Source: Candidatus Bathyarchaeota archaeon
GTDB lineage: Archaea > Thermoproteota > Bathyarchaeia > Bathyarchaeales > Bathycorpusculaceae
Reading direction: 5' to 3'
Assembly (NCBI GenBank): GCA_963828195.1
Contig: CAWHDT010000009.1
Coordinates: 64,001 to 128,000 of the forward strand
DNA: 64,000 nucleotides
Part shown: one piece after another, positions 1 to 64,000 of the stretch
Layout: every line of letters begins with the position of its first letter
How positions within the stretch are numbered: the first letter of the stretch is position 1
Notes under the pieces: generated by a model
Database searches by the model: none
Told to the model about the DNA's origin: nothing
What the model saw: only the letters and a program-made list of their open reading frames with translations
Translations under genes and position numbers: made by a program

Positions 1-49
1 ATTTTGGATAACTTTTTTCTAGAAAGAAATAGGGCCAGAGGTGAAAGAA

Positions 50-244
50 ATGAGTAAAAAAGAGAACAATCCTATCCCCAAAGAACCAAATCAACCAACC
101 AAACACGCACCAAAAGAAGCACAAAGATACACAGGAACAAACAAGAACGTACCTGAAACCCTAAATAAAACGGAAACTGGAATACGGCCTTCTCGCGGAA
201 AAAAACAAAGACGCCAATTCAAACTTGCCCCAAACAGAGGATAA
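50..244 (+). CDS. small basic hypothetical protein
   Basis: ORF with GAGGTGA RBS ahead of ATG at 50; no recognisable family. Confidence 0.45.
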   Translation: MSKKENNPIPKEPNQPTKHAPKEAQRYTGTNKNVPETLNKTETGIRPSRGKKQRRQFKLAPNRG

Positions 245-373
245 GACGGCTTGCTCTAAAGTCGAAACTAAGACTTAAGTTACCTTCGATCTGGAGATAC
301 AAAAAAGTCTTAGTATTAACGCTGAAATAGTATATATAGCAACTTTGTCTTTTAGTCTGTAGGTTGAAAAGTT

Positions 374-598
374 ATGCCGAAGTGTCCAAATTGTACTGCC
401 CATGTGAAAGACCCTGATAAGGAATGGGACTTTGGTCGATTCCGCGTTAAAATGTATAAGTGTAATAAATGTGGAAATCAATTTAGAGAATTTTTCAAGG
501 AAAATACGCTGCAATTTGTGTTAAGTGCACATAACGGTGGTTTAGGAAAAACCAGGGTAAACAAGGAAACGCTGGATAGGCATAAAAGCTATCAATAA
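374..598 (+). CDS. small zinc-ribbon protein (CPNC...CNKC)
   Basis: Two CxxC knuckles in a 74-aa ORF, typical archaeal Zn-ribbon. Confidence 0.7.
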   Translation: MPKCPNCTAHVKDPDKEWDFGRFRVKMYKCNKCGNQFREFFKENTLQFVLSAHNGGLGKTRVNKETLDRHKSYQ

Positions 599-673
599 TT
601 GTTTTTGATGCACTTTATCTAAAGGCGTTTTAACCAACTTGACATTTCCAACTCTGGAACGGCAGCATTGTGT

Positions 674-850
674 TCATCGAATTCGTAAATCTTTTTTTCT
701 TTCAATCAAGTCTGTAATTTCATCAAATTCATTTGTGTAGTCCTTATGTTCCTTAACTAATCTTTTGAGTCTATTTTGGTTAAAGTATCCTTCATAAAAT
801 CCGAAGAACATTATTGCAAAGAGCATGTCTTTGGTTTTGTGATATTCCAT
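674..850 (-). pseudogene. 58-codon duplicated C-terminal fragment of the 4636..5664 gene
   Basis: Translates FAIMFFGFYEGYFNQNRLKRLVKEHKDYTNEFDEITDLIERKKDLRIR*, near-identical to the C-terminus of 4636..5664; upstream part unrelated. Confidence 0.75.
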
Positions 851-1227
851 GGTTGCTTTCCAATGCCTAAGCGTATGGAAGGTTATTTTCTATAGTCTTG
901 GGTTCTTGCTTTTCGATACTGCGATTTTTCTGCTGTGCTCTAAGAGTATAGCTGTGATTTTTAGGCTTGTTCCACCGAAGACGTACTTTGATGTTTTTGG
1001 TAAATCTGTTAAGTGTTCTATGAAACGATACAAAATCTCTGTAGTTGGCGTTATTTCTAAAAATAATAAGTTCTGCACTATGTTGTAGGTGTTAACTCAC
1101 ATCGACATAGTTATTTAGGGCATGAATGGGAATACAGAGTTAAGGTTGAGCGGGTTGGAGTACAACCATTTTTTCCCGCATCACTTTTAATAAGAGTTGA
1201 ATTAAACGATTTAACTTTTTAAGAGGA

Positions 1228-1935
1228 TTGATCAAAGTGGAAAATGGAGAAGAAAACGAAAGACTTTCGACGCAAGTTATCATAGCTGCGTTAAACGAGG
1301 AAGAAGGAATCGGATTAACAATAGCTGAACTCCAAGACTATCTGGGTTCCGCTAGAATTTTGGTAGTTGACGGAAATAGTATTGACAGGACCGTAGAAGC
1401 CGCCAAGAACTTGGGCGCTGAAATCGCTTTTCAAGATGGCAGGGGCAAGGGAGACGCGTTAGCCAAAGCTGTTGAACTTATTGACGTTAAAACTGATTAT
1501 GTAATAATTACGGATGCCGACTTCACATACCCAGCAGAATTCATTCCCAAAATGATCCAAATATTGAAAGATGACCCATCCACTGGTATGGTTTGTGGCA
1601 ACAGATTTACTGAAAATTTAGATTCACGTGCCTTGCACAATGTGTTCTACGTTGGAAATCGGCTCATAGCTTTTACTCATAATTTTTTAAACGGAATTCA
1701 TTTATCCGATCCTTTGACTGGGTTACGAGTCGTGCGTGCTGAAATTCTTAGAAACTGGAAAGTTAAATCCAAAGGTTTTGACATCGAGGTGGAGCTTAAT
1801 CATCGAGTAGAGCGAGAAGGTTTTGGTATTATTGAAATCCCAATTAATTATAGAGAAAGATTGGGTGAGAAAAAATTGGGCGTTAGGCACGGCACTGAAA
1901 TTTTAAGACGCATAATGCTGGAAACGATTTACTAG
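1228..1935 (+). CDS. family 2 glycosyltransferase (Dol-P-mannose synthase-like)
   Basis: IIAALNEE, VVDGNSID, GKG, DAD and GFDIEVE motifs. Confidence 0.92.
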   Translation: MIKVENGEENERLSTQVIIAALNEEEGIGLTIAELQDYLGSARILVVDGNSIDRTVEAAKNLGAEIAFQDGRGKGDALAKAVELIDVKTDYVIITDADFTYPAEFIPKMIQILKDDPSTGMVCGNRFTENLDSRALHNVFYVGNRLIAFTHNFLNGIHLSDPLTGLRVVRAEILRNWKVKSKGFDIEVELNHRVEREGFGIIEIPINYRERLGEKKLGVRHGTEILRRIMLETIY

Positions 1936-2434
1936 GGCAAAATTCTTAACGCATAAATAAAGTCTTTTCAAGTGGACGAATTATTAAAAAGCTTCATGAA
2001 TAATTTTGAGCAAAAAGAACACTCCGGTCCGAAGCAGGGACACACAGATCATCAACAGGCATTCCTGCCGAAATCATGATGTCCCCCAAAATAGGATATT
2101 TTGGCGGCGTTGCGAGCATCGGCAAAATGTTGAACCTTTTCTTAAGACCCGACGCCTAAACTTGCGCTTATAACGTTAAAGTCATGGTGTAAAATCCGCA
2201 GTATTCTTCTTTCTCACCTGGTTTTCAACATTACTAATTTGAAAAGACAAAATTTTTAGTCGAGTAAAAACTCGTATTATGTCTATACCCAAAATTTGAA
2301 GGATATTGTCCAACTTGTTCGCTGGAAGTTATTTTTTTGAAATGTGTAATAAAAAAAATGTACAAACTGTGAAAAAAACTGTAACGATGTCAAATATTTA
2401 TACTAAATGACAGCTCTTATGCAATATTAGCGGT

Positions 2435-2635
2435 TTATGCTTTTTTTGGCTTTATTGCTATTTTAACATTTACCTCGACAGTATATTCGTTTTCTAGTTT
2501 TCCAACAGTAAAATGCCAATCTTTTACGTTCACATCCATATCTTTAAAATGACTAGTTAGGGCATCTTTATACTCGTTAACTGTTTGACCTATTTTCTGT
2601 AATCGCTCGGTAACGTCAATATGTTTCTCAGACAT
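2435..2635 (-). CDS. small hypothetical protein
   Basis: GGAGGTG RBS, shared promoter motif upstream. Confidence 0.75.
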   Translation of the reverse strand: MSEKHIDVTERLQKIGQTVNEYKDALTSHFKDMDVNVKDWHFTVGKLENEYTVEVNVKIAIKPKKA

Positions 2636-2749
2636 TCATATGCACCTCCCAAAACAGGATAGACATTATAGTAATTTCTCACACTGCTCATAAGGTTGTG
2701 TGAATGTGGCTTAACAGCTACTAAACCCTAATTCATGCATAACTCAAGT

Positions 2750-3097
2750 TTACTTCATGGCAGACGGTTTAGGAGATCTCAATTGATTTTTTATAATTAT
2801 GATAAGCGATAAAATAAGCAGCGTACCTGTAACGCCTGAAATAATACCCATAATGTCCCAAGCCTTCCATGCCGGCATGAAAGTGCTAAGATATTCTTGC
2901 TGCCCAATTAATAAGAAAAGAGAAGCTGACCCAATTAAAGAAGTTACCAAGACTAACAAAACACTACTGATTACTCCAATGATCAGAAGTTTTTGGAGTC
3001 GTTTCTTGAGAGCAGCCTCAGTTTCGTGCAGATAGGCTCTGAGAATGGACTTAATCTCATTAAAAATTGCATCGACGATTTCCCTTACGAGCGGCAA
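2750..3097 (-). CDS. two-TM membrane protein (holin-superfamily/YqjE-like topology)
   Basis: Amphipathic N-terminus then two hydrophobic helices; family by resemblance only. Confidence 0.6.
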   Translation of the reverse strand: MPLVREIVDAIFNEIKSILRAYLHETEAALKKRLQKLLIIGVISSVLLVLVTSLIGSASLFLLIGQQEYLSTFMPAWKAWDIMGIISGVTGTLLILSLIIIIKNQLRSPKPSAMK

Positions 3098-3200
3098 CTA
3101 ATAGTTACCCCCAAATCTAAATAGCAAGCTAATCACAATCCCATTTGCGCATTATTCAGAAGTAAAACTGAGCGGTGTATTGAGGGTACTTATGCTCTGA

Positions 3201-3629
3201 TTATGGTATTGATGATTTAGGAGCTGCAGAGACCGTGGATGTGTTAGGAGCGATTGAGTTGTTAGCATAACCGGTGGAAAACGGTGCCTGGAATTTGCCT
3301 ATGTTTTCTCTGATTATTCCATAGCCCTGTTCTGCTTCAGTGTTAGGCAAATCACCTAATGATAGTGGTTCTCCGCCGAGCCTAAGGGTACATTTGATAG
3401 TCAACCGCAGTATGCCCTTTTCCAATACAACGTTGGCTATGTCTCGGTAATTGTAATCAGTATAATCCTTCTTTAAACCAAGTGCGTGAGGATGACGAAG
3501 AAGCATACGTTCATTTGTAAAGACGACAGAGTCAATATTAATCTGAGGATGGTAAATTTTCTGTTTAATATACAACTCAACCTTCTCGTTTGGACCCAGT
3601 ATTTTCGATATATCATCAGGAGCATCCAT
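3201..3629 (-). CDS. bacterial-type PH domain protein, paralog 1
   Basis: LGPNEKV...VFTNERMLL...YNYRDIANVVLEKG pattern; start moved to ATG 3629 by alignment with 7763..8179. Confidence 0.85.
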   Translation of the reverse strand: MDAPDDISKILGPNEKVELYIKQKIYHPQINIDSVVFTNERMLLRHPHALGLKKDYTDYNYRDIANVVLEKGILRLTIKCTLRLGGEPLSLGDLPNTEAEQGYGIIRENIGKFQAPFSTGYANNSIAPNTSTVSAAPKSSIP

Positions 3630-4269
3630 AAACTTTAACCAACTTTCCACTGTTAATTGTAGAATTGTAACGAGTGAGGAGATAAATAGCTGTGTGACTG
3701 GGAGGTCACATCTACATCGCACCGAAACTCGACAAAATGCACCTTTTTAGCAATAAGATTTAGAAGTTAAAGCATTAGGTTTTCGAATAACTTTCTAAAG
3801 TATTCAATTGTAAACAACTGCTTAAACGCGTAAACCATTAAATCAAACGCTATATTATTTCCACCAATTGTCGTGGCAATTAAATATCTTACAATATAAT
3901 TTCTAACAAAATAACGGCATTGCAGGGTTTAGACCAAAATCAATTTCGCCATTTACAAAAAAAAATCGGATATTATCTTCTTCATCTGGCGATCTTAGTA
4001 TTCTAATCATTTTAATTTTGGAGACTTCAAAGATATTTTTCTCGCTTTTTGTTAGCCGATTTATTTTTCTTTAAAGCGAAACCTAAGAATCGTTTTGGGA
4101 ACTGATTTTTATTAGAGTAAGTTGGCTTTTTGGGAGATGAGTATGATTAGCGCGGAATTGAGAAGGTCATTAGTAATGTATGAAAGACTGATTCGATTTG
4201 TTTTCGGCTGATGAAGCTCTAAGCTGCTTGAGATAAAAGGTGCAATTCACTCAAAAACAACTGGGCTGT

Positions 4270-4405
4270 AAAAGTGAATTAAAGAACATGCTTTGGCGGA
4301 TCTACACACGTTATCAAGAAGCGAACACTAAGAAGATTTCGAAAGGTACAAATTATTCGCATCTTGTTTAACGCTGATCCGCCGAAGCGTGTGATATTAC
4401 ACTTT
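4270..4405. ncRNA. candidate rod-shaped ncRNA (long imperfect hairpin)
   Basis: 4286-4302 pairs with 4376-4392 (17 bp, 2 G-U on + strand); inner arms cgttatcaagaagcgaa / ttcgcatcttgtttaacg; no ORF; shared promoter motif at 4426-4460. Confidence 0.5.
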
Positions 4406-4635
4406 CATTAATGCTTATCTTTTACAATAAATAACCTTGTGACTGGGGGTCTACAGTAACAGTATTGATAATTTCTAGAAATTTCTTTCTAAACCAGGTT
4501 ACTCAATCGGTCAGATAACAAAAACAACCTATCATTCAAATGTTTATTTCACTCAGTAACAGTTCAACGCTAAACCGCTATCAAAAAAAAAAAATGAAAT
4601 TGACAATTCGACCCATCAATCTATATACTTTCTAA

Positions 4636-5664
4636 CTATTGGACCACTTTGCCTGCAATTGGAAGGGATCTAATTCGCAGATCCTTTTTCCTTTCAATCA
4701 GATCAGTAATTTCATCGAATTCGCTGGTGTAGTCTTTATGTTCCTTAACTAACCTTTTGAGTCTATTTTGGTTAAAGTAGCCTTCGTAAAATCCGAAGAA
4801 CATGATTGCAAAGAAACCATAAACAAGATAATTACCAAATGCTGCAGCTCCTTGCGATATAACTAAGAGTAAAATCGGAAAAAGTACACCAAGAGAACCA
4901 ATGTAAGCCGACATTGCCCCAATTAGAGCGCCCATGACATCAATCTTATTATCATTTATGCTCTTGGCAAGACCAGCTTTTCTTTCCCATAATGTTGATG
5001 TATCGCTGAAATCAACTGCACTGAACAAGCTATCAAAAGCTCCAACCGAAATATTGTTTGTTCGACTTTTGAAAGCGCTGTTCATTTTTAGGTGGTAAAA
5101 CTCGCGATGCTCCTGATATTCACGCTTAATGATTGTGGCATCTATATACGGCGTTCGTCTAACCATACGAAAAGCATACTTTACGTTTTCAACAAACTTT
5201 TTACCTACCAATTCTTGTTCAGCTTTTTTTGCAGCACGCGCCTCATTAAGAATATCTTGTCTTTCTTCTTCCTTCAGAGTTTGCTTCTCTTTAGCAGTCA
5301 TCATTTTGTGAGAAAATCGATGATCATTAGAACATTTGTAAATTATGGTAGAAACCGGCGGAGGTATGCTGTATTCTGAAATTTTTTCTGCACAATAAGG
5401 ACAAATATATCCAGAATCGTCCCAATCTGGAGCTTCATCTATCTTCTTACTATTATCTTTCTCCCACTTTTTTATCCAATGTCTTGTGTGTCCCCAACCG
5501 CCGCTCAAGCTAAGGTATAGAACTTTTGAATCTTGTATCGCTTGCATGATTTCTTCTTCTGTTCGGACTTGACTTTTTTCACATTTTAGTGTGAGTTCCG
5601 CAGGTTTTTCAGGGACGTCTAATGTTTTTTTCTCTTCAACTGTTAACTGCTTTATTTTACTCAT
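4636..5664 (-). CDS. hypothetical protein with Zn-ribbon (CPYC...CSNDH) and two C-terminal TM helices
   Basis: 342-aa ORF; motifs read from translation. Confidence 0.75.
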   Translation of the reverse strand: MSKIKQLTVEEKKTLDVPEKPAELTLKCEKSQVRTEEEIMQAIQDSKVLYLSLSGGWGHTRHWIKKWEKDNSKKIDEAPDWDDSGYICPYCAEKISEYSIPPPVSTIIYKCSNDHRFSHKMMTAKEKQTLKEEERQDILNEARAAKKAEQELVGKKFVENVKYAFRMVRRTPYIDATIIKREYQEHREFYHLKMNSAFKSRTNNISVGAFDSLFSAVDFSDTSTLWERKAGLAKSINDNKIDVMGALIGAMSAYIGSLGVLFPILLLVISQGAAAFGNYLVYGFFAIMFFGFYEGYFNQNRLKRLVKEHKDYTSEFDEITDLIERKKDLRIRSLPIAGKVVQ

Positions 5665-5886
5665 TTTTTTCCTCTACACTCCAACAAGGGCCAGGGATTC
5701 GACTTGTTTTGATTGTTTGTTTTTGCACAAAAATAGAGGGCTCATGACCAATAATTGCATCTTCGTGATTAATCATTCTGCAGATCAACAATTGAGACTG
5801 AGCCATTACACTTTTACCGGGATAATCTGTTAAATTAAGAAAATATGTTGTTGAAAAGTTCGGGGTCATAATTTCAACCTATAGAG

Positions 5887-6042
5887 TTATAATAGTTTGC
5901 GTCCACGAAGCAGTCTAAGTACCACTAGAATTATAACGACAACAATCAAAAGGTCAACCAATCCACCAATTGTGAAAAAGCCAACAAGCCAAAGGACAAA
6001 TAAAACCATCGCGAGGAGTATTATTAAATCATCATTTTTCAT
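5887..6042 (-). CDS. lmo0937/DUF5670-family small membrane protein (51 aa, below ORF track cutoff)
   Basis: MKNDDLIILLAMVLFVLWLVGFFTIGGLVDLLIVVVIILVVLRLLRGRKLL fits the LWLxGF-IGGLI-RLLxGR family pattern; promoter motif upstream. Confidence 0.8.
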   Translation of the reverse strand: MKNDDLIILLAMVLFVLWLVGFFTIGGLVDLLIVVVIILVVLRLLRGRKLL

Positions 6043-6328
6043 AAACTACTTCAACATCTTTTAAGGTATGAAAACTCTATTTAAATGTCTGTGAATGTGA
6101 AGTCCCAGCAACAGTTAAGTTAGCTTTCTAATGCTTTTTTAAAATCATATTGTTTCCGGGCATTGTGAAGAATTAAGCTATTCGTGAATATAATTCCAAT
6201 CATAGAACTAATGAAATCTTGCGATAAATGAACCTGCTATTTATTTGAAAATTTTCTTTATCCATTGTAATTTAATAAAAAAAATGATTTGCAATAGCCA
6301 ACTAAGGCATTTATTGCAAATACTCAAA

Positions 6329-6619
6329 CTAAGTCTTAACTACTGGTCTTAGATACATGTGGAGCTGATCTTTTGAAACTTTCAGTTGTAATCCTTTGTC
6401 TGTCCAGCGTGCAATTCCTTTCTCTAGGGATGAAACGGCCAGCATGTTTCGTACTCCGCCTTTCTTTGCGCCAAGTACTGATTCAGCTATGTTCTTTTCT
6501 AATTCGATTTCAAGATGAGTTACTTTCCAATCTTCTGGGTCTATTCCTAATTCTTTGACTTTGCCAATTTTCAACTCTTCAGCAAAAACATCTTTATCTA
6601 AAAAATCTTTACTATTCAT
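6329..6619 (-). CDS. PRC-barrel domain protein
   Basis: LDKDVF...KIGKVKELGIDPEDWKVTHLEI signature. Confidence 0.85.
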   Translation of the reverse strand: MNSKDFLDKDVFAEELKIGKVKELGIDPEDWKVTHLEIELEKNIAESVLGAKKGGVRNMLAVSSLEKGIARWTDKGLQLKVSKDQLHMYLRPVVKT

Positions 6620-6761
6620 ACAATCTAACCTCCTCTACGCTTATAATTTTGAATACTTTATAAAGGGTCATTGGAAGAGTTAAGCGCTTGTGAATGTGAC
6701 CCTACACCGACACGGCTTTAAAGAATTTGAAACATAAATCCCATGAAAATGAATCTCTTAA

Positions 6762-7577
6762 TTATTCTTCAGCTTTTTTCCAATCAGATTCAAAACTAGT
6801 TCGAAGTACTCCGATAAGGTTGCAGTTATTTGTCCAAAGGGAGGGGCTTTCGCCTAATCCGCTTTCTTTGGAGGTGGTAATTAATGCTTCTTTATCGTCA
6901 GACATTATAAAGTGATTTAGAGGGTCACGATGAAACTTGACATGAACTGAGGCGGTACCGATGAGTTTTTTCACTTTCTCCTTAAGTAAAACATCTGGTT
7001 TTTCGCCTTCAAAAAGCAATCGAATCATAGCTCCCTGCTTTATCGCCAATTTGTATTCATCGGAAAATTGAAACAAAACAGGCATAATCCTTCCCTTGTC
7101 CGCTATTAACGCGACTTCTTTTTTAGAGTTCCTAATCAAATCTGCAGTTTTAGCAAAAATTGATTTCTTTTCCCCTATCAGTATGTAGGTGCTTTCTTCT
7201 TTGGGAAGTGTTTGCTTCCAGTCTTTAAGGGTCAGTTTTTGAACTATTCCCCTCATACCCACAAGTCGCTCATCAGATTTGCCTTTTTCTTCGGATACCA
7301 AGAGGCTTAAAGCATCTGAAATGAGGGTAGCCCTGATCTCAATTGGTTTGCCCAATAATCTTTCAATCAGGCCCATTTTTTCGAGTGACGGCAGAATTCT
7401 GTAGACATCTTCTCTGCGCACTTTTGAAAAGTTTGCTACTTGTCCTACCGTAGTTTTTTCGAGTTTAAGTATTGCTAAGTAAACCTTTGCCTGGTTAAGA
7501 GTTAAACCCAAACCAAGCAGCAAGTCAGTGTTTTCATCGTTCGTCATTCTATCAATTAACATTTTGTATCCTTGCAT
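6762..7577 (-). CDS. TrmB-family transcriptional regulator
   Basis: LGLTLNQAKVYLAIL...REDVYRILPSLEKMGLIE wHTH plus C-terminal PLD-like effector domain (FIMSDDKEALI...FESDWKKA). Confidence 0.92.
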   Translation of the reverse strand: MQGYKMLIDRMTNDENTDLLLGLGLTLNQAKVYLAILKLEKTTVGQVANFSKVRREDVYRILPSLEKMGLIERLLGKPIEIRATLISDALSLLVSEEKGKSDERLVGMRGIVQKLTLKDWKQTLPKEESTYILIGEKKSIFAKTADLIRNSKKEVALIADKGRIMPVLFQFSDEYKLAIKQGAMIRLLFEGEKPDVLLKEKVKKLIGTASVHVKFHRDPLNHFIMSDDKEALITTSKESGLGESPSLWTNNCNLIGVLRTSFESDWKKAEE

Positions 7578-7762
7578 ATTTATGTTTTTAATTTCTTTTG
7601 AAGCTAAAAAAGGGATTACAAAAAAGGATCCCGCAAACGTATTCGAATATGGCGCCTACAGTCAGATCGTGATTAGCTTTATTTTAATAAAATACAAACC
7701 TGCATCTAAAAAAAGTATTAACAGCAAAAAAAGATTTCTAGCGATCGCTAGCTTGCTGGTGG

Positions 7763-8179
7763 CTATTTGGGTACGTTGGGAACAGTCGCATATCCAGTTG
7801 AAAATGGCGATTGGAATTTGCCAATATTTTCTCTGATGATGCCGTATCCCTTTTCTGCAAGATCATTTGGTAAGTTATCCAAATCCAGATGTTCGCCTTC
7901 TTGCTGCTTTCCCTGATTTTCTAACCCGTGCTTAACCGTGAGTTTGATGGTTGAACGTTTTATTCCTTTTTCTAACGTTACATTCGTTATATCTCTATAA
8001 CTGTAATCAGTGTAATCTTTCTTTAAGCCAAGTGCGTGGGGATGCCGAAAAATTATTCGTTCATTCGTTATGATTATTGATTCAATGTTAATTCGAGGAT
8101 GATAGATTTTTTCCTCAATGTACAGCTCAACTTTTTCGTTAGAGCCAAGTATATTCTTTATGTCTTCTGGAGTTGTCAT
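7763..8179 (-). CDS. bacterial-type PH domain protein, paralog 2
   Basis: Highly similar to 3201..3629 (RHPHALGLKKDYTDY, GYGIIRENIGKFQ). Confidence 0.85.
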   Translation of the reverse strand: MTTPEDIKNILGSNEKVELYIEEKIYHPRINIESIIITNERIIFRHPHALGLKKDYTDYSYRDITNVTLEKGIKRSTIKLTVKHGLENQGKQQEGEHLDLDNLPNDLAEKGYGIIRENIGKFQSPFSTGYATVPNVPK

Positions 8180-8327
8180 AATAATCAACCAATTTACTTG
8201 TAGTAATATCACTTATTTCGATAAATAGCTGTGTGACTGGGGAGCCACATAGACAAGAGAGTTACTTCTTGCTTTTCAGAATCTCTTTAGAGAGACTTCT
8301 TCAAAACCCGTAAGAGGAATGTTTAGT

Positions 8328-8654
8328 TTATCCCAATACGAAGCCGATGATTACTCCTACTATGAATCCAATGCTTAACGGTAGGATGCCTATGATGAGT
8401 GCTCCATACTGATAGACGATTGAGCCGTATTGTGTTGCGTAGTTTTTCAACACGTTAAGACTTAAACCGAAAAAGCCAAAGTAGGCAACCACAAAGAGTA
8501 TGATTGCAGCTATGATAGCAATTTTTAGAAATAAATGGATTAGAAAGCCAACAATCAATCCAACAACAAATATTATTATCATTAATATAATTGGTGACAA
8601 ACCGCCTATGCTTCCAGACGTAATGAAATGAAATACTTGACCTAACGCGTCCAA
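8328..8654 (-). CDS. small membrane protein (FUN14-like resemblance)
   Basis: GLIVGFLI...LKIAII...AYFG hydrophobic pattern; promoter motif upstream. Confidence 0.7.
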   Translation of the reverse strand: MDALGQVFHFITSGSIGGLSPIILMIIIFVVGLIVGFLIHLFLKIAIIAAIILFVVAYFGFFGLSLNVLKNYATQYGSIVYQYGALIIGILPLSIGFIVGVIIGFVLG

Positions 8655-8922
8655 AGTCTACAACTCCTCAACAAACGATAGAAGCATAAAAGGGCTTTTA
8701 AGCTTGTGTGGCTGTTTGCCACCAGCAACAGGATGTCTGCTGCTATATTCAAACCCAACATTGTGGGATTATAAAGGAAGAGCGCTTATAAAGTAAAAGA
8801 GTGCTGACAAAAGGAAGGCACTAGTAAAACATAATGTAAATCGAAAAGATAAACAATCCTTTCTAAAAAACAGACTCAAAGAAGTTACAAGAAAAAAAGA
8901 TTTTTTCGATTTTTGGTCTCGC

Positions 8923-9252
8923 CTATTTTGGCTGCGACTTAACGAATATTGATAGTAATCCCAGAAGGGCTCCGAGAATAACTAAAACTCCTCCTATTCC
9001 GCCTGAAACAATTCCAAGCACTAATAGCACTATCGCCCATGGTAAAGTTCCAACAGACTTTGACCCAATTATGCAGATCGCCCCAATTACTATTGCTACT
9101 ATGCTGTACATTACTCCAGTCAAGTAGTGGCCAGCCGGCGAGAAAACGCTACCGAAAGAAGACCCTATAAGGCCAAACAAGCCAAAGACGATTATGAGTA
9201 TTCCACCTATCAACGCAAGGATATATCCCCAATACGCAAAATTATTCTTCAT
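8923..9252 (-). CDS. Gly-rich multi-TM small membrane protein
   Basis: Four hydrophobic segments; GAGGTGA RBS. Confidence 0.8.
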   Translation of the reverse strand: MKNNFAYWGYILALIGGILIIVFGLFGLIGSSFGSVFSPAGHYLTGVMYSIVAIVIGAICIIGSKSVGTLPWAIVLLVLGIVSGGIGGVLVILGALLGLLSIFVKSQPK

Positions 9253-9336
9253 TTTTTAGTTCACCTCTGCAGAAATTTGTTTAGCATCCTAACTGATTAT
9301 TTGAAATAATTTCGCGTGAAAAAATTCACGCTCATT

Positions 9337-9759
9337 TTAGATGTGGGGGAAGAATGTTCCCGGAACCACTATACCAAAGAGGGCCCCAAATATTATGCTA
9401 ACTACGACGAAGATTATCCACGCCAATATGGCTACTGCGATGGCTCCCAGCCAGCCAGTTCTAAAGCTTGCTTTGTAGACCCATATCCACGTTATGAGAG
9501 CTAAAATTAATGCGATTACATAAGCCGTTGAGCCAATTAGCGACCCCAGAAAGTAACCCACTATAATCAATGTGACAGCATAAACTATTGGGCCAAACAA
9601 TGTGGCAAGCATGGCTTCGCCGAAGGTGGCTTTTCCGCCAGTTACTGCTTTGCCGGCTAACCATACGGGTATTGAAACTACAACCCAAAGAATAATCAAA
9701 CCAATTATCGTTACAAGAAGACTCATTAAACTAATATTTCCAATAATAAGATTGCTCAA
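9337..9759 (-). CDS. four-TM membrane protein
   Basis: Hydrophobic 140-aa ORF with AGGTG RBS and promoter motif. Confidence 0.8.
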   Translation of the reverse strand: MSNLIIGNISLMSLLVTIIGLIILWVVVSIPVWLAGKAVTGGKATFGEAMLATLFGPIVYAVTLIIVGYFLGSLIGSTAYVIALILALITWIWVYKASFRTGWLGAIAVAILAWIIFVVVSIIFGALFGIVVPGTFFPHI

Positions 9760-10023
9760 AGGCTACACCTGTTAAGTTACTTAGGGGTGTGGATAAGTAT
9801 TAAGTCTGTGTGGCTGTAGCCCCCCATCAACAAAGCGGTATGTTGTTTGAAAAAACCATAGTTCCGACCTAGAGCGCAAAACTGCACGATTAAGTGGGAC
9901 AGTGGAGCTTGATACTTAAGCCATCTGCAAACAAAAACCCCGTCATGCCCTGATGTTGCCGTTACTTTGTAATCACACACGCTTAAGTTTGTAAATGACG
10001 ACCTATCGGTAGAGGTGAATGCA

Positions 10024-10161
10024 ATGGCAGGAGCGAAGAGAAAAGTTGAAAATGCCGCGGAAGAAACTGGAGAGGCAGTTGGCAAAGGCATCAAAAAGGG
10101 TGCTAAAGCTGTGGATGATTTTGGAAAGGGTCTAAAGAAGGAACTCAAGAAAAAAGACTAA
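10024..10161 (+). CDS. 45-aa LEA/CsbD-like hydrophilic protein (below ORF track cutoff)
   Basis: MAGAKRKVENAAEETGEAVGKGIKKGAKAVDDFGKGLKKELKKKD; GAGGTGA RBS; promoter motif; T-rich tract after. Confidence 0.8.
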   Translation: MAGAKRKVENAAEETGEAVGKGIKKGAKAVDDFGKGLKKELKKKD

Positions 10162-10255
10162 AATAAGCAAATTCCCTTTTCACAAACAAAAAAGAAAAGT
10201 ACTTGTTTTTATTTATTGACTCATAGAATTCAAACTGTTCTTGGATTGAAATTTT

Positions 10256-11257
10256 TTGGAAAACCATGAATATAACTTTCAGGAAACATTCAGGTTAGCC
10301 CTTAGACTGTATCGTGGTTTTCTCTTAAACTCACTGGGCATAAAAGCTCCAATGATAAGTGGACACAAATTAACTTATAACTGCAACCTTAAATGTAAAA
10401 TGTGTCCGTTCTGGAAACGATCCAACGAAAATTTAAGCACCCAAAAAGAAAAAGAAATTCTAAAGCAAATTTACGATTCAGGCGTTTGCGCAGTGGGGTT
10501 TGAAGGCGGAGAGCCGCTTTTAAGAAAAGACTTGCCTGAAATTTTAGCGTATTCTCGCTCTCTGCCTCTACATACAAGTCTTATCACCAATGGAACGCTG
10601 CTCAAATCAAGGATAGATGAGATCGCACCATACATCAACGGCATTCTGTTTGTTTCGCTGGATGGTCTGGAGAAAACTCATGACGCCATAAGAGGGGTTA
10701 ATGGCTGCTTCAAAAATGCGGTGCAGGGCATAAATGCTGCTAAGAGGAAGGTTTCTGTAACAATTAATACGACTATTATGGCTGAAAACCTCGATGACGT
10801 GGAAGATACGGTGAAGTTGGCTAAGGATTTGGGTGTGAGAATAGTTTTGTCAGCTTCTCATGAGTACCATGATGTCGAATCTTCTGCGCCTGAAGCCGTT
10901 GGAATCAAGAAGCTTGCAAACCAGCTTATTGAATTAAAAAAACAAGGCTACCCAATCATGAATTCAATTAATTACTTTAAAGTACTAGCTAAAGAGAAAA
11001 GCTGGCAGTGCAAACCATGGGCAATAGTAAACATTGATCCAAACGGACAAGCCGTCTTGCCGTGCTATGTTCACAATGATTACGCAAGCAGCATACCTAT
11101 TTCTGGAACTGGCATAAAAAACGCTGTTAATCAATTTGACTGGAAAAAAATCGAAAACTGCCAAAAATGCGGTCTGCATTGTTATGTTGAGCCTTCTTTG
11201 GTGCTTTCATGGGATTTTAGAGCGTACATGCATTGGGGTCTTCATGTTAACGTCTAA
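10256..11257 (+). CDS. radical SAM protein (PTO1314-family-like)
   Basis: CNLKCKMC cluster motif, GGEPLLR, C-terminal Cys cluster C..C.LHCYVEPS. Confidence 0.88.
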   Translation: MENHEYNFQETFRLALRLYRGFLLNSLGIKAPMISGHKLTYNCNLKCKMCPFWKRSNENLSTQKEKEILKQIYDSGVCAVGFEGGEPLLRKDLPEILAYSRSLPLHTSLITNGTLLKSRIDEIAPYINGILFVSLDGLEKTHDAIRGVNGCFKNAVQGINAAKRKVSVTINTTIMAENLDDVEDTVKLAKDLGVRIVLSASHEYHDVESSAPEAVGIKKLANQLIELKKQGYPIMNSINYFKVLAKEKSWQCKPWAIVNIDPNGQAVLPCYVHNDYASSIPISGTGIKNAVNQFDWKKIENCQKCGLHCYVEPSLVLSWDFRAYMHWGLHVNV

Positions 11258-11405
11258 ACTTAGGCAATTGGGAATCTGAGCCAAAACTCGAAGACCAATT
11301 TTGCGGTAAAACTTAAATTTTCATGGTTGGTTCGATACAGTCACATAGTCTTATGTGTTATTTCGTTTTCTCTTTTTGTTTCTCCTAGTGTGGAGGTGAA
11401 TGTTT

Positions 11406-11573
11406 TTGTCAAAGAATACGCGTCCCGAAAATATGGAGCCCAAAATGACTTCCGACGGCAAATACCTCTGTGAAGCGGACAACAAAAAATTCAGCACAAA
11501 AGAAGACTACACTAAGCATTGCTCAGAAGCCCACACGAAAAGCAGAGAAAATAAAGCAAATGAAGAGTGGTAG
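11406..11573 (+). CDS. 55-aa C2H2-like zinc-finger microprotein (C-x2-D...H-x4-H)
   Basis: YLCEADNKKFSTKEDYTKHCSEAH; GGAGGTGA RBS before TTG; promoter motif upstream. Confidence 0.75.
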   Translation: MSKNTRPENMEPKMTSDGKYLCEADNKKFSTKEDYTKHCSEAHTKSRENKANEEW

Positions 11574-11880
11574 TCGTTAAATGCAACAAAGACGATTACC
11601 CCTTTTTTTTCGGGTGCCGCGGAAAAAAATTAGGACATGAATAAACCAGCTATTATGGTCTCTGGTTCACGCGATAATGTTTATTTTAATGTTAAAGAAA
11701 TGTTTATATCGGATAATGGTGCTTCTGATAGAATTCAGCTATAATTGCTAGCCCCGCAATTTTCACATGGCGGCGGCTCAACCCCTACCGAAACGGCGTT
11801 TGCCTTGCAGGAATGACGGAGTTGGCCTCCAATTGCGGGGACACGAATGTGGACCTGACTAATTGCTCAGTTAGGTCTGA

Positions 11881-13582
<1,702 letters not shown>

Positions 13583-13985
13583 AAAACATTAGCAATATAG
13601 CGAATGGGTTTTATTTTCTTATTTTTTGTAAATTAGTGATTGAGTGTGATTTCATTCAATCGATGTTTTGGTGCCATAAATAAATTTGAGGCTTACGTTA
13701 TGTCAGGTGCTTACGTTTTGCCAGAATTTGGATTTGCACGACCGTGCTCGATTGGAGGAGTGTGGGAAGCTAAGCGCTCTACCTTGGTAGTTCACCGACG
13801 GAGAGCAGAACATCGCTTACTTGAAGCCTTATACAGCGAAAAAGCGTAACTTCTGTTTATAGCCCGGTTCGTTTGGTTTCTTTTGTGTTGTCGAAGTGTG
13901 GGTCGTCCGAGATTTTTTTTGCTTGGTTTCTTATGGCTGCATCGAGAAAAGGTTTGGATACGCTAACTAATGGCTAATTTTGTTA

Positions 13986-14268
13986 TTACGTCTTGTCTAA
14001 ACCAGTGTCTAACTTAACGTTTGTTTCTAAAAGATTTTTCAGTTTCGGATTGTCCGGAAACACCCAAATGATTCGCTTGTTGGATATTACAATCTTGTTT
14101 GAGCTTTCTATGTAAGTGAGTATTCGCACGAATGTTTGGTACTGTATTTTTCTGGGCAGGCTTTTGAGTAGTTCTTTTTTGTTGGGTATTCGCCGCAGTC
14201 TTTTTGGCTTTTTCCACCATTAAAATTGTGTCTAATCGAGGTTCATGCTCGTAATTCAATTGGTTCAT
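13986..14268 (-). pseudogene. frameshifted small archaeal HTH-type protein
   Basis: HEPRLDTILMVEKA / DCGEYPTKK / ELLKSLPRKIQYQTFVRILTYIESSNKI...IIWVFPDNPKL lie in three different frames. Confidence 0.6.
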
Positions 14269-14344
14269 GTATGCTCTGCCTAAAACCTATTGAGGGAATT
14301 TAAGTACGTAAGTTTGTGTAGTTTTAGCTTGAATCAAGTTAAGA

Positions 14345-14477
14345 GGCAAGCTTGAAAACGATTGTTTGGTTAACTATTTCTGCTGTTAGAATGTCTCCTA
14401 CTTTTATCCCTAGCTTCTTTTCTGACTTCCGCAGGAATCGTTACCAGTCCCAGTTTACCCACTCTGACTGTTGTCAT
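14345..14477 (-). pseudogene. frameshifted AbrB/MazE/SpoVT antitoxin remnant (3' end approximate)
   Basis: MTTVRVGKLGLVTIPAEVRK then shift to KLGIKVGDILT. Confidence 0.7.
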
Positions 14478-14577
14478 ATCATCGTTAACTAATAAGGGCG
14501 GCACCGAATAAGACATTATCTCAAAATTTGGGGAAAAAAGAATATCTGCCTTCTTTTAATTATAACAGGGGACCTGC

Positions 14578-14829
14578 ATGTCAATTGAGGTTGGTAAATC
14601 CGGGCGCATCATTCTTCCGAAAAGAATCCGCAAAAAGTACGGCGTTCAAGAAGGTTCCAGGCTAATCATCACCGAATCTATTGGTCGCATTTGTCTTGTT
14701 CCAGTTAAAACTTACGAGAAGCCGACTGAAGCTTTGTATGGCAGCTTGAAAACAGACAAGCCTATTGGCAAACCAAAGAGTTTTGCCAGAGGTCACATTC
14801 GAAAGAAACTGCCTGAGGAAACCTCGTAA
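14578..14829 (+). CDS. AbrB/MazE/SpoVT-family antitoxin (VapB-like)
   Basis: VGKSGRIILPKRIRKKYGVQEGSRL motif. Confidence 0.88.
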   Translation: MSIEVGKSGRIILPKRIRKKYGVQEGSRLIITESIGRICLVPVKTYEKPTEALYGSLKTDKPIGKPKSFARGHIRKKLPEETS

Positions 14830-14841
14830 TCCTTCGGGCCT

Positions 14842-14910
14842 ACTGACATCTTCATCTACGCTCTGATAAAACAAAAGGTACCACAAAACAGACAGATTCA
14901 GCCGCCGTAA
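14842..14910 (+). pseudogene. VapC/PIN toxin N-terminal remnant
   Basis: TDIFIYAL resembles PIN DTNIFIYA, directly after the AbrB gene, then stops. Confidence 0.5.
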
Positions 14911-14949
14911 AGATAATTTACTTAGATAACGTTTTGATTAAAAGTGTCT

Positions 14950-15038
14950 TTATACAGTGTTGTATTATACAGTGGTGTATAATTTTTAACGCTTTCGTAC
15001 GGAAAGTATTATACATTGGTGTATTATACACTTGTGTA
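14950..15038. promoter_or_regulatory. four 15-bp palindromic repeats TTATACA-N4-TGTA in two tandem pairs
   Basis: Copies at 14950, 14965, 15009 and 15024, upstream of the ATPase start. Confidence 0.75.
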
Positions 15039-15057
15039 TAAAGCGAGGCGTTTATTG

Positions 15058-16197
15058 ATGAATCCTTTCAAGTATGGCGGAGTTGTCTCTGGCAGGGATT
15101 TCGCCGATAGAAAAAGTGAACTGGCACAAATGGTTAGAGAACTGTCAAGTGGACAAAAAATACTTCTTTACTCGCCCAGACGATACGGCAAAAGTTCATT
15201 GGCGGTTGCAGTTTTGGCTCAGCTGCAGAAGGAGGGATTCATGACGGCTTTTATTGATTTGTATGGGTGCGTCTCTGAAGCCGATTTGGCGAACAAGTTG
15301 ATAGAGAAAACGGTTATTCCAGCTTATGATACGACCGATAAAGTTGTAAACTTTTTCAAGTCAGCTTTTTCAGGCGTTAGACCTGAACTAACCATAGGCA
15401 CTGACGGAAGCATTAAAGTAAGCATTAGCCGGGAGCCACAGACTTTAGGTGAAAAGGAACTTTCCGAGGTGCTGGATACGCCTGAGAAGTTGGCTAAGGC
15501 AAAGGGAAAATGTTTAGTCGTTGTTTTTGACGAGTTTCAAGAGATTATGGAGCTCGATGGGGTTCGGCTGGAGAAGTTGATGAGGGCAAGTTTTCAGCAC
15601 CACAAGTCAGTGACCTATGTCTTCATGGGCAGTAAGAGACACATAATCGATCAGATGTTTGAGAATTTAAACGCACCATTTTATAAGTTTGCAAAACCTT
15701 TCCCACTAGAAAAAATTCCAATCGCAGAGTTCAAGAGTTTTATTCTTAAGAGGTTCAATGAGGAGCACGTAAGAATTGATTCATCCATCGTAGACTCCGT
15801 TCTTGCATTTACAGATGGGCATCCCTATTTTACACAGCAGTTATGCCATGAACTATGGAATATGGCGTGCGAGAAGGGCAAGGTGGAAGAAGCAGACTTA
15901 AGAAAAGCCGTTGAAAGCATCTTGAACTTGTATAATGACCTGTATCTGCGAATGTGGGATTCGATGACGCTGCCCCAAAGAAGATTAGTGATAGCACTAA
16001 GTTCAGAGAGCGCAGTTTCGTCAATTTACTCATTGCCCTGGATAAAGAAAAATGGGCTCCAATCAGCATCCCAAGTGAAGAGAGCAATGGACCAGTTGGC
16101 GAAAAACGGGACGGTTGAAAAGATAAGCTGCAACTATTTCTTATCGGATGTATTTTTTAGAGAATGGGTAAAAGTCAAGATTGGAAAGAGTTCCTGA
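15058..16197 (+). CDS. archaeal AAA+ ATPase with C-terminal winged helix
   Basis: MNPFKYG, F.DR..EL, SPRRYGKS Walker A, VFDEFQ Walker B, GHPYFTQ, DVFFREW. Confidence 0.92.
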   Translation: MNPFKYGGVVSGRDFADRKSELAQMVRELSSGQKILLYSPRRYGKSSLAVAVLAQLQKEGFMTAFIDLYGCVSEADLANKLIEKTVIPAYDTTDKVVNFFKSAFSGVRPELTIGTDGSIKVSISREPQTLGEKELSEVLDTPEKLAKAKGKCLVVVFDEFQEIMELDGVRLEKLMRASFQHHKSVTYVFMGSKRHIIDQMFENLNAPFYKFAKPFPLEKIPIAEFKSFILKRFNEEHVRIDSSIVDSVLAFTDGHPYFTQQLCHELWNMACEKGKVEEADLRKAVESILNLYNDLYLRMWDSMTLPQRRLVIALSSESAVSSIYSLPWIKKNGLQSASQVKRAMDQLAKNGTVEKISCNYFLSDVFFREWVKVKIGKSS

Positions 16198-16483
16198 TTT
16201 ACCTCAAGAGGTCACTTTTGAGGTTCTCAGTAAGTTAAAAGAAAGCGGCTTTATGTCGGCATCTATTTGGATCCTGTAGATGCCCCAAACATGCCTCTTG
16301 AATCGAAACAGCGCTTTTTCCCAAAGGCGCCTGACTGCAATGGCTTTGATTTAAGCCCTAAACCAGAAAAACAACCGAAAACAAACCCTGACCAGCACCC
16401 GCCTGCCCATAGACCTACCTAGTATTTGCGTCAAAAAACCGCCACAAATATGGCATGCAGTCACAAACCCATAGCTTTGTTTC

Positions 16484-16987
16484 TTATTCGGTTAGGGTTT
16501 TGGTGTAGTCCCAGATTTTGTCGCCGACGTAATGCAGTGTTTTTACTATGGGCCCTTTTTTGGTGGCTTTGGCGGTTTCTGCGTCGAGGAGGCTTTCGCC
16601 CAGCGCCAGGGATTTGCCAAACTTCACATCCACCACAATGACGAGGTCGCCTTTGCCGAATTCCCCTTCGATGCGCACGATGCCCGGAGCCATCACTGTT
16701 GCGCCCTTGCACACGTAGGGGACGGCGCCCATGTCAACCACGATTTTTGGGGCTTTGGCGGTGAACTCGGTGAAGTGCAGTGTGGGCAGGACTTCGCCGT
16801 TGCCTTTGAAGAGGAGCGGTTTTCCGCCGAGGAGGTAGACTTCCCCAACTTCGGATTCTGCGACTTCCACGGTTGTTTTGCCGCCGAAAAGTGAGTTTAG
16901 GTCAAGTTTTATTTTTGTTGAAGCTTCGGTTAGGATTTGTTTTGCTTCTTTTTCTTTTATGGGGTATCTTCGTTGTTTTGTTGGCAT
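16484..16987 (-). CDS. PUA-domain RNA-binding protein (DUF1947/MCT-1-like)
   Basis: VVDMGAVPYVCKGATVMAPGI...LHYVGDKIW. Confidence 0.92.
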   Translation of the reverse strand: MPTKQRRYPIKEKEAKQILTEASTKIKLDLNSLFGGKTTVEVAESEVGEVYLLGGKPLLFKGNGEVLPTLHFTEFTAKAPKIVVDMGAVPYVCKGATVMAPGIVRIEGEFGKGDLVIVVDVKFGKSLALGESLLDAETAKATKKGPIVKTLHYVGDKIWDYTKTLTE

Positions 16988-17277
16988 AGGTTCTCTTGGG
17001 TAAGTCACTGCAGGCATGAAATTTAACTTTGCTCTCGGTTAGCTGCCTGTGTCTTGGCGTCAAAATAGACTCCGAACCCGATTTCCACAACTAAACAGCC
17101 GTAAACCCAATCATTAAGCAAAAACAAATCACGCTGAAAAACAAACCCCAAACATAAGCAGCCACCCATAAAAGTCTGTCTTGCGATAAATGTTTTAAGG
17201 CTATATATTGAATATAAGAAAATGTTAAATACGCATATAGAAATACGCTATAAAAATCAAATTGCAGAGAAATCCGT

Positions 17278-18981
17278 ATGCTTGCTTACGAACTTTATTT
17301 AAAGAATAGAGAAAGCACAGCAGAGTATGTGAAAACAAAAGTCTCGATTAAGAAAGTGTTTGTCAAGGTTGATGATAACGTAACTCTCCAACTGGATTCC
17401 AAAACTTTAGAACACTACGGGGAAAGTTTAAGCCAAAATGATAAGAATTTTTATTTTCAACGGTCGCTTTCTATGCCCTCAAATAACCTTTCATCTGTTG
17501 GTCTTCCTTATAGGGGAACTGGGGCTGCCGCTAAGAAACCGTATGTAGAGTTTTATGGCAACTACAAAAAAGGCAAGTTGACAATCTCTCTTCAAGGTGA
17601 AGCAGGTAAAGATGGCAAACAGAAGTATGAATACCTATTTGACTTCGTAAATGGCAAAGAAGTTGCTATAGTTTCGGTTGATTATCTGGTTTTAAGGCTT
17701 GATAAGAAAAGCTATTTTGTTGGCGATAAGCTGCTTTTTGATTTCTACAAAGAAGCGGGAGTCATTGACGCAGAAGGCGCGTTGTCGTCCAAGGTGTTTC
17801 TTGAAGTTTGCAAAGCCTTCTCTTTGTTATGGAAAGAGAAAATAGTGTATGAAGAGCTCAAGGAGTTCAGCAGTTTTTCTTTTCTTATAGTTTTATTGCC
17901 TTTTTCGCTTATGTCTGATGGAAAAGTTGAGTATCATTGCGAAAAAGCTGCTGACTGCCCCGGCGAAGAGTTTCAGGATTCTTTTGGGAACCCTGCAACC
18001 GGTTATCCCTCAAAAGCGACCATAAATGCCAAGTTTATTTCTTTTGACGATGAAGCTTTCACTATCAATTGCAAAACAGGTAAAGAATTCTACTAGAATC
18101 TAGGTATAGGAGACCAATCTTTTCTTAAGATTAATTTACCCAGCACAATGCAGGGTTTAAACTGGTATTTTTTTGACGTGAACAATCCATTGTTACAATT
18201 TGATGAAAAGCGCTCAGGTATCTATGACCAACTTCTCAGCAACTATCAATTCTTATCCATAGAGGCTGGAAAATCGGCTATTAAGGAATCAGCGATGAAG
18301 ATTATATGCGCTAAAAAGGCGCAGGCCAAGCTTGAGGTATTGCTTGATGAGAATTTGACTTCAGAACAACTGAAGCATATGCTTAGCAGAGCGCAAGATA
18401 ACTTTGCCCGTCATCCAATGGCAATAGAGTCGCTTATAGTAAAAAGAAAAAATGACGTTATATGGACGGACTATATAACCGCAATAAGGCACTTCTTGAA
18501 CGGAACCTTTGTTGACCGCGCCTTTTTGATTCAGCGGTTTACCCTTATCCTTCGGGAAAATCTCCGAGAATGGTTAAAAGGTAACAAGCTGATCAAAAAA
18601 GAAACCGATGACTTTTTCGGTAAATCCCAGTTTTGCTTGAATCTATTAACTAAAAACGAGAGAGGATTAGCTTTGAATAAAAACGAAGAGTATGCATACA
18701 AGGTCGGCGTTATAGCCGGAAAGTACGTGAAGTTTAAACGTGAAAAGAAAGAGGCCAACAATTCAACCAATGACATTTTGACTTATTCCAAGTATGACCG
18801 GGAACGCCTTCGGTTTGTTTATCAGCGGGTCGGCATTGGCGTCTCGCTCTCCAAAGTCAACACCGATGCTATAAGTCAATCAATAAAAAATGAGCTGCCC
18901 AAAGAAGAAATAGATGACACCCAAGCCCATGAAGACTACTCTTACTTCTTCTACAAGGGCGTCTTTGAAAATCTAACTTAA
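17278..18981 (+). pseudogene. cas8b: type I-B large subunit Cas8b interrupted by one in-frame TAG (18094-18096)
   Basis: ORFs 17278..18096 and 18148..18981 share a frame and are separated only by that TAG; first gene of the cas operon; Cas8b-like C-terminus. Confidence 0.7.
18673..18981 (+). CDS. cas11: putative internally translated Cas11b small subunit
   Basis: GAGAGG RBS-like element before in-frame TTG at 18673; AYKVGVIAG...YFFYKGV helical domain; internal Cas11 translation is established for type I-B. Confidence 0.55.
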   Translation: MNKNEEYAYKVGVIAGKYVKFKREKKEANNSTNDILTYSKYDRERLRFVYQRVGIGVSLSKVNTDAISQSIKNELPKEEIDDTQAHEDYSYFFYKGVFENLT

Positions 18982-18991
18982 GGTGATAAAC

Positions 18992-19993
18992 ATGACTGCA
19001 AATCAACAACCCGATTTAAAAAATCTCAAAAAAGAACTCCTGTTCTATTATGAGTCAAGACAGAACCCAAACGGCGACCCTGGCTTTGAAAATCAGCCCC
19101 GCCTGATGCCCGATGGAACCATAATGGTTACTGACGTGCGGATTAAGCGAACAATCCGTGATTACGCAAAAAGCAAGTATGGCGACACTTTATTTGTAGA
19201 CTTCGGGGATGATGGTGGAGCGGTCAAGGCGGATGAGCGAGCAAAAGAAATCCTTGGTGGTAGTCTTAAAGATGCTATAAAGGGCTTAGCTGTTAAGACT
19301 TTTGATGTCCCGTTGTTTGGCGGTTTAGTCACTATTCGAGGCGAAAAAGGTGGCTCTCAGAAGTTGACGGGTCCTGTTCAATTCGCTATAGGTCGAAGCG
19401 TTAATCAGGTTCAAATTTTGAATCCCATGATCACGGGCAGGTTTGTGGGCAAAGAAAAAAAGAGTGAGTCGCAAGATGCCGGCGAGGAACAAAAGCAACA
19501 TAGAACTTTTGGGAAATTTTATGCAGTTGACTATGCTTTGATTAAGATACAGGGAGCCGTGAACCCCTCTAACCTTGGGGAATACTTAGAAGACGCCGCC
19601 GTGGTGGAGAATTTCAAGAAGGCAGAAAGCAAACTGTTCTATAGCCTTTGGGAGGGAACCAACGCCTTAATTACCCGATCCAAGTTCCCGCAGAGAAGCA
19701 TATTCCTCTTGGAGGTAACCTATGACTCCTCAATCTACAATGACCTGCCAGTTTTGGTTGAAGAGGACCCGGCGCTTAAAGGTCGAGCCAACGGCTTAAC
19801 AGATTCCCCGTTAAAGTTCACCAAATTGCTTGAAGCACTCAAAACCCGCAAGGTAAGAGTCAAAAAAGTACGGCTGGCATCCTGCAGAGAACTGCTCAAA
19901 GATACGCAGCAGCTCAAAGCCGACATAGAAGCCATTGGAATTTCAGTTGAATTAGTACCGACTGAAGAGCCTTTGGGGGCAACAGCGAGTTGA
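18992..19993 (+). CDS. cas7: type I-B Cas7 (Csh2)
   Basis: NPNGDP.FEN.PR, VTDVRIKRTIRDY, DVPLFG, TGPVQF. Confidence 0.95.
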   Translation: MTANQQPDLKNLKKELLFYYESRQNPNGDPGFENQPRLMPDGTIMVTDVRIKRTIRDYAKSKYGDTLFVDFGDDGGAVKADERAKEILGGSLKDAIKGLAVKTFDVPLFGGLVTIRGEKGGSQKLTGPVQFAIGRSVNQVQILNPMITGRFVGKEKKSESQDAGEEQKQHRTFGKFYAVDYALIKIQGAVNPSNLGEYLEDAAVVENFKKAESKLFYSLWEGTNALITRSKFPQRSIFLLEVTYDSSIYNDLPVLVEEDPALKGRANGLTDSPLKFTKLLEALKTRKVRVKKVRLASCRELLKDTQQLKADIEAIGISVELVPTEEPLGATAS

Positions 19994-20748
19994 GTATTGT
20001 CTCCTTCGACCTTGAAGGAGACTTTGCAGCCTTCAAAGACCCCTCGGTGACAACCAACCAGACGGTAACTGTCATACCGTCAAAGAGCGCACTAATAGGC
20101 TTATTAGGTGCTTTGCTTGGAGTCAAACGGTCCAACTCTTTTGACCGCCTATACAGCGAAGACTATCTTGAACTGTTTCAGAAAACCGCTATAGGCATTA
20201 GAGTTCGGAACCAAGCGACTAAATGCACCTTTTTTACTAACCACCGCTCACTCAAAGAAGCCAAAACTAAACCCTACAAAACCGAGCTACTGGTTAACCC
20301 CAAATACACGATTTATGTAAAGTCCACTGATGAGGTGAACAAGGCTTTGCTTGACAGACTCAAAGATAACCGGTTTGTGTTTTCGCCGATGCTTGGACAT
20401 GCGTATTGTCCAGCAAGAATACCTCGTTTTGAAGAGATCCGCGGCGCTAAACAGGTTGAACCAAGAAAATGTCAAGTCTCAACTGTCTTTTTGGATGAAA
20501 TAGTAGAATCACGTGGTGAGGATCCGGGTGTGATGTTTGGAGCTAAATTTGGTAAGGTGATAGTTGAGCGGCACCTGCATCTCTATCTCGAAGACGACCG
20601 CCTCAATAGAATCGTTTTGCGACACTTTATACCAGTCCCTGAAAATGGCGAAGCCTCAATCTTTAAAATTACCTCCTATGAATCCAGATTATCTTTAGCT
20701 AAATTTTTTGCACTTGAAGGTTCCAGTGAAGCGTTATGTCTCTACTAA
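19990..20748 (+). CDS. cas5: Cas5
   Basis: FDLEGDFAAFKDP, PSKSALIGLLGALLG, ELLVNPKYTIYV, PMLG. Confidence 0.93.
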   Translation: MSIVSFDLEGDFAAFKDPSVTTNQTVTVIPSKSALIGLLGALLGVKRSNSFDRLYSEDYLELFQKTAIGIRVRNQATKCTFFTNHRSLKEAKTKPYKTELLVNPKYTIYVKSTDEVNKALLDRLKDNRFVFSPMLGHAYCPARIPRFEEIRGAKQVEPRKCQVSTVFLDEIVESRGEDPGVMFGAKFGKVIVERHLHLYLEDDRLNRIVLRHFIPVPENGEASIFKITSYESRLSLAKFFALEGSSEALCLY

Positions 20749-20757
20749 TTTCATGGT

Positions 20758-23100
20758 TTGACAGGAGAACTGATTTCTATCTTGGATGAATTTTTAGCCC
20801 GACCAAGGGAAAGAGGTTCCCAAAAGATCGATAACAGTGGGTTGCTGGCTCATTCCTTGAATACTGCGCGTAAAGCGCGAGAGCTGGTTTCGGGCATGGG
20901 CATTGAGGACTCAGCATTTTATTCTGGCTTGCTCCATGATGTAGGAAAGCTTAACCCATATTATCAACTTCTCTTCTCCAGTGATCCTTCAAAGCAACAA
21001 GCGGTTAAAAAACAGCTTGACCGAGAATACCTCAGGGCACATGCAATATTTTCAGCGTTGGCAGTGTATGATCTTGCCAATATAGCCGCTTTACCGAAGC
21101 TTGTTCAAAAGCAAATACTCTTTGCTGTAGCAGGGCACCACACTAAACTTAACCAATTCTATAAGAGTCTCGGATATTGTGACCGAAATAAGGAGCGCTT
21201 TGAAAGAAGCTTTAAAGGCACTTACGATAACCTGCTTCGTTTCAGCAAGGACATAAAAGAAATTCAAGAACTCAAAGGACTGGATTGGGATGAATGTCTA
21301 AGCAATTTTCAAGATCAAATAATCCCCATGAGCGAGACTAATTATCGCGGAGATGAAAAGAATTTCGTCGGGGATTTTCTAGGTTTTTCCTCTGTGTATT
21401 CAGCGCTTATTCAAGCCGATCGGGGAAGCTTTTTTGATAGTTTGCGTCAGCCTACTTTTACCATCAGCTTAAACACGGCTGTGCTTGTAAGGGCTGATAG
21501 TACTTTATCCAAGATAAGGATGAGTTTTCAGGAAAGGCTTCTTTTAGAAAACAAGTTTCAAGATAACTTAGTTATTCTAAAAGCGCCCACCGGAATAGGC
21601 AAAACCAAGATTTTTCTTGATGTCGTTAACAAACTCTCACAAAGTCGGCAGTTCGAGAGGGTTTTCTATTTTTCGCCTTTGCTGGCATTAACCGATGATT
21701 TTGAGGGCAAACTCTTTCCAAAAAAGATCGAAAACGTCAGCCTTTTCCAAGGGCATTATAAGCCCTCAGTGCTAAACCAAGTTGATGCAGAAAAAGTGCT
21801 TGTTTATAATCATGCGTTTACCGGCAGTCTGCTTAAGAAGCAGTCAAAGGATTCTGATGCGCCTCTTGATGAGGAAGCTTTAGACCCACAATTTAAAAGA
21901 ACCCCCGAGTATTTTGAGCGCGAATCCTTCAACAAAGAATTAATCATAACCACCACTCAGCGGCTGCTGATGGTGCTCTACTCCAATGAACCCGCCGACA
22001 AAGAGAAGCTTCTTTCGTTTAAGAATTCTTTTCTGATAATCGACGAAGTCCAGACCATACCCAAAGTTATACTTCCAAACTTCATAGCACTGCTTAAGGC
22101 GCTCTCAGCAAAATATAATTCAAGGATACTTCTGGTCAGCGCCACTATACCTGATGAACTGCAGGGTTTACCCAAACTGGCAACCCCAAAAGAGGTCGAG
22201 GACCAATACTTGGAGATGACTACTAAACGGATAGAATATAGAGAGAATGGTTTGGATGCCGAAGAGGTTTCGCTTAAAGCCGATGGACATACACTGGTCA
22301 TGTTCAATACCAGACGTAAAGCCTTAAACTTCTTTGAGAAACTGTATCCTCTTAAGCCCGATGCGTTTTACCTGTCCACTGGTAAAAGAAAGTGTGATAG
22401 AGATCAAATCATCCAAAAAAGACTGCGTGAAAAGCCGCCGGCAACGGTTGTTTCGACGCAGGTTTTGGAGGCTGGCGTGGATGTGAGTTTCAACCGCATG
22501 TACAGGGAAATGGCGCCACTGGATAACATCGTGCAGGCTATGGGGCGACTCAACCGGGAAGGGGAACACAACGATCCTGTGCTCACAGTTTTCCTTGATG
22601 ACGGCGACTATAAGCCCTACAGTCGGCTTGAGGTAGATGAGTCCAAAAAATGGATTCCTAAGCTTAACTCCTCTATTGATCTCTACAATGCGTTGCCTGA
22701 ATATTATAAGACGGTTTCAGCTGAAAACCAGAGTAACAAAAACTTAGCCAAAGAACTAGACGATAAAATGAGAAACCTTAACTTTGATGATGTTTGGGAT
22801 TTCATCAAAAAACATGCTTTGCCAGATCAGCTGGGCGATTCGCTTCTTGTGCCAAGCCCCCAAAAGTGGGAAGAAGTGAAGCGGTTCTTATCTTCGGATT
22901 CAAACAAGGGCCATGGAAAACTCGCTCGGTATGCTAAATTTATGGCTCAGCTGCCCGGCTTCCTTGAGGAAATCGACGGCTTAGAAGCCCTGCTTGATGA
23001 GGAACTGCTTGACAAGGGAATTTTTCTGCCCAAGAAAGAGCACCTCGTCGAGGTATATGATTCTAAGGTGGGGCTGGATAAGTGGGTGAAAAAGAAATGA
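20758..23100 (+). CDS. cas3: Cas3 HD nuclease-helicase
   Basis: LLAHS, LHDVGK, GHH, APTGIGKT, IDEVQ, SAT, STQVLEAGVD, QAMGRLNR. Confidence 0.97.
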   Translation: MTGELISILDEFLARPRERGSQKIDNSGLLAHSLNTARKARELVSGMGIEDSAFYSGLLHDVGKLNPYYQLLFSSDPSKQQAVKKQLDREYLRAHAIFSALAVYDLANIAALPKLVQKQILFAVAGHHTKLNQFYKSLGYCDRNKERFERSFKGTYDNLLRFSKDIKEIQELKGLDWDECLSNFQDQIIPMSETNYRGDEKNFVGDFLGFSSVYSALIQADRGSFFDSLRQPTFTISLNTAVLVRADSTLSKIRMSFQERLLLENKFQDNLVILKAPTGIGKTKIFLDVVNKLSQSRQFERVFYFSPLLALTDDFEGKLFPKKIENVSLFQGHYKPSVLNQVDAEKVLVYNHAFTGSLLKKQSKDSDAPLDEEALDPQFKRTPEYFERESFNKELIITTTQRLLMVLYSNEPADKEKLLSFKNSFLIIDEVQTIPKVILPNFIALLKALSAKYNSRILLVSATIPDELQGLPKLATPKEVEDQYLEMTTKRIEYRENGLDAEEVSLKADGHTLVMFNTRRKALNFFEKLYPLKPDAFYLSTGKRKCDRDQIIQKRLREKPPATVVSTQVLEAGVDVSFNRMYREMAPLDNIVQAMGRLNREGEHNDPVLTVFLDDGDYKPYSRLEVDESKKWIPKLNSSIDLYNALPEYYKTVSAENQSNKNLAKELDDKMRNLNFDDVWDFIKKHALPDQLGDSLLVPSPQKWEEVKRFLSSDSNKGHGKLARYAKFMAQLPGFLEEIDGLEALLDEELLDKGIFLPKKEHLVEVYDSKVGLDKWVKKK

Positions 23101-23777
23101 GCAAAGAAGCAGACCAGCAGAAGGAGGCAGCGGTTAAAATCTGCAGGGTTAAATTAAATATTTCAGATCCGGAACAAGATTATATTTCCTCGGTTAAGCT
23201 TCGGGGATTCCTTGGCAGCCTCTTTGTCAACGATGCCGAGTTCCATCATCACTCGGAGCGGTCTTATCACTACCCGTTGATCCAGTATAAACGGGTTAAT
23301 GGGGAATTGATGATTCTTGGCCTTCAAGACTACGCCAGTGTTCTTATGAACAAGATGTCGACTGTGGATAGTATTTCCACAGGACGTGGGAGCTTTAAGG
23401 TTGACAGCCAAGAGATTAGTCTATCGACTTGGCGGGTACGCAATACATCCTGCTGCTATGATTTCGCTTCGCCTTGGCTTCCGCTTAACGAGGCTAACTA
23501 CTCTGCCTTTAAGGACTTGGGCGTGGAGAAGAAGAAAGCTTTTTTGGAGAAGATTCTGGTCGGCAACACTTTGAGCTGCCTAAAGGGCTTGGGCATCTTT
23601 GTGGATTACCGCGTTGAATCCTACCTTGTCTCGTTTCGTTCCTTTACTGTGAGGGCTCATGGGAACCCCTTTGAAGCGTTTTCCGCGCGTTTCTTCTCAA
23701 ACATCGATCTCCCCGATTTCATCGGGTTGGGAAAGAGTGTTTCGAAAGGGTTTGGCACGATAAGGCGAGTAACATGA
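23097..23777 (+). CDS. cas6: Cas6 (Cas6b type) crRNA endonuclease
   Basis: KLRGF, YPLIQYK, LPDFIGLGKSVSKGFG G-rich loop. Confidence 0.92.
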   Translation: MSKEADQQKEAAVKICRVKLNISDPEQDYISSVKLRGFLGSLFVNDAEFHHHSERSYHYPLIQYKRVNGELMILGLQDYASVLMNKMSTVDSISTGRGSFKVDSQEISLSTWRVRNTSCCYDFASPWLPLNEANYSAFKDLGVEKKKAFLEKILVGNTLSCLKGLGIFVDYRVESYLVSFRSFTVRAHGNPFEAFSARFFSNIDLPDFIGLGKSVSKGFGTIRRVT

Positions 23778-24733
23778 TACTTGAAATAAGCGAGCATGGG
23801 AGCGTTTTAAAAAGAAATCATGACTGTTTCTTGGTCCAAACGCCAACTGATAAGATAGAGATACCTGCGGAAAAAGTCGATGCGATTATGGTCACTGCAA
23901 ACGCTCTGATTAGTACTCAAGCAGTAGCTTTATGCCGAGAGAAAAGTATACAATTAGTTCTGGCAAGCTGGTCAGGCAAACCCTTCGGCAGGTTCTGGGC
24001 CAGCACTCCAGGGCGAGCGACGGAAGTCAGACGAAAGCAATACCTCCATCAAGACTCACCCTTGGCCTTTGAACTCTCCAAGCAAATAGTGCACGGCAAG
24101 CTTAGAGAACAAAAAAAGCTCCTCGTTGATCTAAAAAATAACCGAAAATGTCCAAGCGAAGAAATACAAAAAGCTATTGAAAGCATTAACCGGTCACTTG
24201 TGAATTTGAAATCCCTTGAGTATACGCCTTCTTTTAAGCAGTCGCTTTTGGGCATTGAAGGTTTCGCCGCTTCAGAATATTTCTCGGCAGTATCGCAAGC
24301 TTTGCCTAAAAAATATGCTTTTAAGGAGAGAAGCCGCCAGCCTGCCCGCGATAAATTTAACGCAGTTCTAAATTACGCCTACGGATTGACTTATTCAAAT
24401 ATAGAAAAAGTTATCATTTTAAGTGGATTAGATCCAAATGCCGGAATATACCATGCAGATGCTTATGGGAAGCCAACTTTGGTTTTTGACGTAATAGAGC
24501 TTTTCAGGGCTAAAGTCGATCGGTTAGTGATAAAATTGTTCACTAAAAGAATGGTTAAAGACTCCTGGTTTACGGTTCCGCAACAAGGAGACCCAACAGC
24601 TGGAATTTTCCTCTCAAAAGAAGGGCGAAAGACCATAATTAACGGGTACATGACAGATGTGTCAGCGATGATAGACAAAGGGAGTTGGGTTTACTGCCGA
24701 AAAATTATAGCCAAACTAATTGAAGAGGGTTGA
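23774..24733 (+). CDS. cas1: Cas1
   Basis: LGIEGFAA..YF, R.RQPARDKFNAVLNYAY, GLDP..GIYH, TLVFDVIELFR. Confidence 0.96.
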   Translation: MILEISEHGSVLKRNHDCFLVQTPTDKIEIPAEKVDAIMVTANALISTQAVALCREKSIQLVLASWSGKPFGRFWASTPGRATEVRRKQYLHQDSPLAFELSKQIVHGKLREQKKLLVDLKNNRKCPSEEIQKAIESINRSLVNLKSLEYTPSFKQSLLGIEGFAASEYFSAVSQALPKKYAFKERSRQPARDKFNAVLNYAYGLTYSNIEKVIILSGLDPNAGIYHADAYGKPTLVFDVIELFRAKVDRLVIKLFTKRMVKDSWFTVPQQGDPTAGIFLSKEGRKTIINGYMTDVSAMIDKGSWVYCRKIIAKLIEEG

Positions 24734-24736
24734 TTC

Positions 24737-25033
24737 TTGAAAAAGAACATGTATTATGCTGTGTATGATATTTCCGATGACAAAACACGTTCGCGTGTAG
24801 TTCAGGCTCTCAAAGACATAGGTTTTGTTCGGATTCAGAAAAGCGTTTTTTGTGGTTCTCTTTCGTCTCAGCAGAAAAAGGATTTGGCTGAGAGACTCAA
24901 GCGTATCGCGGGGGAGGATGAGTCTATTTACCTAATTTTAGCCTGCCAGACATGTTTTGGGAAAGTAACTATTATTGGTCACGGCTTCGATAAAGAATAT
25001 GTTGCAAATGACTTGGAGAGCATGGTTCTTTGA
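24737..25033 (+). CDS. cas2: Cas2
   Basis: VYDISDDKTR...RIQKSVF. Confidence 0.95.
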   Translation: MKKNMYYAVYDISDDKTRSRVVQALKDIGFVRIQKSVFCGSLSSQQKKDLAERLKRIAGEDESIYLILACQTCFGKVTIIGHGFDKEYVANDLESMVL

Positions 25034-25623
25034 GTAACTGTTTAACGGTAACAAACGTCGTTGAACATGCATTTTGTCCCCGGTTCACTTATTTCCAGTT
25101 GGTTCTAGGAATTGAGCAGTTAGAGGGAAAACGAGGAACAGTGCTAGCGGGAAGAACTTTTCATAGTAAACACTCAAAGACTAATAAGAGCTATAAAATC
25201 AAAAGATTAACAGGTTTAAAACTGACAGAACTTTTGCTTTACTGCAAAGAATATGGCTTCTCCGGCAAAATTGATGAGGCAATAGAAACAGCCGATGAAG
25301 TCCTTATTATCGAGCGAAAATATTCCGACTATGTGATAATAAGCCAGACAATCAAAACTCAAGTGGGATTACTAGCAATCCTCGCAGAACGGAACTTTAA
25401 GAAAAAAGTGAAAAGAGCGATAATCGTTTTTGACAAAACAAAACGGGTTGAAATCCAAATAAAGATAACGGAAAAGATCAAACAACAAGCTCTAACCGAA
25501 CTTCAGAAAACAAATGCCGTGTTAAGTTCAGGTGTTATTCCTTCTTCTATACATGATAACCGTTGTTTGAATTGTTGCTACCGAAAAATATGTCCTCCGT
25601 CTCCTTCTAGCAGTCATCAATAG
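25030..25623 (+). CDS. cas4: Cas4
   Basis: FCPR, GKID, IIERK, C..C.Y...C Fe-S ligands. Confidence 0.93.
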   Translation: MSNCLTVTNVVEHAFCPRFTYFQLVLGIEQLEGKRGTVLAGRTFHSKHSKTNKSYKIKRLTGLKLTELLLYCKEYGFSGKIDEAIETADEVLIIERKYSDYVIISQTIKTQVGLLAILAERNFKKKVKRAIIVFDKTKRVEIQIKITEKIKQQALTELQKTNAVLSSGVIPSSIHDNRCLNCCYRKICPPSPSSSHQ

Positions 25624-25796
25624 TGCAACTTTCCCTTAGCACATTGAGAAAAAACTGTTTCTTTATATAATCGCCAATAATCGCAAGACCCCAAAAAAAC
25701 AAGTTTTAAAAAGCCATAGAATCTACCTAATGAACGGAATAAAGCCAAATTTATGGGCTGTCCAAAAAGGTGATCCATCAAAACAAGGATTGAATC
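25624..25796 (+). CRISPR. CRISPR leader-like region (about 25624-25759) plus one 37-bp repeat (25760-25796); no spacer array
   Basis: GTCCAAAAAGGTGATCCATCAAAACAAGGATTGAATC resembles the 37-nt GATCC...AAAACAAGGATTGAAAC repeat family found with Cas6b; AT-rich region after cas4; no second copy seen. Confidence 0.75.
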
Positions 25797-25820
25797 ATCT
25801 CCAGAAATGCCGCTTAAGAA

Positions 25821-26014
25821 AAAGTCCCAACCGCGAAAAAGTCCCGCCCGTATCCGACAGTAACTTCAACATAGCTTCAACATGCAAAGTCGCATCCCGC
25901 CCATCCCAAAGTCGCAACGAAAAAACGCTTTCAAACCCCAAACCAAAAAAACAACCCAAAACACAAAGACCCAGAGCGGAAAGTCGCAACTTACGCCAGC
26001 CCAAAAGTCGCAAC
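25821..26014 (+). repeat. six AAAGTC(G/C)C-type short repeats (consensus AAAGTCGCAAC) in an A/C-rich tract
   Basis: Copies at 25821, 25838, 25886, 25908, 25980, 26004. Confidence 0.65.
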
Positions 26015-26112
26015 AAAAAATCTAAACAAACCCCTCTTTCCAAACAAGCCCAGATAGGTTTAAATGGGGAGAGTTCAAGTATAGAAGAGATATAGATTCG
26101 TGAGGATTCCAA

Positions 26113-26340
26113 ATGAGCGAAATGACAACCGAAATTCTTGAGCAGAACCTCAGCAAAATCGTACTTGTACGACTCAAAGGCGGAAAAAGCCTCAGAGGAA
26201 GACTGAAGGGTTTCGACCAGCACCTAAACCTAGTTCTAGAAGAGACAGAAGACACCACAAACATCGAAAACCAAAAGAGACTGGGACTAATCATCGTCCG
26301 CGGAGACAACGTAGTCCTTATTTCACCATCGCCTAGGTGA
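26113..26340 (+). CDS. Sm-like protein (Lsm/SmAP)
   Basis: [15 protein letters not shown] and IIVRGDNV Sm1/Sm2 motifs; coupled to L37e. Confidence 0.96.
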
Positions 26341-26345
26341 CCGCC

Positions 26346-26534
26346 ATGGGAAAAGGCACTCCATCAATGGGCAAACGCCAAGGCAAAACGGTCCACATAA
26401 AATGCAGACGCTGCGGAAGACGCGCATATCATGTACGCCACAAACGATGCGCAGCATGCGGCTACGGTGAAACCACAACCATGCGGCACTACACTTGGAT
26501 GCGAAAAACTCTTCAAAGAGTAAGAGTCGTCTAA
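26346..26534 (+). CDS. rpl37e: 50S ribosomal protein L37e
   Basis: [11 protein letters not shown]...[13 protein letters not shown]...CAACGYG. Confidence 0.97.
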
Positions 26535-26612
26535 TCCTCAAGCCCCACTAGTTTTATTATTAATTTTGACGCTTTCTTAAAAATAATCCCAGCAGTTTCT
26601 CCTGAACTTGGC

Positions 26613-27165
26613 TTATTTCTTTACGTCTTTTTCAGGAAACTTTTCCACTATTTCAGTAATCGTGTTCAAGTTTCGGGTGGTTGCCTTCACTTTTAGTTTG
26701 GCCTCAAGAAAGGGGTTAGGTAACCCTCCTTCGCCGCCGCCGTGGGTCACACCGAAAACCTCGCCGTCCTTCGCTGAAATTATTTGTGCAGTCGATTTCG
26801 GGATAGCCAAAGGCAACTTGAGAGGAAATACCGTGGGCGGGTCAGGCAAGAAACGTTACTAGAAAACTGGTTCCTTCTTTGTTATAGCCTCTGAAGGGTT
26901 CAGACTCGACTAATGCTTGGAGCTGAGGAATTGTACGCACAAACGCTGCCACATCATAACCCAACAGTTCGCGAAGTTTTTTCTCCACTTTTCTCTTAAT
27001 TTCGTTTGGATTTGCCTCGTCAGTTTCGAGGATTATGTTGCCGCTTTGTTTGAAAGTGGAAACGTTTTGGTATCCTAAGCAGATGAATGCTTCCTGCAGC
27101 TTTGCCTTAGCTACAGTGTGGCCGCCGACATTAATCGCACGCAGGAAAACAACAAATCGAGCCAT
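26613..27165 (-). pseudogene. DUF1697-family protein split by a frameshift near 26850
   Basis: FLRAINVGG, QSGNII in one frame; ATTRNLNTI C-terminal motif in another. Confidence 0.8.
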
Positions 27166-27232
27166 AAAAAACAGTAACGTTGACAACTAATAAATCTGAT
27201 TTATTATAAAAAACTAAGAAGTAAGCAAACGC

Positions 27233-27847
27233 TTACTCTGTTCCTGAGCTATAGTAGCCTTTGTCTATCTTGACAAAGATTAGTGGACCCCTGCTTTGCG
27301 CCATCTCACGAGCTTTCCTTAACGCCTCGTTAACAACTGTGAAAACTCTGTCTCTGTCGCTTAAGTTTTGAACGCTGCTTTCTCCCAGCTCCATCTTCAG
27401 CAGATTTTCAGATAAAATTTCGGTTCCGCAGATCTCCCCGTTTTTAACAAGTGTGGAGATTATGATCTCTTGGAGTTCCTGCTTTTGCTCAATTTTCTTC
27501 CATAATGGTTCAGCGTTAGCTAGGGTTTTTGAAACTTTATTCCAGCGGCTCGCGTTCTGGTCGCCTATCAGAAGCTTAACCCGTTCCTTCCATTTCTTGA
27601 ACCAGATACCAATCCAAACCGTCAGGAATGCATCTAGCTCAGATGAATCTTCCTTGAAAATGCTCTCTAACTTCTCAACCAGTTCGCATTGGCTTGCCTC
27701 TTTCCCCATTAGCTTCCAATGAAACTTTAGGAAATTCGTAAAGTCTTGGCAAGCAACCTGCAAAACTTTGCGGTCTGACCCCATCACGTCAAGAGCCGAG
27801 TCCGCTTCTTTCAATTTTTCCCCTATCATCAATTCAACAAAGTTCAT
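27233..27847 (-). CDS. hypothetical protein
   Basis: Clean 204-aa ORF. Confidence 0.8.
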   Translation of the reverse strand: MNFVELMIGEKLKEADSALDVMGSDRKVLQVACQDFTNFLKFHWKLMGKEASQCELVEKLESIFKEDSSELDAFLTVWIGIWFKKWKERVKLLIGDQNASRWNKVSKTLANAEPLWKKIEQKQELQEIIISTLVKNGEICGTEILSENLLKMELGESSVQNLSDRDRVFTVVNEALRKAREMAQSRGPLIFVKIDKGYYSSGTE

Positions 27848-27980
27848 ACTGATTCCCGCTCCGAAGCCTCTCCATAACGACTAGAGATTAAGGTTTTTAT
27901 TAAACTTTATTTTTATTGAGGAATATAGCTGGCTAAGTATGGTTGTAGCAATATTTCAGATTCTGATAAATGCACGGCAT

Positions 27981-28640
27981 TTATTTGATAAACTTTGGAA
28001 GAGCATTAACATCGTTTAAAATTAAATCTGGGCATTCTTTGGTAAGCTCTTCGGATTTAAAAAGCCCAGATAAAACTGCCACCGTTCTTGCGCCAGCCGC
28101 TTTGCCAGCCCTCACATCGTTAACTGAGTCTCCGGCGATAACGCAGTCGCTGATGTCAACGTCTAAGGCGTGGACACAAGCCATTAACGCTTCAGGCGAA
28201 GGTTTAGGCTTAGAAGTATCCAGCGCCGTTACAACATGAGTAAAATATTTTGATATGCCAAAACACTCAAGCTCTTTTATTACAGCTTGTTTCGGAGCGT
28301 ACCGCATGGTTATCAGGGCAAGTTTGGTTTTTGCAGATAAGATTTCAAGCGTTTCTGAAACAAAGGGGATAAGTTTGGTTTTTTTCCGTGTAATTGAATA
28401 GTAAGTTTCAAAGTATACGCTTAGGAATTCTTTAGAGTCTCCCCCAATGATGTCGCCGATTGTGAATCCCTGTTCCAGTCTTCTCGGAATCTCAAGAGCA
28501 GCCTTTTTTCCTAGCGGTTTCCGCCCTAAGGTCTGCAACGTTATTTTCGCTGCCTCAATGTAAGCTTCTTTGGAGTCAACTATTGTGCCATCTAAATCCA
28601 AGAAAATACCTTTCACTTTTAATCCGTTTTCGTTTATCAA
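27981..28640 (-). CDS. HAD-family hydrolase (phosphoglycolate phosphatase-like)
   Basis: DLDGTIVDS, KPKPSP, GDSVND..AG motifs. Confidence 0.93.
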   Translation of the reverse strand: MINENGLKVKGIFLDLDGTIVDSKEAYIEAAKITLQTLGRKPLGKKAALEIPRRLEQGFTIGDIIGGDSKEFLSVYFETYYSITRKKTKLIPFVSETLEILSAKTKLALITMRYAPKQAVIKELECFGISKYFTHVVTALDTSKPKPSPEALMACVHALDVDISDCVIAGDSVNDVRAGKAAGARTVAVLSGLFKSEELTKECPDLILNDVNALPKFIK

Positions 28641-28786
28641 GTTCTCTCTGGCTCTTGAAAGGCTGTTTCTTGTTTCTTAAAGGTTTCTTATAGTTTTTGA
28701 TGATTTAATCCATTATTTTCTATATAGATTATGAAGAGAATCTCTATAGGAACCAAAACATAATTTCTAATTGAAAATAAGTAGAG

Positions 28787-28969
28787 GTGAAAAAAATGCT
28801 CTCAAGAGATTGCGACGGCTGCACGATGCTTAAAGAATGCAGTGTGCGATACAAAAAAACCTTAAAAGGCGACAAAGTTTACTGCCCGGATGGAACGGCT
28901 CATCTGATTGATTGTTACAGCGTAAATCAAAGCTCTGATGTAATTTGCTTCTTCGAAGCGTTTCAATAA
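28787..28969 (+). CDS. small Cys-rich protein
   Basis: CDGC...C...YCPDG.AH; GAGGTGA RBS. Confidence 0.65.
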   Translation: MKKMLSRDCDGCTMLKECSVRYKKTLKGDKVYCPDGTAHLIDCYSVNQSSDVICFFEAFQ

Positions 28970-29346
28970 TCCAGGCAGCCCTGACTTTTAAGCCTCAATA
29001 GCTTAGATATGGAAAATGTAACTAAATTTTTTTTGTAATTTAATTGCAGTTCTTTTTTCTTTGTCCTTAGATTGTGCTTTTTTTATGTTGGTTATCTCGA
29101 ACATTTTTACTTGAATAACTGAACCGGGCAGTAGCTGGCAAGTGGGTTTCGCGGTTCGGTGGACTGCGTTTGCTGCGGATAACTATTGAGGGGTATTATC
29201 TGATATTTATTTTTTTAAAGTGGTTGTTATTTTTCTTCTTTTTTGGTAAAGAAAACTTTTTATATAGTGATTCTTCATAAAATAATTAGTCTATATAGCT
29301 ACACCTAATATAATTAGACATTATAGAAGGACATGGGGCCAAGCGG

Positions 29347-30396
29347 TTGACTAAAGAAGTAGAAAAACAAAATGAAGAACAGCGTAAACTTCAGGTAACG
29401 GGCGGATCAACATTCATTCTTTCCTTACCTAAAGACTGGGCTATACGAAACGAGCTGAAGAGAGGAAGCTCAATGGTGGTTCGCGAGGAAGACGACGGGT
29501 CGCTTTCGATAGCTCCTTCAAAGTTTGTAAAAAAGGAAAAGCAGGATGAAGCTTTCATCAAAGCCTCAGTTAACGATAACCCTGATGCCATAATGAGAAC
29601 GGCAATTTCTGCTTATCTCGACGGCTATAACATTTTGCACATAAGAGCTCAAGGACAAAAAGTGCTTTCTTCAAAAGTTCGAAATCACCTTAAGAATTTT
29701 GCGAGGCATTATTTGGTTGGGACCGAAATCGTGATAGATACACCTGCCGAATTGACGCTGCAGGTTCTGCTAAACTACCCCGAACTCACGGTTCAAAATG
29801 CGTTAAGTCGAATGTCTATAATCGCGTCATCGATGCATAAAGAAGCCTTAGCGGCGCTGAAAAAGCTGGATTATTCTTCTGCCAAATCCGTTATTGAAAC
29901 CGACCGCGAGGTAAATCGGTTTGGACTGTATATTGTGAGGCTTTTGAAGCTTGCAGTTTCAAACCCGAGGATTGTCAAAGAAATCGGGTTAAACACGCAA
30001 AGAGACTGTTTAGGTTACAGGCTTATAGCTAAAGCTGTTGAGAGAACCGCGGATCATGCGACAAAAATCGCTGAAAACACGCTGTCGCTAAAAGAGCCGG
30101 TGAATGAGGAGCTTATGGAAAAGATAAGTCAGTTGAGCATTTTGGCTATTTCAATGTTTGAAAATTCCATGGACGCCCTGTTCCGCCGCGACTTTAACTT
30201 GGCAGAAACCGTGATCGAAAAAATAAGTCAAGTTCATAAATTAGAAAAAGAAATCGTGCTTAGTCTGCAAAATATTAAAAATGAAGAAATCGTTAACTTG
30301 CGACTGTTGATTGAGAGCGTAAGACGAACTGCGGAATACGCCAGTGATATCTCCGAAATTGTGCTGAACTTGAATGTTGAATCAGTTTTGAGTTAG
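29347..30396 (+). CDS. phoU: phosphate uptake regulator (AbrB-PhoU-PhoU)
   Basis: RKLQVTGGSTFILSLPKDW, then ERTADHA and RRTAEYA PhoU motifs. Confidence 0.92.
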   Translation: MTKEVEKQNEEQRKLQVTGGSTFILSLPKDWAIRNELKRGSSMVVREEDDGSLSIAPSKFVKKEKQDEAFIKASVNDNPDAIMRTAISAYLDGYNILHIRAQGQKVLSSKVRNHLKNFARHYLVGTEIVIDTPAELTLQVLLNYPELTVQNALSRMSIIASSMHKEALAALKKLDYSSAKSVIETDREVNRFGLYIVRLLKLAVSNPRIVKEIGLNTQRDCLGYRLIAKAVERTADHATKIAENTLSLKEPVNEELMEKISQLSILAISMFENSMDALFRRDFNLAETVIEKISQVHKLEKEIVLSLQNIKNEEIVNLRLLIESVRRTAEYASDISEIVLNLNVESVLS

Positions 30397-30686
30397 CGGA
30401 TTGTTGTTGGAAGAGGTTCATGTGGTTTAGGGTAAATATTTGCGGAAAGCAGTTGAGCTAACCCCCTCATCCTCTTCTTTTGAATCGTTCAGGCTTTGCT
30501 TAAGCAATCCTGTTTTGCTCATAGCTCAATGGTTGCTTTCCACTCTATTTGCCGTTTTCCGCATGGACCTCTTCCATTGTTTGGCTCTTCTGGTTGGAAA
30601 GTTCCTGATTTTATACTGTTTTGGTGCATATTAAAGTATTATGTATTGCTACACAATACACATAAGCAGTAGCCACTATCTTGTTT

Positions 30687-31760
30687 TTACTGTTTTCGTG
30701 CTTGATCGTAGGCTTTTGCAACCGCTTCACTTGTTATGACACCCACTACTTTTGTCGGTGCATCTTTTTCGGTCACAGGCAGAAGGTCTATTTTTTCTTT
30801 GGTCATGGTTTTGTAGGCTTCAATAACCGCTTCGTCTGGGTGGGTTGAAATGTTTTTCAGCGGCATCTTTTCCACTTGTAGGGTGCCGCGTTGTGCGGGT
30901 GCGATTTTGATTATTTCGTTCCAGCTTACAATGCCTTGGAAAACGCCGTCTCTCTCTACCAGTACGTCGTGGTAGCGGTTTTTAAACATGACTTCGAAGG
31001 CTTCGGCGAGGGTTTGGTCCGGGCTAACTGCGCCGACCTCAGACTGCATAACGTCTTTAACCTTGACGTTTGCCAGCGTGGTGGAAACGATGGTTTGCTC
31101 TGCTTCTTCGCTGGCGCCGATGTAGATGAAGACGCCGATGATTATCAAGAGCGGATCAACCAAAAACCCCACTACAACCATAATGATTCCGAATATTCTG
31201 CCGATGTACGCCGCGTCTTTGGTGGCTTGACTGAACTTCATACGTTCTGCCAGCAAAGCCCTGAGAACTCTGCCGCCGTCCATGGGGAAAGCGGGGATAA
31301 AATTGAATGCGCCAAGCACCAGATTTAGGAATCCAAGATCCAAAAGAATGTTTCCCGTGGAGAAAAGCAAAACCGAAACTGCCGGAAAAGTCGGTATCTT
31401 GAATGGCAACGCGAAGTTTATGCCGATGAGGGCGGCTCCAAGCACCAGGCTGGTGAGGGGTCCCGCGGCTGCCATCCGCCACTCTATCTTGGGGTTTTCT
31501 GGGATTTCCTCGATTTCCGAGACTCCGCCGATGGGGTACAGAACGATTTTGCGCACCACAATGCCGTAGCGTCTTGCAACAACCGAGTGGGCAAGCTCGT
31601 GGAAAAGCACGAAAACAAATAAAAACACAACAAGGGCAAAAGCGTAAAGCTGATTATAGTAAACCGCTAACCCCAACACGGCTAAAATAAGCAGGATAAA
31701 AGTGAGATGCAGCTCAATAGGGATCCCCCATGCAGAACCAATCTTAAAAGACAACTTCAT
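30687..31760 (-). CDS. site-2 protease (M50) with CBS domains
   Basis: HELAH, NFIPAFPMDGGR, C-terminal CBS pair. Confidence 0.95.
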   Translation of the reverse strand: MKLSFKIGSAWGIPIELHLTFILLILAVLGLAVYYNQLYAFALVVFLFVFVLFHELAHSVVARRYGIVVRKIVLYPIGGVSEIEEIPENPKIEWRMAAAGPLTSLVLGAALIGINFALPFKIPTFPAVSVLLFSTGNILLDLGFLNLVLGAFNFIPAFPMDGGRVLRALLAERMKFSQATKDAAYIGRIFGIIMVVVGFLVDPLLIIIGVFIYIGASEEAEQTIVSTTLANVKVKDVMQSEVGAVSPDQTLAEAFEVMFKNRYHDVLVERDGVFQGIVSWNEIIKIAPAQRGTLQVEKMPLKNISTHPDEAVIEAYKTMTKEKIDLLPVTEKDAPTKVVGVITSEAVAKAYDQARKQ

Positions 31761-32166
31761 AACACAAAAGAAGCCCACGTAAGCTTTTTAAATTTTCTAT
31801 AGGTTGCCTTAGCCTTGGGCTTCGGGTTGGCTTTTTACGGCTGAATTTTGCTGTAAATTTTAATTTTAAAAGAACAACAACACCTAGAATTCAAATGTTG
31901 TTCTTCTCGGCAATATTTATTTTCAAAAGAAGAAGAAGCTGATGAAAACATTTTTTCTTCTTCTTCTTCTTCCTGCATGCCATATTTACAATGGATTTTT
32001 GATGTAAATAATAGACCTCCTCATAGGTCGGCAGTGCCCGATTCAGCCTACCCAATCGCGTTTGCTCCCCAAGCTGCCCCACGGGTTCTGTCTCCCATAG
32101 ACGCTACCTACTTGGTTTTCTATATGAACCAAATAGACGCATCTGCAGGATCCAAATAACTAAAAG

Positions 32167-32865
32167 CTAATCGCCATTTTTACTATCAACATAGAATTGG
32201 AGTTTTACTTTGGATGACTTTGCTCCGTCATTTTGAATTATTATGTACCATTTACCTTTTCTCGGAACTACATAGTCTACGCTGGCTTCCAAAATGTTTT
32301 CATGACAGTTTTCGCTATCGAAATCTTTTGCTTCATCCCATTTATCGAAGTTTAGAGAATCGACAAAGTAAATGTTGATGCATTGACTTGAAGTAATCTC
32401 ACCCTTCAGATGGTCTCCTTTTTTGAAGTCTTCAAATTCATAATGATAACCACCCATTGAAGGTATAATGATTGTTTCTTTTCGCAGTATTTCTCTTTCG
32501 CCTTTTCCTGAATCATTTTTATCTTTTTCTTCATTTTTCCCTTCATTTGAATGCACCTGAATACTTACGTTTGATTGATCATGCGCCATTACCTGAATAC
32601 CTGACGACTTTTTCTGAACTTGACTATTAGGTGATTCAGATGGTCGCTTTGTTTCATTGAGGTTTGAGAAATACTTTGAAACAGCCGTACCGATAGTTTC
32701 TGGCTTCCAAAAACAGCCGATTCCCAACACAAGAAAAACCATTGCAAAGGCATAGAGTAATTGGTCAGTAGTATTCCAAGCATTGTTAATTGCTAATACA
32801 AGTAGGATAACGAAACCAAATGAACTGCCTATTCCAGCAACATAGCCGTCTTTTTTCTTGTCCAT
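32167..32865 (-). CDS. membrane protein with C-terminal beta-sandwich domain
   Basis: Two N-terminal TM helices; VPRKGKWYIIIQN strand pattern. Confidence 0.75.
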   Translation of the reverse strand: MDKKKDGYVAGIGSSFGFVILLVLAINNAWNTTDQLLYAFAMVFLVLGIGCFWKPETIGTAVSKYFSNLNETKRPSESPNSQVQKKSSGIQVMAHDQSNVSIQVHSNEGKNEEKDKNDSGKGEREILRKETIIIPSMGGYHYEFEDFKKGDHLKGEITSSQCINIYFVDSLNFDKWDEAKDFDSENCHENILEASVDYVVPRKGKWYIIIQNDGAKSSKVKLQFYVDSKNGD

Positions 32866-33186
32866 ACTTGCTATACTACCCTTTTATCTTTAATATTTTT
32901 GGGAAATAAACAGTTTAAAAAAAAGAAAAAAGGATTTAGTTTATTTGGAAAAAGATGTTTTTCTAATATGGAGAAATTGCATGTTGATGTGAATTATTAG
33001 TAATGCTAACCGTAACATCAAAAGCGTTACAATAGGCTTCAGAAATCATTTTTGATTTGCACCTCTACCATGATATACGGGCAGGTTGTTACTTAAAAGT
33101 GTCAGGGCACGGACAAAAAAACAAGCGATGACAAAACACAAAACCTGAAAAATCTTAAATAGAAAGTCACCACATAGCAAGCCCTT

Positions 33187-34110
33187 ATGCCAACAAAAGC
33201 GGATTTGTTATCTAAACTTGATGAAAATTGCCTAAAAACAATAGCTAAAAGCGAAGGCTATCCAGTGCCTAAAACTTTTGGCAAACGTGAACTTGTCAAA
33301 TACTTAGACGGATTACTGACTCTTGAAAAAATCAAAGAATATACCGCCGAGGTTTACGAAAAGGAAACGAAAAGAGAAATCATTAAAGAGACAATCAAGG
33401 AACGTGGAATAAAAGTTAAGGTAAAAGAGTCAGAGAAAGTCGAAATAAGTAAACCCCAATTAATAAATGAAGTTATAAGCAGTAAGGCGAAAGTAGACAA
33501 AGCAGTGATAGAAGAACTTGCCACTTATCTTCATGAACCTATGCCAAAAGGCAGTGGGTATAACCTTTATAACAACATGAATGAGAAAATGCTCGAAATG
33601 GTTCATCGAATTTTCATCAAAAATGAAAGTGATGGGAAAGGCAGATTTTTAGAATTCCAATTTGCTAATTTCTTAATGAAACATACGAAAGCTGATGTTG
33701 CACGGCTAAAGATTCGCTACACCTTGGATAAAGTTGGCGAAATAGATGTTCTCGGATTTGACTCTGACGACCATCCAGTAGTTTTTGCCGAATGCAAGGA
33801 TAGACCAGTAAAGTATGAAGATATGGATAAATGGCTGTCAAACATTAGACGCATGCATTCAGAATACGAAGGTTCGCTTGAAGAAGCATATTTTGTGGGT
33901 TCTTCTGGGTACACGGACGGCACAATTAAGCGTGTTGAAGATTTAAAAGAAATCGATGCTAAAAAAGGCTGTGTAAAAACTGTCGATATTGTTTCACAGA
34001 TATTTACCTTTGCTACCAGCAACAAAGACTTTGCTAAATCTGGCGGCGTTTTCTTCGAGATATATGATGTAAGGCAGAATCAATTCGTTAAGATATTACC
34101 GCGAAATTAG
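33187..34110 (+). CDS. PD-(D/E)xK restriction-endonuclease-like protein
   Basis: GRFLE, GEIDVLG, FAECK, SSGYT Mrr-like motifs. Confidence 0.8.
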   Translation: MPTKADLLSKLDENCLKTIAKSEGYPVPKTFGKRELVKYLDGLLTLEKIKEYTAEVYEKETKREIIKETIKERGIKVKVKESEKVEISKPQLINEVISSKAKVDKAVIEELATYLHEPMPKGSGYNLYNNMNEKMLEMVHRIFIKNESDGKGRFLEFQFANFLMKHTKADVARLKIRYTLDKVGEIDVLGFDSDDHPVVFAECKDRPVKYEDMDKWLSNIRRMHSEYEGSLEEAYFVGSSGYTDGTIKRVEDLKEIDAKKGCVKTVDIVSQIFTFATSNKDFAKSGGVFFEIYDVRQNQFVKILPRN

Positions 34111-34684
34111 CCACTCGCGAAACCTAATTAATTTTTTCCTATCCATTTACGAATGGCGGAGCATTGGCTGATGCCAGTGTAATGCTGGAAGAATCGCTGG
34201 AGATATTGTAGAAGTGCGGTTTTAAGCGTTAAAAAAATGCGGTGAGCGTCATATGATAACCTATGAATCTACAGAGATTAATAGAACAGTGTCTTAAAAC
34301 TACAGTTTTCAGTGCTGAAACCATATCACAGGGTCTAAAAAAAGTTTAATCAATTGCTGAATCCGCTAAAACTGGAAAATTTTATTAACCTCAAAATTAA
34401 AATAAAAAATTTAAGTTATGCAAAAAATCAACGAACAACCCAAAGCTGCCTAAGAAATTTGCAATTGCTTGACTCTATTTTAAGGTCACCCCAAAATTTT
34501 AGGTCTGACCAGCACACTGGAGCCTAAAAAACCGGTCACTGTGCAACTTCTCCCAAGCCAAAGAGAAAAACGGGAAGCTAAAAATAAACAAAAATGTGCA
34601 ACTATGTTATCTGAAGCTGAAAAGGTTGGGTTACAAGCAAGTTTTTAGGGGGGAATAAAACTCGGTATTGTTTGGTGATGATGG

Positions 34685-37306
34685 ATGAAAGCGGTGTTTG
34701 CGGCACTGTTAGTTGTTCTTTTAAGCGGATTAGTGGTTTTCGGCGCAACTCCTTTTGGAAAATCACAAGGCTCCACGTCAGCTAACATTGTGATATCTCC
34801 GTCATCTGTAACTGTGAACGTCGGCCAGTCCGTCCTGTTCAACTCGTCTGTTTTGAATTTGCAGGGTTATCCCATTTACCAATGGTACGTGAACGGCACT
34901 GCGGCGCCGGGGGGAGTTTATTCCTCTTGGGCTTTCACACCGACGGCACCGGGATGGTACAGTGTATCATTAGAAGTTTCGACAACAGTGACCGAGGCCA
35001 ACCCCAATCCCAATAATTCGACTTCTACATCCGTTTTGGAGCCCGCTGGAGTATCTAACACGGCGCAAGTTCTAGTAACCACGTCTTCGCCCACCGGGTC
35101 ATTTGGATATTCAAATTCGACTTCGCAAGCCAACGGGCATGGCGAGCAGTATTTAGCTGTAGGTTCAAGGTACACGTTGTCTGTCGATGCGAACGTAACT
35201 TCCATTTCAGCCGATATGAGTTTTAACTTTGTAAGCTACCCAAATGGGTCAATCATATACTCCTTCGCCATCTACAACCAAGAAAACGGGTTACTAGGCA
35301 GCCTAATCGCTCAAACCAGCCAAGGCGCACTAACCAACAATGACCCCTCGGCAATGGCATGGCATACTCTGTGTTTTGCGTCGCCTGTCACCCTAACCCC
35401 CGGAGCATACTGGCTTATGGAACTTGATAACGGCAGCGGCGGTAACAGCATAATGATCGCTTCAAACCCAGACGTTAGCGGCGTTTCAACTGTGGAGGCA
35501 GAAGCCGGCAGCACGACTTTTCCAACCACGTTGAATTCGCCGATCTACACGCAAAATTACGCTGAATGCATCTTTGCATCCTACACTACAGGCACAACAA
35601 CAAACCCCATCAGCGGCTCAACACCTATTCCGACGCCGACAACAAACAATGGCGGCACCTCAAACTGGCCAATGTTTCAAAATGACCCCTCACATTCGGG
35701 CTACTCCACAATTGCTGGTCCAACAACAAACCAAACCCTGTGGATTTACCCAACAGGCAGCTCAATTTTATGTTCCCCCGCGGTTGCAAACGGCGAAGTC
35801 TACGTGGGCTCCAACAAAGGCGCAGTTTACGATTTGGATGCCGCAACTGGAAACACGATCTGGATTTATCAAACCGGCGGCGCCATTTATTCTTCTCCAG
35901 CAGTTGCTAACGGTGTGGTCTACGTTGGTTCGTGGGACGATTGCCTTTATGCTTTGAACGCTACTAATGGCGAGAAATTGTGGAGTTACCAAACAGGCAG
36001 CTACGTGCAGTCTTCTCCCGTCGTTGTTAACGGGGTCGTTTACATAGCGTCTTATGACGCAAGCGTTTATGCTTTAAACGCAGAGACTGGAGCTTTGCTG
36101 TGGAGTTTCGCAACAGGCAGCGGCGCGGTAGGTTCTTCCCCGGCTGTTGTCAACGGCGTCGTCTATATAGGTGATAACGGAGGAAACGTTTTTGCCTTGA
36201 ACGCTTCTAACGGAGACAAGCTGTGGAGTTACAAAGCCGGCGACACTATTTATTCGTCAGCAGCCGTAGCCAACGGCGTAGTCTACGTAGGCGCCGACTC
36301 AGGCAATAATGGCAGCATCTGCGCGTTAAACGCTAATACAGGGTTGGTGCTGTGGACTTATCAAACAGGCAACTTATGGGTGTATTCCTCTCCAGCGGTC
36401 GCCAACGGAGTAGTCTATGTGGGCTCTTATGCACCTCAAGGCCAAGATGAAGGCAGCCTTTACGCCCTGAATGCTTCCAGCGGAGGCTTGCTGTGGAGTT
36501 ACCCGACAGGCGGCGAAGTATTTTCATCTCCAGCAGTCGCCAACGGAATAGTCTATATCGGCTCTGAGAACAACAATATCTACGCTTTGAACGCGACCAG
36601 CGGGGTTAACTTATGGAGTTACCAAACAGGCGACGATGCGGGTTGGTCTTCTCCAGCTATTGCCAGCGGGGTTCTTTACGCCGGCTCAGAAGATGGTAAC
36701 GTGTACGCTTTTAGTTCTTCCACTCCATCTACCACGCCAACTTCAACGGCTACTCCAATTCCGACAAATGAGTCAGCTACAACCGCGCCTGCAACGACAA
36801 ACACAACAGTGGACCTTGCAATCAGCGGAAACATAACTAGCTCACAGATGTCTGACGTCACAATTTCAACAAACCAGTCAGCCACCTCCTTGTCTTTCAC
36901 GGTGACGGGCGTGAGCGGTACGATAGGCTTTGGCAATCTGACAATCCCCAAAAGCGAGGTACCTGACGGTTCCATCCCGATAATCTATATTGACGGCCAA
37001 ATCGCTCAAAACCAGGGCTACACGCAGGACAGCAGCAACTACTACGTGTGGTTCACAACCCACTTTAGCACGCACCAAGTAACAATAGTGTTCGCTAAAA
37101 CATCTTCGGATAGCTCTATCATGCTTCAGGCGATTTATGGAGTAGCAGTTGCTGCGGCAGTCGTGGTGATTGTTATGGTTGTCCTCAAATTAGCGATAAA
37201 AGACAAACCGCACAAGCAGATGGCAAGCGGTCAACCTTCGACAATAATTCCCAACAATCAAGCCGCCTCCCCCCTACTATTTACAACTCATTCTGCGAGT
37301 AAATAG
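34685..37306 (+). CDS. secreted surface protein: Ig/PKD-like domain, PQQ-type beta-propeller, C-terminal TM anchor
   Basis: Signal peptide; WPMFQND; about eight SSPAVANGVVYVGS..VYALNA..G..LW repeats. Confidence 0.93.
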   Translation: MKAVFAALLVVLLSGLVVFGATPFGKSQGSTSANIVISPSSVTVNVGQSVLFNSSVLNLQGYPIYQWYVNGTAAPGGVYSSWAFTPTAPGWYSVSLEVSTTVTEANPNPNNSTSTSVLEPAGVSNTAQVLVTTSSPTGSFGYSNSTSQANGHGEQYLAVGSRYTLSVDANVTSISADMSFNFVSYPNGSIIYSFAIYNQENGLLGSLIAQTSQGALTNNDPSAMAWHTLCFASPVTLTPGAYWLMELDNGSGGNSIMIASNPDVSGVSTVEAEAGSTTFPTTLNSPIYTQNYAECIFASYTTGTTTNPISGSTPIPTPTTNNGGTSNWPMFQNDPSHSGYSTIAGPTTNQTLWIYPTGSSILCSPAVANGEVYVGSNKGAVYDLDAATGNTIWIYQTGGAIYSSPAVANGVVYVGSWDDCLYALNATNGEKLWSYQTGSYVQSSPVVVNGVVYIASYDASVYALNAETGALLWSFATGSGAVGSSPAVVNGVVYIGDNGGNVFALNASNGDKLWSYKAGDTIYSSAAVANGVVYVGADSGNNGSICALNANTGLVLWTYQTGNLWVYSSPAVANGVVYVGSYAPQGQDEGSLYALNASSGGLLWSYPTGGEVFSSPAVANGIVYIGSENNNIYALNATSGVNLWSYQTGDDAGWSSPAIASGVLYAGSEDGNVYAFSSSTPSTTPTSTATPIPTNESATTAPATTNTTVDLAISGNITSSQMSDVTISTNQSATSLSFTVTGVSGTIGFGNLTIPKSEVPDGSIPIIYIDGQIAQNQGYTQDSSNYYVWFTTHFSTHQVTIVFAKTSSDSSIMLQAIYGVAVAAAVVVIVMVVLKLAIKDKPHKQMASGQPSTIIPNNQAASPLLFTTHSASK

Positions 37307-37370
37307 CAAAATCCGCTGAAAGAAACGACAAATAAAAGAAAGCTTACGCCCGAAGCGTTGCTTAAAAAAG

Positions 37371-38195
37371 TTAGAGGTATTTTTCGTAGGTTTTAAGCTG
37401 CGGATTGTTGGCTTTGTTGACGAAGAGTTTGCCTGTGCCGTGCTCTGCCAGGTCGCCTAAAAACACGTAGAAGGGTCCTGCGACGCTTTGGGTGTCGTCG
37501 ATTTTGACTTTGGGTTTAACGCTGTCAACGGTGAATCCCGGCATTACCTCTTGAATTGTGCCTGTTATGACGATTTTGCCGCCTGTCATCAATGCGCCCG
37601 CCCGCGTGTCACATTCCTTATCCACAAGGATTGAGCCTTCGCTCATGTGGTAGCCGAGGAATCTGCCTGCGCCGCCTTTGATTTTAAGCACTCCGCCTTT
37701 AAGGTAGCAGCCTACATCGCTGCCGACTTTACCGTCAACAACTATCAAGCCGCCCTTCATGCCTGTACTGCTGCTTCCACGGTACGGAGAAGCCAAGTAG
37801 TCACCTGCATCGCCGTGAACCTCAATGGTTCCCGCTTTCATCTCGTTACCTGTCCACCCGCCAACGTTGCCGTTTATCGTGATTTTGCCGCCCAGCATTT
37901 TTTCGCCAGTGTGCATGCCGCAGTCGCCGTTGACGACGATTTCCCCATTTTTCATGCCTGAGCCTATGCGTTTAACTTTGCCGCAGTCGCCGTTTATGGT
38001 TATGTCGGGGGTTTGAGCTGGGTCTTCGATTATTTCGAAGAGGTCGCCAAGTTTCAGTTGGCGGTTTCCTTCCGTAACGGGCAGAGCTGCTATTTCAGCG
38101 GTGGTTTTGCCTTTGAAAACAGCGGGGCTTATGCATGCTGCCTGAACGGGCACTTCGAATTTTCTAAGGGGCACAAGAGTTATCATTTTAGACAC
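37371..38195 (-). CDS. fwdC: formylmethanofuran dehydrogenase subunit C
   Basis: GxxMxxGxI repeats, YRG...GM.GG, F.GDLAE.G.GKL. Confidence 0.95.
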   Translation of the reverse strand: MSKMITLVPLRKFEVPVQAACISPAVFKGKTTAEIAALPVTEGNRQLKLGDLFEIIEDPAQTPDITINGDCGKVKRIGSGMKNGEIVVNGDCGMHTGEKMLGGKITINGNVGGWTGNEMKAGTIEVHGDAGDYLASPYRGSSSTGMKGGLIVVDGKVGSDVGCYLKGGVLKIKGGAGRFLGYHMSEGSILVDKECDTRAGALMTGGKIVITGTIQEVMPGFTVDSVKPKVKIDDTQSVAGPFYVFLGDLAEHGTGKLFVNKANNPQLKTYEKYL

Positions 38196-39879
38196 TTGCC
38201 TTCACAGTTAATTTTTCTGGAACTTTCAAGTAATGGTCAAACACTGGGTAATTGTCGTATTCAATGGTCCAGTACTGCTTGAACTTGCGTTTCATTTCCT
38301 CATCGATCACGCAGGGCTCTTTTGTCTGCACATCAAGCCACATGGTTCTGCCGCTGGCTTTGCTTACTACTTCGCCGTCTTTAACCACAACTTCCCCGTC
38401 CTTAATCGTGTAAGCTGCGTGCTTGAACGCTTTACGCGCAAGCTTGAACTGTTTAGCTATATCGGTTGTTTCAGGATTAATAGCATATATAGCGACGTCT
38501 GCGTCTGCACCCACGCCGAGGTGACCCTTATTTTTGAGACCCAGCGCTTTAGCTTGCCCCGCACGAGTCATAATTGCCAACTCATACAGCGTCAATTCCC
38601 TGTCAATTGAGGGTAACAGGCTCTTTTTCAATGCTTTCTTGTGAATGTGATTTAGCGTTGCCTGACGTGCATCTTTGCTGGTGAGCCAAGCGAGAATTCT
38701 TGGGTAAGCAAAAAATGGTCCCGCGTTCGGGTGGTCTGTTGTCATGAAGATTTTCCAAGGATCCTTAATTAGCAAGGCTAACTCTAACCCGATTGACCAC
38801 TGTGTTGCATTGACGGCGTTGTTTTTCTTGTATGAGAAGGGTATGATTCCGCCGCTTGTCTCAGTTTCAACGTCGCTGTTAACCCATTTGTGGCCGCTTA
38901 GCTCGTAGAGCTCGAACTCGAAAGGTCCGTCAGCAGTCATGGTTGTGGTGTCTGTGAAGATGATTTGCCCCATGTCAACGGTCACGTGGCTGTGTGCGTT
39001 GATGTAGCTTGAGATTTCTTCTGCTGCTGATTTAAAGTGACCCCAGCCGTCGCCGGCATAACTGCTGAATTGCAAGTGGGTTATGTGCGCAACTGGTTTG
39101 CCGTCTGTTGAAAGGTCTTCAAGCGCCCGCATGGTGTCAAGCGTAGTGGTGTAGTTGCCTGGCAACCCCAGATTGTTCGTGTGAAGATGAATGGTGTGGG
39201 GAAGATTGAGCAATTTGTTAACTTTAACTAAACCCCTCATTATTTCGCGTGGAGTAATGCAGAAGTTTGGAACTTGATCGTCAATGGTGTGTACGTTGTG
39301 TCCGAAACCCCATGATTCTAAGCCGCCTGGGTTCACGATTTTTATGGCGTAGCCTTTGGTTATGTCAAGCATCCAGGCAACGTGCCGTGCACATTCCTCG
39401 ATGTTGCCTTTAGAGAGGTTCTCCAGCACAAACCACCAGTCGCCCAGCAGCGGGTACGTGGCTTTGTCAACAAGCGGAATATCGTTTAATTCTTCATGTG
39501 TGTGTTTGGCTTCCAGAGGCGCCATGGATGGATTCATGATTGTTGTATAACCCATCTCTGAATAGCGGTAACCAGTAACGAATGTAGACGGAATCGAGTA
39601 GCCAGTGCCAGCGCGAGTCATAGCTGTTTTGCGCACCACATCTTTAACGTGGTCTTCGGGACGAACAATTCTGCCAGTGTTAACTTCGCCGCCTGCAACG
39701 TGAGTGTGAATGTCAACGCCGCCAGGCATAACCGTCAATCCTGCGGCATCAATCACTTGAGCCTTGCGCGTTACTTTCTCAACGATTTTGCCGTTTTTGA
39801 TGGATATATCCATTTTTTCGCCGTTAACACCGTTTATGGGGTCAAAGACGAAGCCGTTCTTTATGATTAACTCAGTCAT
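38188..39879 (-). CDS. fwdA: formylmethanofuran dehydrogenase subunit A
   Basis: GGVDIHTH, KIVNPGG, HLHTNNLG, TTDHPNAGPF. Confidence 0.97.
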   Translation of the reverse strand: MTELIIKNGFVFDPINGVNGEKMDISIKNGKIVEKVTRKAQVIDAAGLTVMPGGVDIHTHVAGGEVNTGRIVRPEDHVKDVVRKTAMTRAGTGYSIPSTFVTGYRYSEMGYTTIMNPSMAPLEAKHTHEELNDIPLVDKATYPLLGDWWFVLENLSKGNIEECARHVAWMLDITKGYAIKIVNPGGLESWGFGHNVHTIDDQVPNFCITPREIMRGLVKVNKLLNLPHTIHLHTNNLGLPGNYTTTLDTMRALEDLSTDGKPVAHITHLQFSSYAGDGWGHFKSAAEEISSYINAHSHVTVDMGQIIFTDTTTMTADGPFEFELYELSGHKWVNSDVETETSGGIIPFSYKKNNAVNATQWSIGLELALLIKDPWKIFMTTDHPNAGPFFAYPRILAWLTSKDARQATLNHIHKKALKKSLLPSIDRELTLYELAIMTRAGQAKALGLKNKGHLGVGADADVAIYAINPETTDIAKQFKLARKAFKHAAYTIKDGEVVVKDGEVVSKASGRTMWLDVQTKEPCVIDEEMKRKFKQYWTIEYDNYPVFDHYLKVPEKLTVKASV

Positions 39880-41399
39880 TCAGCAACAACCTCTGCTTTT
39901 TTGTGTTCTTTCTTAGTGTGAAGCTCCTTTTTTGGCTCTTCGCCAGCTTTTTGTGCTTTAATCGCCCGGACTTCTTCGAGGATTTTCGTGAGGAGCTCTT
40001 CATCGTTTAGGATTCCTTCCGGTGGCTCGACAACTTTGCGCAGCATAATGGGCACATGATCCATGCGGTAAGCTGTACCCTCATACTCTATGCCGCACCA
40101 CTGCGTTGGAAAAACCACGTCGCCGAGCCTTGAGATGGCGTTCATATCTGGGTTAATGGTGATAATGGGGTGCTTCATCATATTTTGCATAGCTACCTTA
40201 GGAAAGTGCGCACCTGGATCGGATGAAATACATAGTGTTGCATCGTTGTCTCCGCGTCTTAGAAGATCGATGGTTGTGAATTCCCCAGGGTTGTATTGGG
40301 GATACCCCTGCGAGAAGTCAATGGCGTATGGGTAACCAGTCGTCCAAGCGAAAACCACGTTTGCGCCCGTAACGTTGAAGTGCCCTCGCATGGGCGAAAT
40401 GACAAATTTGGTTCTTCTGTTCAGGTCCCTTGTTAACGCGATTGCTATTTCGATGTTTCTGAATCTGCCAGCGCTCTGCGTTAACCCCAAGCCGAAGAAG
40501 ATCACGCCGAAATCGCAGTTTACCATGGCATCTGTTACTTCTTTTAGGTATGCAACTGGAACGCCGCCGACTTTGTCAAGATCCAGTTCTTGATCAGCCA
40601 CTAAACACCGCATGGCGTCAAGTATTTCATAATCCTTGTTTGGTTGAACCTGAATAAAGTAGTCAGCTGCCTCAGCAGTCATGGTTTTCCTCACGTCAAC
40701 AACAATCAGTTTACGACCTGCCTTCTGCATTGTCCCCGGCGGCGCATCTACCACGCATGCGTCCGGATGAACAGGCGGATTATAATCCCCTAATATTCGC
40801 CGTGAAGCCGCTTCCACTTTTTTCTTGCTCTGCGTGCCCTTCAACTTTTCAAGGTAACTTTTCCATTCACTGCCCTCAAAACGTCCATCAGTGAAACTGG
40901 TGTATCTTTCAAGGTGCCTCGGGTGCGAAGTCCACGGGTTGCATGCCCAATAAACAATCAGGTCCGCCCGATGCCTCACTTGCCCAAGAGTGCAGGCGGG
41001 GATGCCGATTTCCTGCGTCGCCATAACTGATGGCCCGTGGCAGACGCTGCAGCAGTTATCGAGGGCTGAGCCTAATTCTTCAGCTAACTGAACACCGATT
41101 CGCTGTGCCTCGCTAGTTGAGCTGCTCCAGCCGAACAGAAGTGGATACTTTGCGTCAGTGAGAATTTGAGCTGCCTTATGCACTGCTTCATCCATCGATA
41201 CAGGAACCAGTACGCCGTCCTTGCGTATCATGGGTTTCAGGATTCGTTCATCGCTCTTGTACCCGTGAACCATTTTAGCTTCGCATTGGGCGCAGCCATT
41301 CTTCATTTTAACAATCTCGTTATTTTCGACAGTAACCTCAATGTCGTCACATAAGCAGCCGCAAATTGGGCAAACAACTGATTTTATCGTTTCTGCCAT
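39876..41399 (-). CDS. fwdB: formylmethanofuran dehydrogenase subunit B (Cys-type)
   Basis: CPICGCLCDDI, VCHGPS, HPRHLERY, MRGHFNV. Confidence 0.96.
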   Translation of the reverse strand: MAETIKSVVCPICGCLCDDIEVTVENNEIVKMKNGCAQCEAKMVHGYKSDERILKPMIRKDGVLVPVSMDEAVHKAAQILTDAKYPLLFGWSSSTSEAQRIGVQLAEELGSALDNCCSVCHGPSVMATQEIGIPACTLGQVRHRADLIVYWACNPWTSHPRHLERYTSFTDGRFEGSEWKSYLEKLKGTQSKKKVEAASRRILGDYNPPVHPDACVVDAPPGTMQKAGRKLIVVDVRKTMTAEAADYFIQVQPNKDYEILDAMRCLVADQELDLDKVGGVPVAYLKEVTDAMVNCDFGVIFFGLGLTQSAGRFRNIEIAIALTRDLNRRTKFVISPMRGHFNVTGANVVFAWTTGYPYAIDFSQGYPQYNPGEFTTIDLLRRGDNDATLCISSDPGAHFPKVAMQNMMKHPIITINPDMNAISRLGDVVFPTQWCGIEYEGTAYRMDHVPIMLRKVVEPPEGILNDEELLTKILEEVRAIKAQKAGEEPKKELHTKKEHKKAEVVAE

Positions 41400-41404
41400 A
41401 ACAA

Positions 41405-41806
41405 TTACCTTCCATACTCCTCTTTCAAAAGTTCATTAAGCGTCAAAACGGTTTGGTTTGGGGCAGGTTCAACTTCCACTTGGAAGCCCTTGAACAGGGG
41501 CATGCCCATGCCGAATGTTTCGTCTCCGCAGATGGCGTTTGCCCAGAGTCCGCAGGGGATGAAAACCAAGCCGGGGTTGGAGCCGTAGGGGTTTTTTTCT
41601 GCTTTAACGATGACTGAACCGTACTTCGAAGTTACCTTGACGTTTGATCGGCTTTTTATGCCCAGTTTCTTCAAGTCAGCTTCATCGATGACGCAGATGG
41701 AGGAGCTGTCAAAATACTCTTTTGAGCCCTTCCCCATTTCTTTCCCAACACCCTGATCAATAGTTCGACCAGTAATCAAAATCGCAGTTAACTTTTGCTC
41801 AACCAT
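41405..41806 (-). CDS. fwdD: formylmethanofuran dehydrogenase subunit D
   Basis: LITGRTIDQG, FIPCGLWAN, GMPLFKG. Confidence 0.95.
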   Translation of the reverse strand: MVEQKLTAILITGRTIDQGVGKEMGKGSKEYFDSSSICVIDEADLKKLGIKSRSNVKVTSKYGSVIVKAEKNPYGSNPGLVFIPCGLWANAICGDETFGMGMPLFKGFQVEVEPAPNQTVLTLNELLKEEYGR

Positions 41807-42069
41807 GGTCTACGACCTTACCCAATAAAGTTTAAGCAGTTATATTTAAAATTAAGTTAAAAAAACCTCAAAATCCACCTTTAACTCAAGACATCAAAAA
41901 AATCAAGCACATGAGTAAAACGCAAAACTAAAAACACTTAAGCTTAAGGAACCTGAAAAATAATTTTAATTAAGATTGTTTCTATTAATAATGAACAAAG
42001 ATACCTTAACATATCAGAGTTAGAAACTTTGTTAATTTACGGAATTACATCTTAACCTTTTGATGAACA

Positions 42070-42375
42070 TTACCATATACCGATAGAAGTAAGTTTCTTG
42101 TGCAAAGTTTCACTTACGATTCTGTCAGCCTCTTTTTGTTTGTCCCCCAGTATCTCAAAATTGTGATTATAATTTGCTGTTACTGATCCAGTTAGAACTA
42201 ACTGTCCAACTCCCATTTCACCTGAGTCTATTTCACCCAATTTTTCTTTGGTTCCATATTGAAGGTTAAGGTCAGTGATTTTAGCATTAGGAAAGGCTTT
42301 TTTAAGTTTTTTATTAGTTTGTATTTCAAGTTTTTCTAACCATTTTGGTTTTATAACTTCATTCTCCATAAACAA
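42070..42375 (-). CDS. hypothetical protein
   Basis: ORF with GAGG RBS. Confidence 0.6.
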   Translation of the reverse strand: MFMENEVIKPKWLEKLEIQTNKKLKKAFPNAKITDLNLQYGTKEKLGEIDSGEMGVGQLVLTGSVTANYNHNFEILGDKQKEADRIVSETLHKKLTSIGIW

Positions 42376-42602
42376 GCCTCATTTGTAATCAGAGATATTC
42401 AGATTTAAGATTTTTCTATATCTGTTCTTTTCGGTACATTTTCGGGAATAACTGTTAGTTTTCAGTTTACCCAGAACAGCCTTTTATCGTTGCGACTTTT
42501 CACACGTAACTTCTCTCAGGAATCTCAACAGGGGACAAATTGTTTGTCCAAAAATAATCAGATTTCCCTAATTAATCAAGTTTCTAATCGCTTAAAAATT
42601 TA

Positions 42603-42955
42603 GTAAAATTTCGTTGGCAGTTACTACATCTAGTTAACAATGGCGCTCTGAAAGTTCTTTGGCGAACCTCCACATGATGAACCCGATTGCAGCGATAATG
42701 AAACTTACGATTGCAAAAGCGTCTACATGAATCCACGGTATAAGAGGGGACAACTCAGTGTACTGGTATTGTGGAAGCCCAAGTTGCACAATCACTCCGT
42801 AAATCCAGGCTAACATTCCGAACAAGAAAAGGAATTCGCCAGTAACCTTCAAAACAATCAACTTTAGATCTGCAGTCATCAGAGTAGTTCCTATGTTCTT
42901 AAAGCAAAAGCCTGAATACCCTAATAAGAATTCTTGTAAAATTTCGTTGGCAGTT
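42603..42955. repeat. identical 20-bp direct repeat GTAAAATTTCGTTGGCAGTT
   Basis: 42603-42622 and 42936-42955, each 11-13 nt past the stop of a minus-strand gene. Confidence 0.85.
42634..42879 (-). CDS. two-TM small membrane protein
   Basis: Hydrophobic 81-aa ORF. Confidence 0.75.
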   Translation of the reverse strand: MTADLKLIVLKVTGEFLFLFGMLAWIYGVIVQLGLPQYQYTELSPLIPWIHVDAFAIVSFIIAAIGFIMWRFAKELSERHC

Positions 42956-42968
42956 TTGAACTAAGTTC

Positions 42969-44357
42969 CTAACCCTTGAATGCCATTGGTATTTTTCGCT
43001 TTCTTACCGTAAGCATGATAATAGCGAAAAGTGATAGCACTAAGAGTATAGCTAAAACTTCTATTGTTGGAAACTCTGGAACGGTAGGCGTAGGAGTAGG
43101 GGTTGGGGTTGAGGTAAATGTTGAATTTTGGATAGGCGTCGGAGATGGTGATGCGTTTGTTGTGGATATTGGAGCATTTAGATTAGGCAATGCTTCGGGA
43201 TTAGGTGCAGTTAGGAAGGGAACAAAGTTCACAATTCCTAAAGTAAAGTCATCTTTGAAATCATACATTGTTTGATTAATAGCTTGAACATCGGTTGTTC
43301 CCCACCAATTATTGGATGCGTCAACATTTTTTGATTGACCTTCGTAGCCTGTTATTACCAATTGAATATTAAGAGTGTTGTTTAGGAAGTTATTTTCAAT
43401 TATCGTTGGCTGATAAGCATTTGAAACCCATATTCCCACATTATTATTAGTAATGGTATTATTTTGTATTGTCAAAGTCGTCTGTATAACAGCGACGTTT
43501 GGGGAAAAAATCTGTATTCCATAGCCGTTATCAGAAATGAGATTGTTTTCGATTAGAACATTCCCGATTGGTCCGCCAAACCAGTTAAACCAAATACCGT
43601 CCCGAAAACCGCTTTGATATTCTGCATCAGAGATAACGTTATTTATTATTGTTGCACTACCACTTGCATATGAAATAGACCCGTTTACTATATTGTTATT
43701 CGATAATGAGCAGTTACCGCCATTCATGAGGATGAAGTTCGAGATTGTATTTCCATGAATTAAAGGCGAACCACTCAAGATAGATATTTCTGCACCGCTA
43801 ATTGTGTCATTGCTTATGTTAACAGAAGTGCTTAAGTCTATTTCAGTAAGGTTAACAACCGCATTTTCTATTATAGAACCTGAATTGGTTGCATCATTCC
43901 ATCCTGTACTGGATGGAGAAAATGTGATATATGAATAGTATGCTGGACCTAATTCTGTGACCCCAGCCACGTTACCATTTATTTGTATTGGGTTATTGTT
44001 TGTTCCTATTGCAGACAAAACACCATTAACCAGTATGTAGGCAGATGCATTTCCCATGTTTATTGTTGCACCTTGTTGGATAATAAGTGAACCATTGACC
44101 ATAATGTAATAGCCGTTAAGGTTTAATGTACTTCCCATTCCAATTGTTAGGGCTGTCCCGCTACTTATCAAAATATCTCCTGTAAGGTTGTACGGACTAT
44201 TTGCTTGCGTCCATGTAGTATCAGAAGTGATTATGCCATTGACGGTTGTACCGCTTTGAGCCAATCCTAAAGGTGTAGTTGCGAATATTACGGTCATACT
44301 TGACACGGCTAAGATAAAAACAAGAAGCAATGAGAAACTCTTACTGATAATGCTCAT
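42969..44357 (-). CDS. secreted parallel beta-helix protein with PEF-CTERM-type sorting signal
   Basis: Signal peptide, I.NN.I..N..GI repeats, NNWWG, PT linker, VPEFP-TM-RKRK tail. Confidence 0.9.
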   Translation of the reverse strand: MSIISKSFSLLLVFILAVSSMTVIFATTPLGLAQSGTTVNGIITSDTTWTQANSPYNLTGDILISSGTALTIGMGSTLNLNGYYIMVNGSLIIQQGATINMGNASAYILVNGVLSAIGTNNNPIQINGNVAGVTELGPAYYSYITFSPSSTGWNDATNSGSIIENAVVNLTEIDLSTSVNISNDTISGAEISILSGSPLIHGNTISNFILMNGGNCSLSNNNIVNGSISYASGSATIINNVISDAEYQSGFRDGIWFNWFGGPIGNVLIENNLISDNGYGIQIFSPNVAVIQTTLTIQNNTITNNNVGIWVSNAYQPTIIENNFLNNTLNIQLVITGYEGQSKNVDASNNWWGTTDVQAINQTMYDFKDDFTLGIVNFVPFLTAPNPEALPNLNAPISTTNASPSPTPIQNSTFTSTPTPTPTPTVPEFPTIEVLAILLVLSLFAIIMLTVRKRKIPMAFKG

Positions 44358-44407
44358 ATTTAGCCTTAGAGAAGGTTTGGCGATAAAAGGCTTATCGTAT
44401 ATATTCC

Positions 44408-44450
44408 TTGACTAACAATAGTCAATGTTTCTTGACTAAGAATCGGTCTA
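44408..44450. promoter_or_regulatory. operator-like palindrome TTGACTA-N4-TAGTCAA plus degenerate tandem copy
   Basis: Perfect 7-4-7 at 44408-44425, second copy from 44432, upstream of the beta-helix gene. Confidence 0.55.
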
Positions 44451-44543
44451 ATTCTGCGCTATACAGATTTAAGACTTATTGTATCTTCAAAAAGTCAAAA
44501 AAATAAAAAAGAGAAAAAGATAATGTCCGTAAGTGACTTGCTC

Positions 44544-44625
44544 CTATTTTGGCGGGTTGTTGTCTCGACCTTTTCCAGGATGGGTTGCCCGTTGTGCTTG
44601 GCTTTCCACCCTTCCCGTTACCCAA
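44544..44625 (-). pseudogene. G/P-rich micropeptide with a +1 frameshift
   Basis: GAGGTGA RBS, TTG; removing one base gives MGNGKGGKPSTTGNPSGKGRDNNPPK*. Confidence 0.45.
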
Positions 44626-44799
44626 ATTTTCACCTCAACTCTACGTAGTTTAATTCAGTTTTAAATTTTAGGCTTTTATAGAGGGCAATTCCTAAGTTTC
44701 CGTCGCTCTTTTAAACCGTATTTCATCTGCTTCAGTTGGTTTTCGCTTGATTAAGCGGAGTTAACAGAAGTTGAAGGGTAAATTTACCTAAAGAACGGG

Positions 44800-45171
44800 T
44801 TATTTGAGTTTTGCGTGCTCAGCTTCAAAAGAGGCGTTATAAGTTCTTTTGCCACTAGTGTTTAGTGCGCAGGTGACTTTTCCTTTCAGGGTCACTCCTC
44901 TTAGCCGCCTCAGGTCTTTGGTCATGTCGGGTTCGGTGTCGTCAAACCAGCACATGACGTAGCGGTCAGCGGCGCCTTGGGGCGACGTAAGATAGTCAGC
45001 GTCTCCCATCAACGTGAAAAAATCGACAAGGCTGCCCGTCACTTTAGAGTCGCCGCCTCGGGCAAGCGTAATTTTCTTTGTCTTAACAACCACAAAGGGA
45101 TCCACTTCAGGGTCAACATCTCGCTCCTTAAAAATGCAGACAACCGCTTTATTCCAGACAAACTCGGACAA
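44800..45171 (-). CDS. hypothetical protein
   Basis: GAGG RBS before TTG 45171. Confidence 0.75.
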   Translation of the reverse strand: MSEFVWNKAVVCIFKERDVDPEVDPFVVVKTKKITLARGGDSKVTGSLVDFFTLMGDADYLTSPQGAADRYVMCWFDDTEPDMTKDLRRLRGVTLKGKVTCALNTSGKRTYNASFEAEHAKLK

Positions 45172-45324
45172 AACACATTCCTCAAAAACAACAATAGCTA
45201 AAAGAATTATATAATTATATTGCAACCCGCACATCCCAACGTAATCGTAACCAAAAATTTTCTTCTGCCGCTGGCGATTACGCGCAGTAGCAGTTTTTTT
45301 CAGTCAGTGCGCTGGTCAGACTCT

Positions 45325-45405
45325 ATTAAAAAAGGCGCTCTTACAGCAATCTTCCAACAGGCAGGATTAACACGCGAGGAATTCATAGAATTAACCGAAA
45401 AGTAA
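45325..45405 (+). pseudogene. hicA: HicA toxin C-terminal part
   Basis: IKKGALTAIFQQAGLTREEFIELTEK* is a canonical HicA C-terminus. Confidence 0.8.
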
Positions 45406-45413
45406 TTTGAGGC

Positions 45414-45460
45414 TGGAGCGTTCGGCGGGATTTGGACCCGCGACATTGCCTTACCAAGGT
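45414..45460 (-). repeat. duplicated 3' half of tRNA-Thr (att-like site)
   Basis: Near-identical to 46336-46383. Confidence 0.92.
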
Positions 45461-45534
45461 GTGCATTGTCGGGTGGATGGGAAACTCGGTTTATATCAAA
45501 GCTTATATGGTCAAAAAGATGTTCTCTATCATAA

Positions 45535-45768
45535 GTGGCAGTTATGGTAAAAATCAACGGTAACAAATTCACTGTAATCTTAAGAGAGGAGCCCGACGGT
45601 GGTTATTCAGCGCAATGCTTGGAACTTCCCGGAGCAATCAGCGAAGGATACAACCGCAAGGAAGCGCTTGTCAACATTAAAGAAGCCATCGAAGGGTACC
45701 TCGAAGCTTTCCCCGAAGAGGTTGACCAGCTTAAATGCAAGAAAGAGCTGGTGGAGATAACTGTCTGA
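45535..45768 (+). CDS. hicB: HicB-family antitoxin (short form)
   Basis: EPDGGYSAQCLELPGAISEG..RKEALVNIKEAIEGYLE. Confidence 0.92.
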   Translation: MAVMVKINGNKFTVILREEPDGGYSAQCLELPGAISEGYNRKEALVNIKEAIEGYLEAFPEEVDQLKCKKELVEITV

Positions 45769-45916
45769 AAAGTTGCCGTCTACATCTTGGCGTACGGTAA
45801 TTAAAGCTCTCAGCAAAAAAGGCTTTAGAGTCGCGGGTCAAAGAGGCAGCCACATATTTCTTACTGATGGAAAACATAAACTTACGGTTCCACGGCATAA
45901 CCCTGTTCTTGAATAG
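45761..45916 (+). pseudogene. hicA: HicA toxin N-terminal part, truncated after VPRHNP
   Basis: SEKLPSTSWRTVIKALSKKGFRVAGQRGSHIFLTDGKHKLTVPRHNP. Confidence 0.85.
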
Positions 45917-45959
45917 CCCTCAAAATATCTTCAAGATAGAGCTTGATGTCTCTTGTCAT
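45905..45959 (-). pseudogene. HEPN/DUF86 toxin N-terminal remnant
   Basis: MTRDIKLYLEDILRAIQE overlapping the MNT stop, then truncated. Confidence 0.75.
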
Positions 45960-46255
45960 ACATAGATTGTCTCGTCAAGTATTTTATCCTTGATTCGTGT
46001 TTTAAGAGCGTCTTTTTGAACTAAGTCAACCTTCACCTTTAGTTTTCGACTTAAAAACTGTTTAAGCCCAATAAAATCCACCAAGTCAATGTCATTTGGC
46101 TCAAAAAAAGATACAAGAATATCCAAATCGCTTCTTTCATTTTGACAGCTCTGAGAATATGAACCAAATATGCCTACGGTTTTCACTTGAAACTCCTTTT
46201 CTAGGACTGGCTTAAGTAGCATAAGTTGCCTTTTAAGTTCATCAAGTGTTCTCAT
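45956..46255 (-). CDS. minimal nucleotidyltransferase (MNT antitoxin)
   Basis: IFGSY...SDLDILV...KVDLV. Confidence 0.92.
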   Translation of the reverse strand: MRTLDELKRQLMLLKPVLEKEFQVKTVGIFGSYSQSCQNERSDLDILVSFFEPNDIDLVDFIGLKQFLSRKLKVKVDLVQKDALKTRIKDKILDETIYV

Positions 46256-46335
46256 AGGCGCCTTCCATTTCTTTCTATAATTGAATTAATCTAAAAAAGT
46301 TTGCTAGACAACCAAAACACGACTAAAATATAATT

Positions 46336-46412
46336 TGGAGCCTTCGGCGGGATTTGGACCCGCGACCATTACCTTACCAAGGTAACGCCCCACCGGGCTA
46401 GGCTACGAAGGC
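46336..46412 (-). tRNA. tRNA-Thr(GGT), CCA encoded
   Basis: Cloverleaf GCCTTCG...CGAAGGC-T-CCA; anticodon arm TTACC-TTGGTAA-GGTAA. Confidence 0.96.
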
Positions 46413-46530
46413 AAACAATTTGTTCCCGTGAAAGAACTGCGTCTTGGCAATAAAATGCTTACGGTCGCAGCATCAATGATTTCTAAAAAAGAGTGTGCTA
46501 ATATGAATGGCAATAGTTAATCAAAGTTTA

Positions 46531-47277
46531 TTATTTTAACAATTTTTCTGGAACCATCCTCATGTATTTGTTGACATAGAACATGTCTGGTTCATGTTTG
46601 GTTGCCCTAACTCTAATGTCAAATTTTGGGTCTTGAGGATTAGTACTGTCAAATAGAATCAAACCTATGCCAAATACTAAGCAAAGTGATTCAAGTCTTT
46701 CTTTATCTTCTACGTCTGAAGCGTTGGGTATCACAATGTAAGTTTTATGACTAAAGGATCCATATGCACAAGCTTGACCAAAAGCAGTAATCAGGCCCTG
46801 AGTATCGGTTTTTATTTCAGCAGATACAATAATGATTTGGCGCTGAATTATTTCACCTAATGTAGCTCTTTCAATGCCTATTACGTCGGGTGTTCCCCAT
46901 TTATCACCGAAAGATTTTCCGCCTAATGGTATTGCTGTAGTGCACTCGCCAAGATCATTCTCTAGAAAATCAGCGAATGATGCATAGAAATCAATTTCTC
47001 TAACTGGAACGATATGCAGCTGGCTTTCTGATGTTGCAGTATTTTGTTTTTCCTTAAAAGAAACGTGCCTAAAAAGTCCTCTGCCCGCTTTATAGACCTC
47101 TGAAGGCTTGGTTGAATCAAGATTCCAAATCGTTCCTCGAATGTGGTTTACATTTGCATCGGGCAAACTGTTCTTTATTTGTCTTATTAAATTAGAATAT
47201 CGAACTCCCTCAGGGCTGTTCTTGAGAATTTCAATCGCTTTTTCCTCTATCCGTTCTTTGTAAGTTCGAGTTGGCAT
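46531..47277 (-). CDS. N-terminal HTH plus PD-(D/E)xK nuclease-like protein
   Basis: WGTPDVIG, SAEIK, AFGQACAY..F.HK.Y motifs. Confidence 0.8.
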   Translation of the reverse strand: MPTRTYKERIEEKAIEILKNSPEGVRYSNLIRQIKNSLPDANVNHIRGTIWNLDSTKPSEVYKAGRGLFRHVSFKEKQNTATSESQLHIVPVREIDFYASFADFLENDLGECTTAIPLGGKSFGDKWGTPDVIGIERATLGEIIQRQIIIVSAEIKTDTQGLITAFGQACAYGSFSHKTYIVIPNASDVEDKERLESLCLVFGIGLILFDSTNPQDPKFDIRVRATKHEPDMFYVNKYMRMVPEKLLK

Positions 47278-47373
47278 AGTTATCAAATGAAGACTTTGAA
47301 TTTAAGAACTTATTGCAAGAACTCCTTAACAGATATTAAGGTAAAATCCTTTTATACTAAACCTTAATCGCAT

Positions 47374-47461
47374 GCAGGGGTCTCCAAGCCTGGTCAACGG
47401 AGTAGGGCTTAGGACCCTATCGCGTAGGCGTTCGTGGGTTCAAATCCCACCCCCTGCACCA
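47374..47461 (+). tRNA. tRNA-Leu(TAG), CCA encoded
   Basis: GCAGGGG...CCCCTGC-A-CCA, long variable arm, anticodon arm TAGGG-CTTAGGA-CCCTA. Confidence 0.96.
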
Positions 47462-47763
47462 CTCTAAGTAAAAGTATAGCTTTTTTTGGTATGTTTGCCT
47501 GGTTTTTTGTGATCTATCGTGTTAAATGACAATGAATAAAAAATAAAATTGAGCGTTTTAAGAGAGGAAATGCCCATAGCGATCAAACAACTTAATTGCA
47601 ATAGCGGGTCACATAATAAAAATTGAAAGTAGAATTTTCTAGTTCTTGTTGCAGTAGAGAAGTTGGAATCATAAAGGTAGGCGGTATCGGAGTCTTTTCA
47701 GTGGTTCTGTTAAGCCTCTGTTGCTTGACAGAATTCTTCTCCGTGTGAAAAATCGTCCCCAAA

Positions 47764-47985
47764 CTATATTTCGTTGTAGCGGTTGCAGTTTGGACACTTT
47801 AACACAACATTCTTGAATTTTCCTTCGATGATGTTCTCGCCTAGTTTTGATCCACAATTGCCGCATAGGTAAGTAGTGTTACCACCCTTGCTTTTTATTA
47901 CTGGCAACGTTTTGGATGCAAAAACGGTTCGGTTTCCCTTTTCTGGTTCTGGTATAGTTTTTAATTTTCTGTCCATTTTATCCAC
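47764..47985 (-). CDS. small zinc-ribbon protein
   Basis: YLCGNCG...LKCPNCNRYNEI. Confidence 0.75.
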   Translation of the reverse strand: MDKMDRKLKTIPEPEKGNRTVFASKTLPVIKSKGGNTTYLCGNCGSKLGENIIEGKFKNVVLKCPNCNRYNEI

Positions 47986-48157
47986 TTACTTCGGCTTTTA
48001 TTGGTTTGACTTGGATTATAAGTTTATTGTTTTCTGCTCTTTTCGATTAGCAGTTTCAAATCAATTACACTGATAAAAAAGGGGAATGCGTGATGCCTCC
48101 ACGACTTTAGGGGTTCAAATCCACCCCCTGCACCTTTAAGCACTCGTCAAAACTCTA

Positions 48158-48208
48158 TGTCCTCGTGTCCATGTGCGTCCTTGATGGACATTTGCGGACA
48201 GGCGGGCA
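48158..48208. repeat. 51-bp six-box palindrome, downstream copy
   Basis: TGTCC-3-TGTCC-5-CGTCC-5-GGACA-5-GGACA-3-GGGCA. Confidence 0.85.
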
Positions 48209-48215
48209 ATGTTGT

Positions 48216-49598
48216 CTATACTTGCCGATGGTAACCAAGCATATCTTCTGCCATGTTCTTTAAGCTGGGATCAACAAAATAAATTTTGGTTTTGCCCTTA
48301 CTCTTTATGGCAAGTATGGATCTTTCGTTTAATGCTTTTAGATGCTTTGCAAGAGAGCTTTTCTCGGCTGCCGTTGCTTTACTAAGTGCTTCATCCCTTC
48401 CGTAGGTTTCACCTTTCTGGAAAAGATACATTAGTATCTTGTATTCTGCGTCGCTGGGTTTTAGCATCTTGACATATGACATGCCAGCTTGATCAAGAGT
48501 AATTTTCTTATAAACTGTTGAGTCGAGCTTCCTTATGTCTTGGCTTGGCAAAGCAGATAAGAGCAGGTTGGAAAGCTCGTCCAAGATTAAGCGTATGCGA
48601 CCTTCATATTTTTCGTAGATTTCTGATAGCAACTTCTTATCTGCAAATTTGTAGATGGATATGCTAGGATCAATTGAAGCATCAGAATACATCTGTGATA
48701 AGAAAGCAAGTACATCTTCTTGGCATGGAGCAAGTACTTGTTCATAGTGGAATATGTCGGGATGGATTGGTTTTAGTCCATTTCTCCTTTTCAAAACTAT
48801 AATTACGTGAGCTAAATTTGCGTTCGTATAAAAGACATCTTTCAACAGTGTCATGATTGTTTTCTCGATTTGAGCGTTTTCTAGTTTGTCTACCTCATCT
48901 AGACCGATTACTACGCCGCGATAGCCCATGGTTTGCAAAAGGGCAAATCCTCGTCTCAGCAGATTAACAAAAACTGTATGAGAAAGAGTTTCAGTCCTTG
49001 CAACCAGAACCTGTTCTTGTTCCTCCTTAGTCAAATCCACCTTTATTATCGGAATTCCGACCGTGCTTGACAGACCCTGTGTTTCTATTGTTCCATTTGT
49101 AAATGTAATTTGATCAGAAGCATAAAGAATGGATAGAAAAGAGAGTTCTTCAAGGCTTTTACTTATTGATAATTTCCTTTCAAACAATCTCTTTAAGGTT
49201 CCAAGCATACTCGCATTACGCAAAGCTTCGGTGCTGATGGCAGAACCGAAAGCTCTTAAGAATTCTTGCTCGACGCCTTTAGCATTCTCAACCCCTACAG
49301 GAACTCTGTACTTTATCGTGAAATAGTTATCTTTAGTAAGAATGTTAAGTACCTTATTTAGGAGTGAGGATTTGCCTACTCCTAGATCACCGTGGAGGGC
49401 TACTTTGTAGCTTTTGCTCGTGGAGATTCCCATGTATATTTTTTCAACGATTTCTTTGCGATCTCTAAACAAGCTCTCGTCACGTTTCAGGCTCGCTTTG
49501 TCGATACCCGGTTCAAATAGTTCAAAGACCTGAAATGGGTTTGCTTTCAAATTAAACCGCGAGAGCGCCTTAACACTTGCTTGGTAATCAATGTCCAT
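48216..49598 (-). CDS. AAA+/P-loop ATPase with C-terminal winged-helix domain
   Basis: NPF, F.DR, GDLGVGKS, IGLDEVDK, GRIR, C-terminal wHTH; start likely ATG 49598 or 49616. Confidence 0.88.
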   Translation of the reverse strand: MDIDYQASVKALSRFNLKANPFQVFELFEPGIDKASLKRDESLFRDRKEIVEKIYMGISTSKSYKVALHGDLGVGKSSLLNKVLNILTKDNYFTIKYRVPVGVENAKGVEQEFLRAFGSAISTEALRNASMLGTLKRLFERKLSISKSLEELSFLSILYASDQITFTNGTIETQGLSSTVGIPIIKVDLTKEEQEQVLVARTETLSHTVFVNLLRRGFALLQTMGYRGVVIGLDEVDKLENAQIEKTIMTLLKDVFYTNANLAHVIIVLKRRNGLKPIHPDIFHYEQVLAPCQEDVLAFLSQMYSDASIDPSISIYKFADKKLLSEIYEKYEGRIRLILDELSNLLLSALPSQDIRKLDSTVYKKITLDQAGMSYVKMLKPSDAEYKILMYLFQKGETYGRDEALSKATAAEKSSLAKHLKALNERSILAIKSKGKTKIYFVDPSLKNMAEDMLGYHRQV

Positions 49599-49642
49599 AT
49601 GTCCACACTTGTCCATTATGGACGATACTGGACACGCGGACA
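49592..49642. repeat. 51-bp six-box palindrome, upstream copy between TATA box and start codon
   Basis: TGTCC-3-TGTCC-5-TGTCC-5-GGACG-5-GGACA-3-GGACA. Confidence 0.85.
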
Positions 49643-49929
49643 TATAAGGTTTTTTGAACACAACCAACGCGATTTTCTGTTTCCGAGAGTTCTTCGTGTT
49701 TTTCCAGATGAAACAATCCCAATAAAAAAGGAAGAAAGCTGCAGAAAAAACGGTGGCTGGCGATATCGCCAGTTTGTGGGGGGGTTCAAATCCCACCCCT
49801 TGTACCATATGGATTATTTTTGGTTAAACCGAAAGTCGGGTGGCTATCTTGTTAATGGAGAATAATCTGCGGAAGGCTTAAGCCTTAAGCCTCCATCTCT
49901 GTTTACACTAAGCACGGAAAGGTTTTTGC

Positions 49930-50169
49930 ATGGTTCATCGAAGAGTTCGAGGCGGAAAGTTCAAGATAAAGCATGTTGAGAAGCAACCTCCCGTTGAGTT
50001 GGGAGAGGAATTAGATGTGCACATAACCGACGTTTGTCCTAGCGGAGATGGGATGTCAAAAATTAGGGGCTACGTCATAATTGTGCCAAAAGCCAAGCCG
50101 AGAAACCGAGTGAAGATAAAGGTCACGCAAGTCGGCGAAAAAGCGGCAACGGGCGAAATAATCGAGTAA
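49930..50169 (+). CDS. single TRAM-domain protein
   Basis: PPVELGEELDVHI...GDGMSKIRGYVIIVP. Confidence 0.9.
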   Translation: MVHRRVRGGKFKIKHVEKQPPVELGEELDVHITDVCPSGDGMSKIRGYVIIVPKAKPRNRVKIKVTQVGEKAATGEIIE

Positions 50170-50204
50170 TTCTTTTTAATTACTTTGGTGCTAACTATGA
50201 AATT

Positions 50205-51479
50205 CTACAGCATTTGAGCTATGCTCGCGATGAAGAGTATTGTTGTTATTATGATGGTTGCTAATGCTAATGTCAAGGTGGCTTTCCCAAGTTTGTATTT
50301 GCCCATTAAATCCTTGTTTCGGGTGATAATTATCAGAGGTATTAGAATAAACGGCAGCAGGAGCCCATTTAGGTATTGAGTGAAGATCATTACTTGAATT
50401 TGGTTTGGTATGAACGCGAAAATTGCAGAGATAACGAGCGCCAAGACGAATACGAACCTGAATCTTCTCGCCTTAATGCGGCTCTCCAGACCCAAAAATC
50501 CGAAGGCGGAGTAAACGGTGCCCAACCCCACGGTAACCACAGCCAATATTCCAGCGAAAGCAAAGGCAACTGCGAAAACGTCCACCCCTGCTAAACCAAA
50601 TTTGATTCTGAAAGGCGCTGCTATATCGGCGAAGCTAGTTACCGATTTGCCCCCGATGAGCAATGCGGCACTTGCGATTATGACGATAGTGAGAATTGTG
50701 CCCATCAGGATGCTGACAAAGGAATCGACTCTTTCTTTCCGCACGCATTTCCGCTCTTTAGCTAATTCTTCTTTTCTTTCGCATTCGTCTTCTTTCATCA
50801 GGTCTTCAACTCCTTTCTCGTGGTGATGAGCCCACCCTTTTTCGTAAACTAATCCGCTGTGGAGGATGACGTAAGTAGGTGTAATGGAAGCGCCTATTAT
50901 CGCCTCGGCGTAGTAGAAGGAGTTAGCTTTCACTGATGGAACAAGGGAATTGTAAACTATCTGGCCGAAGTTTGCGTGGAGCGAGAAGAGAAAATATAGG
51001 TAGGCTAAGAAGATGGCAGTGACCAGGATCATCAAGATTTTCTCTAATGTGTCGTATGAGGTTAAGAAAACAAGAAAAATATTCAGCAGAATCGATATGG
51101 ATACTGCTATGGGGTAGGCTATGTTGAATAGGAAAGAAAACGCGAGGCTTAGACCAATTATTTCAGCAGTTAGTGTGGCAAGGTTCAGAAACAGCGAGAC
51201 TGCGAATAGCGGAAGTGAATAGCGTGGTCCAAACCTTTGGTGTATATTTTCCGCTAAAGTTTTTCCAGTGACGACGCCTAGCCGGGCACTAATCTCTTGT
51301 ATTCCTATTAGCAAGATACCTGAGTAGAAAGCTGCCCATAACACTGAAAAGCCAACCGCTGCCCCAGCCGCTGTTGCCGCAACGATGCTGGCAGGATCAA
51401 ACAGCTCTACTGAGACGAGGACTGCGGGGCCAAAAACGGAAATTACCGTTAAGACCTGCTTTAGGTTAATCTTTTTCAT
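50205..51479 (-). CDS. NRAMP-family divalent metal transporter (divergent motifs)
   Basis: GPA, DPAS in place of DPGN, QEISARLGVVTGK, IIGASITP. Confidence 0.88.
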   Translation of the reverse strand: MKKINLKQVLTVISVFGPAVLVSVELFDPASIVAATAAGAAVGFSVLWAAFYSGILLIGIQEISARLGVVTGKTLAENIHQRFGPRYSLPLFAVSLFLNLATLTAEIIGLSLAFSFLFNIAYPIAVSISILLNIFLVFLTSYDTLEKILMILVTAIFLAYLYFLFSLHANFGQIVYNSLVPSVKANSFYYAEAIIGASITPTYVILHSGLVYEKGWAHHHEKGVEDLMKEDECERKEELAKERKCVRKERVDSFVSILMGTILTIVIIASAALLIGGKSVTSFADIAAPFRIKFGLAGVDVFAVAFAFAGILAVVTVGLGTVYSAFGFLGLESRIKARRFRFVFVLALVISAIFAFIPNQIQVMIFTQYLNGLLLPFILIPLIIITRNKDLMGKYKLGKATLTLALATIIITTILFIASIAQML

Positions 51480-51851
51480 GTGCCCATTTTCCTTCAGATA
51501 TCAGATGAAGATGCCGAATCAATGTCTAAAATATTTTAAACTTAATTATTAAACATTACAATTAGAGACCAGCCTTCCAAACTTCGACCTTTTCCCATCT
51601 TGCTGGGGGTTCAAAATCCCCCTCCCCCGCAACTAAATTTATGAGAACTTGGAAATTTCTGCAGAAACTGGTGAGTCATTCGCCCTCATTATTTTTATAA
51701 ACAAAAATTGGTGAGTAATAGCGACGGCTGAATCGGAGAGAGATTTCTTCTCAATAGTTTTTTAAGGCGATACGCCATAACGTTCCAATCACTGTAGGCA
51801 TTTACCTATGGTCGGGAGTTAATCACTATCCACGTCAAGGGATGCAAAATC

Positions 51852-52961
51852 ATGAATAAAAAATTGCTAGTAGCCATTTTTGTAACATGTTTTCTTTTTT
51901 CAGTCGTAGTTTTTTCCCAAATAGCCTATTGTCAAAAATCAACACCAAGCTCTACGACACAGCCAACCCCCGCTAAAGCAGGAATACTTGGAAGCACCTC
52001 TGCCTTATTACTTATTGGCGGAATCGTAGCGGTTGTAGCGGTAGTTGTTGTAGTAACTTTTGTTTTCGTTTTTAAGAAGAGGGGGCGTGGAAAGAGTCTA
52101 AATGGTGGAGTTTCCACTGGTGCCTTCGAAGAGCGGGTGATAAAAAAATTCAATGGTAAACCAAGTGACCCATCTACGGGCGTAAGCGGGTTTACTGAGG
52201 GAGGTCAACCTCTTTTGATCAAACAATCCGATCCTGTCCGCTTGGCTGATGTAGAAGCTTTTGTCAAAGTGCTAGTAAAAGGAGGAGCACAAAAGGGCAT
52301 AATTGTTGCACCCGATTTTGATGACACAGCTCTGGAGGGAAAAATTACCGCGTCGGAAAATGGAACTGAGCTTCAGCTGCTACGCATAAATGAACTGATG
52401 AATAAGCGTTATGCTAATAGAATTAAAGAGCTTGCTATTTCACAGGTTTCCTTTGAGGCGCCAACTACATATGCAACAGATGACCCAGTGACCAAAACAC
52501 CAACTTTTGTTGAAAGAACGCCAAATGAGCCGCAAAAAGACGGTCTGAAACCTCGTGTCTTCATATCTAACAGCAGCACCCAAGTTTCTGACCAGATAAA
52601 GAAAATGTTGGATTTTCTGCATTATGACTACGTTATGGGCGATAAAGAAGAAACAACTGTGCCAATTTCTGAAAACAAATTCGGGTTGATGCAAGACTGT
52701 GATTGCGCAATAATAAACATCGCTGCCGCTGAACAGGAGCGAAGGTACAGCGGCCTCTACATCCTTAATTCGAACGTAACCTCTGAAATCGACGCGACCT
52801 ATCTGAAATACAATACACAGGTTATTCTGTTGGTTGAGCGAAAAGTAGAGTTGCCTCCAAATCTTAAGGGTCTAAAAAGGATTGAATATGACAGTGATGA
52901 TTTATCTTTCAACGCAGCAATGGATCTCAAGAAGGCATTGGAAGACTTTAAGAAACTATAG
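51852..52961 (+). CDS. membrane-anchored Mrr-like domain fused to a TIR-like domain
   Basis: Signal plus TM; FEE.VI...IKQSD.V...V..F...KGIIVA; then RVFIS...NSNVTSEI...LPPNLKGL. Confidence 0.75.
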   Translation: MNKKLLVAIFVTCFLFSVVVFSQIAYCQKSTPSSTTQPTPAKAGILGSTSALLLIGGIVAVVAVVVVVTFVFVFKKRGRGKSLNGGVSTGAFEERVIKKFNGKPSDPSTGVSGFTEGGQPLLIKQSDPVRLADVEAFVKVLVKGGAQKGIIVAPDFDDTALEGKITASENGTELQLLRINELMNKRYANRIKELAISQVSFEAPTTYATDDPVTKTPTFVERTPNEPQKDGLKPRVFISNSSTQVSDQIKKMLDFLHYDYVMGDKEETTVPISENKFGLMQDCDCAIINIAAAEQERRYSGLYILNSNVTSEIDATYLKYNTQVILLVERKVELPPNLKGLKRIEYDSDDLSFNAAMDLKKALEDFKKL

Positions 52962-53255
52962 TTTTTTCATCCCTCAAATCAAACTAGGTCAAAGGCTCTG
53001 CCGTCCTAAAGGAGTTCAAATCACAACCCTGCATTTTTAGCACTGCGTCGCGAACCATAGCTCTCAGCGAGAAATCGGTCCTAATAATCCTAACAATTGT
53101 ACCACCTTAATGATCCGTGGCGCCTATAACGCGAATCGTTTTTGCCCATAAAAATCACGGATTTCAGTTAGCCAAGTATCAAAATAACCACTAAATAAAA
53201 TAAAATATAAGTCTTCATTTACCTGCAAAGATGAAAGTAGCCTCCCCGTTCTATA

Positions 53256-54284
53256 TCAAAAAGTTGATATGTATTGTTGTCGGCTTGGCCATCTTTCGGG
53301 TATTTTCCTTGTGCTGGCTTCAACTTTTTTTATGCCGCAGGTCCTTGAGATTTGGTCTTGTATGGCGAATGACTGCGCCGTGTCTCTAACCATAGCTGAC
53401 AATTGCAGATCATAATCGCCGCTAGTTTTTGTAATTATAATTACATCAGGTATTTCCGTAAGTGACTCAACAACCGTTTCCGGCAGGGTGTCGGGAGCGG
53501 CAACAGCTATGTTGAAATCAATTATCGACGTGTATCCAATTTTATTTGGGTTTATTTGGATTGAAACCTTTATTGAGCCCTTTTCCCTGAGCTTATGATA
53601 CCTATTTACCACTGTGTCAGTTGACAATTCCAGTTCTTTCGCAATTTTAATAAACGACGCGCGTCCGCCCATCGTAAGCTTTGCCACTATTTGCCTGTCT
53701 AACTCATCAATTGCAATTTCATCGATCAGTGTTCGGATTGGTTTATTTGATTTAAGTTGATTAAGAGTGTTGGTGCCTTTCAAGGCGCCTGTGAAATTTA
53801 GGTTTTCAGGAATATTTCTAACGCCAGTCCAGATGTAAGTTTTTAGTCCTGTAGTGGGAAGTTTTCTCTTAATTATCTGCTTCACATCGTTCAATTCATT
53901 TAAGTCCCTTAAAGTTGCAATTGCCCTCACATTGTAAACACTGTTATACTGGCGGTAGGCACGTATCTCCGTTATTTTCTCTATAAACTCCATAACTTGA
54001 TCTATTTGCTGAGCATCAATACTGATGAGCAGAGTTGCAAGCGCGGCATTTCCGAAATGGCCAAAATTCATCTGAATTGTTGCCCCGTTAATTATGCCTT
54101 TTTTTTCCATTGCCCTGAAACGTTTCCAAACTTTGTTTTCCGAGACTTCGCATTCTCTGGCTATTTCACCAAAACCTACCCGACCATCTTGTAATAGTTT
54201 TTTCAGTATTTTAGAATTAAGCTCATCGATTTTAAACACGTTATTTTCTCTAAGTTCTTCACTTTTTCGGGTTTTGGGATTCAA
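53256..54284 (-). CDS. tandem-duplicated Lrp/AsnC regulator
   Basis: Two IDEL...DGR/GGR HTH plus RAM modules. Confidence 0.92.
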   Translation of the reverse strand: MNPKTRKSEELRENNVFKIDELNSKILKKLLQDGRVGFGEIARECEVSENKVWKRFRAMEKKGIINGATIQMNFGHFGNAALATLLISIDAQQIDQVMEFIEKITEIRAYRQYNSVYNVRAIATLRDLNELNDVKQIIKRKLPTTGLKTYIWTGVRNIPENLNFTGALKGTNTLNQLKSNKPIRTLIDEIAIDELDRQIVAKLTMGGRASFIKIAKELELSTDTVVNRYHKLREKGSIKVSIQINPNKIGYTSIIDFNIAVAAPDTLPETVVESLTEIPDVIIITKTSGDYDLQLSAMVRDTAQSFAIQDQISRTCGIKKVEASTRKIPERWPSRQQYISTF

Positions 54285-54363
54285 AATTTCTTATTTCCTT
54301 GCAGAATTTTAAAGAAAATTGCAAATTTATCGTTTTTGGCTAATTTAACGTCTGCGGCTTTGT

Positions 54364-55344
54364 TTAGAAAGTCGATATATATTGGCGCGGTGATGGCCAT
54401 TTGTCTCGTACTCTTACTACTTCCATATCAATTTTTATTATTTCTTGAATTTTCCCAAGTTCTTCTTGAATTGAAAGTAACTGCTCTAAGTCCCGTATCA
54501 TTGCCCAAATTTGCAAATCGTAGTCTCCAGTTGTTTTCATGATGCTTATAATATCAGGGATTTTACTGATTTTCTTAATAATTACTGAGTTTTCCTGTGA
54601 GGTAGCGGTGAAAAAAATGCATATAGCTTTGTATCCGATTTTTTTAGGATTTATTTGAATTGTAGCTTTCAATACACCGTTTTTCTTTAGTTTTTCGTAC
54701 CGCCTTTTAACGGTATCAGCTGCGATTCCTATTTCTGTAGCAAGTGCCTCAATGGGCATCCGTCCGTTCTCAGAAAGTTTGTCAGCTATTTTCTGATCAA
54801 TTTGGTCGATGACTAAGGTTTGAGCGCTGCTCTTTTTTTTAGAACTTGACTGGAAAGTGCTTGTATCCTCTATATTTTTTATCTCATCTGGAATTATTGC
54901 CAAGTTATAATTCATTTCTTTTACATCTGTCCAGATTCCAGTTCTCATTTCGAAAACGGAAAAATGATTTTTGATGTCGTCTTTGATTTCGTTTAATTCT
55001 TCAAGCGTTCTTAGAGTTACGACAACATCTATATTTCCTTTGATTTGCCTGCTGTAGAAGGAAAAAACTCCTGGCATTTTTTGCAGGTACTCTATAAGTT
55101 GCTTTTCTTGCCGTGAGTCAAAATTGATTAGAATATGCGCGACTGCCTTGTAGCCAAAGCTCTTATAATTAATGTGTATTGTCGCACCTATGATTATGCC
55201 AGCTTGTTCCATTTGGGCACGATTTTTCTGAACAATTTCTTCAGTTGTTCCTATTTTTTCCGCAATTTCGCTGTCGCTTTTGCGTCCATCGGATAATAAA
55301 CTTTTGAGAATTTTTGCTTGAACTGCACTAATTTGCTCGGTTAA
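54364..55344 (-). CDS. tandem-duplicated Lrp/AsnC regulator, paralog with no canonical start before the first HTH
   Basis: Frame open 44 codons upstream of ATG 55212, encoding KILKSLLSDGRKSDSEIAEKIG; TTA where a start is expected. Confidence 0.8.
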   Translation of the reverse strand, partial: LTEQISAVQAKILKSLLSDGRKSDSEIAEKIGTTEEIVQKNRAQMEQAGIIIGATIHINYKSFGYKAVAHILINFDSRQEKQLIEYLQKMPGVFSFYSRQIKGNIDVVVTLRTLEELNEIKDDIKNHFSVFEMRTGIWTDVKEMNYNLAIIPDEIKNIEDTSTFQSSSKKKSSAQTLVIDQIDQKIADKLSENGRMPIEALATEIGIAADTVKRRYEKLKKNGVLKATIQINPKKIGYKAICIFFTATSQENSVIIKKISKIPDIISIMKTTGDYDLQIWAMIRDLEQLLSIQEELGKIQEIIKIDMEVVRVRDKWPSPRQYISTF

Positions 55345-55590
55345 GACCTTTTATCCCTCGTAGAGATTCTTGGTACTTTGTCTTTATATTTAAATTCATC
55401 GCACATTTCGCATTTCCCGTCCTTTTACCGTCTGCATTCGCAGATTCTGGCTTTGTAATCCGAGCTCCTATTATTTTCCTTTTATTGTCGAAAATGGCAA
55501 TTTTATCCGATTTTATTTAAGGTTTTAAAAACGTTTAAATGTACACAACGGAAAAAGTCTAGTCACAAAATAAAAAGGAGAAAAAGAAAA

Positions 55591-58467
55591 ATGCAAATTG
55601 TTAAAAACAAAATCGCAGCAATTGTGATTGCTATATTCTTAACACTTTCAATAGGGGCTTCAATAATGCTTATTCCAACTGCTAGTGCACATAACCCTCC
55701 GATTACAATTCCAACCTACGCCTACATATCGGCGTCGCCTAATCCGGTAGGTGTCGGCCAGCAAGTGACCATTTATATGTGGCTTAACCAGGTTTTCGGC
55801 TATTATGCTGCTGCAGGAGCCACAACAACAGCCGACTATGCACAGGTAACAAATAATTACAGATTCCAAAACTACAATCTGACTATCATAGCACCTGACG
55901 GTACAACAAACTCAACGATTTTCAGTTATATTGCTGATCCAACATCAGACCAGTACCTATTATACACCCCAACCCAGACTGGAACATATCAACTCATCTT
56001 TACCTTCCCAGGACAAGCCTACAATCAAACCACCCCAGGCGGTAGCGGCACTTATGACCCAGCTTCAGTGTTGATTGGCGACACTTATGCGCCAAGCTCA
56101 GCAAACACAACGATGACTGTGCAGCAAGCACCAATTCCCGCAGCTACAGGCAGCTCCCCGCTTCCAACACAATACTGGACATATCCAATATACGGTGAGA
56201 ACACCTACTGGTACACGATTTCGTCAAACTGGCTCGGTTCAGGTTCTCCAGTCAGTTCTGCAACGGGCTATGGCGGTCTTTCCTTTGCCACTGCTTACCC
56301 AACATCATCAGCAATCCAAGCGTATCCCGGAGATGCCGTTGGACCACTAACTAGCCATGTTATGTGGACGTATCCAGTTGAAGAAGGCGGAGTTGTCGGA
56401 GGAAACGAATTTACCAGCGGCGGTTCCTATCCAGGCAATCCTCAGGGAGTCGGATACTTTGAAGGATCAGCTTACAACAACCGATATATAAATCCAATAA
56501 TATTGGACGGCAACATATACTACACAGAACCAGTAACATTAACAGGCCCTTCCAGCGGACCAACTGTTTGCCAAAGCCTACAAACAGGACAAATAATTTG
56601 GAGCAGTACACAGATACCCGCGCTATCATTCGGCTACATATACAACGTATGGTCCGTTGACCAACATGGAGTTTATCCAGCAATCTTATTCACAGCCAAC
56701 TTTGCCCGTGCTTTTGACGCATTCACAGGGGATCCACTATTCAACGTAACTGGCGTTCCATCAGGCACAATAGCCCAAGGACCAAGTGGGGAACAGTTAA
56801 GATACGTCCTAACGAACGACGGCACCACCGCCTCACCAGCCTATTATTTAGGCGAGTGGAACTCATCTAGGCTTTGGGAGACAGTTGAGAATCCATGGAG
56901 CCTTGCGGTTGTCGATAACCCAACGCTCTACAACGACTCTACAAGTTCTGGCGCTGCTTTAACCACAGGCCAATCACAGGAGGCAAACGTGACAGAACCT
57001 GCTCTAGGAGCTGTTGCCGGTAACAACAATAACGAACCTGCCACCTCCAATTACGTTGTCTACGGAAACGTCGTAAATGTCAGCAACGCACTATACAGTT
57101 ATGACTGGAACGTTTCGACACCAGCGCTCAACACCATGACCACCGCACCTACAATACTTGCAGCTCTAGCCGGAAACGTGCTGCTTTGCAAGAACGGCAC
57201 TTATCCGGTTGCCACCGCAACAAGCGTTACAGGCGCATTCAGCTCAACCCCCTACACATACTTCGCAGTCAACCTCAACGCAACTAGAGGCCCAATCGGC
57301 GAAATTCTATGGTGGAACACAATTACGCCATCAGGCACCGTGTCAGTCTCATTTGGCGGAGTTAACCCGACAGTTAACGTCTTCGTTGAAGCATACAGAG
57401 AAACCACACAATTTGTCGGATACAGTCTGACAACAGGACAGGAAATATGGGGTCCAACTGCACCTCAAGCAGCCTTTGACTACTACGGCAGCCCAGGAGC
57501 AGGAACAATAGTCAGCCAACTAGCTTACGGGAAACTCTACAGCAGCGCTTTCGCAGGAATACTCTACTGCTATGATTTAACTAATGGAAACCTACTTTGG
57601 ACCTACGGCAACGGCGGCGAAGGTAACAGCACTAACGCAGGCTTAAATACGCCCTACGGCGATTACCCAACCTTCATAAACGCAGTCGGCAACGGAGTAA
57701 TATACACCGTGACTACTGAACACACCATCATCGACCCAATTTACAAGGGCGCACTGGCACGTGCCATCAATGCCACAACCGGAGCAGAAATCTGGACCTT
57801 ATCGGACTACACAGGCGAATTCACACAAACAAGTTATGCCATTGCTAATGGGTATGCAACATTCTTCAACGGCTACGATGACCAAGTTTACAGTGTGGGC
57901 CAAGGACCAAGCGCAACCACGGTAACAGCGCCACAGACTGCTGTCACAGCAGGCGCTAATGTAGTTATCCAGGGTACAGTGATGGATATTTCAGCGGGCA
58001 CACAGCAAACACAGCAGAAAGCGGACTTTCCAAACGGCGTTCCGTGCGCATCTGACGCAAGCATGAGCGCTTGGATGAGCTACGTATATCAGCAACAACC
58101 AATGCCAACCAACTTCACCGGCGTTACAGTTTCAATAGACGCAACTGACCCTAACGGCAACTTTGTCCACCTCGGCGACGCTACAACCGACGCTAAAGGC
58201 TTATTCACTTTCACTTGGACACCTCCAAGCGTTCCAGGCAGCTACCTAGTCACAGCAACATTCGCTGGCACCAACGGCTACTGGGGCTCAAGCGCAGAAA
58301 CCGGCATGACCGTACAAAACGCAGCAGCAACACCTGCACCGACAGCGACACCTGCATCAAACCTCGCAACATCATCAGAACTAACACTTGGAATCGCAGC
58401 AGCAGTAATCGCTATAATCATCGCAATCGCAATAGTCGGCTTGCTCTTACTAAGAAAAAAGCCATAA
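55591..58467 (+). CDS. large secreted PQQ-like beta-propeller surface protein with TM anchor
   Basis: Signal peptide, CYD..NG..LW and AINATTG.EIW blades, C-terminal Ig-like domain, TM-RKKP. Confidence 0.9.
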   Translation: MQIVKNKIAAIVIAIFLTLSIGASIMLIPTASAHNPPITIPTYAYISASPNPVGVGQQVTIYMWLNQVFGYYAAAGATTTADYAQVTNNYRFQNYNLTIIAPDGTTNSTIFSYIADPTSDQYLLYTPTQTGTYQLIFTFPGQAYNQTTPGGSGTYDPASVLIGDTYAPSSANTTMTVQQAPIPAATGSSPLPTQYWTYPIYGENTYWYTISSNWLGSGSPVSSATGYGGLSFATAYPTSSAIQAYPGDAVGPLTSHVMWTYPVEEGGVVGGNEFTSGGSYPGNPQGVGYFEGSAYNNRYINPIILDGNIYYTEPVTLTGPSSGPTVCQSLQTGQIIWSSTQIPALSFGYIYNVWSVDQHGVYPAILFTANFARAFDAFTGDPLFNVTGVPSGTIAQGPSGEQLRYVLTNDGTTASPAYYLGEWNSSRLWETVENPWSLAVVDNPTLYNDSTSSGAALTTGQSQEANVTEPALGAVAGNNNNEPATSNYVVYGNVVNVSNALYSYDWNVSTPALNTMTTAPTILAALAGNVLLCKNGTYPVATATSVTGAFSSTPYTYFAVNLNATRGPIGEILWWNTITPSGTVSVSFGGVNPTVNVFVEAYRETTQFVGYSLTTGQEIWGPTAPQAAFDYYGSPGAGTIVSQLAYGKLYSSAFAGILYCYDLTNGNLLWTYGNGGEGNSTNAGLNTPYGDYPTFINAVGNGVIYTVTTEHTIIDPIYKGALARAINATTGAEIWTLSDYTGEFTQTSYAIANGYATFFNGYDDQVYSVGQGPSATTVTAPQTAVTAGANVVIQGTVMDISAGTQQTQQKADFPNGVPCASDASMSAWMSYVYQQQPMPTNFTGVTVSIDATDPNGNFVHLGDATTDAKGLFTFTWTPPSVPGSYLVTATFAGTNGYWGSSAETGMTVQNAAATPAPTATPASNLATSSELTLGIAAAVIAIIIAIAIVGLLLLRKKP

Positions 58468-58851
58468 AACAAAAAACAGTAAAAAACCACAATCTATCTT
58501 TCCCTTTTTTAGTCCTAAAAAGCAACGGAGAAAAGAATAGGGGCTGAGAAGGCTCTGGGTGAATTAACAAAGAGCAATTGCCTTTAGCAAGCAATTCATC
58601 TTTTCTCCTTTAAATTTTTCCCAGAGCCTCAGCAAACCCCACTTTTATATTTCGTTTTTAATCACCCAATTGTTTTTTTGGAAAACATAGCTTAGTTTTG
58701 TCAACCTGCCTTATGCATTGAACCTTGTTACCGCTTTTCTTTCTCATTCAAATGTTGCTCGCTTGAATAGAGCTCAGAGAAGCAAAAAGGAATAGAAAAA
58801 AAGATTAGTAAGAGCAATGCACGTATAAACATTGAACAGTGAAGGAATTTA

Positions 58852-60609
58852 ATGGAAAAAAGGCTTTTTCAGGTTTGCTTTTTCTTGGCGCTCTTCAGTT
58901 TGCTGCTTATCGCGCCGATTGGGAGAGTTTCAGCCCAAACAGTGTGGAATCTAGAGGTATCTGACTTGTCAAACAACACGGTTACCTATAGTTACAGTCA
59001 GATTTTGGCGATGCCGCAAACCAGCATAGACTCACCTGAGTACTGTTACGGTACCTTGGTAACCAGCGGCGTCTGGACCGGAGTAAGCATGAGCTACTTG
59101 CTCCAACAAAGCGGATTAACGTCAGCGGTCGCATCAGTAAACTTCATGGCAACGGACGGATACACAGTAAGCCTCCCGTTAACCGAAGTCACCCAGCCAG
59201 ACGATATCATAGCCTACCAATCAAACGGCGCATCCCTAACGGAAACACTGCGTTTGGTGATTCCTGAAGACAACGGCAACGAGTGGATCGCAATGCTCAC
59301 TTCAATAAGCATGAGCACAGCCATAGTTTCACCTGGGCTTCCCGCTGGAACAGGAGGAGGGTCATTCCCATTGCCTTCAACGATGCCCACTCCAATATTT
59401 TCACCTACTCCAGCGCCAACAACGACACCCACATCAACACCGTCTCCTAGCCCATCACCTATGCCCAGCCCATCGACAAGTCCTTCAACAAGCCCCAGCC
59501 ATCTCCTAATTTGGAACTACACCACAGGAAACGCAGTTGAGTCATCTCCTAATGTTGTCGGCGGCGTCGTCTACGTTGGGTCACAGGACGACGAGGTTTA
59601 TGCTTTGAATGCGGCAAACGGGGTGCAAATCTGGAATTTCACCACTGGCGGCTACGTGTTTTCTTCGCCTGATGTAGTTGGAGGCGTCGTTTACGTCGGT
59701 TCATATGACCACAGAGTTTATGCGTTAAACGCCACCAACGGAGCCCAAATCTGGAACTATACTACGGGAGGCTATGTATCTTCTTCGCCAGATGTCGTCG
59801 GCGGAGTAGTCTACGTTGGCTCGTACGACGATAAAGTCTACGCTTTAAACGCAACGGACGGAGTTCAAATCTGGAGTTACACCACAGAAGACCTCGTGCG
59901 TTCTTCCCCCACAGTCGTCAACGGGGTCGTCTACACAGGCTCAAGCGACACTTACCTATACGCATTAAACGCCGCCAACGGAGCCCAAATTTGGAACTAC
60001 ACCACGGGAAGCGCGGTGGTTTCGTCTCCAACTGTTGTTGACGGCGTCGTCTACGTCGGGTCAGAACACTCAAACCTCTACGCTATAAACGCAGCAGACG
60101 GAGCCAAACTCTGGAACTACACTACGGGAAACTCTGTAGAGTCATCTCCAGCAGTTGTCGGCGGAATCGTTTATGTTGGCTCTGAGGACGCTAAGGTTTA
60201 CGCTTTAAACGCCACGACCGGAGTCCAAATTTGGAACTACACTACAGGAAGCGGGGTGGTTTCATCTCCCAATGTGGCTGGCGGCGTTGTTTACATCGGA
60301 TCAAGCGATGGTAAAATATATGCATTAAACGCTGCGAGTGGCGAGCAAATCTGGAACTTCACCACTGGAAACGCTGTGGTTTCGTCTGCTGATGTAATTA
60401 GCGGCGTTGTCTATGTTGGCTCAGGTGACGGCAACCTTTACGCTTTGAGAGCTCGCCCGATAACAAGCTCTGAAGTTCCAACAACTTATATTATCATCTC
60501 GGTAGCAGTGATAATAATTGTAATCGCGATGTCTGCATTAGCGCTTAGAAAAAGAAAAATAAGCGCAAACAACCCCAATTCGCTCGATATAGCTCAAAAT
60601 TTCATCTAG
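58852..60609 (+). CDS. secreted sulfite-oxidase-type molybdopterin domain fused to PQQ-type beta-propeller
   Basis: YCYG, WTGV, ATDGY.VSL, IAYQ.NG, LRLVIP...G..W; P/S/T linker; eight SSP.VVGGVVYVGS repeats; TM. Confidence 0.85.
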   Translation: MEKRLFQVCFFLALFSLLLIAPIGRVSAQTVWNLEVSDLSNNTVTYSYSQILAMPQTSIDSPEYCYGTLVTSGVWTGVSMSYLLQQSGLTSAVASVNFMATDGYTVSLPLTEVTQPDDIIAYQSNGASLTETLRLVIPEDNGNEWIAMLTSISMSTAIVSPGLPAGTGGGSFPLPSTMPTPIFSPTPAPTTTPTSTPSPSPSPMPSPSTSPSTSPSHLLIWNYTTGNAVESSPNVVGGVVYVGSQDDEVYALNAANGVQIWNFTTGGYVFSSPDVVGGVVYVGSYDHRVYALNATNGAQIWNYTTGGYVSSSPDVVGGVVYVGSYDDKVYALNATDGVQIWSYTTEDLVRSSPTVVNGVVYTGSSDTYLYALNAANGAQIWNYTTGSAVVSSPTVVDGVVYVGSEHSNLYAINAADGAKLWNYTTGNSVESSPAVVGGIVYVGSEDAKVYALNATTGVQIWNYTTGSGVVSSPNVAGGVVYIGSSDGKIYALNAASGEQIWNFTTGNAVVSSADVISGVVYVGSGDGNLYALRARPITSSEVPTTYIIISVAVIIIVIAMSALALRKRKISANNPNSLDIAQNFI

Positions 60610-60943
60610 TTGTCGGCGTTGCCTTGCGAGGTAAATGCTATTTTTTTTGTCTTTGTAGGTCAGCACAGCTCTTACTTTTTTGTGGCTAGTTGACCCAGTA
60701 TGGAGTTAAACGATACTGGTCCCTTAACAGCATACAGGACCGACATCCCATTGCATAAACGATATTATTTTTAGTAGAGTAGCAACTCAGCGAATGGAAA
60801 CGCCAGCACTAAGACCACCAAGTGCTTCCATCTGCTCCCTCTAATTTGGCGAAAGCAATATAAAGCTAAATTGGTTAAGGGTGAGGAAGCGAACGAGAAA
60901 ATTAAGTTTCTTGCTCGATAAAAAATTTGAAGGAAAATAAAAA

Positions 60944-63808
60944 ATGCAAAATCTAAAAAAGAAATCAATGGCTATTTTGATCGCTTTAGTTCTAACAATC
61001 TCTATAGGAGCTTCAATGGTATTAATGCCTAATGCTAGCGCACACAGTCCACCTTGGAACATTACAGATGCGGCGTTTCTACAAGCTGCACCCAACCCAA
61101 TCGGTGTGGGGCAAACTCTCGTAGTGACTTTTTGGACAGCCCAACCTGTGCCTAACGCACTCATCACCAACAACATAAGAAAAGGAAACTACACCCTTGC
61201 TGTCACATTACCTGACGGAACAACTGCAACCCTATGGACACCTAGCGAAATCGTTTCCAACACCGGCGGCGAACAAACCATAACGTACATACCTACAGAA
61301 ACAGGCCAATACCAGTTCAACTTCCTCTTCGGAGGAATGACATACCCAACTCTGGCACAAGTAACGTCAACCGTACCCCTCACAGCAGCAACAAATGCAT
61401 CAATCAACGCTCTTGCAGGAGACATTTACGAGCCTGAAACCGCAAGCTTAAATGTCACCGTACAGCAACAACCCCTAACTCAAACTTTCTATCCGCTTCC
61501 AACAGCCTACTGGACTCGCCCAATAGAAGGTGAAAACATCTACTGGTACACGGTTGCATCAAACTGGCTCGGACCATCTTCTGGACAATTAGGCACTGAC
61601 AACGTTGGTGGCTTTAATAATTACCAGACTTCTGGTACAGCGCCAACTTCAGGTCACATAATGTGGACAATGCCCATTGAGTTCGGAGGAGTCGTCGGCG
61701 GAACCAACACAGCTGTTCCTGGAGCAACATACTACTCAGGCAGTTCATATGAACCAAGATTCTACAACGCATTAATTCTGAATGGAAATCTATACTTCAA
61801 GATGCCTATTGGCGATTATGGTACGATGACCGCTGTAAACGGCGTTTACTATGGCGGAGATTTCGTTGACATAAGCTTAGCTACTGGAAAAGTTGTATGG
61901 GCAAATGCTAGTCCAACATACGATCCAACATGGGGTCAACTATTCAACTGCGTTAACCCGAACCAATCCGGAGTTACTGGCGGATACCTATATCAAAGCT
62001 GGACCGTAGCTGGAGCTGTCAGCAATGCTGCAGGCAGCACGGTTACACCTGCTAACGTAACTTGGATAGCTTACGACGCATTCACAGGCGACTGGATGTT
62101 TAACATAACCAACATTCCACAAAGCCAAACCGTTTACCAAACAAGCAGCAACGGAATATTAAGCGGCTCAATGCTAAGCGAAGTAACATCAGCTGCAGGC
62201 ATGGGTCCAAGCGGTGAACTGCTAAAACTATTCCTTGGCTACAATACTGCAACCCAAACTGGATGGATAGCTCAATGGAACACTACTGATATACTCGAAA
62301 ACCCACTCATTGAAATGAGCGAATACAGACCTGTCGGCACAATAGTTAACGGCGGAACTTCAGGAGCATACGACTGGAACATGACAATAAGCGGCGGTGC
62401 TTTAGACGGATTAGCTGTCAACGCAACTGCTCCGAATGGAGTTTCTCTAACCGGTCCAACAATCAACACATACATTCCTGGCGACATTTTGGTTGGAACA
62501 AGCAGTGGACTATCACAAGGTGTCGGTCCTCAATACACTCCAAACCCATTCACAATGTGGGCAATTAACCTCAACGCAACAGTGGGTCCAGTAGGAAAGG
62601 TATTGTGGGTCCAAAACTACACTGCGCCAAACTTAATGAACGGCAACTCGTACTTAGGCAGCTACACTCAGAGATTCGGACAGGTAGATCCAGTAAACAA
62701 TGTCATCACGATGCAGATCGGTGAAACAATGGAGTGGATGGGCTACAGTTTAACCACCGGAAACTATATGTGGGGTCCAACAACCACAGCGTTCCCAGAT
62801 GGCTACCAATACTTCGGCAGTGGACTAGGTATCGGACAATGCGCGACTACTGCTTACGGCAACATCTACGTTCAAGGCTACGGCGGAACTATTCAATGCT
62901 ATAACACAGCCACCGGCGTTCTAACCTGGATATGGGGTAACGGCGGCGAAGGCAACAGCACCAACGACGGAATCAACTCACCTTGGGGTCTATTACCCAC
63001 CATGATTACTGATGTCTGCAACGGAATGGTCTACGGCTATACTACTCAGCACGGAAACGGCGCTCAATCACCTTACTATGTCAACGAATTTGAATTCTGC
63101 CTCAACGCAACCACAGGACAACAAATCTGGGCTATGAACGGTCAATCTCCAAACGATGGAGGCGGAGGATATCCACAAAACATCATTGCAGACGGACAAA
63201 TGCTCTACTACAACATGTACGACAACCAAATCTACGATATCGGACAAGGACCAAGCTCAACTACCGTTACAGCACCTGATGTCGGCGTGACAACTGCCAC
63301 ACCAATAACAATCACAGGCACAGTGACGGATGTTTCACCAGGCACACAACAAACAGAGCAAAAAGCAGACTTTCCAAACGGCGTTCCATGCGTATCTGAC
63401 GCAAGCCAAAGCCAATGGATGGAATACGTATACATGCAAAAGCCAGAGCCAACCAATGTAACCGGAGTTCCAGTGACAATATCAGTCGTTGACTCGAACG
63501 GCAACAGCAGAGTTATAGGCACAACAACAACTGATGCAAGCGGCACCTACAGCTTAGGATGGACACCTGACATCACCGGCGCATACACTGTAATAGCTTC
63601 TTTCGCAGGATCAAACTCGTATTGGGGATCATCCGCTGAAGCACACTTCGACGCCGCCGCGGCACCAGCAACACCCGCACCATCCGCTACACCAGTATCA
63701 GGGCTAGCATCGACAAGTACCGTAGAGTTAGGAATAGCAGCAGTAATAATTGTGATAATCATAATTGGCGCAGTACTTGCACTGTTGCTTCTCAGAAAAC
63801 GACCATAA
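60944..63808 (+). CDS. large secreted PQQ-like beta-propeller surface protein, paralog of 55591..58467
   Basis: Shared PNP.GVGQ, LPT.YW..PI.GEN and QKADFPNGVPC.SDAS motifs; TM-RKRP. Confidence 0.9.
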   Translation: MQNLKKKSMAILIALVLTISIGASMVLMPNASAHSPPWNITDAAFLQAAPNPIGVGQTLVVTFWTAQPVPNALITNNIRKGNYTLAVTLPDGTTATLWTPSEIVSNTGGEQTITYIPTETGQYQFNFLFGGMTYPTLAQVTSTVPLTAATNASINALAGDIYEPETASLNVTVQQQPLTQTFYPLPTAYWTRPIEGENIYWYTVASNWLGPSSGQLGTDNVGGFNNYQTSGTAPTSGHIMWTMPIEFGGVVGGTNTAVPGATYYSGSSYEPRFYNALILNGNLYFKMPIGDYGTMTAVNGVYYGGDFVDISLATGKVVWANASPTYDPTWGQLFNCVNPNQSGVTGGYLYQSWTVAGAVSNAAGSTVTPANVTWIAYDAFTGDWMFNITNIPQSQTVYQTSSNGILSGSMLSEVTSAAGMGPSGELLKLFLGYNTATQTGWIAQWNTTDILENPLIEMSEYRPVGTIVNGGTSGAYDWNMTISGGALDGLAVNATAPNGVSLTGPTINTYIPGDILVGTSSGLSQGVGPQYTPNPFTMWAINLNATVGPVGKVLWVQNYTAPNLMNGNSYLGSYTQRFGQVDPVNNVITMQIGETMEWMGYSLTTGNYMWGPTTTAFPDGYQYFGSGLGIGQCATTAYGNIYVQGYGGTIQCYNTATGVLTWIWGNGGEGNSTNDGINSPWGLLPTMITDVCNGMVYGYTTQHGNGAQSPYYVNEFEFCLNATTGQQIWAMNGQSPNDGGGGYPQNIIADGQMLYYNMYDNQIYDIGQGPSSTTVTAPDVGVTTATPITITGTVTDVSPGTQQTEQKADFPNGVPCVSDASQSQWMEYVYMQKPEPTNVTGVPVTISVVDSNGNSRVIGTTTTDASGTYSLGWTPDITGAYTVIASFAGSNSYWGSSAEAHFDAAAAPATPAPSATPVSGLASTSTVELGIAAVIIVIIIIGAVLALLLLRKRP

Positions 63809-64000
63809 AAGCCATAAAACAAAAACATAATAAAACCTCTTTTCTTTTTTTTATATTGCTTCTAAATCAAGTTTGTTGATAAGTATTATTACTTTAAAAT
63901 TATGGGCCTAACAGCATGCTTGCATGTGCTTGGAATAAAAGTTCAACCGTGACCCATAGGGATAAATCAAGCGGTAACAGGAGGGCTTTCTTTATTCGAA

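Follow-up and report, generated by a model that had tools for sequence, protein, structure and literature searches.

Several described systems bear on the element that we report here. In the Thermococcales, the TGM/TrmBL1 (Tgr) regulon is defined by a 17-bp palindrome, TATCAC-N5-GTGATA, which occurs at dozens of promoters and is recognised by a dimeric winged-helix factor. Ptr2, TrmBL1 at its activated promoters and TFB-RF1 are activators bound upstream of BRE, and sites of the Ptr2 and TFB-RF1 type are known from a few promoters each. A CRP/FNR-type site has the form TGTGA-N6-TCACA.

We analysed a 64,000-nucleotide stretch of a Bathyarchaeia genome, which we call the window. A preliminary description of it had proposed a ten-promoter regulon in which a box stands at the BRE position, often with GTTG about 10 nt further upstream. 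All ten boxes are present in the orientation given, as a co-ordinated set oriented with their genes and with the quoted TATA-like hexamer after every one. On the minus strand their first bases are at 2706, 3700, 4445, 6097, 6696, 8239, 8714 and 9816; on the plus strand one begins at 11338 and the AATCACACA variant lies at about 9971. Iteration of a position weight matrix (PWM) converged on a two-fold symmetric matrix, in which the box corresponds to one half, the TATA-proximal one, of a 24-bp palindrome, TGTKRYTGT-N6-ACARYMACA, and the GTTG, which is real, is identified as its distal half-site. The set of ten was too small: there is an eleventh site in the window, and the motif occurs across the genome.

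Scanning the 2.83 Mb genome, on which the PWM had itself been trained, gave 86 sites of at least 12 bits compared with 7 in the reversed genome (77 and 3 at 14 bits or more). By our own gene calls, made with a simple caller written for this analysis, 72 of the 86 are intergenic, where the intergenic share of the genome is 14.9%, and the other 14 lie within called genes. By our criteria, 28 of the 86 have no clear TATA box plus gene on either side. In the window, the box pattern CAKYCACA occurs 19 times against 6.78 +/- 2.49 in 100 dinucleotide shuffles, none of which reached 19; ten of the occurrences fall in 2699-11345, and the one at 10110 is within a coding region, not a promoter. The full palindrome with up to two mismatches was found 7 times, all in 3693-11345, against an expected 0.79 +/- 0.91 (0 of 100 shuffles reached 7). 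The PWM gave 11 window sites of at least 11 bits, all in 1084-11345, with just two weaker matches, of 8.4 and 9.2 bits, across the remaining 52 kb.

The spacing to the TATA box is rigid. The TATA core starts exactly 4 nt past the site on 45 of 172 sides and 6 nt past it on another 10, whereas among 5000 random intergenic 24-mers a TATA box stood at offsets 3-5 on 3.1% of sides. Start codons are mainly 30-140 nt downstream of the sites. The motif promoters are distinct from the general promoter of this genome, which has the consensus AAA-NN-YTTAAA. They retain the A three bases ahead of TATA (0.78), and their sites end with three bases at -7 to -5 counted from TATA, a stretch that is A-rich in general promoters. 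The box thus adjoins or overlaps the BRE position, as had been proposed, with its last bases on the upstream edge of BRE. At the 53 one-sided promoters, where just one flank of the site has a gene, the two half-sites have comparable information content and conservation ends outside the site and the TATA box. The halves do differ at one position, with the proximal C at position 20 present in 0.76 of sites and the mirrored distal G in 0.37.

This arrangement recalls the upstream activating sites of Ptr2 and TFB-RF1, which also lie directly upstream of BRE and imply TBP/TFB recruitment, but here the element is found at about 60-85 promoters and its spacing is exact to the base. Many copies carry the outer letters of a CRP/FNR site, TGTGA...TCACA, and the site directly abuts the core promoter as in class II activation; however, the two pentamers are 14 bp apart rather than 6, and a second, inner TG/CA pair is conserved inside the palindrome.

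The window sites form an island. The eleventh site (1084..1107, plus strand, 11.2 bits) has a TATA box (TTATTTA) 4 nt downstream and stands ahead of a GT2 glycosyltransferase gene (1237-1935; Pfam Glycos_transf_2). The sites that follow, as far as 9832, are on the minus strand. The one at 2699..2722 (15.2 bits, TATA offset 4, start codon 64 nt away) precedes a 66-aa gene, 2435-2635, which has a paralogue with a site at C5:87408. At 3693..3716 (19.0 bits) the site is ahead of a bacterial PH-domain gene, 3201-3629 (bPH_3, E 2.7e-10), whose transcript probably extends into the membrane protein gene 2750-3097; this site and the PH-domain gene are both kept in G003 and G248. The site at 4438..4461 (23.8 bits) has a TATA box and no credible ORF downstream, the longest on the minus strand being just 20-35 aa. 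It possibly drives a structured non-coding RNA at about 4405-4180 on the same strand (fold z = -3.14, equalled by 1 of 200 shuffles). At 6090..6113 (23.2 bits) the downstream gene, 5887-6042, belongs to the lmo0937 family (NF033488, 31.4 bits with an NCBIfam cut-off of 30; DUF5670), and genes 5657-5869 and 4636-5664 probably lie downstream on its transcript. The site at 6689..6712 (16.1 bits), which has an orthologous counterpart in G003, is ahead of a 96-aa gene, 6329-6619, with a weak PRC-barrel likeness (E 0.011, below cut-off).

Embedded in this cluster is a TrmB-family regulator gene (6762..7577, minus strand; PF01978, 52.5 bits with a cut-off of 25.6), for which TrmBL2 chains are the best solved relatives. 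The protein also has a weak, sub-threshold HTH_Crp_2 match, the only trace of the CRP family that this analysis came upon.

Further along, a site with a weak distal half (8232..8255, 11.8 bits) precedes a second PH-domain gene, 7763-8179 (bPH_3, E 2.4e-10). Those at 8707..8730 (23.0 bits) and 9809..9832 (22.6 bits) precede the membrane protein genes 8328-8654, whose orthologues in G003 and G116 have the site, and 9337-9759, whose orthologue in G003 has it; gene 8923-9252 probably follows 9337-9759 on a shared transcript. The last two are on the plus strand. One (9954..9977, 17.4 bits) is ahead of a 45-aa lysine-rich gene, 10024-10161, again with an orthologue and site in G003, and is followed by a PTO1314-family radical SAM gene, 10256-11257 (TIGR03961, 337 bits with a cut-off of 306). 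The other (11322..11345, 15.6 bits) is ahead of a 55-aa gene, 11406-11573, which has a paralogue at C9:48629, also with a site. The family labels first given to these genes fared unevenly: lmo0937 and the two PH domains stand, the PRC barrel is weak, and CsbD/LEA and FUN14 found no support in Pfam.

Genome-wide, Pfam and NCBIfam matches among the targets bear out the early impression of a set rich in general-stress-like proteins, with lmo0937, KGG-repeat, Hsp20 and bacterial PH-domain proteins. The targets also include a thermosome, two haem-copper oxidase loci and genes for copper proteins, TatA, PPDK, FBPase, a TFS paralogue and small regulators. The bacterial SigB (Bacillus, Listeria) and RpoS (E. 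coli) regulons likewise hold lmo0937-family, KGG-repeat (YciG-like), Hsp20 and PH-domain proteins, but those use an alternative sigma factor, whereas here a symmetric site is combined with the usual archaeal TATA/BRE promoter, and terminal oxidase operons and copper proteins are included. With TGM/TrmBL1 the element shares a palindrome at dozens of promoters, a position upstream of BRE/TATA (as TrmBL1 has at activated genes) and gluconeogenic targets, here PPDK and a glpX-type FBPase. It differs in sequence and in spacing (24 bp in place of 17), in a uniform placement 4 or 6 nt before TATA where that of TrmBL1 is position-dependent, and in a target set dominated by stress and respiration genes.

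The motif and part of its target set are conserved between genomes. For this comparison we counted exact matches to the IUPAC pattern, which are independent of gene calls, although the pattern itself comes from the PWM trained on this genome. Of the 24 other genus genomes, 22 had matches (1-25 each; controls 0-1), the exceptions being G006 and G018; in the family it was 38 of 151 genomes, G000 counted. Five or more matches were found in 22 family genomes from 10 of 70 genera (controls 0), and motif-rich examples are G116 (37), G087 and G186 (22 each), G134 (21) and G061 (15). Two genomes from other families also have matches, 40 in G248 and 7 in G348. Three 24-mers in G348 are identical, and this genome has a 10-kb island of 7 strong sites. 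At the Hsp20 promoter, 10 of 30 related loci have a site 47-65 nt upstream. We then took ORFs downstream of sites that had a BLAST match in this genome and asked how often the top match was one of its 61 target proteins (of 3448). This was so for 13 of 23 for G003 and G014, 14 of 20 in G116 and 4 of 9 in G248.

We think it probable that the palindrome is an upstream activating site for one sequence-specific dimeric (or dimer-of-dimers) factor, most likely a winged-helix protein. The factor would bind the site ending 4 nt, or less often 6, before the TATA core, overlap the upstream edge of BRE and contact TFB/TBP to activate transcription, in the manner of classical upstream activating sites in archaea. 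That these are promoters, and that the regulation is positive, is predicted here from sequence geometry alone. We see leads for the factor in the Sso10a/HTH_45 and TrmB families and in PadR. None of the candidates that we checked among these (Sso10a-type, PadR and the window TrmB) is distributed across genomes as the regulator should be: 9 of 24 genus genomes have the Sso10a-type gene C6:24721, which G248 lacks, and PadR C5:892145 has orthologues of at least 55% identity in 7 of 24.

The same palindrome could instead be a repressor operator, a reading that we consider possible but rather unlikely. A dimer on the upstream edge of BRE would exclude TFB, and stress and respiration genes would be freed on its release; the end of the site at -7 to -5 would put the bound protein beside or on BRE, and many archaeal regulators do repress through TBP/TFB blocking. 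Yet occlusion tolerates variable placement, and the spacing here is rigid; most of the site also lies upstream of BRE rather than over TATA or the start site, as with characterised archaeal activators. Neither point is decisive.

If an activator is the right reading, the embedded TrmB-family protein, or a paralogue elsewhere, could be the factor, as the preliminary description had suggested for the embedded protein; we regard this sub-case as unlikely. Proteins of the TrmB family are winged-helix regulators that act on palindromes as dimers, and such genes lie within motif-dense islands in two independent lineages. The gene is in the densest site island here and its orthologue likewise in G003; in G116, on contig C136, three sites lie about 1 kb from a 76%-identical orthologue; and in G348 the 10-kb island contains the sole TrmB-like match at E 1e-20 or better. 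Within the genus the family has also expanded, with as many as 21 matches in one genome, but motif-free G006 gave one match and G018, which lacks the motif too, none. However, where a genome has at least 8 TrmB copies, chance alone should place some of them near sites, and full-length orthologues of at least 75% identity occur in just 3 of the 24 genus genomes (fragments in a fourth), where the motif is in 22. Full-length close orthologues are present in 7 of 21 other motif-rich family genomes; in motif-rich G061, G063, G087, G123 and G134 the relatives are at best 29-36% identical, and G248 has no homologue of the window TrmB at E 1e-20 or better, although other TrmB-domain genes are present. 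None of the 7 TrmB genes of this genome has an upstream site, and the promoter of the window gene indeed lacks the motif (best score -7.4).

Sigma-like promoter selection had also been proposed, with an alternative TFB paralogue reading the box as a non-canonical BRE, which we now find highly improbable. There are three TFB genes in this genome, and the difference between proximal and distal halves at position 20 would fit an added TFB-contact constraint. BRE, however, is short and asymmetric. A TFB monomer cannot read this element, because it is 24 bp long and two-fold symmetric, and its distal half, 15-24 bp upstream of BRE, is as well conserved as the proximal one at the 53 one-sided promoters. 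In addition, motif-rich G116, G087, G134, G186 and G061 have the same TFB complement as most motif-free genomes, with four cyclin-repeat matches from two genes, and in this genome all three TFB genes lack an upstream site.

Finally, a dispersed repeat or mobile-element end carrying a promoter by chance is scarcely credible: some sites are copies (a KGG locus present twice, at the ends of contigs C1 and C7; C9:48543 and C9:75322, two promoters with common flanks and paralogous genes; the identical 24-mers of G348), but there is no longer repeated unit, because the 6-nt spacer and the flanks beyond site and TATA carry almost no information at the 53 oriented sites, and the sites stand before unrelated genes, which retain them in genomes where the surrounding sequence has diverged.

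Returning to the activating site that we favour, we infer that a protein binds it, that binding activates, and that the signal may be stress, oxygen or starvation. The regulon, of about 60-85 promoters in this genome, would bring together proteins of stress protection and aerobic respiration, copper proteins, enzymes of gluconeogenesis and a number of small regulators, and its motif is conserved in related soil and peat Bathyarchaeia.

All ten boxes that the preliminary description had placed at the position of the BRE, between 2435 and 11573 of the window, were found in the orientation stated, each followed by the quoted TATA-like hexamer. The window has 19 copies of the octamer CAKYCACA, compared with 6.78 +/- 2.49 in shuffled sequences, and none of 100 shuffles reached 19. 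Ten of these copies lie inside 2699-11345, and the copy at 10110 falls in a coding region. We seeded a position-weight matrix with the ten window sites and iterated it across the genome, which gave a two-fold symmetric element of 24 bp; the matrix was later symmetrised. It reads T-G-T-K-R-Y-T-G-T, six free bases and A-C-A-R-Y-M-A-C-A, with an inner pair TGT-N6-ACA and an outer pair TGT-N18-ACA. Each half-site has a fixed TGT and a fixed TG, separated by three bases that are constrained only to K-R-Y. The box described before as CAGTCACA is the TATA-proximal half of this palindrome, and the "GTTG about 10 nt further upstream" is real as well, being the distal half (TGTTGCTG).

The window corresponds to C9:64001-128000 of genome G000 (2.83 Mb, 9 contigs, 44% G+C), which has 86 sites of at least 12 bits, compared with 7 in the reversed, non-complemented genome. 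The corresponding counts are 77 and 3 at 14 bits or more and 47 and 0 at 20 bits or more, with the caveat that the matrix was trained on the same genome it scanned. One locus, encoding a KGG protein and carrying two sites, is present as identical copies at contig ends (G000:C1:445456-446601 and G000:C7:332696-333841). The two copies probably reflect a single repeat at which the assembly broke, in which case its two sites are double-counted in the genome totals. For the window, the IUPAC palindrome with up to two mismatches gives 7 matches where 0.79 +/- 0.91 are expected. The matrix finds 11 sites of at least 11 bits, all within 1084-11345, and in the other 52 kb there are just two matches, both weaker (8.4 and 9.2 bits). 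The observation holds up, and the case for it is stronger than the preliminary description had supposed.

Genes were called with our own dicodon-based caller (3448 genes, 85% coding), and simple scripts were also used for assigning targets. Sites are intergenic in 72 of 86 cases, whereas 14.9% of the genome is intergenic. A TATA matrix learned from the best match in each of 1292 upstream regions gave AAA-NN-YTTAAA as the general promoter consensus, in which the ordinary BRE is the AAA at -5 to -3. On 45 of 172 sides the best TATA core starts at a distance of exactly 4 nt from the end of the site and on 10 at 6 nt, with the remainder scattered; among 5000 random intergenic 24-mers, a TATA at offsets 3-5 was found on 3.1% of sides. 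By the criteria of this analysis, a TATA box together with a gene is found on one side of 53 sites, on both sides of 5 and on neither side of 28. When the 53 one-sided promoters are oriented to the gene, the two halves are similar in information content, and conservation disappears beyond the site and the TATA box. There is some asymmetry between the half-sites, with C at proximal position 20 in 0.76 of sites and G at the mirrored distal position in 0.37. The A three bases before the TATA box is retained in 0.78 of sites, as it is in ordinary promoters, and therefore a remnant of the ordinary BRE co-exists with the site.

The site abuts the BRE and overlaps its upstream edge, yet it is not itself a BRE. 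An archaeal BRE is short (about 6-7 bp), asymmetric and purine-rich, and this element is 24 bp long and two-fold symmetric, with a distal half that is equally conserved. What it does have in common with a BRE is a fixed position beside the TATA box and an orientation that follows the gene.

To characterize the targets we ran a Pfam scan on 69 proteins, made up of the 61 different proteins encoded behind 63 promoter sides, probable partners in operons, and the product of a TrmB-family gene in the window. Stress protection is represented by two KGG-repeat proteins (53.7 and 30.9 bits, cut-off 20.4), Hsp20 (HSP20, 77.9 bits), a thermosome subunit, two bacterial PH-domain proteins, an lmo0937-family protein, a cupin, a DUF1059 protein and two Lrp-ligand-domain/GYD proteins. 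Respiration and copper targets are two COX2 genes, a multicopper oxidase, a plastocyanin-like protein, TatA, a fasciclin and an F420-type oxidoreductase, and central metabolism contributes PPDK, a glpX-type FBPase and citrate synthase. The regulators are a TFS paralogue, two Sso10a/HTH_45 proteins, a PadR and several C2H2 zinc-finger microproteins. Surface proteins complete the list. The lmo0937 label given earlier holds (NF033488, 31.4 bits, cut-off 30). The PRC-barrel label falls under its cut-off (E 0.011, 16.1 bits against 21.2), and for the CsbD/LEA and FUN14 labels there was no match at E up to 5 among the window proteins. The families lmo0937, CsbD and YciG are members of SigB/RpoS regulons, and the targets here share lmo0937, KGG and Hsp20 families with the bacterial general-stress gene set. 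Housekeeping genes are rare among the targets, and the two that are present (an EF-2-like gene and TyrRS) have sites that lie inside called genes at atypical offsets. A 331-aa protein (G000:C8:107852-108850) has orthologues behind strong sites in G003 (same genus) and G116 (another genus), and near the gene itself only a weaker, non-symmetric match was seen in the first genome scan. Therefore, the target list probably misses some members of the regulon.

Sites are dense around the start of the window, and C9:48.5-75.3 kb carries about 15 of the genome's 86. A site at 1084-1107, which the preliminary description overlooked, precedes a GT2 glycosyltransferase gene. Just upstream of the window, four further sites precede a small paralogue of the 55-aa gene, a COX2-headed operon (COX2-COX1-COX3-COX4-sulfocyanin-UbiA), the thermosome gene and PPDK. 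COX1 of this operon (G000:C9:51263-52880; positions 7266-8880 of the extracted locus L159), which lies outside the window, is split between two ORFs that overlap; one (103 aa) spans profile positions 1-62 and the other (453 aa) positions 67-436. A frameshift, a fault in the assembly or a wrongly called start could each explain the split. No credible ORF follows the site at 4438-4461 (none longer than 35 aa), which on the minus strand precedes a long hairpin at 4180-4405 (MFE -56.1 kcal/mol, z = -3.14 against shuffles); the hairpin may be a small RNA of the regulon. In the syntenic locus of G003 nothing corresponds to the stretch 3717-6290.

Elsewhere in the window there is a complete archaeal 16S rRNA gene at 12010-13504. 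No 23S rRNA gene was found within the 64 kb, and the rRNA genes appear unlinked here. The single Rfam match at 25760-25796 is to CRISPR-DR7 (score 38.4, gathering threshold 37). Related contigs are titled as Bathyarchaeia or Bathyarchaeota MAGs from bog, fen, palsa, SPRUCE peat and Danish soils, and the sequencing runs listed as sharing words with window positions 2400-11600 are three soil DNA runs, each with a small share, and no RNA run. A search for AmoA had no match, and its control likewise matched nowhere.

For comparison across genomes we counted the exact pattern TGTKRYTG-N8-CARYMACA with built-in controls; these counts are free of gene calls, but the pattern was read off the G000-trained matrix. 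The pattern is present in 22 of 24 other genomes of the genus (1-25 matches each, controls 0-1), and across 16 genomes from 11 other families of the order there is a single match in one genome. In the family sample, 38 of 151 genomes (G000 included) have a match and all controls are 0. At least five matches were found in 22 genomes, mostly the larger ones, which belong to 10 of 70 genera; genomes within one clade are non-independent samples. In the class sample 19 of 201 genomes have a match, and those that stand out beyond the family are G248, with 40, and G348, with 7. The 4-nt offset from site to TATA box is retained in G116, G248 and G348.

The genes behind the sites are also kept. A site lies 47-65 nt upstream of the Hsp20 match in 10 of 30 related loci. 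ORFs lying downstream of sites in other genomes were compared by BLAST with G000, to see whether the top match there was one of the 61 targets, which make up 1.8% of its 3448 genes. This was so for 13 of 23 ORFs from G003 and G014, 14 of 20 from G116 and 4 of 9 from G248, which belongs to another family. The recurring core consists of Hsp20, a PH-domain protein, COX2 and blue-copper genes, TatA, the F420-type oxidoreductase, the TFS paralogue, C2H2 microproteins, an Sso10a-type gene and the window membrane protein at 8328-8654.

A symmetric site that is in excess, intergenic and kept before orthologous genes is, as far as sequence can tell, a palindromic factor-binding site, with binding and co-regulation of its genes predicted. 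A dimeric reader is needed because the 24-bp symmetric site keeps its distal half even where there is no TATA box on that side. We think that the palindrome is probably an upstream activating site, at which the predicted dimeric activator would sit just upstream of the BRE, base-exact from the TATA box, and touch TFB/TBP. Archaeal Ptr2, TFB-RF1 and TrmBL1 are placed upstream of the BRE in the same way at promoters that they activate. The main rival is that a repressor binds the palindrome. We consider this rather unlikely, because the position and exact spacing suit an activator that touches TFB/TBP, and simple occlusion needs no fixed placement and would tolerate a variable one. The fixed TGT and TG with a loose K-R-Y would suit a recognition helix plus wing, or indirect readout of flexible TG steps. 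The earlier proposal was right in spirit, in that a promoter element at the BRE position defines a regulon of the stress type; the mechanism it put forward was not, as the element is a putative palindromic factor-binding site and not a variant BRE.

Two known operator types do not fit the site. The TrmBL1/Tgr motif TGM is TATCAC-N5-GTGATA, against TGTKRYTGT-N6-ACARYMACA here. PadR operators read ATGT-N8-ACAT, which matches neither the inner nor the outer TGT/ACA pair.

The TrmB-family gene embedded in the cluster of sites (6762-7577, minus strand) had been suggested as the activator. Its product has an N-terminal winged-helix domain (PF01978, 52.5 bits, cut-off 25.6) and its nearest solved relatives are TrmBL2 chains, but with 25.2, 19.6 and 17.7 bits on the TrmBL2, TrmBL1 and TrmB models (cut-offs 530, 650 and 500) it is an equivalog of none of the three. 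The gene lies inside a motif island in G000 and G003 and adjoins one in G116, and a 10-kb island with seven strong sites in G348 contains that genome's only TrmB-like match at E 1e-20 or better. Against this, of the 24 genus genomes only G002, G003 and G019 have full-length orthologues of at least 75% identity, G013 having fragments, and orthologues of at least 65% occur in 7 of 21 other motif-rich family genomes plus three motif-poor ones. The motif-rich G061, G063, G087, G123 and G134 have only relatives of 29-36% identity, and no homologue in G248 reaches E 1e-20, though other TrmB-domain genes are present there. That this TrmB or its paralogues bind the palindrome is thus improbable, and we regard it as a weak candidate. 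As had been noted, its own promoter lacks the motif; there is no site upstream.

Some other TrmB-family loci deserve mention. In the G348 island (L248, G348:C5:19000-34000), three of the seven sites are identical 24-mers, the TrmB-like gene encodes 471 aa and few genes resemble G000 targets. Orthologues with 70-72% identity occur in three other genera (G107:C4:3743-4528, G121:C18:47773-48558 and G099:C3:835891-836676), each with one in-frame TAG; G107 has three motif matches and G121 and G099 have 0-1. In G000 another TrmB-family gene (C1:160324-161061) has an upstream palindrome, GGTGGGT-G-ACCCACC, with flanks TGTTG and ATCACA (G000:C1:161062-161271), which may be the operator of that regulator itself and does not fit the 24-bp matrix (best score -3.8).

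Sso10a-type proteins were the other main candidates. The gene at C6:24721 (NF053610, 72.8 bits, cut-off 60; solved Sso10a structure PDB 1r7j, E 2.2e-06) has a 17-25-bit site in all 10 orthologous loci examined. In nine of these the site is 151-165 nt upstream of the aligned start, and in L100 it is 262 nt upstream because the match there begins at residue 34. The same arrangement with a site is found in G320 and G306. At E 1e-12 or better, the gene is present in 13 of 22 motif-rich genomes of the family sample and in 0 of 129 others. It occurs in only 9 of 24 genus genomes and is absent from G248 and G348, and so it marks a conserved predicted target, not a universal regulator. G248 has a different Sso10a-type gene behind a site. 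For the second Sso10a-type gene, C5:117448, orthologues of at least 50% identity are confined to one clade, in 5 of the 24 genus genomes. Among the 21 HTH_45 genes of G000, four have a site of at least 16 bits within 600 nt upstream, compared with 95 of 3447 genes overall, and only two of the four are directly adjacent. PadR C5:892145 has a weaker site in 8 of 9 loci, and its orthologues of at least 55% identity are found in 7 of 24 genus genomes. When we aligned the Sso10a-type targets of G000, G116 and G248 with non-target paralogues, we saw no target-specific region that could serve as a recognition-helix signature. No Sso10a, PadR or TrmB candidate shows the distribution that would be expected of a single regulator.

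The Sso10a family has so far been viewed mainly as chromatin proteins. A more specific version of the activating-site reading, which we put forward as a long shot, is that in a soil and peat clade of Bathyarchaeia one fast-evolving, autoregulated Sso10a activator, base-exact from the TATA box, runs a programme for stress and oxygen exposure. It would act at up to about 85 promoters, about 60 of them with a clear TATA box and gene, as an archaeal counterpart of bacterial class II activation doing the job of bacterial sigma factors. Its rod-linked winged-helix domains would suit half-sites with outer TGT/ACA triplets 21 bp apart. An excerpt of PMC4941522 describes Sso10a as having two domains on opposite sides of an antiparallel coiled coil and states no spacing between them.

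An alternative TFB that reads a non-canonical BRE had also been proposed, and the symmetry of the palindrome together with TFB copy number leave very little room for it. G000 has three TFB genes, none with a site upstream, and copy number does not track the motif, with four TFB cyclin-repeat matches each in the motif-rich G116 (37 pattern matches), G087, G134, G186 and G061 and the same in most motif-free genomes.

Bathyarchaeia are abundant in soils, peat and sediments and are largely uncultured, and to our knowledge nothing is known about how their genes are regulated. A limited literature search for Bathyarchaeia promoter motifs returned, by title and abstract, a match on methyl-coenzyme M reductase and nothing on promoters. 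The regulon and its motif are new, although their kind is familiar and not a new principle. The element gives a sequence-defined regulon that marks genes predicted to be switched together, among them chaperones, small stress proteins, terminal oxidases, copper proteins and gluconeogenesis. Any metagenome bin can be searched for the element, which can also be used as a simple bait for the factor, and its base-exact spacing to the TATA box would make it a clean model for the contact of an archaeal activator with TFB/TBP.

What the first reader, a model, noticed from the sequence alone, without database searches (positions are those of the whole stretch)
47374..53033. Integrase-free array of 1-2-gene cassettes delimited by tRNA-Leu 3'-end repeats
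Seen: after tRNA-Leu(TAG), its T-arm plus acceptor 3' strand recurs four times in direct orientation (48110, 49782, 51606, 53011), the last two most degraded. The intervals (about 0.65, 1.7, 1.8 and 1.4 kb) hold a Zn-ribbon gene, an AAA+-wHTH gene, TRAM plus NRAMP, and an Mrr-TIR fusion. Copies 1 and 4 share a tail (TTTAAGCACTCGTC / TTTTAGCACTGCGTC). The divergent tRNA-Thr shows the same pattern leftwards. No integrase is in the window. Established: tyrosine integrases duplicate tRNA 3' ends on integration. Inference: units this small and neatly gene-sized suggest integron-like cassette capture at a tRNA by a trans-acting recombinase, not only decayed large islands.
Basis: partly seen in the sequence, partly recalled or inferred. 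Interest (0 to 1): 0.85.

Follow-up and report, generated by a model that had tools for sequence, protein, structure and literature searches.

The report
tRNA-anchored gene cassette array in Bathyarchaeia
Downstream of a leucine tRNA gene in a soil archaeon lies a row of one- or two-gene units, each ending in a copy of the tRNA's 3' end, and relatives show such integrase-less units being gained, lost and reordered exactly at these repeats.

Summary
tRNA-Leu(TAG) (47374-47461) is followed by four direct copies of its T-arm and acceptor 3' strand. Copies 1, 2 and 4 are beyond chance. Copy 3 is degenerate and is supported mainly by its position. They bound 0.65-1.8 kb units with intact genes and no detectable integrase remnant.

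New here: copies 1 and 2 carry a conserved non-coding "arm" just upstream of the tRNA-like core. This arm+core junction occurs in 81 of 81 sampled genomes of the genus and, full length, in 41 of 141 genomes of the class (Bathyarchaeia). It usually forms same-strand arrays with a median unit of about 1.5 kb.

The Zn-ribbon cassette sits behind three different tRNAs in relatives, and cassette order differs between species. Two close relatives differ by one integrase-free 3.67 kb single-gene unit, bounded by a 26-nt core duplication. A few junction-bounded units carry a tyrosine integrase, and one carries a decaying one.

Best reading (about 0.55): tandem accretion at the tRNA T-loop of small non-autonomous units. 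These probably derive from integrase-bearing elements and are recombined in trans (CIME-like, integron-analogous). It is not an integron. Pure in-situ decay remains the main rival.

The parts
45414..45444 (-). Displaced copy of the tRNA-Thr(GGT) 3' end. It is the outer boundary of a ~0.9 kb unit on the tRNA-Thr side.
   Evidence: 97% identical to 46336-46366 over 31 nt. A 22-mer with up to 3 mismatches hits only these two sites, 0.00 expected.
45956..46255 (-). MntA-like nucleotidyltransferase antitoxin gene (99 aa) inside the tRNA-Thr-side unit.
   Evidence: PADLOC PDC-S09 E=1.7e-24. NCBIfam MntA_antitoxin E=5.3e-12, below its cut-off.
46336..46412 (-). tRNA-Thr(GGT), divergent from tRNA-Leu.
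   Evidence: ARAGORN; Rfam tRNA 62 bits.
46531..47286 (-). 251-aa ORF between the two tRNAs. It is variable and absent in other strains or relatives.
   Evidence: Only a weak WH_Rok hit. Contigs of runs X1 and X2 join 46465 to 47373 and skip it. No homologue in 9 relatives' tRNA-Thr/Leu loci.
47374..47461 (+). tRNA-Leu(TAG), the anchor (attL side) of the array. Its last ~25 nt (T-loop to CCA) are the recombination core.
   Evidence: ARAGORN; Rfam 48.8 bits. The core extent comes from identity blocks and the 26-nt duplication.
47462..48063 (.). Cassette 1 body, holding a 73-aa Zn-ribbon gene at 47764-47985(-).
   Evidence: Sub-threshold Pfam Zn-ribbon hits. The unit is 82-89% identical at DNA level in 9 relatives. 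The gene is found in 37 loci of other Bathyarchaeota MAGs.
48064..48136 (+). Junction 1: non-coding arm (A-run, GGGG, GCGTGATGCCTCCAC) plus tRNA-Leu-like core (copy 1, 48110-48135). The tail TTTAAGCACTCGTC follows.
   Evidence: Model R1 hit at G000:C9:112064-112136, E=2.3e-11. nhmmer E=2.9e-11.
48137..49734 (.). Cassette 2 body, holding a P-loop NTPase + wHTH gene at 48216-49643(-). The longest ORF runs to 49808. GGACA/TGTCC repeats flank the gene.
   Evidence: AAA_22 28.5 bits, over its cut-off. C-terminal Csa3/CARF-HTH-like hits. Found in only 2 of 81 genus genomes, G000 and G084 at 75% aa identity.
49735..49808 (+). Junction 2: arm (AAAAAACGGTGG CTGGCGATATCGCCAG) plus core (copy 2, 49782-49807).
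   Evidence: R1 hit at G000:C9:113735-113808, E=1.2e-11. A contig of run X1 leaves the window at 49798, inside the core, into a different acceptor end.
49809..51606 (.). Interval 3: TRAM gene 49930-50169(+) and Nramp transporter gene 50205-51479(-).
   Evidence: TRAM E=1.4e-9; Nramp E=1.2e-69. In G013 a TRAM homologue lies without Nramp and without nearby cores, so treating this interval as one unit is uncertain.
51607..51632 (+). Copy 3: degenerate T-arm/acceptor-like core with no arm.
   Evidence: 69% identical to the tRNA copy (family D3). R1/nhmmer only E=1.4. Support is positional.
51633..53009 (.). Cassette 4, holding a 369-aa membrane-anchored protein gene at 51852-52961(+) with a TIR-like C-terminus.
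   Evidence: CAP12-PCTIR_TIR E=3e-4; Mrr_cat E=0.12, both sub-threshold. Homologues at 60-68% aa identity lie near the tRNA-Leu/Thr pair in 4 relatives, flanked by cores in several.
53010..53049 (+). Copy 4: degraded core plus the tail TTTTAGCACTGCGTC. It is the most distal boundary of the array.
   Evidence: 77% identical to copy 1 over 30 nt (family D1). Exact match to GTTCAAATCNNNNCCCTGCA.

Best explanation
The region is an accretion array. Tyrosine-recombinase site-specific recombination has stacked small units one behind another at the 3' end of tRNA-Leu(TAG). The crossover lies in a ~25-nt core running from the T-loop to CCA.

Each integration rebuilds the tRNA from the incoming unit's copy of the core. 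It pushes the older 3' end outward, which is why the distal copies are the most degraded.

The units are non-autonomous. They carry cargo (a Zn-ribbon protein, a P-loop/wHTH protein, TRAM+Nramp, a TIR-like membrane protein) but no integrase. At their tRNA-distal end at least two of them keep a conserved non-coding arm next to the core.

The same arm+core junction bounds hundreds of units across Bathyarchaeia, including a few that still carry an integrase. I therefore read the small units as CIME-like derivatives of integrase-bearing elements. They keep both att sites and are excised, inserted and reordered by integrases supplied in trans.

Shown: the repeats, the arm, the arrays, the absence of an integrase, differing order and anchors in relatives, and a clean indel at the core.
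Inferred: the recombinase class acting on them, crossover in the T-loop, the arm as a protein-binding att arm, and mobilisation in trans.
For: 1. Repeats and gene-sized units.

2. No integrase in the array. PF00589 hits are elsewhere in the genome. tblastn with 11 integrases of the genus gives nothing better than E=0.066 in window 44000-54000.

3. The arm+core junction is a conserved, structureless DNA motif (alignment A1 of 17 sequences; RNAalifold predicts 0 pairs).
- It is found in 81 of 81 genus genomes at E<=0.001. This count includes partial hits on true tRNAs.
- It is found full length, at E<=1e-8, in 41 of 141 class genomes and 27 of 76 genera.

4. Arrays are directional and small. In 89 non-redundant loci there are 58 units between consecutive same-strand hits, with a median of 1.48 kb. 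58 neighbour pairs lie on the same strand against 2 on opposite strands. 37 of 58 units are 2 kb or less, none with an integrase. 3 of 58 units carry an integrase or a remnant of one. The loci were chosen through cassettes or junctions, so this sample is biased.

5. The same att with an integrase: L042 (8.7 kb, 458-aa integrase) and L043 (5.4 kb, 424-aa integrase, third unit behind tRNA-Leu(CAG)). The two integrases are 80% identical.

6. Cassette 1 in 37 other genomes:
- a junction 78-107 nt upstream of the gene in 17 of 37;
- a tRNA or core 115-440 nt beyond its stop in 17 of 37;
- both in 11 of 37;
- anchors are tRNA-Leu(TAG), tRNA-Arg(CCT) and tRNA-Leu(CAG).

7. Cassette-1 pairs that are 93-97% identical share no flank homology.

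8. Order differs between G000, G001 and G010.

9. L083 and L089 are 96.3% identical across TIR+c1. L089 has an extra 3.67 kb unit directly behind tRNA-Leu, bounded by a 26-nt core duplication and ending in an arm. It holds one 922-aa ORF and no integrase trace (all tblastn E>0.3).

10. Contigs from soil and bog runs diverge right after the tRNA 3' end into at least 5 different continuations. One contig joins the cassette-2 arm and half-core to a different acceptor end.
Against: - No circular or excised form was seen. The runs are kept only as short, low-depth contigs.
- Decay is directly documented at the same tRNA. L094 has a frameshifted C-terminal integrase stub beside tRNA-Leu(TAG), followed by cargo, an arm and a core. 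The small units could therefore be end-products that no longer move.
- G000 has no close homologue of either integrase type found in junction-bounded units. It has 23-29% identity to the L042/L043 type and 29-33% to the tRNA-Leu-adjacent type.
- Copies 3 and 4 have no arm, and copy 3 is statistically weak.
- The L083/L089 indel could be a deletion by recombination between the two cores, not an insertion.
- High conservation of cassette 1 could reflect selection on a useful small gene and not recent transfer.
- Five of 37 cassette-1 loci have no core or tRNA within 6 kb.
Confidence: 0.55

Rival explanations
1. Pure decay. Each interval is the immobile remnant of a once larger integrase-bearing element that integrated at the tRNA and then lost its integrase and most genes by deletion. 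Differences between relatives reflect independent integrations and deletions, not movement of the small units.
For: - L094 shows a decaying integrase next to tRNA-Leu(TAG) with cargo, arm and core.
- G005 has an intact 456-aa integrase ending 58 nt from the tRNA-Leu 3' end.
- The review of archaeal tyrosine recombinases attributes integrase-less integrated elements to integrase loss (PMC8371274, passages read).
- The tycheposon preprint describes the same pushing-outward and remnant pattern in Prochlorococcus (passages read).
- G000 lacks a close integrase homologue.
Against: - The same 0.65-0.7 kb cassette 1 recurs with the same boundaries at cores behind three different tRNAs.
- Non-coding parts of cassette 1 are about 85% conserved between species whose other genes match at about 70-75%.
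- No integrase trace is found in any of the four G000 units or in the 3.67 kb L089 unit.
- 37 of 58 units are 2 kb or less, with little non-coding remainder.
- The indel between genomes 96% identical is exact at the core.
Confidence: 0.3
2. Nested history. The block from copy 1 to copy 4 (48110-53049, 4.9 kb holding cassettes 2-4) entered as one element whose att included the core plus about 14 nt of tRNA trailer. Copies 2 and 3 are older internal junctions carried along, and cassette 1 arrived last.
For: Copies 1 and 4 share the same length variant of the core and a similar tail beyond the tRNA-derived part. Composite tandems that move as one unit are described for CIME-ICE accretions (PMC5704250, passage read).
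Against: - The tail may simply be a functional tRNA trailer that every incoming unit must supply.
- No relative was found with cassettes 2-4 together. The AAA gene is in 2 of 81 genomes, while TIR homologues occur without it.
Confidence: 0.08
3. SSV-type elements. The att core lies inside an integrase gene that is split on integration. On this reading, the short Zn-ribbon ORF abutting cores in relatives is int(N) and the arm is the start of int(C).
For: - A 62-aa Zn-ribbon ORF homologous to the N-terminus of the genus' 380-500 aa integrases ends exactly at the acceptor end of cores in L019, L042 and L046.
- The reverse strand of the arm is open in one frame.
Against: - No ORF longer than 169 aa crosses any of 88 full-length junctions on the opposite strand; the median is 56 aa.
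- The arm-to-core spacing varies by 1-3 nt and there is a 1-nt indel inside the arm.
- All 9 full-length Zn-ribbon integrases examined continue after ...RFS without a core.
- All best full-length matches of the ORF lie in 62-200 aa frames.
- G000's array has no such ORF.
Confidence: 0.04
4. The repeats are chance T-loop-like motifs or tRNA pseudogene debris unrelated to recombination.
For: GGTTCAAATCC-like 11-mers with up to 1 mismatch occur 108 times outside tRNAs in the 2.83 Mb genome, so copy 3 alone could be chance.
Against: - Copies 1, 2 and 4 are far beyond chance.
- All lie on the same strand at gene boundaries.
- The arm+core is conserved class-wide.
- Indels in relatives fall exactly at the core.
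Confidence: 0.03

Closest known systems
CIMEs (cis-mobilizable elements) and tandem accretion of ICEs/IMEs at tRNA 3' ends in streptococci (PMC5704250, passage read; the primary papers by Pavlovic 2004 and Bellanger 2011 were seen only in its reference list)
   Same: Both involve units that lack integration genes but keep attL and attR. They are stacked in tandem at the 3' end of a tRNA gene by site-specific integration into a resident att site. A neighbour's or an incoming element's integrase can act on them.
   Different: - This is an archaeal host.
- Units are much smaller (median about 1.5 kb, many single-gene) and arrays are longer (up to 7 junctions in 13 kb, L046).
- A short conserved arm+core junction is shared across a whole class.
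- No conjugation context is seen.
- Mobilisation has not been demonstrated here.
Tycheposons and tRNA-proximal genomic islands of Prochlorococcus (bioRxiv 10.1101/2020.12.28.424599, passages read)
   Same: Both show repeated integration at the same tRNA, with newcomers pushing older elements outward. Both leave partial tRNAs scattered through the island, carry cargo genes and use tyrosine recombinases.
   Different: - Tycheposons as defined carry their own recombinase and often replication genes, and integrase-less pieces are described as degenerated remnants.
- Here the integrase-free units dominate (55 of 58 in my biased sample) and share a conserved arm.
- The host is an archaeon.
- No relatedness of the integrases to those of tycheposons was tested.
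Integrons, including those reported in Archaea (bioRxiv 10.1101/2022.02.06.479319; only the search listing and the start of the abstract were seen)
   Same: Functionally analogous: arrays of one- or two-gene cassettes, each with a short recombination site. Insertion is at the anchor-proximal position and a tyrosine recombinase acts in trans on the cassettes.
   Different: - No intI next to the array.
- The anchor is a tRNA T-loop, not attI.
- The junction has no attC-like folded structure.
- Genes lie on both strands and seem to have their own promoters.
Archaeal integrated elements at tRNA genes (SSV-type and pNOB8-type integrases) and the cryptic integrated elements of Thaumarchaeota (PMC6563490 and PMC8371274, passages read)
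   Same: tRNA genes serve as targets, tandem arrays arise by re-use of the same site, and some integrated elements lack an integrase.
   Different: - The smallest thaumarchaeal cryptic element reported is 2.6 kb and carries an integrase. Here 27 of 58 units are 1 kb or less and have none.
- The SSV-type split integrase was tested and not met.

Membership tests
Integron | An integron integrase gene (intI) adjacent to the cassette array | tested here: not met
   PF00589 search of the whole genome gives 5 hits, none on the window's contig. tblastn with 11 integrases finds nothing better than E=0.066 in 44000-54000. The only remnant is 46 kb away, at window 686-1036.
Integron | attC sites: imperfect inverted repeats that fold as single-stranded hairpins | tested here: not met
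   RNAalifold on 17 junctions predicts 0 conserved pairs. The conserved part is a tRNA T-arm/acceptor core plus a sequence-specific arm.
Integron | Mostly promoterless cassettes in one orientation, read from a common promoter | tested here: not met
   Genes lie on both strands: Zn-ribbon, AAA and Nramp on minus; TRAM and TIR-like on plus.
tRNA-targeting tyrosine-recombinase integrative elements in tandem (accretion); CIME-like units | Each unit is flanked by direct repeats of the 3' part of the target tRNA | tested here: met
   Four direct copies behind tRNA-Leu(TAG) and one behind tRNA-Thr. A 26-nt core duplication bounds the extra unit in L089.
tRNA-targeting tyrosine-recombinase integrative elements in tandem (accretion); CIME-like units | Units lack integration genes but keep both att sites | tested here: met
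   No integrase or remnant in the four units. Cores lie on both sides of each unit, and an arm lies at the distal end of units 1 and 2.
tRNA-targeting tyrosine-recombinase integrative elements in tandem (accretion); CIME-like units | Related autonomous elements with the same att sites and an integrase exist | tested here: met
   L042 and L043 are units bounded by arm+core junctions with 458- and 424-aa tyrosine recombinases. L094 has a decaying integrase at tRNA-Leu(TAG) with arm+core at the far end. G005 has an intact integrase 58 nt from the tRNA-Leu 3' end.
tRNA-targeting tyrosine-recombinase integrative elements in tandem (accretion); CIME-like units | Excision or integration of the integrase-less unit by an integrase supplied by another element | not testable with these tools
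   Runs are held only as short Logan contigs. No joint at a core other than the loose ends was seen. The comparative indel is indirect.
SSV-type (class I) archaeal integrative elements | attP lies inside the integrase ORF, so integration splits it into int(N) and int(C) | tested here: not met
   No ORF above 169 aa crosses any of 88 junctions. The arm has indels that are not multiples of 3. All 9 full-length integrases lack an internal core after the Zn ribbon.
Tycheposons | An element-encoded tyrosine recombinase of the tycheposon clades, with replication or cargo modules, integrating at a set of island tRNAs | not tested
   Only the island architecture is compared. No phylogeny of the Bathyarchaeia integrases against tycheposon recombinases was made.

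The most novel reading that the evidence does not exclude
Bathyarchaeia may possess a class-wide, tRNA-anchored cassette system. Single genes would be packaged with a ~75-nt recombination site made of a conserved arm plus a T-loop/acceptor mimic. That site would play the role attC plays in integrons. Cassettes would be captured, stacked and reshuffled at the T-loops of several tRNAs by tyrosine integrases acting in trans. A small IS1-type Zn-ribbon protein encoded next to the arm might serve as an accessory or directionality factor. This would be an independently evolved archaeal counterpart of the integron, using essential tRNA genes as the platform.
Probability: 0.3. Interest if true: 0.85.

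Novelty: new variant of a known kind. Interest (0 to 1): 0.66.

Why it matters
Bathyarchaeia are abundant, uncultured soil and sediment archaea. How they exchange genes is almost unknown.

The data point to a simple, widespread route for single-gene turnover. Small units share one short recombination site and are stacked behind tRNA genes. Their cargo includes defence-like proteins, toxin-antitoxin genes, metal transporters and large surface proteins.

If the units are mobilised in trans, this is a cassette system functionally parallel to integrons but built on tRNA T-loops. The conserved arm+core motif also gives a practical handle. It can be searched for directly to map flexible gene pools in metagenomes, and used as a substrate to find the recombinase. 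If the units are only decay products, the finding is still a clear archaeal case of island building by accretion and erosion.

Tried and rejected
- **RNA gene or tRNA-like structure for the junction.** Rfam at E<=10 finds only the two tRNAs. RNAalifold finds no pairs. Rejected.

- **Coding arm or SSV-type split integrase.** Rejected.

- **Arm tied to the Zn-ribbon integrase family.** In the class sample the junction is in 41 of 141 genomes and the Zn-ribbon query in 19 of 141, with 11 having both. The association is weak and confounded by kinship, so no claim is made.

- **Arm upstream of intact integrase genes.** No junction hit was found in the 8 integrase loci L061-L068 at E<=1e-3.

- **Far end of the G005 element.** No junction was found in L057, so that end is undefined.

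- **Cassette 2 in G084.** The homologue has no junction within 1.5 kb of its stop, and the contig starts inside the gene. Uninformative.

- **Synteny around the tRNA pair.** Beyond the cassettes, none of 18 window proteins except paralogous PQQ-type ones matched 9 relatives' loci.

- **TIR-like protein.** A profile search against PDB sequences gave only spurious ribosomal eL21 hits. No structure prediction was run.

- **amoA search.** It found nothing, but its control rang nowhere, so it is uninformative.

- **Read evidence.** All four runs laid are short low-depth contigs. Parts without cover and the absence of joints at cores say nothing.

- **Literature.** No paper describing tRNA-bounded cassette arrays in Bathyarchaeia turned up in searches. 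Supplements were not opened and may hold relevant element lists, for example for PMC6563490 and the tycheposon paper.

- **Recalled from memory, not from a call:** Williams' tRNA sublocation classes, SSV1 int(N)/int(C), lambda Int/Xis, P2 Cox/Apl and IS1 InsA analogies.

Full report
**1. What is in the window**

ARAGORN and Rfam find two tRNA genes: tRNA-Thr(GGT) at 46336-46412(-) and tRNA-Leu(TAG) at 47374-47461(+). They are divergent.

Downstream of tRNA-Leu, its T-arm and acceptor 3' strand recur in direct orientation at 48110-48135, 49782-49807, 51607-51632 and 53010-53039.
- A 24-mer of the tRNA 3' end with up to 3 mismatches hits only the tRNA and copy 2 (0.00 expected).
- Copies 1 and 4 both match GTTCAAATCNNNNCCCTGCA exactly (0.09 expected at up to 2 mismatches; the pattern was chosen post hoc).
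- Copy 3 is degenerate and is not beyond chance on its own.

The tRNA-Thr 3' end recurs once, at 45414-45444. That unit holds an MntA-like antitoxin gene.

The four intervals hold:
- a 73-aa Zn-ribbon gene;
- a P-loop (AAA_22) protein with a C-terminal wHTH-like region;
- TRAM plus Nramp;
- a 369-aa membrane-anchored protein. Its TIR-like and Mrr-like matches are both below Pfam cut-offs.

No integrase lies in or near the array. PF00589 hits are on other contigs. tblastn with 11 integrases of the genus gives nothing better than E=0.066 across 44000-54000. A short C-terminal remnant lies 46 kb away, at window 686-1036.

**2. The organism and the genome-wide pattern**

The genome is 2.83 Mb in 9 contigs with 44% GC. 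Record titles of close relatives name MAGs of Candidatus Bathyarchaeota from soil, bog and palsa. The runs that hold the stretch are soil and bog metagenomes.

I searched the last 32 nt of 46 predicted tRNAs against the genome. This gives 32 fragment sites outside tRNAs at E<=0.05. Several lie 0.8-2 kb downstream of their own tRNA (Ser-GCT, Asn, Ala-CGC, Cys, Ser-CGA). The tRNA-Leu array is therefore one instance of a general habit of this genome.

**3. The boundaries are more than tRNA ends**

Aligning cassette 1 and the TIR-like cassette with their homologues in relatives showed a conserved stretch upstream of the tRNA-like core at the tRNA-distal end of many units. It consists of an A-run, then GGG(G), then GCGGGTGAnATCTCCAC, then 7-9 nt, then the T-arm and acceptor. 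I call this stretch the arm.

Copies 1 and 2 of the window have the arm. Copies 3 and 4 do not.

The arm occurs next to acceptor ends of different tRNAs (Leu-like, Arg(CCT)-like, Pro-like). It therefore belongs to the unit, not to the tRNA.

In these junctions the 5' strand of the T-stem is usually degenerate, while the T-loop, the 3' strand and the acceptor match the anchor tRNA. The duplicated block in a clean indel is 26 nt. This places the crossover in or just after the T-loop. That placement is an inference.

The junction has no conserved secondary structure (0 pairs). It has indels that are not multiples of three. No ORF above 169 aa crosses any of 88 full-length junctions on the opposite strand. 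It is therefore a non-coding DNA motif.

**4. Distribution**

I built a sequence-only covariance model of 17 junctions (R1).
- It hits 81 of 81 sampled genomes of the genus at E<=0.001, with 3-45 hits each. This count includes partial hits on true tRNAs.
- At E<=1e-8, which in practice means full-length hits, it hits 41 of 141 sampled genomes of the class, in 27 of 76 genera.

Hits cluster in same-strand arrays. One example is seven junctions in 13 kb with 1-2 ORFs per unit and no PF00589 hit (L046).

- there are 116 junction or core hits;
- there are 58 units between consecutive same-strand hits up to 15 kb apart;
- unit sizes have a median of 1.48 kb and quartiles of 0.62 and 3.4 kb;
- 58 neighbour pairs lie on the same strand against 2 on opposite strands;
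- 37 of 58 units are 2 kb or less, none with an integrase.

The loci were picked through cassettes or junctions, so these figures describe and do not estimate.

**5. Link to integrases**

Three of the 58 units carry an integrase or a remnant of one.
- L042 (8.7 kb) and L043 (5.4 kb, third unit behind tRNA-Leu(CAG)) carry XerA-like tyrosine recombinases of 458 and 424 aa. The two are 80% identical.
- L094 carries a frameshifted C-terminal stub of a Zn-ribbon-type integrase directly beside tRNA-Leu(TAG). A P-type ATPase gene, a 318-aa ORF, an arm+core and then cassette 1 follow it.

In G005 an intact 456-aa integrase of that family ends 58 nt from the tRNA-Leu(TAG) 3' end.

So elements with integrases use the same tRNA and the same junction, and integrase decay is seen directly.

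G000 has five tyrosine recombinase hits. None is close to these types: 23-33% identity.

**6. A small Zn-ribbon ORF beside the junction**

In relatives, a 62-aa ORF (or a 41-aa single-ribbon form) often lies next to the junction.
- It carries an IS1/IS1595-type N-terminal Zn-binding domain (NCBIfam 40.8 bits against a cut-off of 28).
- It is homologous to the N-terminus of the genus' 380-500 aa integrases.
- Its start lies 23-50 nt from the arm in 4 of 10 non-redundant loci.
- Its stop abuts the acceptor end of a core in L019, L042, L046 and L055.
- It matches in 71 of 81 genus genomes. The best full-length matches all lie in short frames.

I considered that it is int(N) of an SSV-type split integrase and rejected this. 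It may be an accessory DNA-binding protein for the arm, but this is only a guess. G000 has no such ORF near its junctions. At class level it is less widespread than the junction.

**7. Evidence that small units turn over at the cores**

(a) Order differs between species. G001 has tRNA-Leu|c1. G010 has tRNA-Leu|TIR|core|c1. G000 has tRNA-Leu|c1|AAA|TRAM+Nramp|TIR. In G005 the TIR-like gene lies on the tRNA-Thr side. In G022 cassette 1 lies behind tRNA-Arg(CCT).

(b) Cassette 1 was found in 37 other genomes.
- A junction lies 78-107 nt upstream of the gene in 17.
- A tRNA or core lies 115-440 nt beyond its stop in 17.
- Both are present in 11. Neither lies within 6 kb in 5.
- tRNA-Leu(TAG) is directly adjacent in 4 and further upstream in the same array in 4 more.
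- tRNA-Arg(CCT) is the anchor in 2 and tRNA-Leu(CAG) in 1.

(c) Many cassette-1 pairs are 93-97% identical yet share no flank homology. Two closely related pairs share both cassette and flanks.

(d) The AAA gene of cassette 2 occurs in only 2 of 81 genus genomes.

(e) L083 (G010) and L089 are the clearest case.
- They are 96.3% identical from the core through the TIR-like cassette and cassette 1.
- L089 has an extra 3.67 kb directly behind tRNA-Leu(TAG).
- The extra piece is bounded by a duplication of the 26-nt core and ends in an arm.
- It holds a single 922-aa PQQ-repeat/Ig-like ORF.
- It has no integrase trace (all tblastn E>0.3).

(f) Contigs of four soil and bog runs match the tRNA and then diverge at 47458-47473 into at least five different continuations. 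One contig of the best holder follows cassette 2 to 49798, inside the core, and then continues into a different acceptor end. These contigs are single and low-depth, and may come from other species.

**8. Reading**

The array was built by repeated site-specific integration at the tRNA-Leu T-loop/3' end, with newer units nearest the tRNA. This matches the gradient of degradation.

The units are integrase-free, compact, and share a junction with integrase-bearing elements. That fits CIME-like derivatives that keep both att sites and can be recombined by integrases supplied in trans (definition read in PMC5704250).

The recurrence of the same small cassette behind three tRNAs and the exact integrase-free indel favour continuing cassette-level recombination. 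L094 shows that erosion of autonomous elements feeds the pool.

I give this about 0.55. Pure in-situ decay without further mobility gets about 0.3.

The system works like an integron in outcome, but it fails each structural membership test for integrons.

**9. Comparison with the literature**

- Successive integration at one tRNA with outward displacement and scattered partial tRNAs is described for tycheposon islands (preprint, passages read).
- Arrays by re-use of a site, and a 2.6 kb smallest cryptic element with an integrase, are reported for Thaumarchaeota (PMC6563490, passages read).
- Integrase-less integrated archaeal elements are attributed to integrase loss (PMC8371274, passages read).
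- Integrons in Archaea are attC-based (listing and abstract start only).
- I found no paper on tRNA-bounded cassette arrays or on this arm motif in Bathyarchaeia. Supplements were closed.

**10. Verdict**

The kind (accretion at tRNA genes, CIME-like remnants) is known.

The variant appears new in four respects:
- very small, mostly single-gene, integrase-free units;
- long directional arrays;
- a short conserved arm+core junction shared across a class of archaea;
- comparative evidence for turnover exactly at the core.

Noticed in passing
window 48150-48205 and 49590-49660; L070 (G084:C122) about 1370-1470: Clusters of GGACA/TGTCC repeats flank the P-loop/wHTH gene of cassette 2 on both sides. 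They also follow its only homologue, in G084. They could be binding sites for its own wHTH domain, or an origin-like region beside an Orc/Cdc6-like initiator.
   Followed up: partly
window 686-1036 (-): C-terminal remnant of a Zn-ribbon-family tyrosine integrase (31-51% identity to relatives' integrases over 45-121 aa). It was missed by the PF00589 genome search. No tRNA or core was seen nearby.
   Followed up: no
window 55591-58467 and 60944-63808; G000 C1:646-3396; L042 4230-6986; L089 8343-11111: Large (about 920-960 aa) PQQ-repeat/Ig-like proteins form a multi-copy family. They are recurrent cargo of junction-bounded units and neighbours of arrays.
   Followed up: partly
L019 7786-7974, L042 3650-3770, L046 about 10540-10665, L018 588-710 (relatives): A small stand-alone Zn-ribbon ORF with an IS1/IS1595-type Zn-binding domain, homologous to the integrase N-terminus. 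It sits between an arm (23-50 nt from its start) and a core (abutting its stop), and forms ~300 bp minimal units that can repeat in tandem.
   Followed up: partly
G000 C3:224190-224945 (L038 16191-16945): An arm motif without a core lies directly upstream of an N-terminally truncated DUF763 gene. It is 4 kb from the intact 432-aa Zn-ribbon integrase and near tRNA-Leu(AAG) and tRNA-Ala(GGC).
   Followed up: no
window 46465-47373: Contigs of runs X1 and X2 join the tRNA-Thr upstream region directly to the tRNA-Leu start. They skip the 251-aa ORF between the two tRNAs, so the spacer between the divergent tRNAs is also variable.
   Followed up: partly
L044 (G059:C9) 2443-2501(+) and 17728-17799(-): Junctions flank the tRNA-Thr/tRNA-Leu pair in orientations opposite to those expected for either tRNA. 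This suggests an inversion between att sites.
   Followed up: no
G000 C1:4970-6829 (L039): A full-length junction with a Pro-like acceptor end lies next to an IS-type DDE transposase gene (490 aa) and an isochorismatase gene.
   Followed up: no
G000 C7:257869-258912 and C3:100933-101016: ARAGORN with introns calls a second tRNA-Leu(TAG) with a 951-nt intron, and a tRNA-SeC. Both may be false calls and were not checked.
   Followed up: no
window 44800-45900: Beside the MntA-like gene, the expected HepT-like partner is not evident. The 144-aa ORF at 44800-45234 has no family hit, and the stretch 45300-45900 holds only short overlapping ORFs, possibly a broken gene.
   Followed up: no

Follow-up and report, generated by a model that had tools for sequence, protein, structure and literature searches.

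Repressors of the ArsR/SmtB family, such as CzrA, HlyU, and SmtB, bind inverted repeats over their own promoters. ATPases of the ORC/Cdc6 clade that carry a winged-helix tail occur widely among archaea and bacteria, and hardly any have been characterized. In haloarchaea, replication origins with an adjacent orc/cdc6 gene have been described (PMC3528665, PMC4010727). Orc1-2 of Saccharolobus islandicus is presented as a non-initiator Orc1 paralogue that acts as a transcription regulator (PMC6061795, PMC9738581). DnaA, an AAA+ initiator-type protein, is described as binding arrays of short boxes in its own promoter and repressing dnaA (PMC8203912).

We analyzed a 64-kb stretch of DNA (the window) in which a gene for an ORC-like ATPase lies between two symmetric arrays of six short boxes. 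A TATA box, a 51-bp array, the open reading frame, and a second 51-bp array form a compact, self-contained module of about 1.5 kb. Its features, in window coordinates, are as follows.

48216..49598, minus strand: gene for a 460-aa protein with an AAA+-type P-loop ATPase domain, a lid, and a C-terminal ArsR-type winged helix
49365..49391, minus strand: Walker A, GDLGVGKSS, residues 70-78; G70, G73, G75, and K76 are invariant in 28 of 28 aligned sequences
48885..48914, minus strand: Walker B strand, VVIGLDEVDK, residues 229-238; all 13 sequences of an alignment share D234 and E235
48219..48515, minus strand: C-terminal winged-helix domain, ArsR/SmtB-like, residues 362-460, with the last helix after the wing
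49592..49642, minus strand: upstream six-box array, from a pattern search; putative operator over the predicted transcription start
48158..48208, minus strand: downstream six-box array, from a pattern search; 7 nt 3' of the stop codon
49643..49656, minus strand: TATA-like CCTTATA (49643-49649) and an A-run 5' of it (49650-49656), abutting box 1

Both arrays have the architecture TGTCC-3-TGTCC-5-TGTCC-5-GGACA-5-GGACA-3-GGACA, where the numbers are spacer lengths. On the strand of the gene, the upstream array is TGTCC-gcg-TGTCC-agtat-CGTCC-ataat-GGACA-agtgt-GGACA-tat-GGACA and the downstream array is TGCCC-gcc-TGTCC-gcaaa-TGTCC-atcaa-GGACG-cacat-GGACA-cga-GGACA. A preliminary description of this DNA had placed one such site 7 nt past the stop codon and another between the TATA box and the start codon. 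A pattern search of the window agreed: it returned exactly two matches, with 2 mismatches in 30 box positions at 48158-48208 and 1 at 49592-49642, and dinucleotide shuffles of the window gave no match (0 of 100). The downstream array ends at 48208 and the gene at 48216. On the minus strand, CCTTATA leads straight into the upstream array, whose sixth box shares bases with the ATG at 49598-49596. There are additional in-frame ATGs at 49616 and 49643, inside or at the edge of the upstream array, which is why the starts of homologues are often called at MSACP.... When the two arrays are compared with each other, 27-29 of 30 box positions agree versus 7-8 of 21 spacer positions. From start to start, neighboring boxes of the inner four are 10 bp apart, or one helical turn, and the outer two lie 8 bp further out.

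The pattern occurs nowhere else in the 2.83-Mb genome. Across the whole assembly (2,830,904 bp), the two arrays of the window are the sole matches with up to 3 mismatches, and a control pattern that was read backwards had 0. The three-box half-site, with up to 1 mismatch, is found genome-wide only as the four half-sites of these arrays (control, 0). The exact core dyad occurs once elsewhere in the genome, which equals the control count of 1. Since the arrays are unique to the flanks of this gene and the dyad is at the control level, there is no regulon and no sign of a site for a host factor.

The gene product had been read from its sequence as an AAA+ ATPase with a winged helix. This was borne out by the predicted structure (pLDDT 86.8, pTM 0.81) and by a match to AAA_22 (PF13401; 29.6 bits, above the cutoff of 27, E = 9.6e-7). 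Orc1/Cdc6, TnsC, and STAND ATPases had been put forward for structural comparison; Orc1/Cdc6 is the best match, and TnsC and STAND proteins score lower. The top structure is Cdc6 from Pyrobaculum (1fnn_B; Z = 17.1, 333 aligned, model residues 14-460), followed by Orc1-1 from Sulfolobus (2qby_A; Z = 16.5, 338 aligned, model residues 15-458). The top four Foldseek matches are all archaeal Orc1/Cdc6, with 2v1u and 2qby at E of about 1e-7. Identity to the matched Orc1/Cdc6 structures is 12-16%. The model also matches TnsC (7mbw_A, Z = 14.8), 9g0f_A and 7rzy_1 (both Z = 14.2), 2qen_A (Z = 13.7), MuB (8xvb_A, Z = 13.1), and 2fna_B (Z = 12.8), and there is a profile hit to VchTnsC (E = 2.7e-6). The Orc1/Cdc6 model TIGR02928 gives 15.6 bits (E = 0.0056) against a cutoff of 181.3, in a match that is confined to residues 51-89 around the P-loop. 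By its predicted fold, the protein has the three-domain plan of Orc1/Cdc6, yet judged by its sequence it is not a member of Orc1/Cdc6.

For the C-terminal domain (residues 362-460), 92 of 94 residues align with CzrA (1r1u_A; Z = 11.6, rmsd 3.2), and the family profile hits HlyU and ArsR, with the lowest E value (2.9e-6) for HlyU 4k2e. The NCBIfam model HTH_metalloreg reaches 16.3 bits against a cutoff of 55, so membership in ArsR/SmtB is at the level of the fold only. The ATPase domain contains an insertion of about 125 residues between strands 2 and 3. Walker A (GxxGxGKS), Walker B (hhhhDE), and a GRIR sensor-2-like motif are conserved, and the recognition helix region of the winged helix (KSALSxHL) is conserved across the subfamily.

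Among 28 family members, Pfam's AAA_22 matches 22 and AAA_16 matches 20. The KAP NTPase family (PF07693) matches 17 of 28 relatives at E ≤ 1e-3, and the window protein scores 18.8 bits (cutoff, 20). ATPase_2 (PF01637) matches 12 of 28 aligned relatives, and the window protein has no match to it at E ≤ 0.01. Look-alikes from the ESM Atlas are AAA_16/ATPase_2 proteins of 413-451 aa with MarR, TrmB, or Penicillinase_R tails. The PADLOC models of defense systems gave weak winged-helix matches alone (CARF/CasR-like tails), and no defense family is assigned.

The family is rare, with 37 representatives among 1.84 billion, and a search of 200 other genomes of the same order did not find the gene at E ≤ 1e-5. 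We compared six lineages, with 41-76% protein identity: the window; L013, L014, L004, and L015; L016; L005; L017; and L018 and L019. The upstream array is present in all six, and it always spans from a TATA-like box to the start codon. TTATA or TTTAAA lies directly 5' of it in every lineage, and the start codon overlaps the last box or sits at most about 10 nt after it. The downstream array is present in five of the six lineages, 4-26 nt 3' of the stop codon; L016 lacks it. In L018, the central spacer of the array is deleted by 5 bp, and the arrays of L018 and L021 are missing the central loop entirely. The absence in L016 and the deletion in L018 imply that strict geometry is not essential everywhere.

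The boxes are conserved far beyond their spacers. Across nine arrays, 250 of 270 box positions match, and the mean pairwise identity is 0.87 for boxes versus 0.37 for spacers. All 11 of 11 arrays have unchanged GTCC/GGAC cores in their four inner boxes. Coding constraint cannot explain this, because the downstream copies are noncoding, and in L017, L005, and L018 the upstream copy lies ahead of the start codon. These comparisons support the view that the arrays are selected as sequence-specific boxes with fixed spacing and are inherited with the gene, and they extend to homologues what had been proposed from the window's two arrays. The expectation that homologues would carry co-varying arrays on both flanks held for the flanks (five of six lineages) but not for the covariation, which is not strict within the subfamily: the boxes stay TGTCC, and the three distant relatives that were examined carry other repeats. 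As the boxes and the protein are both constant in the subfamily, the assignment of binder to site rests on co-occurrence. Remote matches in cyanobacteria and actinobacteria (L006-L012 and L022-L031) have 22-50% identity over parts of the protein, and we inspected the flanks of seven of these loci (L006, L007, L008, L023, L025, L028, and L030). Direct repeats occur upstream at some of the cyanobacterial loci. As a group, the remote matches are too divergent to inform the reading of the arrays.

We considered whether the 51-nt palindromes might act as folded single strands. In the untranslated regions on both sides of the gene (5' and 3'), they could form RNA hairpins that control stability, termination, or translation; as single-stranded DNA, they could form hairpins for a recombinase to recognize, like those of integron attC sites or IS200/IS605 ends. 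Both copies are on the presumed transcript, and six arrays do fold as three 5-bp helices with internal loops (-16.9 to -31.1 kcal/mol); the z score is -1.7 for the downstream array of the window and between -3.5 and -6.0 for the other five. However, across 11 arrays, none of the 15 pairs has changes on both sides, although invariant pairs carry no information on this point. The one pair with frequent variation (columns 19/33) is unpaired in 5 of 11 arrays, complementarity between the inner spacer positions is no higher than chance (0-5 of 11), and the observed values of pairing and covariation were reached by 500 of 500 shuffles. L018 and L021 would form hairpins without any central loop. Also, transcription should begin beyond the left half of the upstream array, given that box 1 directly adjoins the TATA box. 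We consider folded strands to be a very improbable explanation.

The boxes might instead be bound by an unlinked protein from the host or from a helper element, such as a recombinase or a nucleoid protein, with the ATPase as mere cargo. That the ATPase itself binds them is something that we infer, and the boxes are unchanged while the protein diverges to 41% identity. However, the arrays were never seen without the gene or its remnant: L019, L020, and L021 each retain an array beside a truncated gene. The absence of the gene from 200 other genomes of the order implies that a host factor dedicated to these boxes would lack any other target. The conserved recognition helix region, KSALSxHL, also matches the constant boxes across the subfamily. 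An unlinked binder thus seems quite improbable. Co-inheritance and genome-wide uniqueness fit binding of the arrays by the gene's own predicted product.

The boundaries of the module are sharp. L013 and L015 are 94.4% identical, but only over a stretch that begins 23 nt 5' of the first array and ends 2 nt beyond the second one; their flanks outside it are unrelated. Likewise, L018 resembles L019, and the window resembles L013, from the TATA box or the edge of an array onward. In the window, DNA similarity to the 75% homologues begins at 49656. Sequence outside the arrays is not conserved between loci. The preliminary description had also placed the unit in a cassette between tRNA attachment sites, and the relevant features are the following.

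47374..47461, plus strand: intact tRNA-Leu(tag), at the head of a series of cassettes bounded by tRNA fragments
48109..48138, plus strand: tRNA-Leu 3'-end-like fragment, the proximal boundary of the cassette, from flank alignment
49780..49809, plus strand: tRNA-Leu 3'-end-like fragment, the distal boundary of the cassette, from flank alignment

For the window this was correct: the gene and its arrays are the sole cargo of a 1.67-kb cassette, and the alignment score of the flanking repeats (17) was reached by 0 of 200 shuffles. It does not hold at the seven other loci, where 50-190 of 200 shuffles reach the score. Of the eight loci, only the window copy has tRNA 3'-end direct repeats on both sides, as expected for an integrated element, and no tRNA or tRNA fragment adjoins the gene at the loci of close homologues. 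The module of L005 has a gapped direct repeat around it that is not statistically significant: 56 of 200 shuffles score as high.

The loci sit in variable islands: there is an integrase near L017, a DDE transposase and a methylase near L018, restriction-modification and AbiV near L019, and toxin-antitoxin-like genes in the window. No integrase was found among the open reading frames that we scanned in the window (44.8-54.3 kb). Searches of 61 genomes from the same genus with 5.7 kb gave no clean empty site among the matches listed; these matches cover neighboring cassettes, tRNAs, and the TRAM and Nramp genes, not the module. One relative (L045) has a different cassette following the Zn-ribbon cassette. 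A check of sequencing runs turned up no RNA run that contains the locus. In four DNA sequencing runs, the contigs over 46300-52000 are fragmentary, and none of them spans the module or the cassette.

Given these boundaries, the arrays might be the ends or the origin of a tiny selfish element, with the ATPase as its end-recognition or initiator protein and with autoregulation as a secondary effect. In one version, the arrays are terminal clusters of sites, with three outward-facing boxes per end, like the triple transposase sites at the ends of Mu; in the other, they are iteron- or ORB-like initiator sites of a 1.5-1.7-kb circle. The similarity breakpoints do coincide with the outer edges of the arrays, and the array sites have no other copies in the genome. 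The window's cassette with its tRNA-Leu repeats, the variable islands, and a fold that is nearest to Orc1/Cdc6 and also matches TnsC and MuB point the same way. However, no recombinase, transposase, primase, or helicase was found within the module, and seven of the eight loci lack a flanking direct repeat above chance. Neither array has an AT-rich tract for unwinding beside it: GC stays at 0.36-0.46 in all 200-nt segments of 46000-52000. A scan of IMG/VR contigs that was limited to two peptide patterns and a search of PLSDB plasmids gave no relatives, and membership in Orc1/Cdc6 by sequence fails. Overall, an element of this kind is possible but unlikely. Its most specific form is rather doubtful: an undescribed minimal selfish element of archaea, in which a lone ORC-fold gene would maintain, copy, or move its own DNA of about 1.5 kb, and which would have been captured as a 1.67-kb circle at the tRNA-Leu attachment site by an integrase acting in trans.

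We also scanned IMG/VR with the inner four boxes alone. This gave 2 contigs, which is near chance by a rough estimate. One match (L053) is inside an open reading frame and looks like chance; the other (L052) is an intergenic array of boxes beside a primase-helicase gene in a phage, and it is unrelated to the family.

The reading that we favor, at somewhat better than even chances, is that this is a horizontally moved module and that the protein it encodes binds both flanks of its gene and represses the gene's promoter. The winged helix would recognize the YGTCC/GGACR boxes. Because the inner boxes are one helical turn apart and the outer boxes are 8 bp further out, several protomers could share one face of the DNA, and they might sit side by side in a two-fold symmetric assembly on each array. 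Archaeal TATA boxes are centered about 26 nt upstream of the start site, and here the TATA box abuts box 1, so the start site should be inside the array. As the upstream array fills the space from the TATA box to the start codon, its occupancy should block the recruitment of RNA polymerase or the start of transcription, and would amount to negative autoregulation. Autorepression was among the roles that had been suggested at the outset, and the position of the array, from the TATA box to the start codon in all six lineages, supports it. It is from this position alone that we infer repression rather than activation.

The same protein would also bind the downstream array, where it most likely cooperates with the upstream array. 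It might bridge the two arrays in an ATP-dependent manner and loop out the 1.4-kb gene, or the downstream array might mark a boundary or form a roadblock at the 3' end of the gene. (By eye, the outer edge of the downstream array has no consistent TATA-like element, and we therefore rejected the idea that it holds an antisense promoter.) The module appears to have moved between the genomes of Bathyarchaeia as a unit, and the window copy sits in a tRNA-Leu integration hot spot. A DNA-binding ATPase that targets only its own flanks would have no obvious cellular job, which counts against our reading and favors those, such as the selfish element, in which the DNA module itself is the object.

One family of these ATPases gains a concrete predicted DNA target: a 51-bp site with six boxes and fixed spacing that is present twice. 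If the protein does bind this site, it would be a simple system for studying the recognition of arrays of short boxes by an ORC-like ATPase and the part that ATP plays in it. It would also be a rare case of an archaeal gene that is controlled from both ends, and it might provide an orthogonal repressor-operator pair for archaeal genetics. More broadly, the sharp boundaries of the module and the lack of any other target in the genome suggest that some ORC-like genes in archaeal genomic islands may be selfish units of an initiator plus its site. Such units would bear on the spread of extra replication origins and initiators.

How does the module compare with known systems? In length class and architecture, the protein resembles the ATPase_2 proteins (SSO1545, 2fna; PABY2304, 2qen) and the bacterial AAA_16/AAA_22 proteins with winged helices, but it is below detection by ATPase_2 (E ≤ 0.01). 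In a narrow search of the literature, we found no reported function or flanking-site architecture for ATPase_2, AAA_16, or AAA_22 proteins with winged helices, and neither the window's ATPase family nor a gene placed between two such arrays was described. The structure of the ATPase core is shared with TnsC, MuB, and IstB, and the ends of Mu carry inverted clusters of three boxes, as the ends of the module do. Unlike in those systems, there is no transposase in the module (a DDE transposase is near L018 only) and it shows no target duplications, and those ATPases do not have a sequence-specific winged helix.

With Orc1/Cdc6 and its ORB elements, the module shares the AAA+ base, the lid, and the C-terminal winged helix, as well as inverted repeated boxes beside the protein's own gene. 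ORB elements are longer than the 5-6 bp boxes at 8-10-bp spacing in the window. Also, the window's arrays flank a gene and not an AT-rich unwinding element, and its protein has an ArsR-like winged helix with a terminal helix and the insertion of about 125 residues in the ATPase domain. Orc1-2, as portrayed in the reports on it, illustrates that an AAA+/winged-helix protein with the Orc1 fold can serve as a sequence-specific transcription factor; however, it is portrayed there as a global regulator of the DNA damage response with many targets, whereas the window gene has only its own two flanks. DnaA differs in that it is bacterial, has a different DNA-binding domain, and has an origin and a regulon; we know of no second array past the stop codon in the DnaA system.

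The ArsR/SmtB repressors are similar in the fold of the C-terminal domain, and the central TGTCC-N5-GGACA dyad fits a dimer of winged helices. The position of the predicted operator fits as well. Unlike in those repressors, the domain is fused to a 360-residue ATPase, and the site has six boxes instead of two and is duplicated at the 3' end of the gene.

A search of the window for the 51-bp array (TGTCC-3-TGTCC-5-TGTCC-5-GGACA-5-GGACA-3-GGACA) gave two matches, one on each side of an ATPase/winged-helix gene:

48158-48208, downstream array (two mismatches)
48216-49808, minus strand, longest open reading frame of the gene between the arrays
49592-49642, upstream array (one mismatch)
49643-49649, minus strand, TATA-like element CCTTATA; the upstream array starts directly after it

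This confirms the preliminary description, in which two symmetric six-box sites bracket the gene, and the arrangement is far beyond chance: none of 100 dinucleotide-preserving shuffles of the window contained a match. Across the assembly (2,830,904 bases in 9 contigs), the pattern at up to three mismatches was found in the same two places only, that is, at this gene's flanks, and a control pattern read backwards had no matches. The three-box half-site, at up to one mismatch, is confined to the four half-sites of the two arrays; the exact central dyad TGTCC-N5-GGACA has one further genomic occurrence, which equals the control count. The source is an archaeon (an archaeal 16S rRNA lies at 12010-13504 of the window), and the named contigs with close homologues are Bathyarchaeia/Bathyarchaeota MAGs. 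Elsewhere in the window, a single match to Rfam CRISPR-DR7 (25760-25796) is barely over the gathering score (38.4 vs 37 bits).

The stop codon lies 7 nt from the end of the downstream array, and the sixth box of the upstream array overlaps the ATG at 49598. Extra in-frame ATGs at 49616 and 49643 lie inside the upstream array or at its edge, so several database homologues are annotated with the N terminus MSACPxxSxMDxxGHxD, which is translated array.

We scanned GTDB genomes and JGI metagenomes for homologue loci and found full-length close homologues at eight (L004, L005, and L013-L018) and N-terminal remnants at three (L019-L021). Grouped by protein identity, and with the window included, these represent six lineages.

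Lineages, protein identity to the window, and flanking arrays
Lineage 1, window: upstream, six boxes, one mismatch; downstream, six boxes, two mismatches
Lineage 2, L013, L014, and L004 (DNA 99.8-100 % identical mutually) plus L015 (94 %), about 75 % protein identity: upstream, six boxes, one mismatch (L013 type), interrupted by the contig end in L004; downstream, five boxes (L013 type and L015)
Lineage 3, L016, 49 %: upstream, three exact and two degenerate boxes, 4-bp central spacer; downstream, absent
Lineage 4, L005, 46 %: upstream, five boxes, the start codon replacing the sixth; downstream, six boxes, one mismatch
Lineage 5, L017, 45 %: upstream and downstream, six boxes, one mismatch each
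Lineage 6, L018 (41 %) plus remnants L019, L020, and L021: upstream, six canonically spaced boxes, five of them good and one degenerate (L019), the same minus the 5-bp central spacer (L018 and L021); downstream, four boxes at canonical 10-10-8 spacing (L018)

Thus, the upstream array was found in 6 of 6 lineages and the downstream array, 4-26 nt past the stop codon, in 5 of 6. The upstream array is immediately preceded by TTATA or TTTAAA in every lineage, and the start codon overlaps its last box or follows shortly after. Where the downstream array is missing (L016), the next gene (DUF6915 plus ATPase_2) begins 3 nt past the stop codon, an arrangement suggestive of an operon version of the module; this homologue and its reduced upstream array are at L016 1940-4242. 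The remnants (L019 4668-5084, L020, and L021 280-726) are decayed copies that retain about 119 residues of the gene, the TATA box, and the upstream array, with the boxes of the left half degraded in L021. This comparative evidence gives good support to the core inference that these are probably protein-binding arrays tied to this gene.

The boxes are conserved and the spacer bases mostly are not, as had been noticed in the window. Among nine arrays (omitting the near-duplicates L014, L004, L015, and L020), the consensus was matched at 250 of 270 box positions, and the mean pairwise identity was 0.87 for boxes versus 0.37 for spacers. An alignment of 11 arrays shows no change in the GTCC/GGAC cores of boxes 2-5; within the boxes, only the outer position of boxes 3 and 4 varies often (Y/R). 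Boxes 2 and 3 are mostly followed by an A, with T in the mirror position, so the box is effectively TGTCCA/TGGACA. The start-to-start spacing of 8-10-10-10-8 implies that the four inner boxes face one side of the helix.

We also considered whether the arrays might act as a folded strand: as RNA, they are predicted to form three short helices (-16.9 to -31.1 kcal/mol). However, when the arrays were constrained to this structure, two-sided change was seen at none of the 15 pairs, columns 19/33 were unpaired in 5 of 11 arrays, and the observed pairing and covariation values were reached by 500 of 500 shuffles. Inner spacer positions were complementary in 0-5 of 11 arrays, which is about chance. 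Also, with box 1 directly next to the TATA box, the distance usual in archaea between TATA box and transcription start would place the start site inside the array, and the central spacer is lost in L018 and L021. Because of the lack of two-sided pair changes, the position of the TATA box, and the lost spacer, we read the arrays as putative protein-binding sites in double-stranded DNA and consider a sequence-specific hairpin improbable.

The best-supported reading is that the product binds its own arrays via its winged helix. The upstream array would be an operator whose occupancy occludes the start site, leading to autorepression, and the downstream array would be a second site for the same protein.

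The module also appears to be a discrete unit, judging from alignments between loci. L013 and L015 share a 1,513-bp stretch of 94.4 % identity, from 23 nt 5' of the first array to 2 nt beyond the second, and have nothing in common outside. The similarity of L018 and L019 begins at the TATA/array edge (L018 4141), and that of the window and L013 begins at 49656, 14 nt 5' of the array, and tapers off within the divergent coding sequence for the C terminus (48260). Because the module's edges coincide with the arrays, and because the genome contains no other sites, another reading stays live: the DNA module itself could be the object, with the arrays as element ends or as initiator sites of a small circle. 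We consider this unlikely, as the module contains no recombinase or replication enzyme, no AT-rich tract adjoins the arrays, neither an IMG/VR scan limited to two peptide patterns nor PLSDB plasmids yielded relatives, and flanking repeats were not found outside the window. Those repeats belong to a series of tRNA fragments:

47374-47461, tRNA-Leu(tag)
48109, 49780, 51607, and 53010, four degenerate copies resembling its 3' end

The module occupies the second interval of this series, with 19 nt between the first fragment and the downstream array and about 130 nt between the TATA element and the next fragment. It had been described as filling one tRNA-att cassette. This holds in the window, where the flanking direct repeat has a score of 17 (reached by 0 of 200 shuffles), but not at seven other loci, where the best flank match was at chance (50 to 190 of 200 shuffles scored as high). 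ARAGORN identified no tRNA at eleven homologue loci, and a T-arm-like pattern was present upstream in L021 only, bar distant matches in L017 and L018. Since the other loci have flanks at chance and no tRNA, the cassette context belongs to the integration hot spot of this genome and not to the module.

The cassettes at 47374-53039 are 0.7-1.8 kb and hold, in turn, a Zn-ribbon gene, the ATPase module, TRAM plus Nramp genes, and a membrane protein. The last (51852-52961) has 369 residues and an N-terminal signal or membrane segment, and weakly matches the CAP12/Pycsar-effector TIR domain (17.8 bits vs a cut-off of 24.7). On the other side, tRNA-Thr(ggt) and a 31-nt copy of its 3' end (45414-45444, 97 % identical; region 45414-46412) enclose nucleotidyltransferase and HicB-like genes. 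The ORF scan around the tRNA cassettes of the window revealed no integrase. In a genome of the same genus (L045), a different cassette comes second, after the Zn-ribbon one, and is also closed by a tRNA fragment. Contigs from two DNA sequencing runs (X1 and X3) join 46465 directly to 47373, skipping 907 bp, and so represent natural variants without the 251-aa gene (46531-47286) between tRNA-Thr and tRNA-Leu.

Neighbouring genes vary by locus and have the look of a variable island: a tyrosine integrase, an AbiEi-like protein, and an HD protein (L017); ATPase_2, a DDE transposase, and an N6 methylase (L018); AbiV, an AAA_22 ATPase, and a methylase-endonuclease (L019); a NucS-like nuclease (L005); an AIG2-like protein (L013/L014); and, in the window, the Zn-ribbon, nucleotidyltransferase, HicB-like, TRAM, Nramp, and membrane (weakly TIR-like) proteins.

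The family is rare. Among 201 genomes of the same order, the window's own was the only match at E <= 1e-5 (200 others had none). Of 401 genomes of the phylum searched with a profile, 9 had a match at E <= 1e-8, and the only close match was in the window's genome (2.7e-187; next best, 3.8e-34). In a word-indexed search, 16 of 5.8 billion proteins matched, including the window's own; when 1.84 billion representatives were searched exhaustively with HMMER, 37 matched at E <= 1e-3, of which 14 reached E <= 1e-30. The family and its two-sided array architecture appear to be undescribed in the literature searched.

Three distant relatives from the phylum search were judged by eye and with a repeat finder, without statistics. 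In L033 (same genus, E = 3.8e-34), related palindromic sequences with GTTTCCTAAAAT in common and TTCCT/AGGAA arms flank the gene on both sides; the repeats include a 25-nt inverted pair (80 % complementarity) and a 24-nt direct pair (79 % identity). In L035, the palindrome CTTTACAAAAACTTTGTAAAG (gene strand) occurs in two to three copies, spaced 30-40 bp apart, just 5' of a TATA-like element, and no palindrome was seen downstream of the gene. L034 has no evident palindrome upstream; it has a tRNA 3' end (GGGTTCAAACCCCGCCTCGTCCACCA, gene strand) about 250 nt upstream of the gene and, just downstream, a tandem-repeat tract of 9-nt period that includes a 67-nt duplication. This by-eye look at three loci, which is not a formal co-variation test, suggests that self-proximal palindromes are a habit of the family, with boxes that differ among subfamilies. 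The same box also occurs without a related ATPase: an IMG/VR contig (L052 2800-2990, GC 0.57) has about 17 GGACA/GGACG/TGTCC boxes in 190 bp of a phage intergenic region, adjoining a Toprim/AAA_25 primase-helicase gene and near terminase genes. This is probably the phage's own iteron-like region.

The product, counted from M71, has 460 residues. Its Pfam match to AAA_22 is barely over the cut-off (29.6 vs 27 bits), with weaker matches to AAA_16, KAP_NTPase, and BrxC/D and a C-terminal winged-helix signal. Among 28 aligned relatives, AAA_22 was matched by 22, AAA_16 by 20, KAP_NTPase by 17, and ATPase_2 by 12; smaller numbers matched MarR, ArsR, TrmB, or Penicillinase_R winged helices. The Walker A residues G70, G73, G75, and K76 are invariant in all 28, and D234 and E235 of Walker B, R272, and a GRIR motif (G333 and R336) do not vary among the 13 closer sequences. 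GRIR may be a sensor-2 equivalent, comparable with the GDAR motif of Cdc6.

An AlphaFold2 model from the 28-row alignment had a mean pLDDT of 86.8 and a pTM of 0.81. Its top Foldseek matches in the PDB were archaeal Orc1/Cdc6 (2v1u, 2qby, and 1fnn; E = 1.6e-7 to 5.4e-7) and then eukaryotic ORC/Cdc6; SSO1545 (2fna), PABY2304 (2qen), TnsC, Apaf-1/CED-4, and BrxC were lower. A structure search independent of Foldseek also placed Orc1/Cdc6 first (1fnn_B, Z 17.1 over 333 residues, model 14-460; 2qby_A, Z 16.5), ahead of TnsC (Z 14.2-14.8), 2qen (13.7), MuB (13.1), and 2fna (12.8). Residues 362-460 alone matched the ArsR-family repressor CzrA (Z 11.6). In a profile search of PDB sequences, residues 363-443 matched HlyU and ArsR proteins (E from 2.9e-6), and residues 205-361 matched VchTnsC (E = 2.7e-6).

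ORC/Cdc6-clade ATPases are described as common in conflict systems and transposons (PMC10853773), which fits the island setting and assigns no function to this protein. Because both structure searches rank archaeal Orc1/Cdc6 first, the predicted domain plan is that of Orc1/Cdc6. Membership is by fold and not by sequence: the NCBIfam Orc1/Cdc6 model scores 15.6 bits, far under its threshold of 181.3. The protein differs from Orc1/Cdc6 in its ArsR-type winged helix and, in the model, in an insertion of about 125 residues between strands 93-98 and 229-234.
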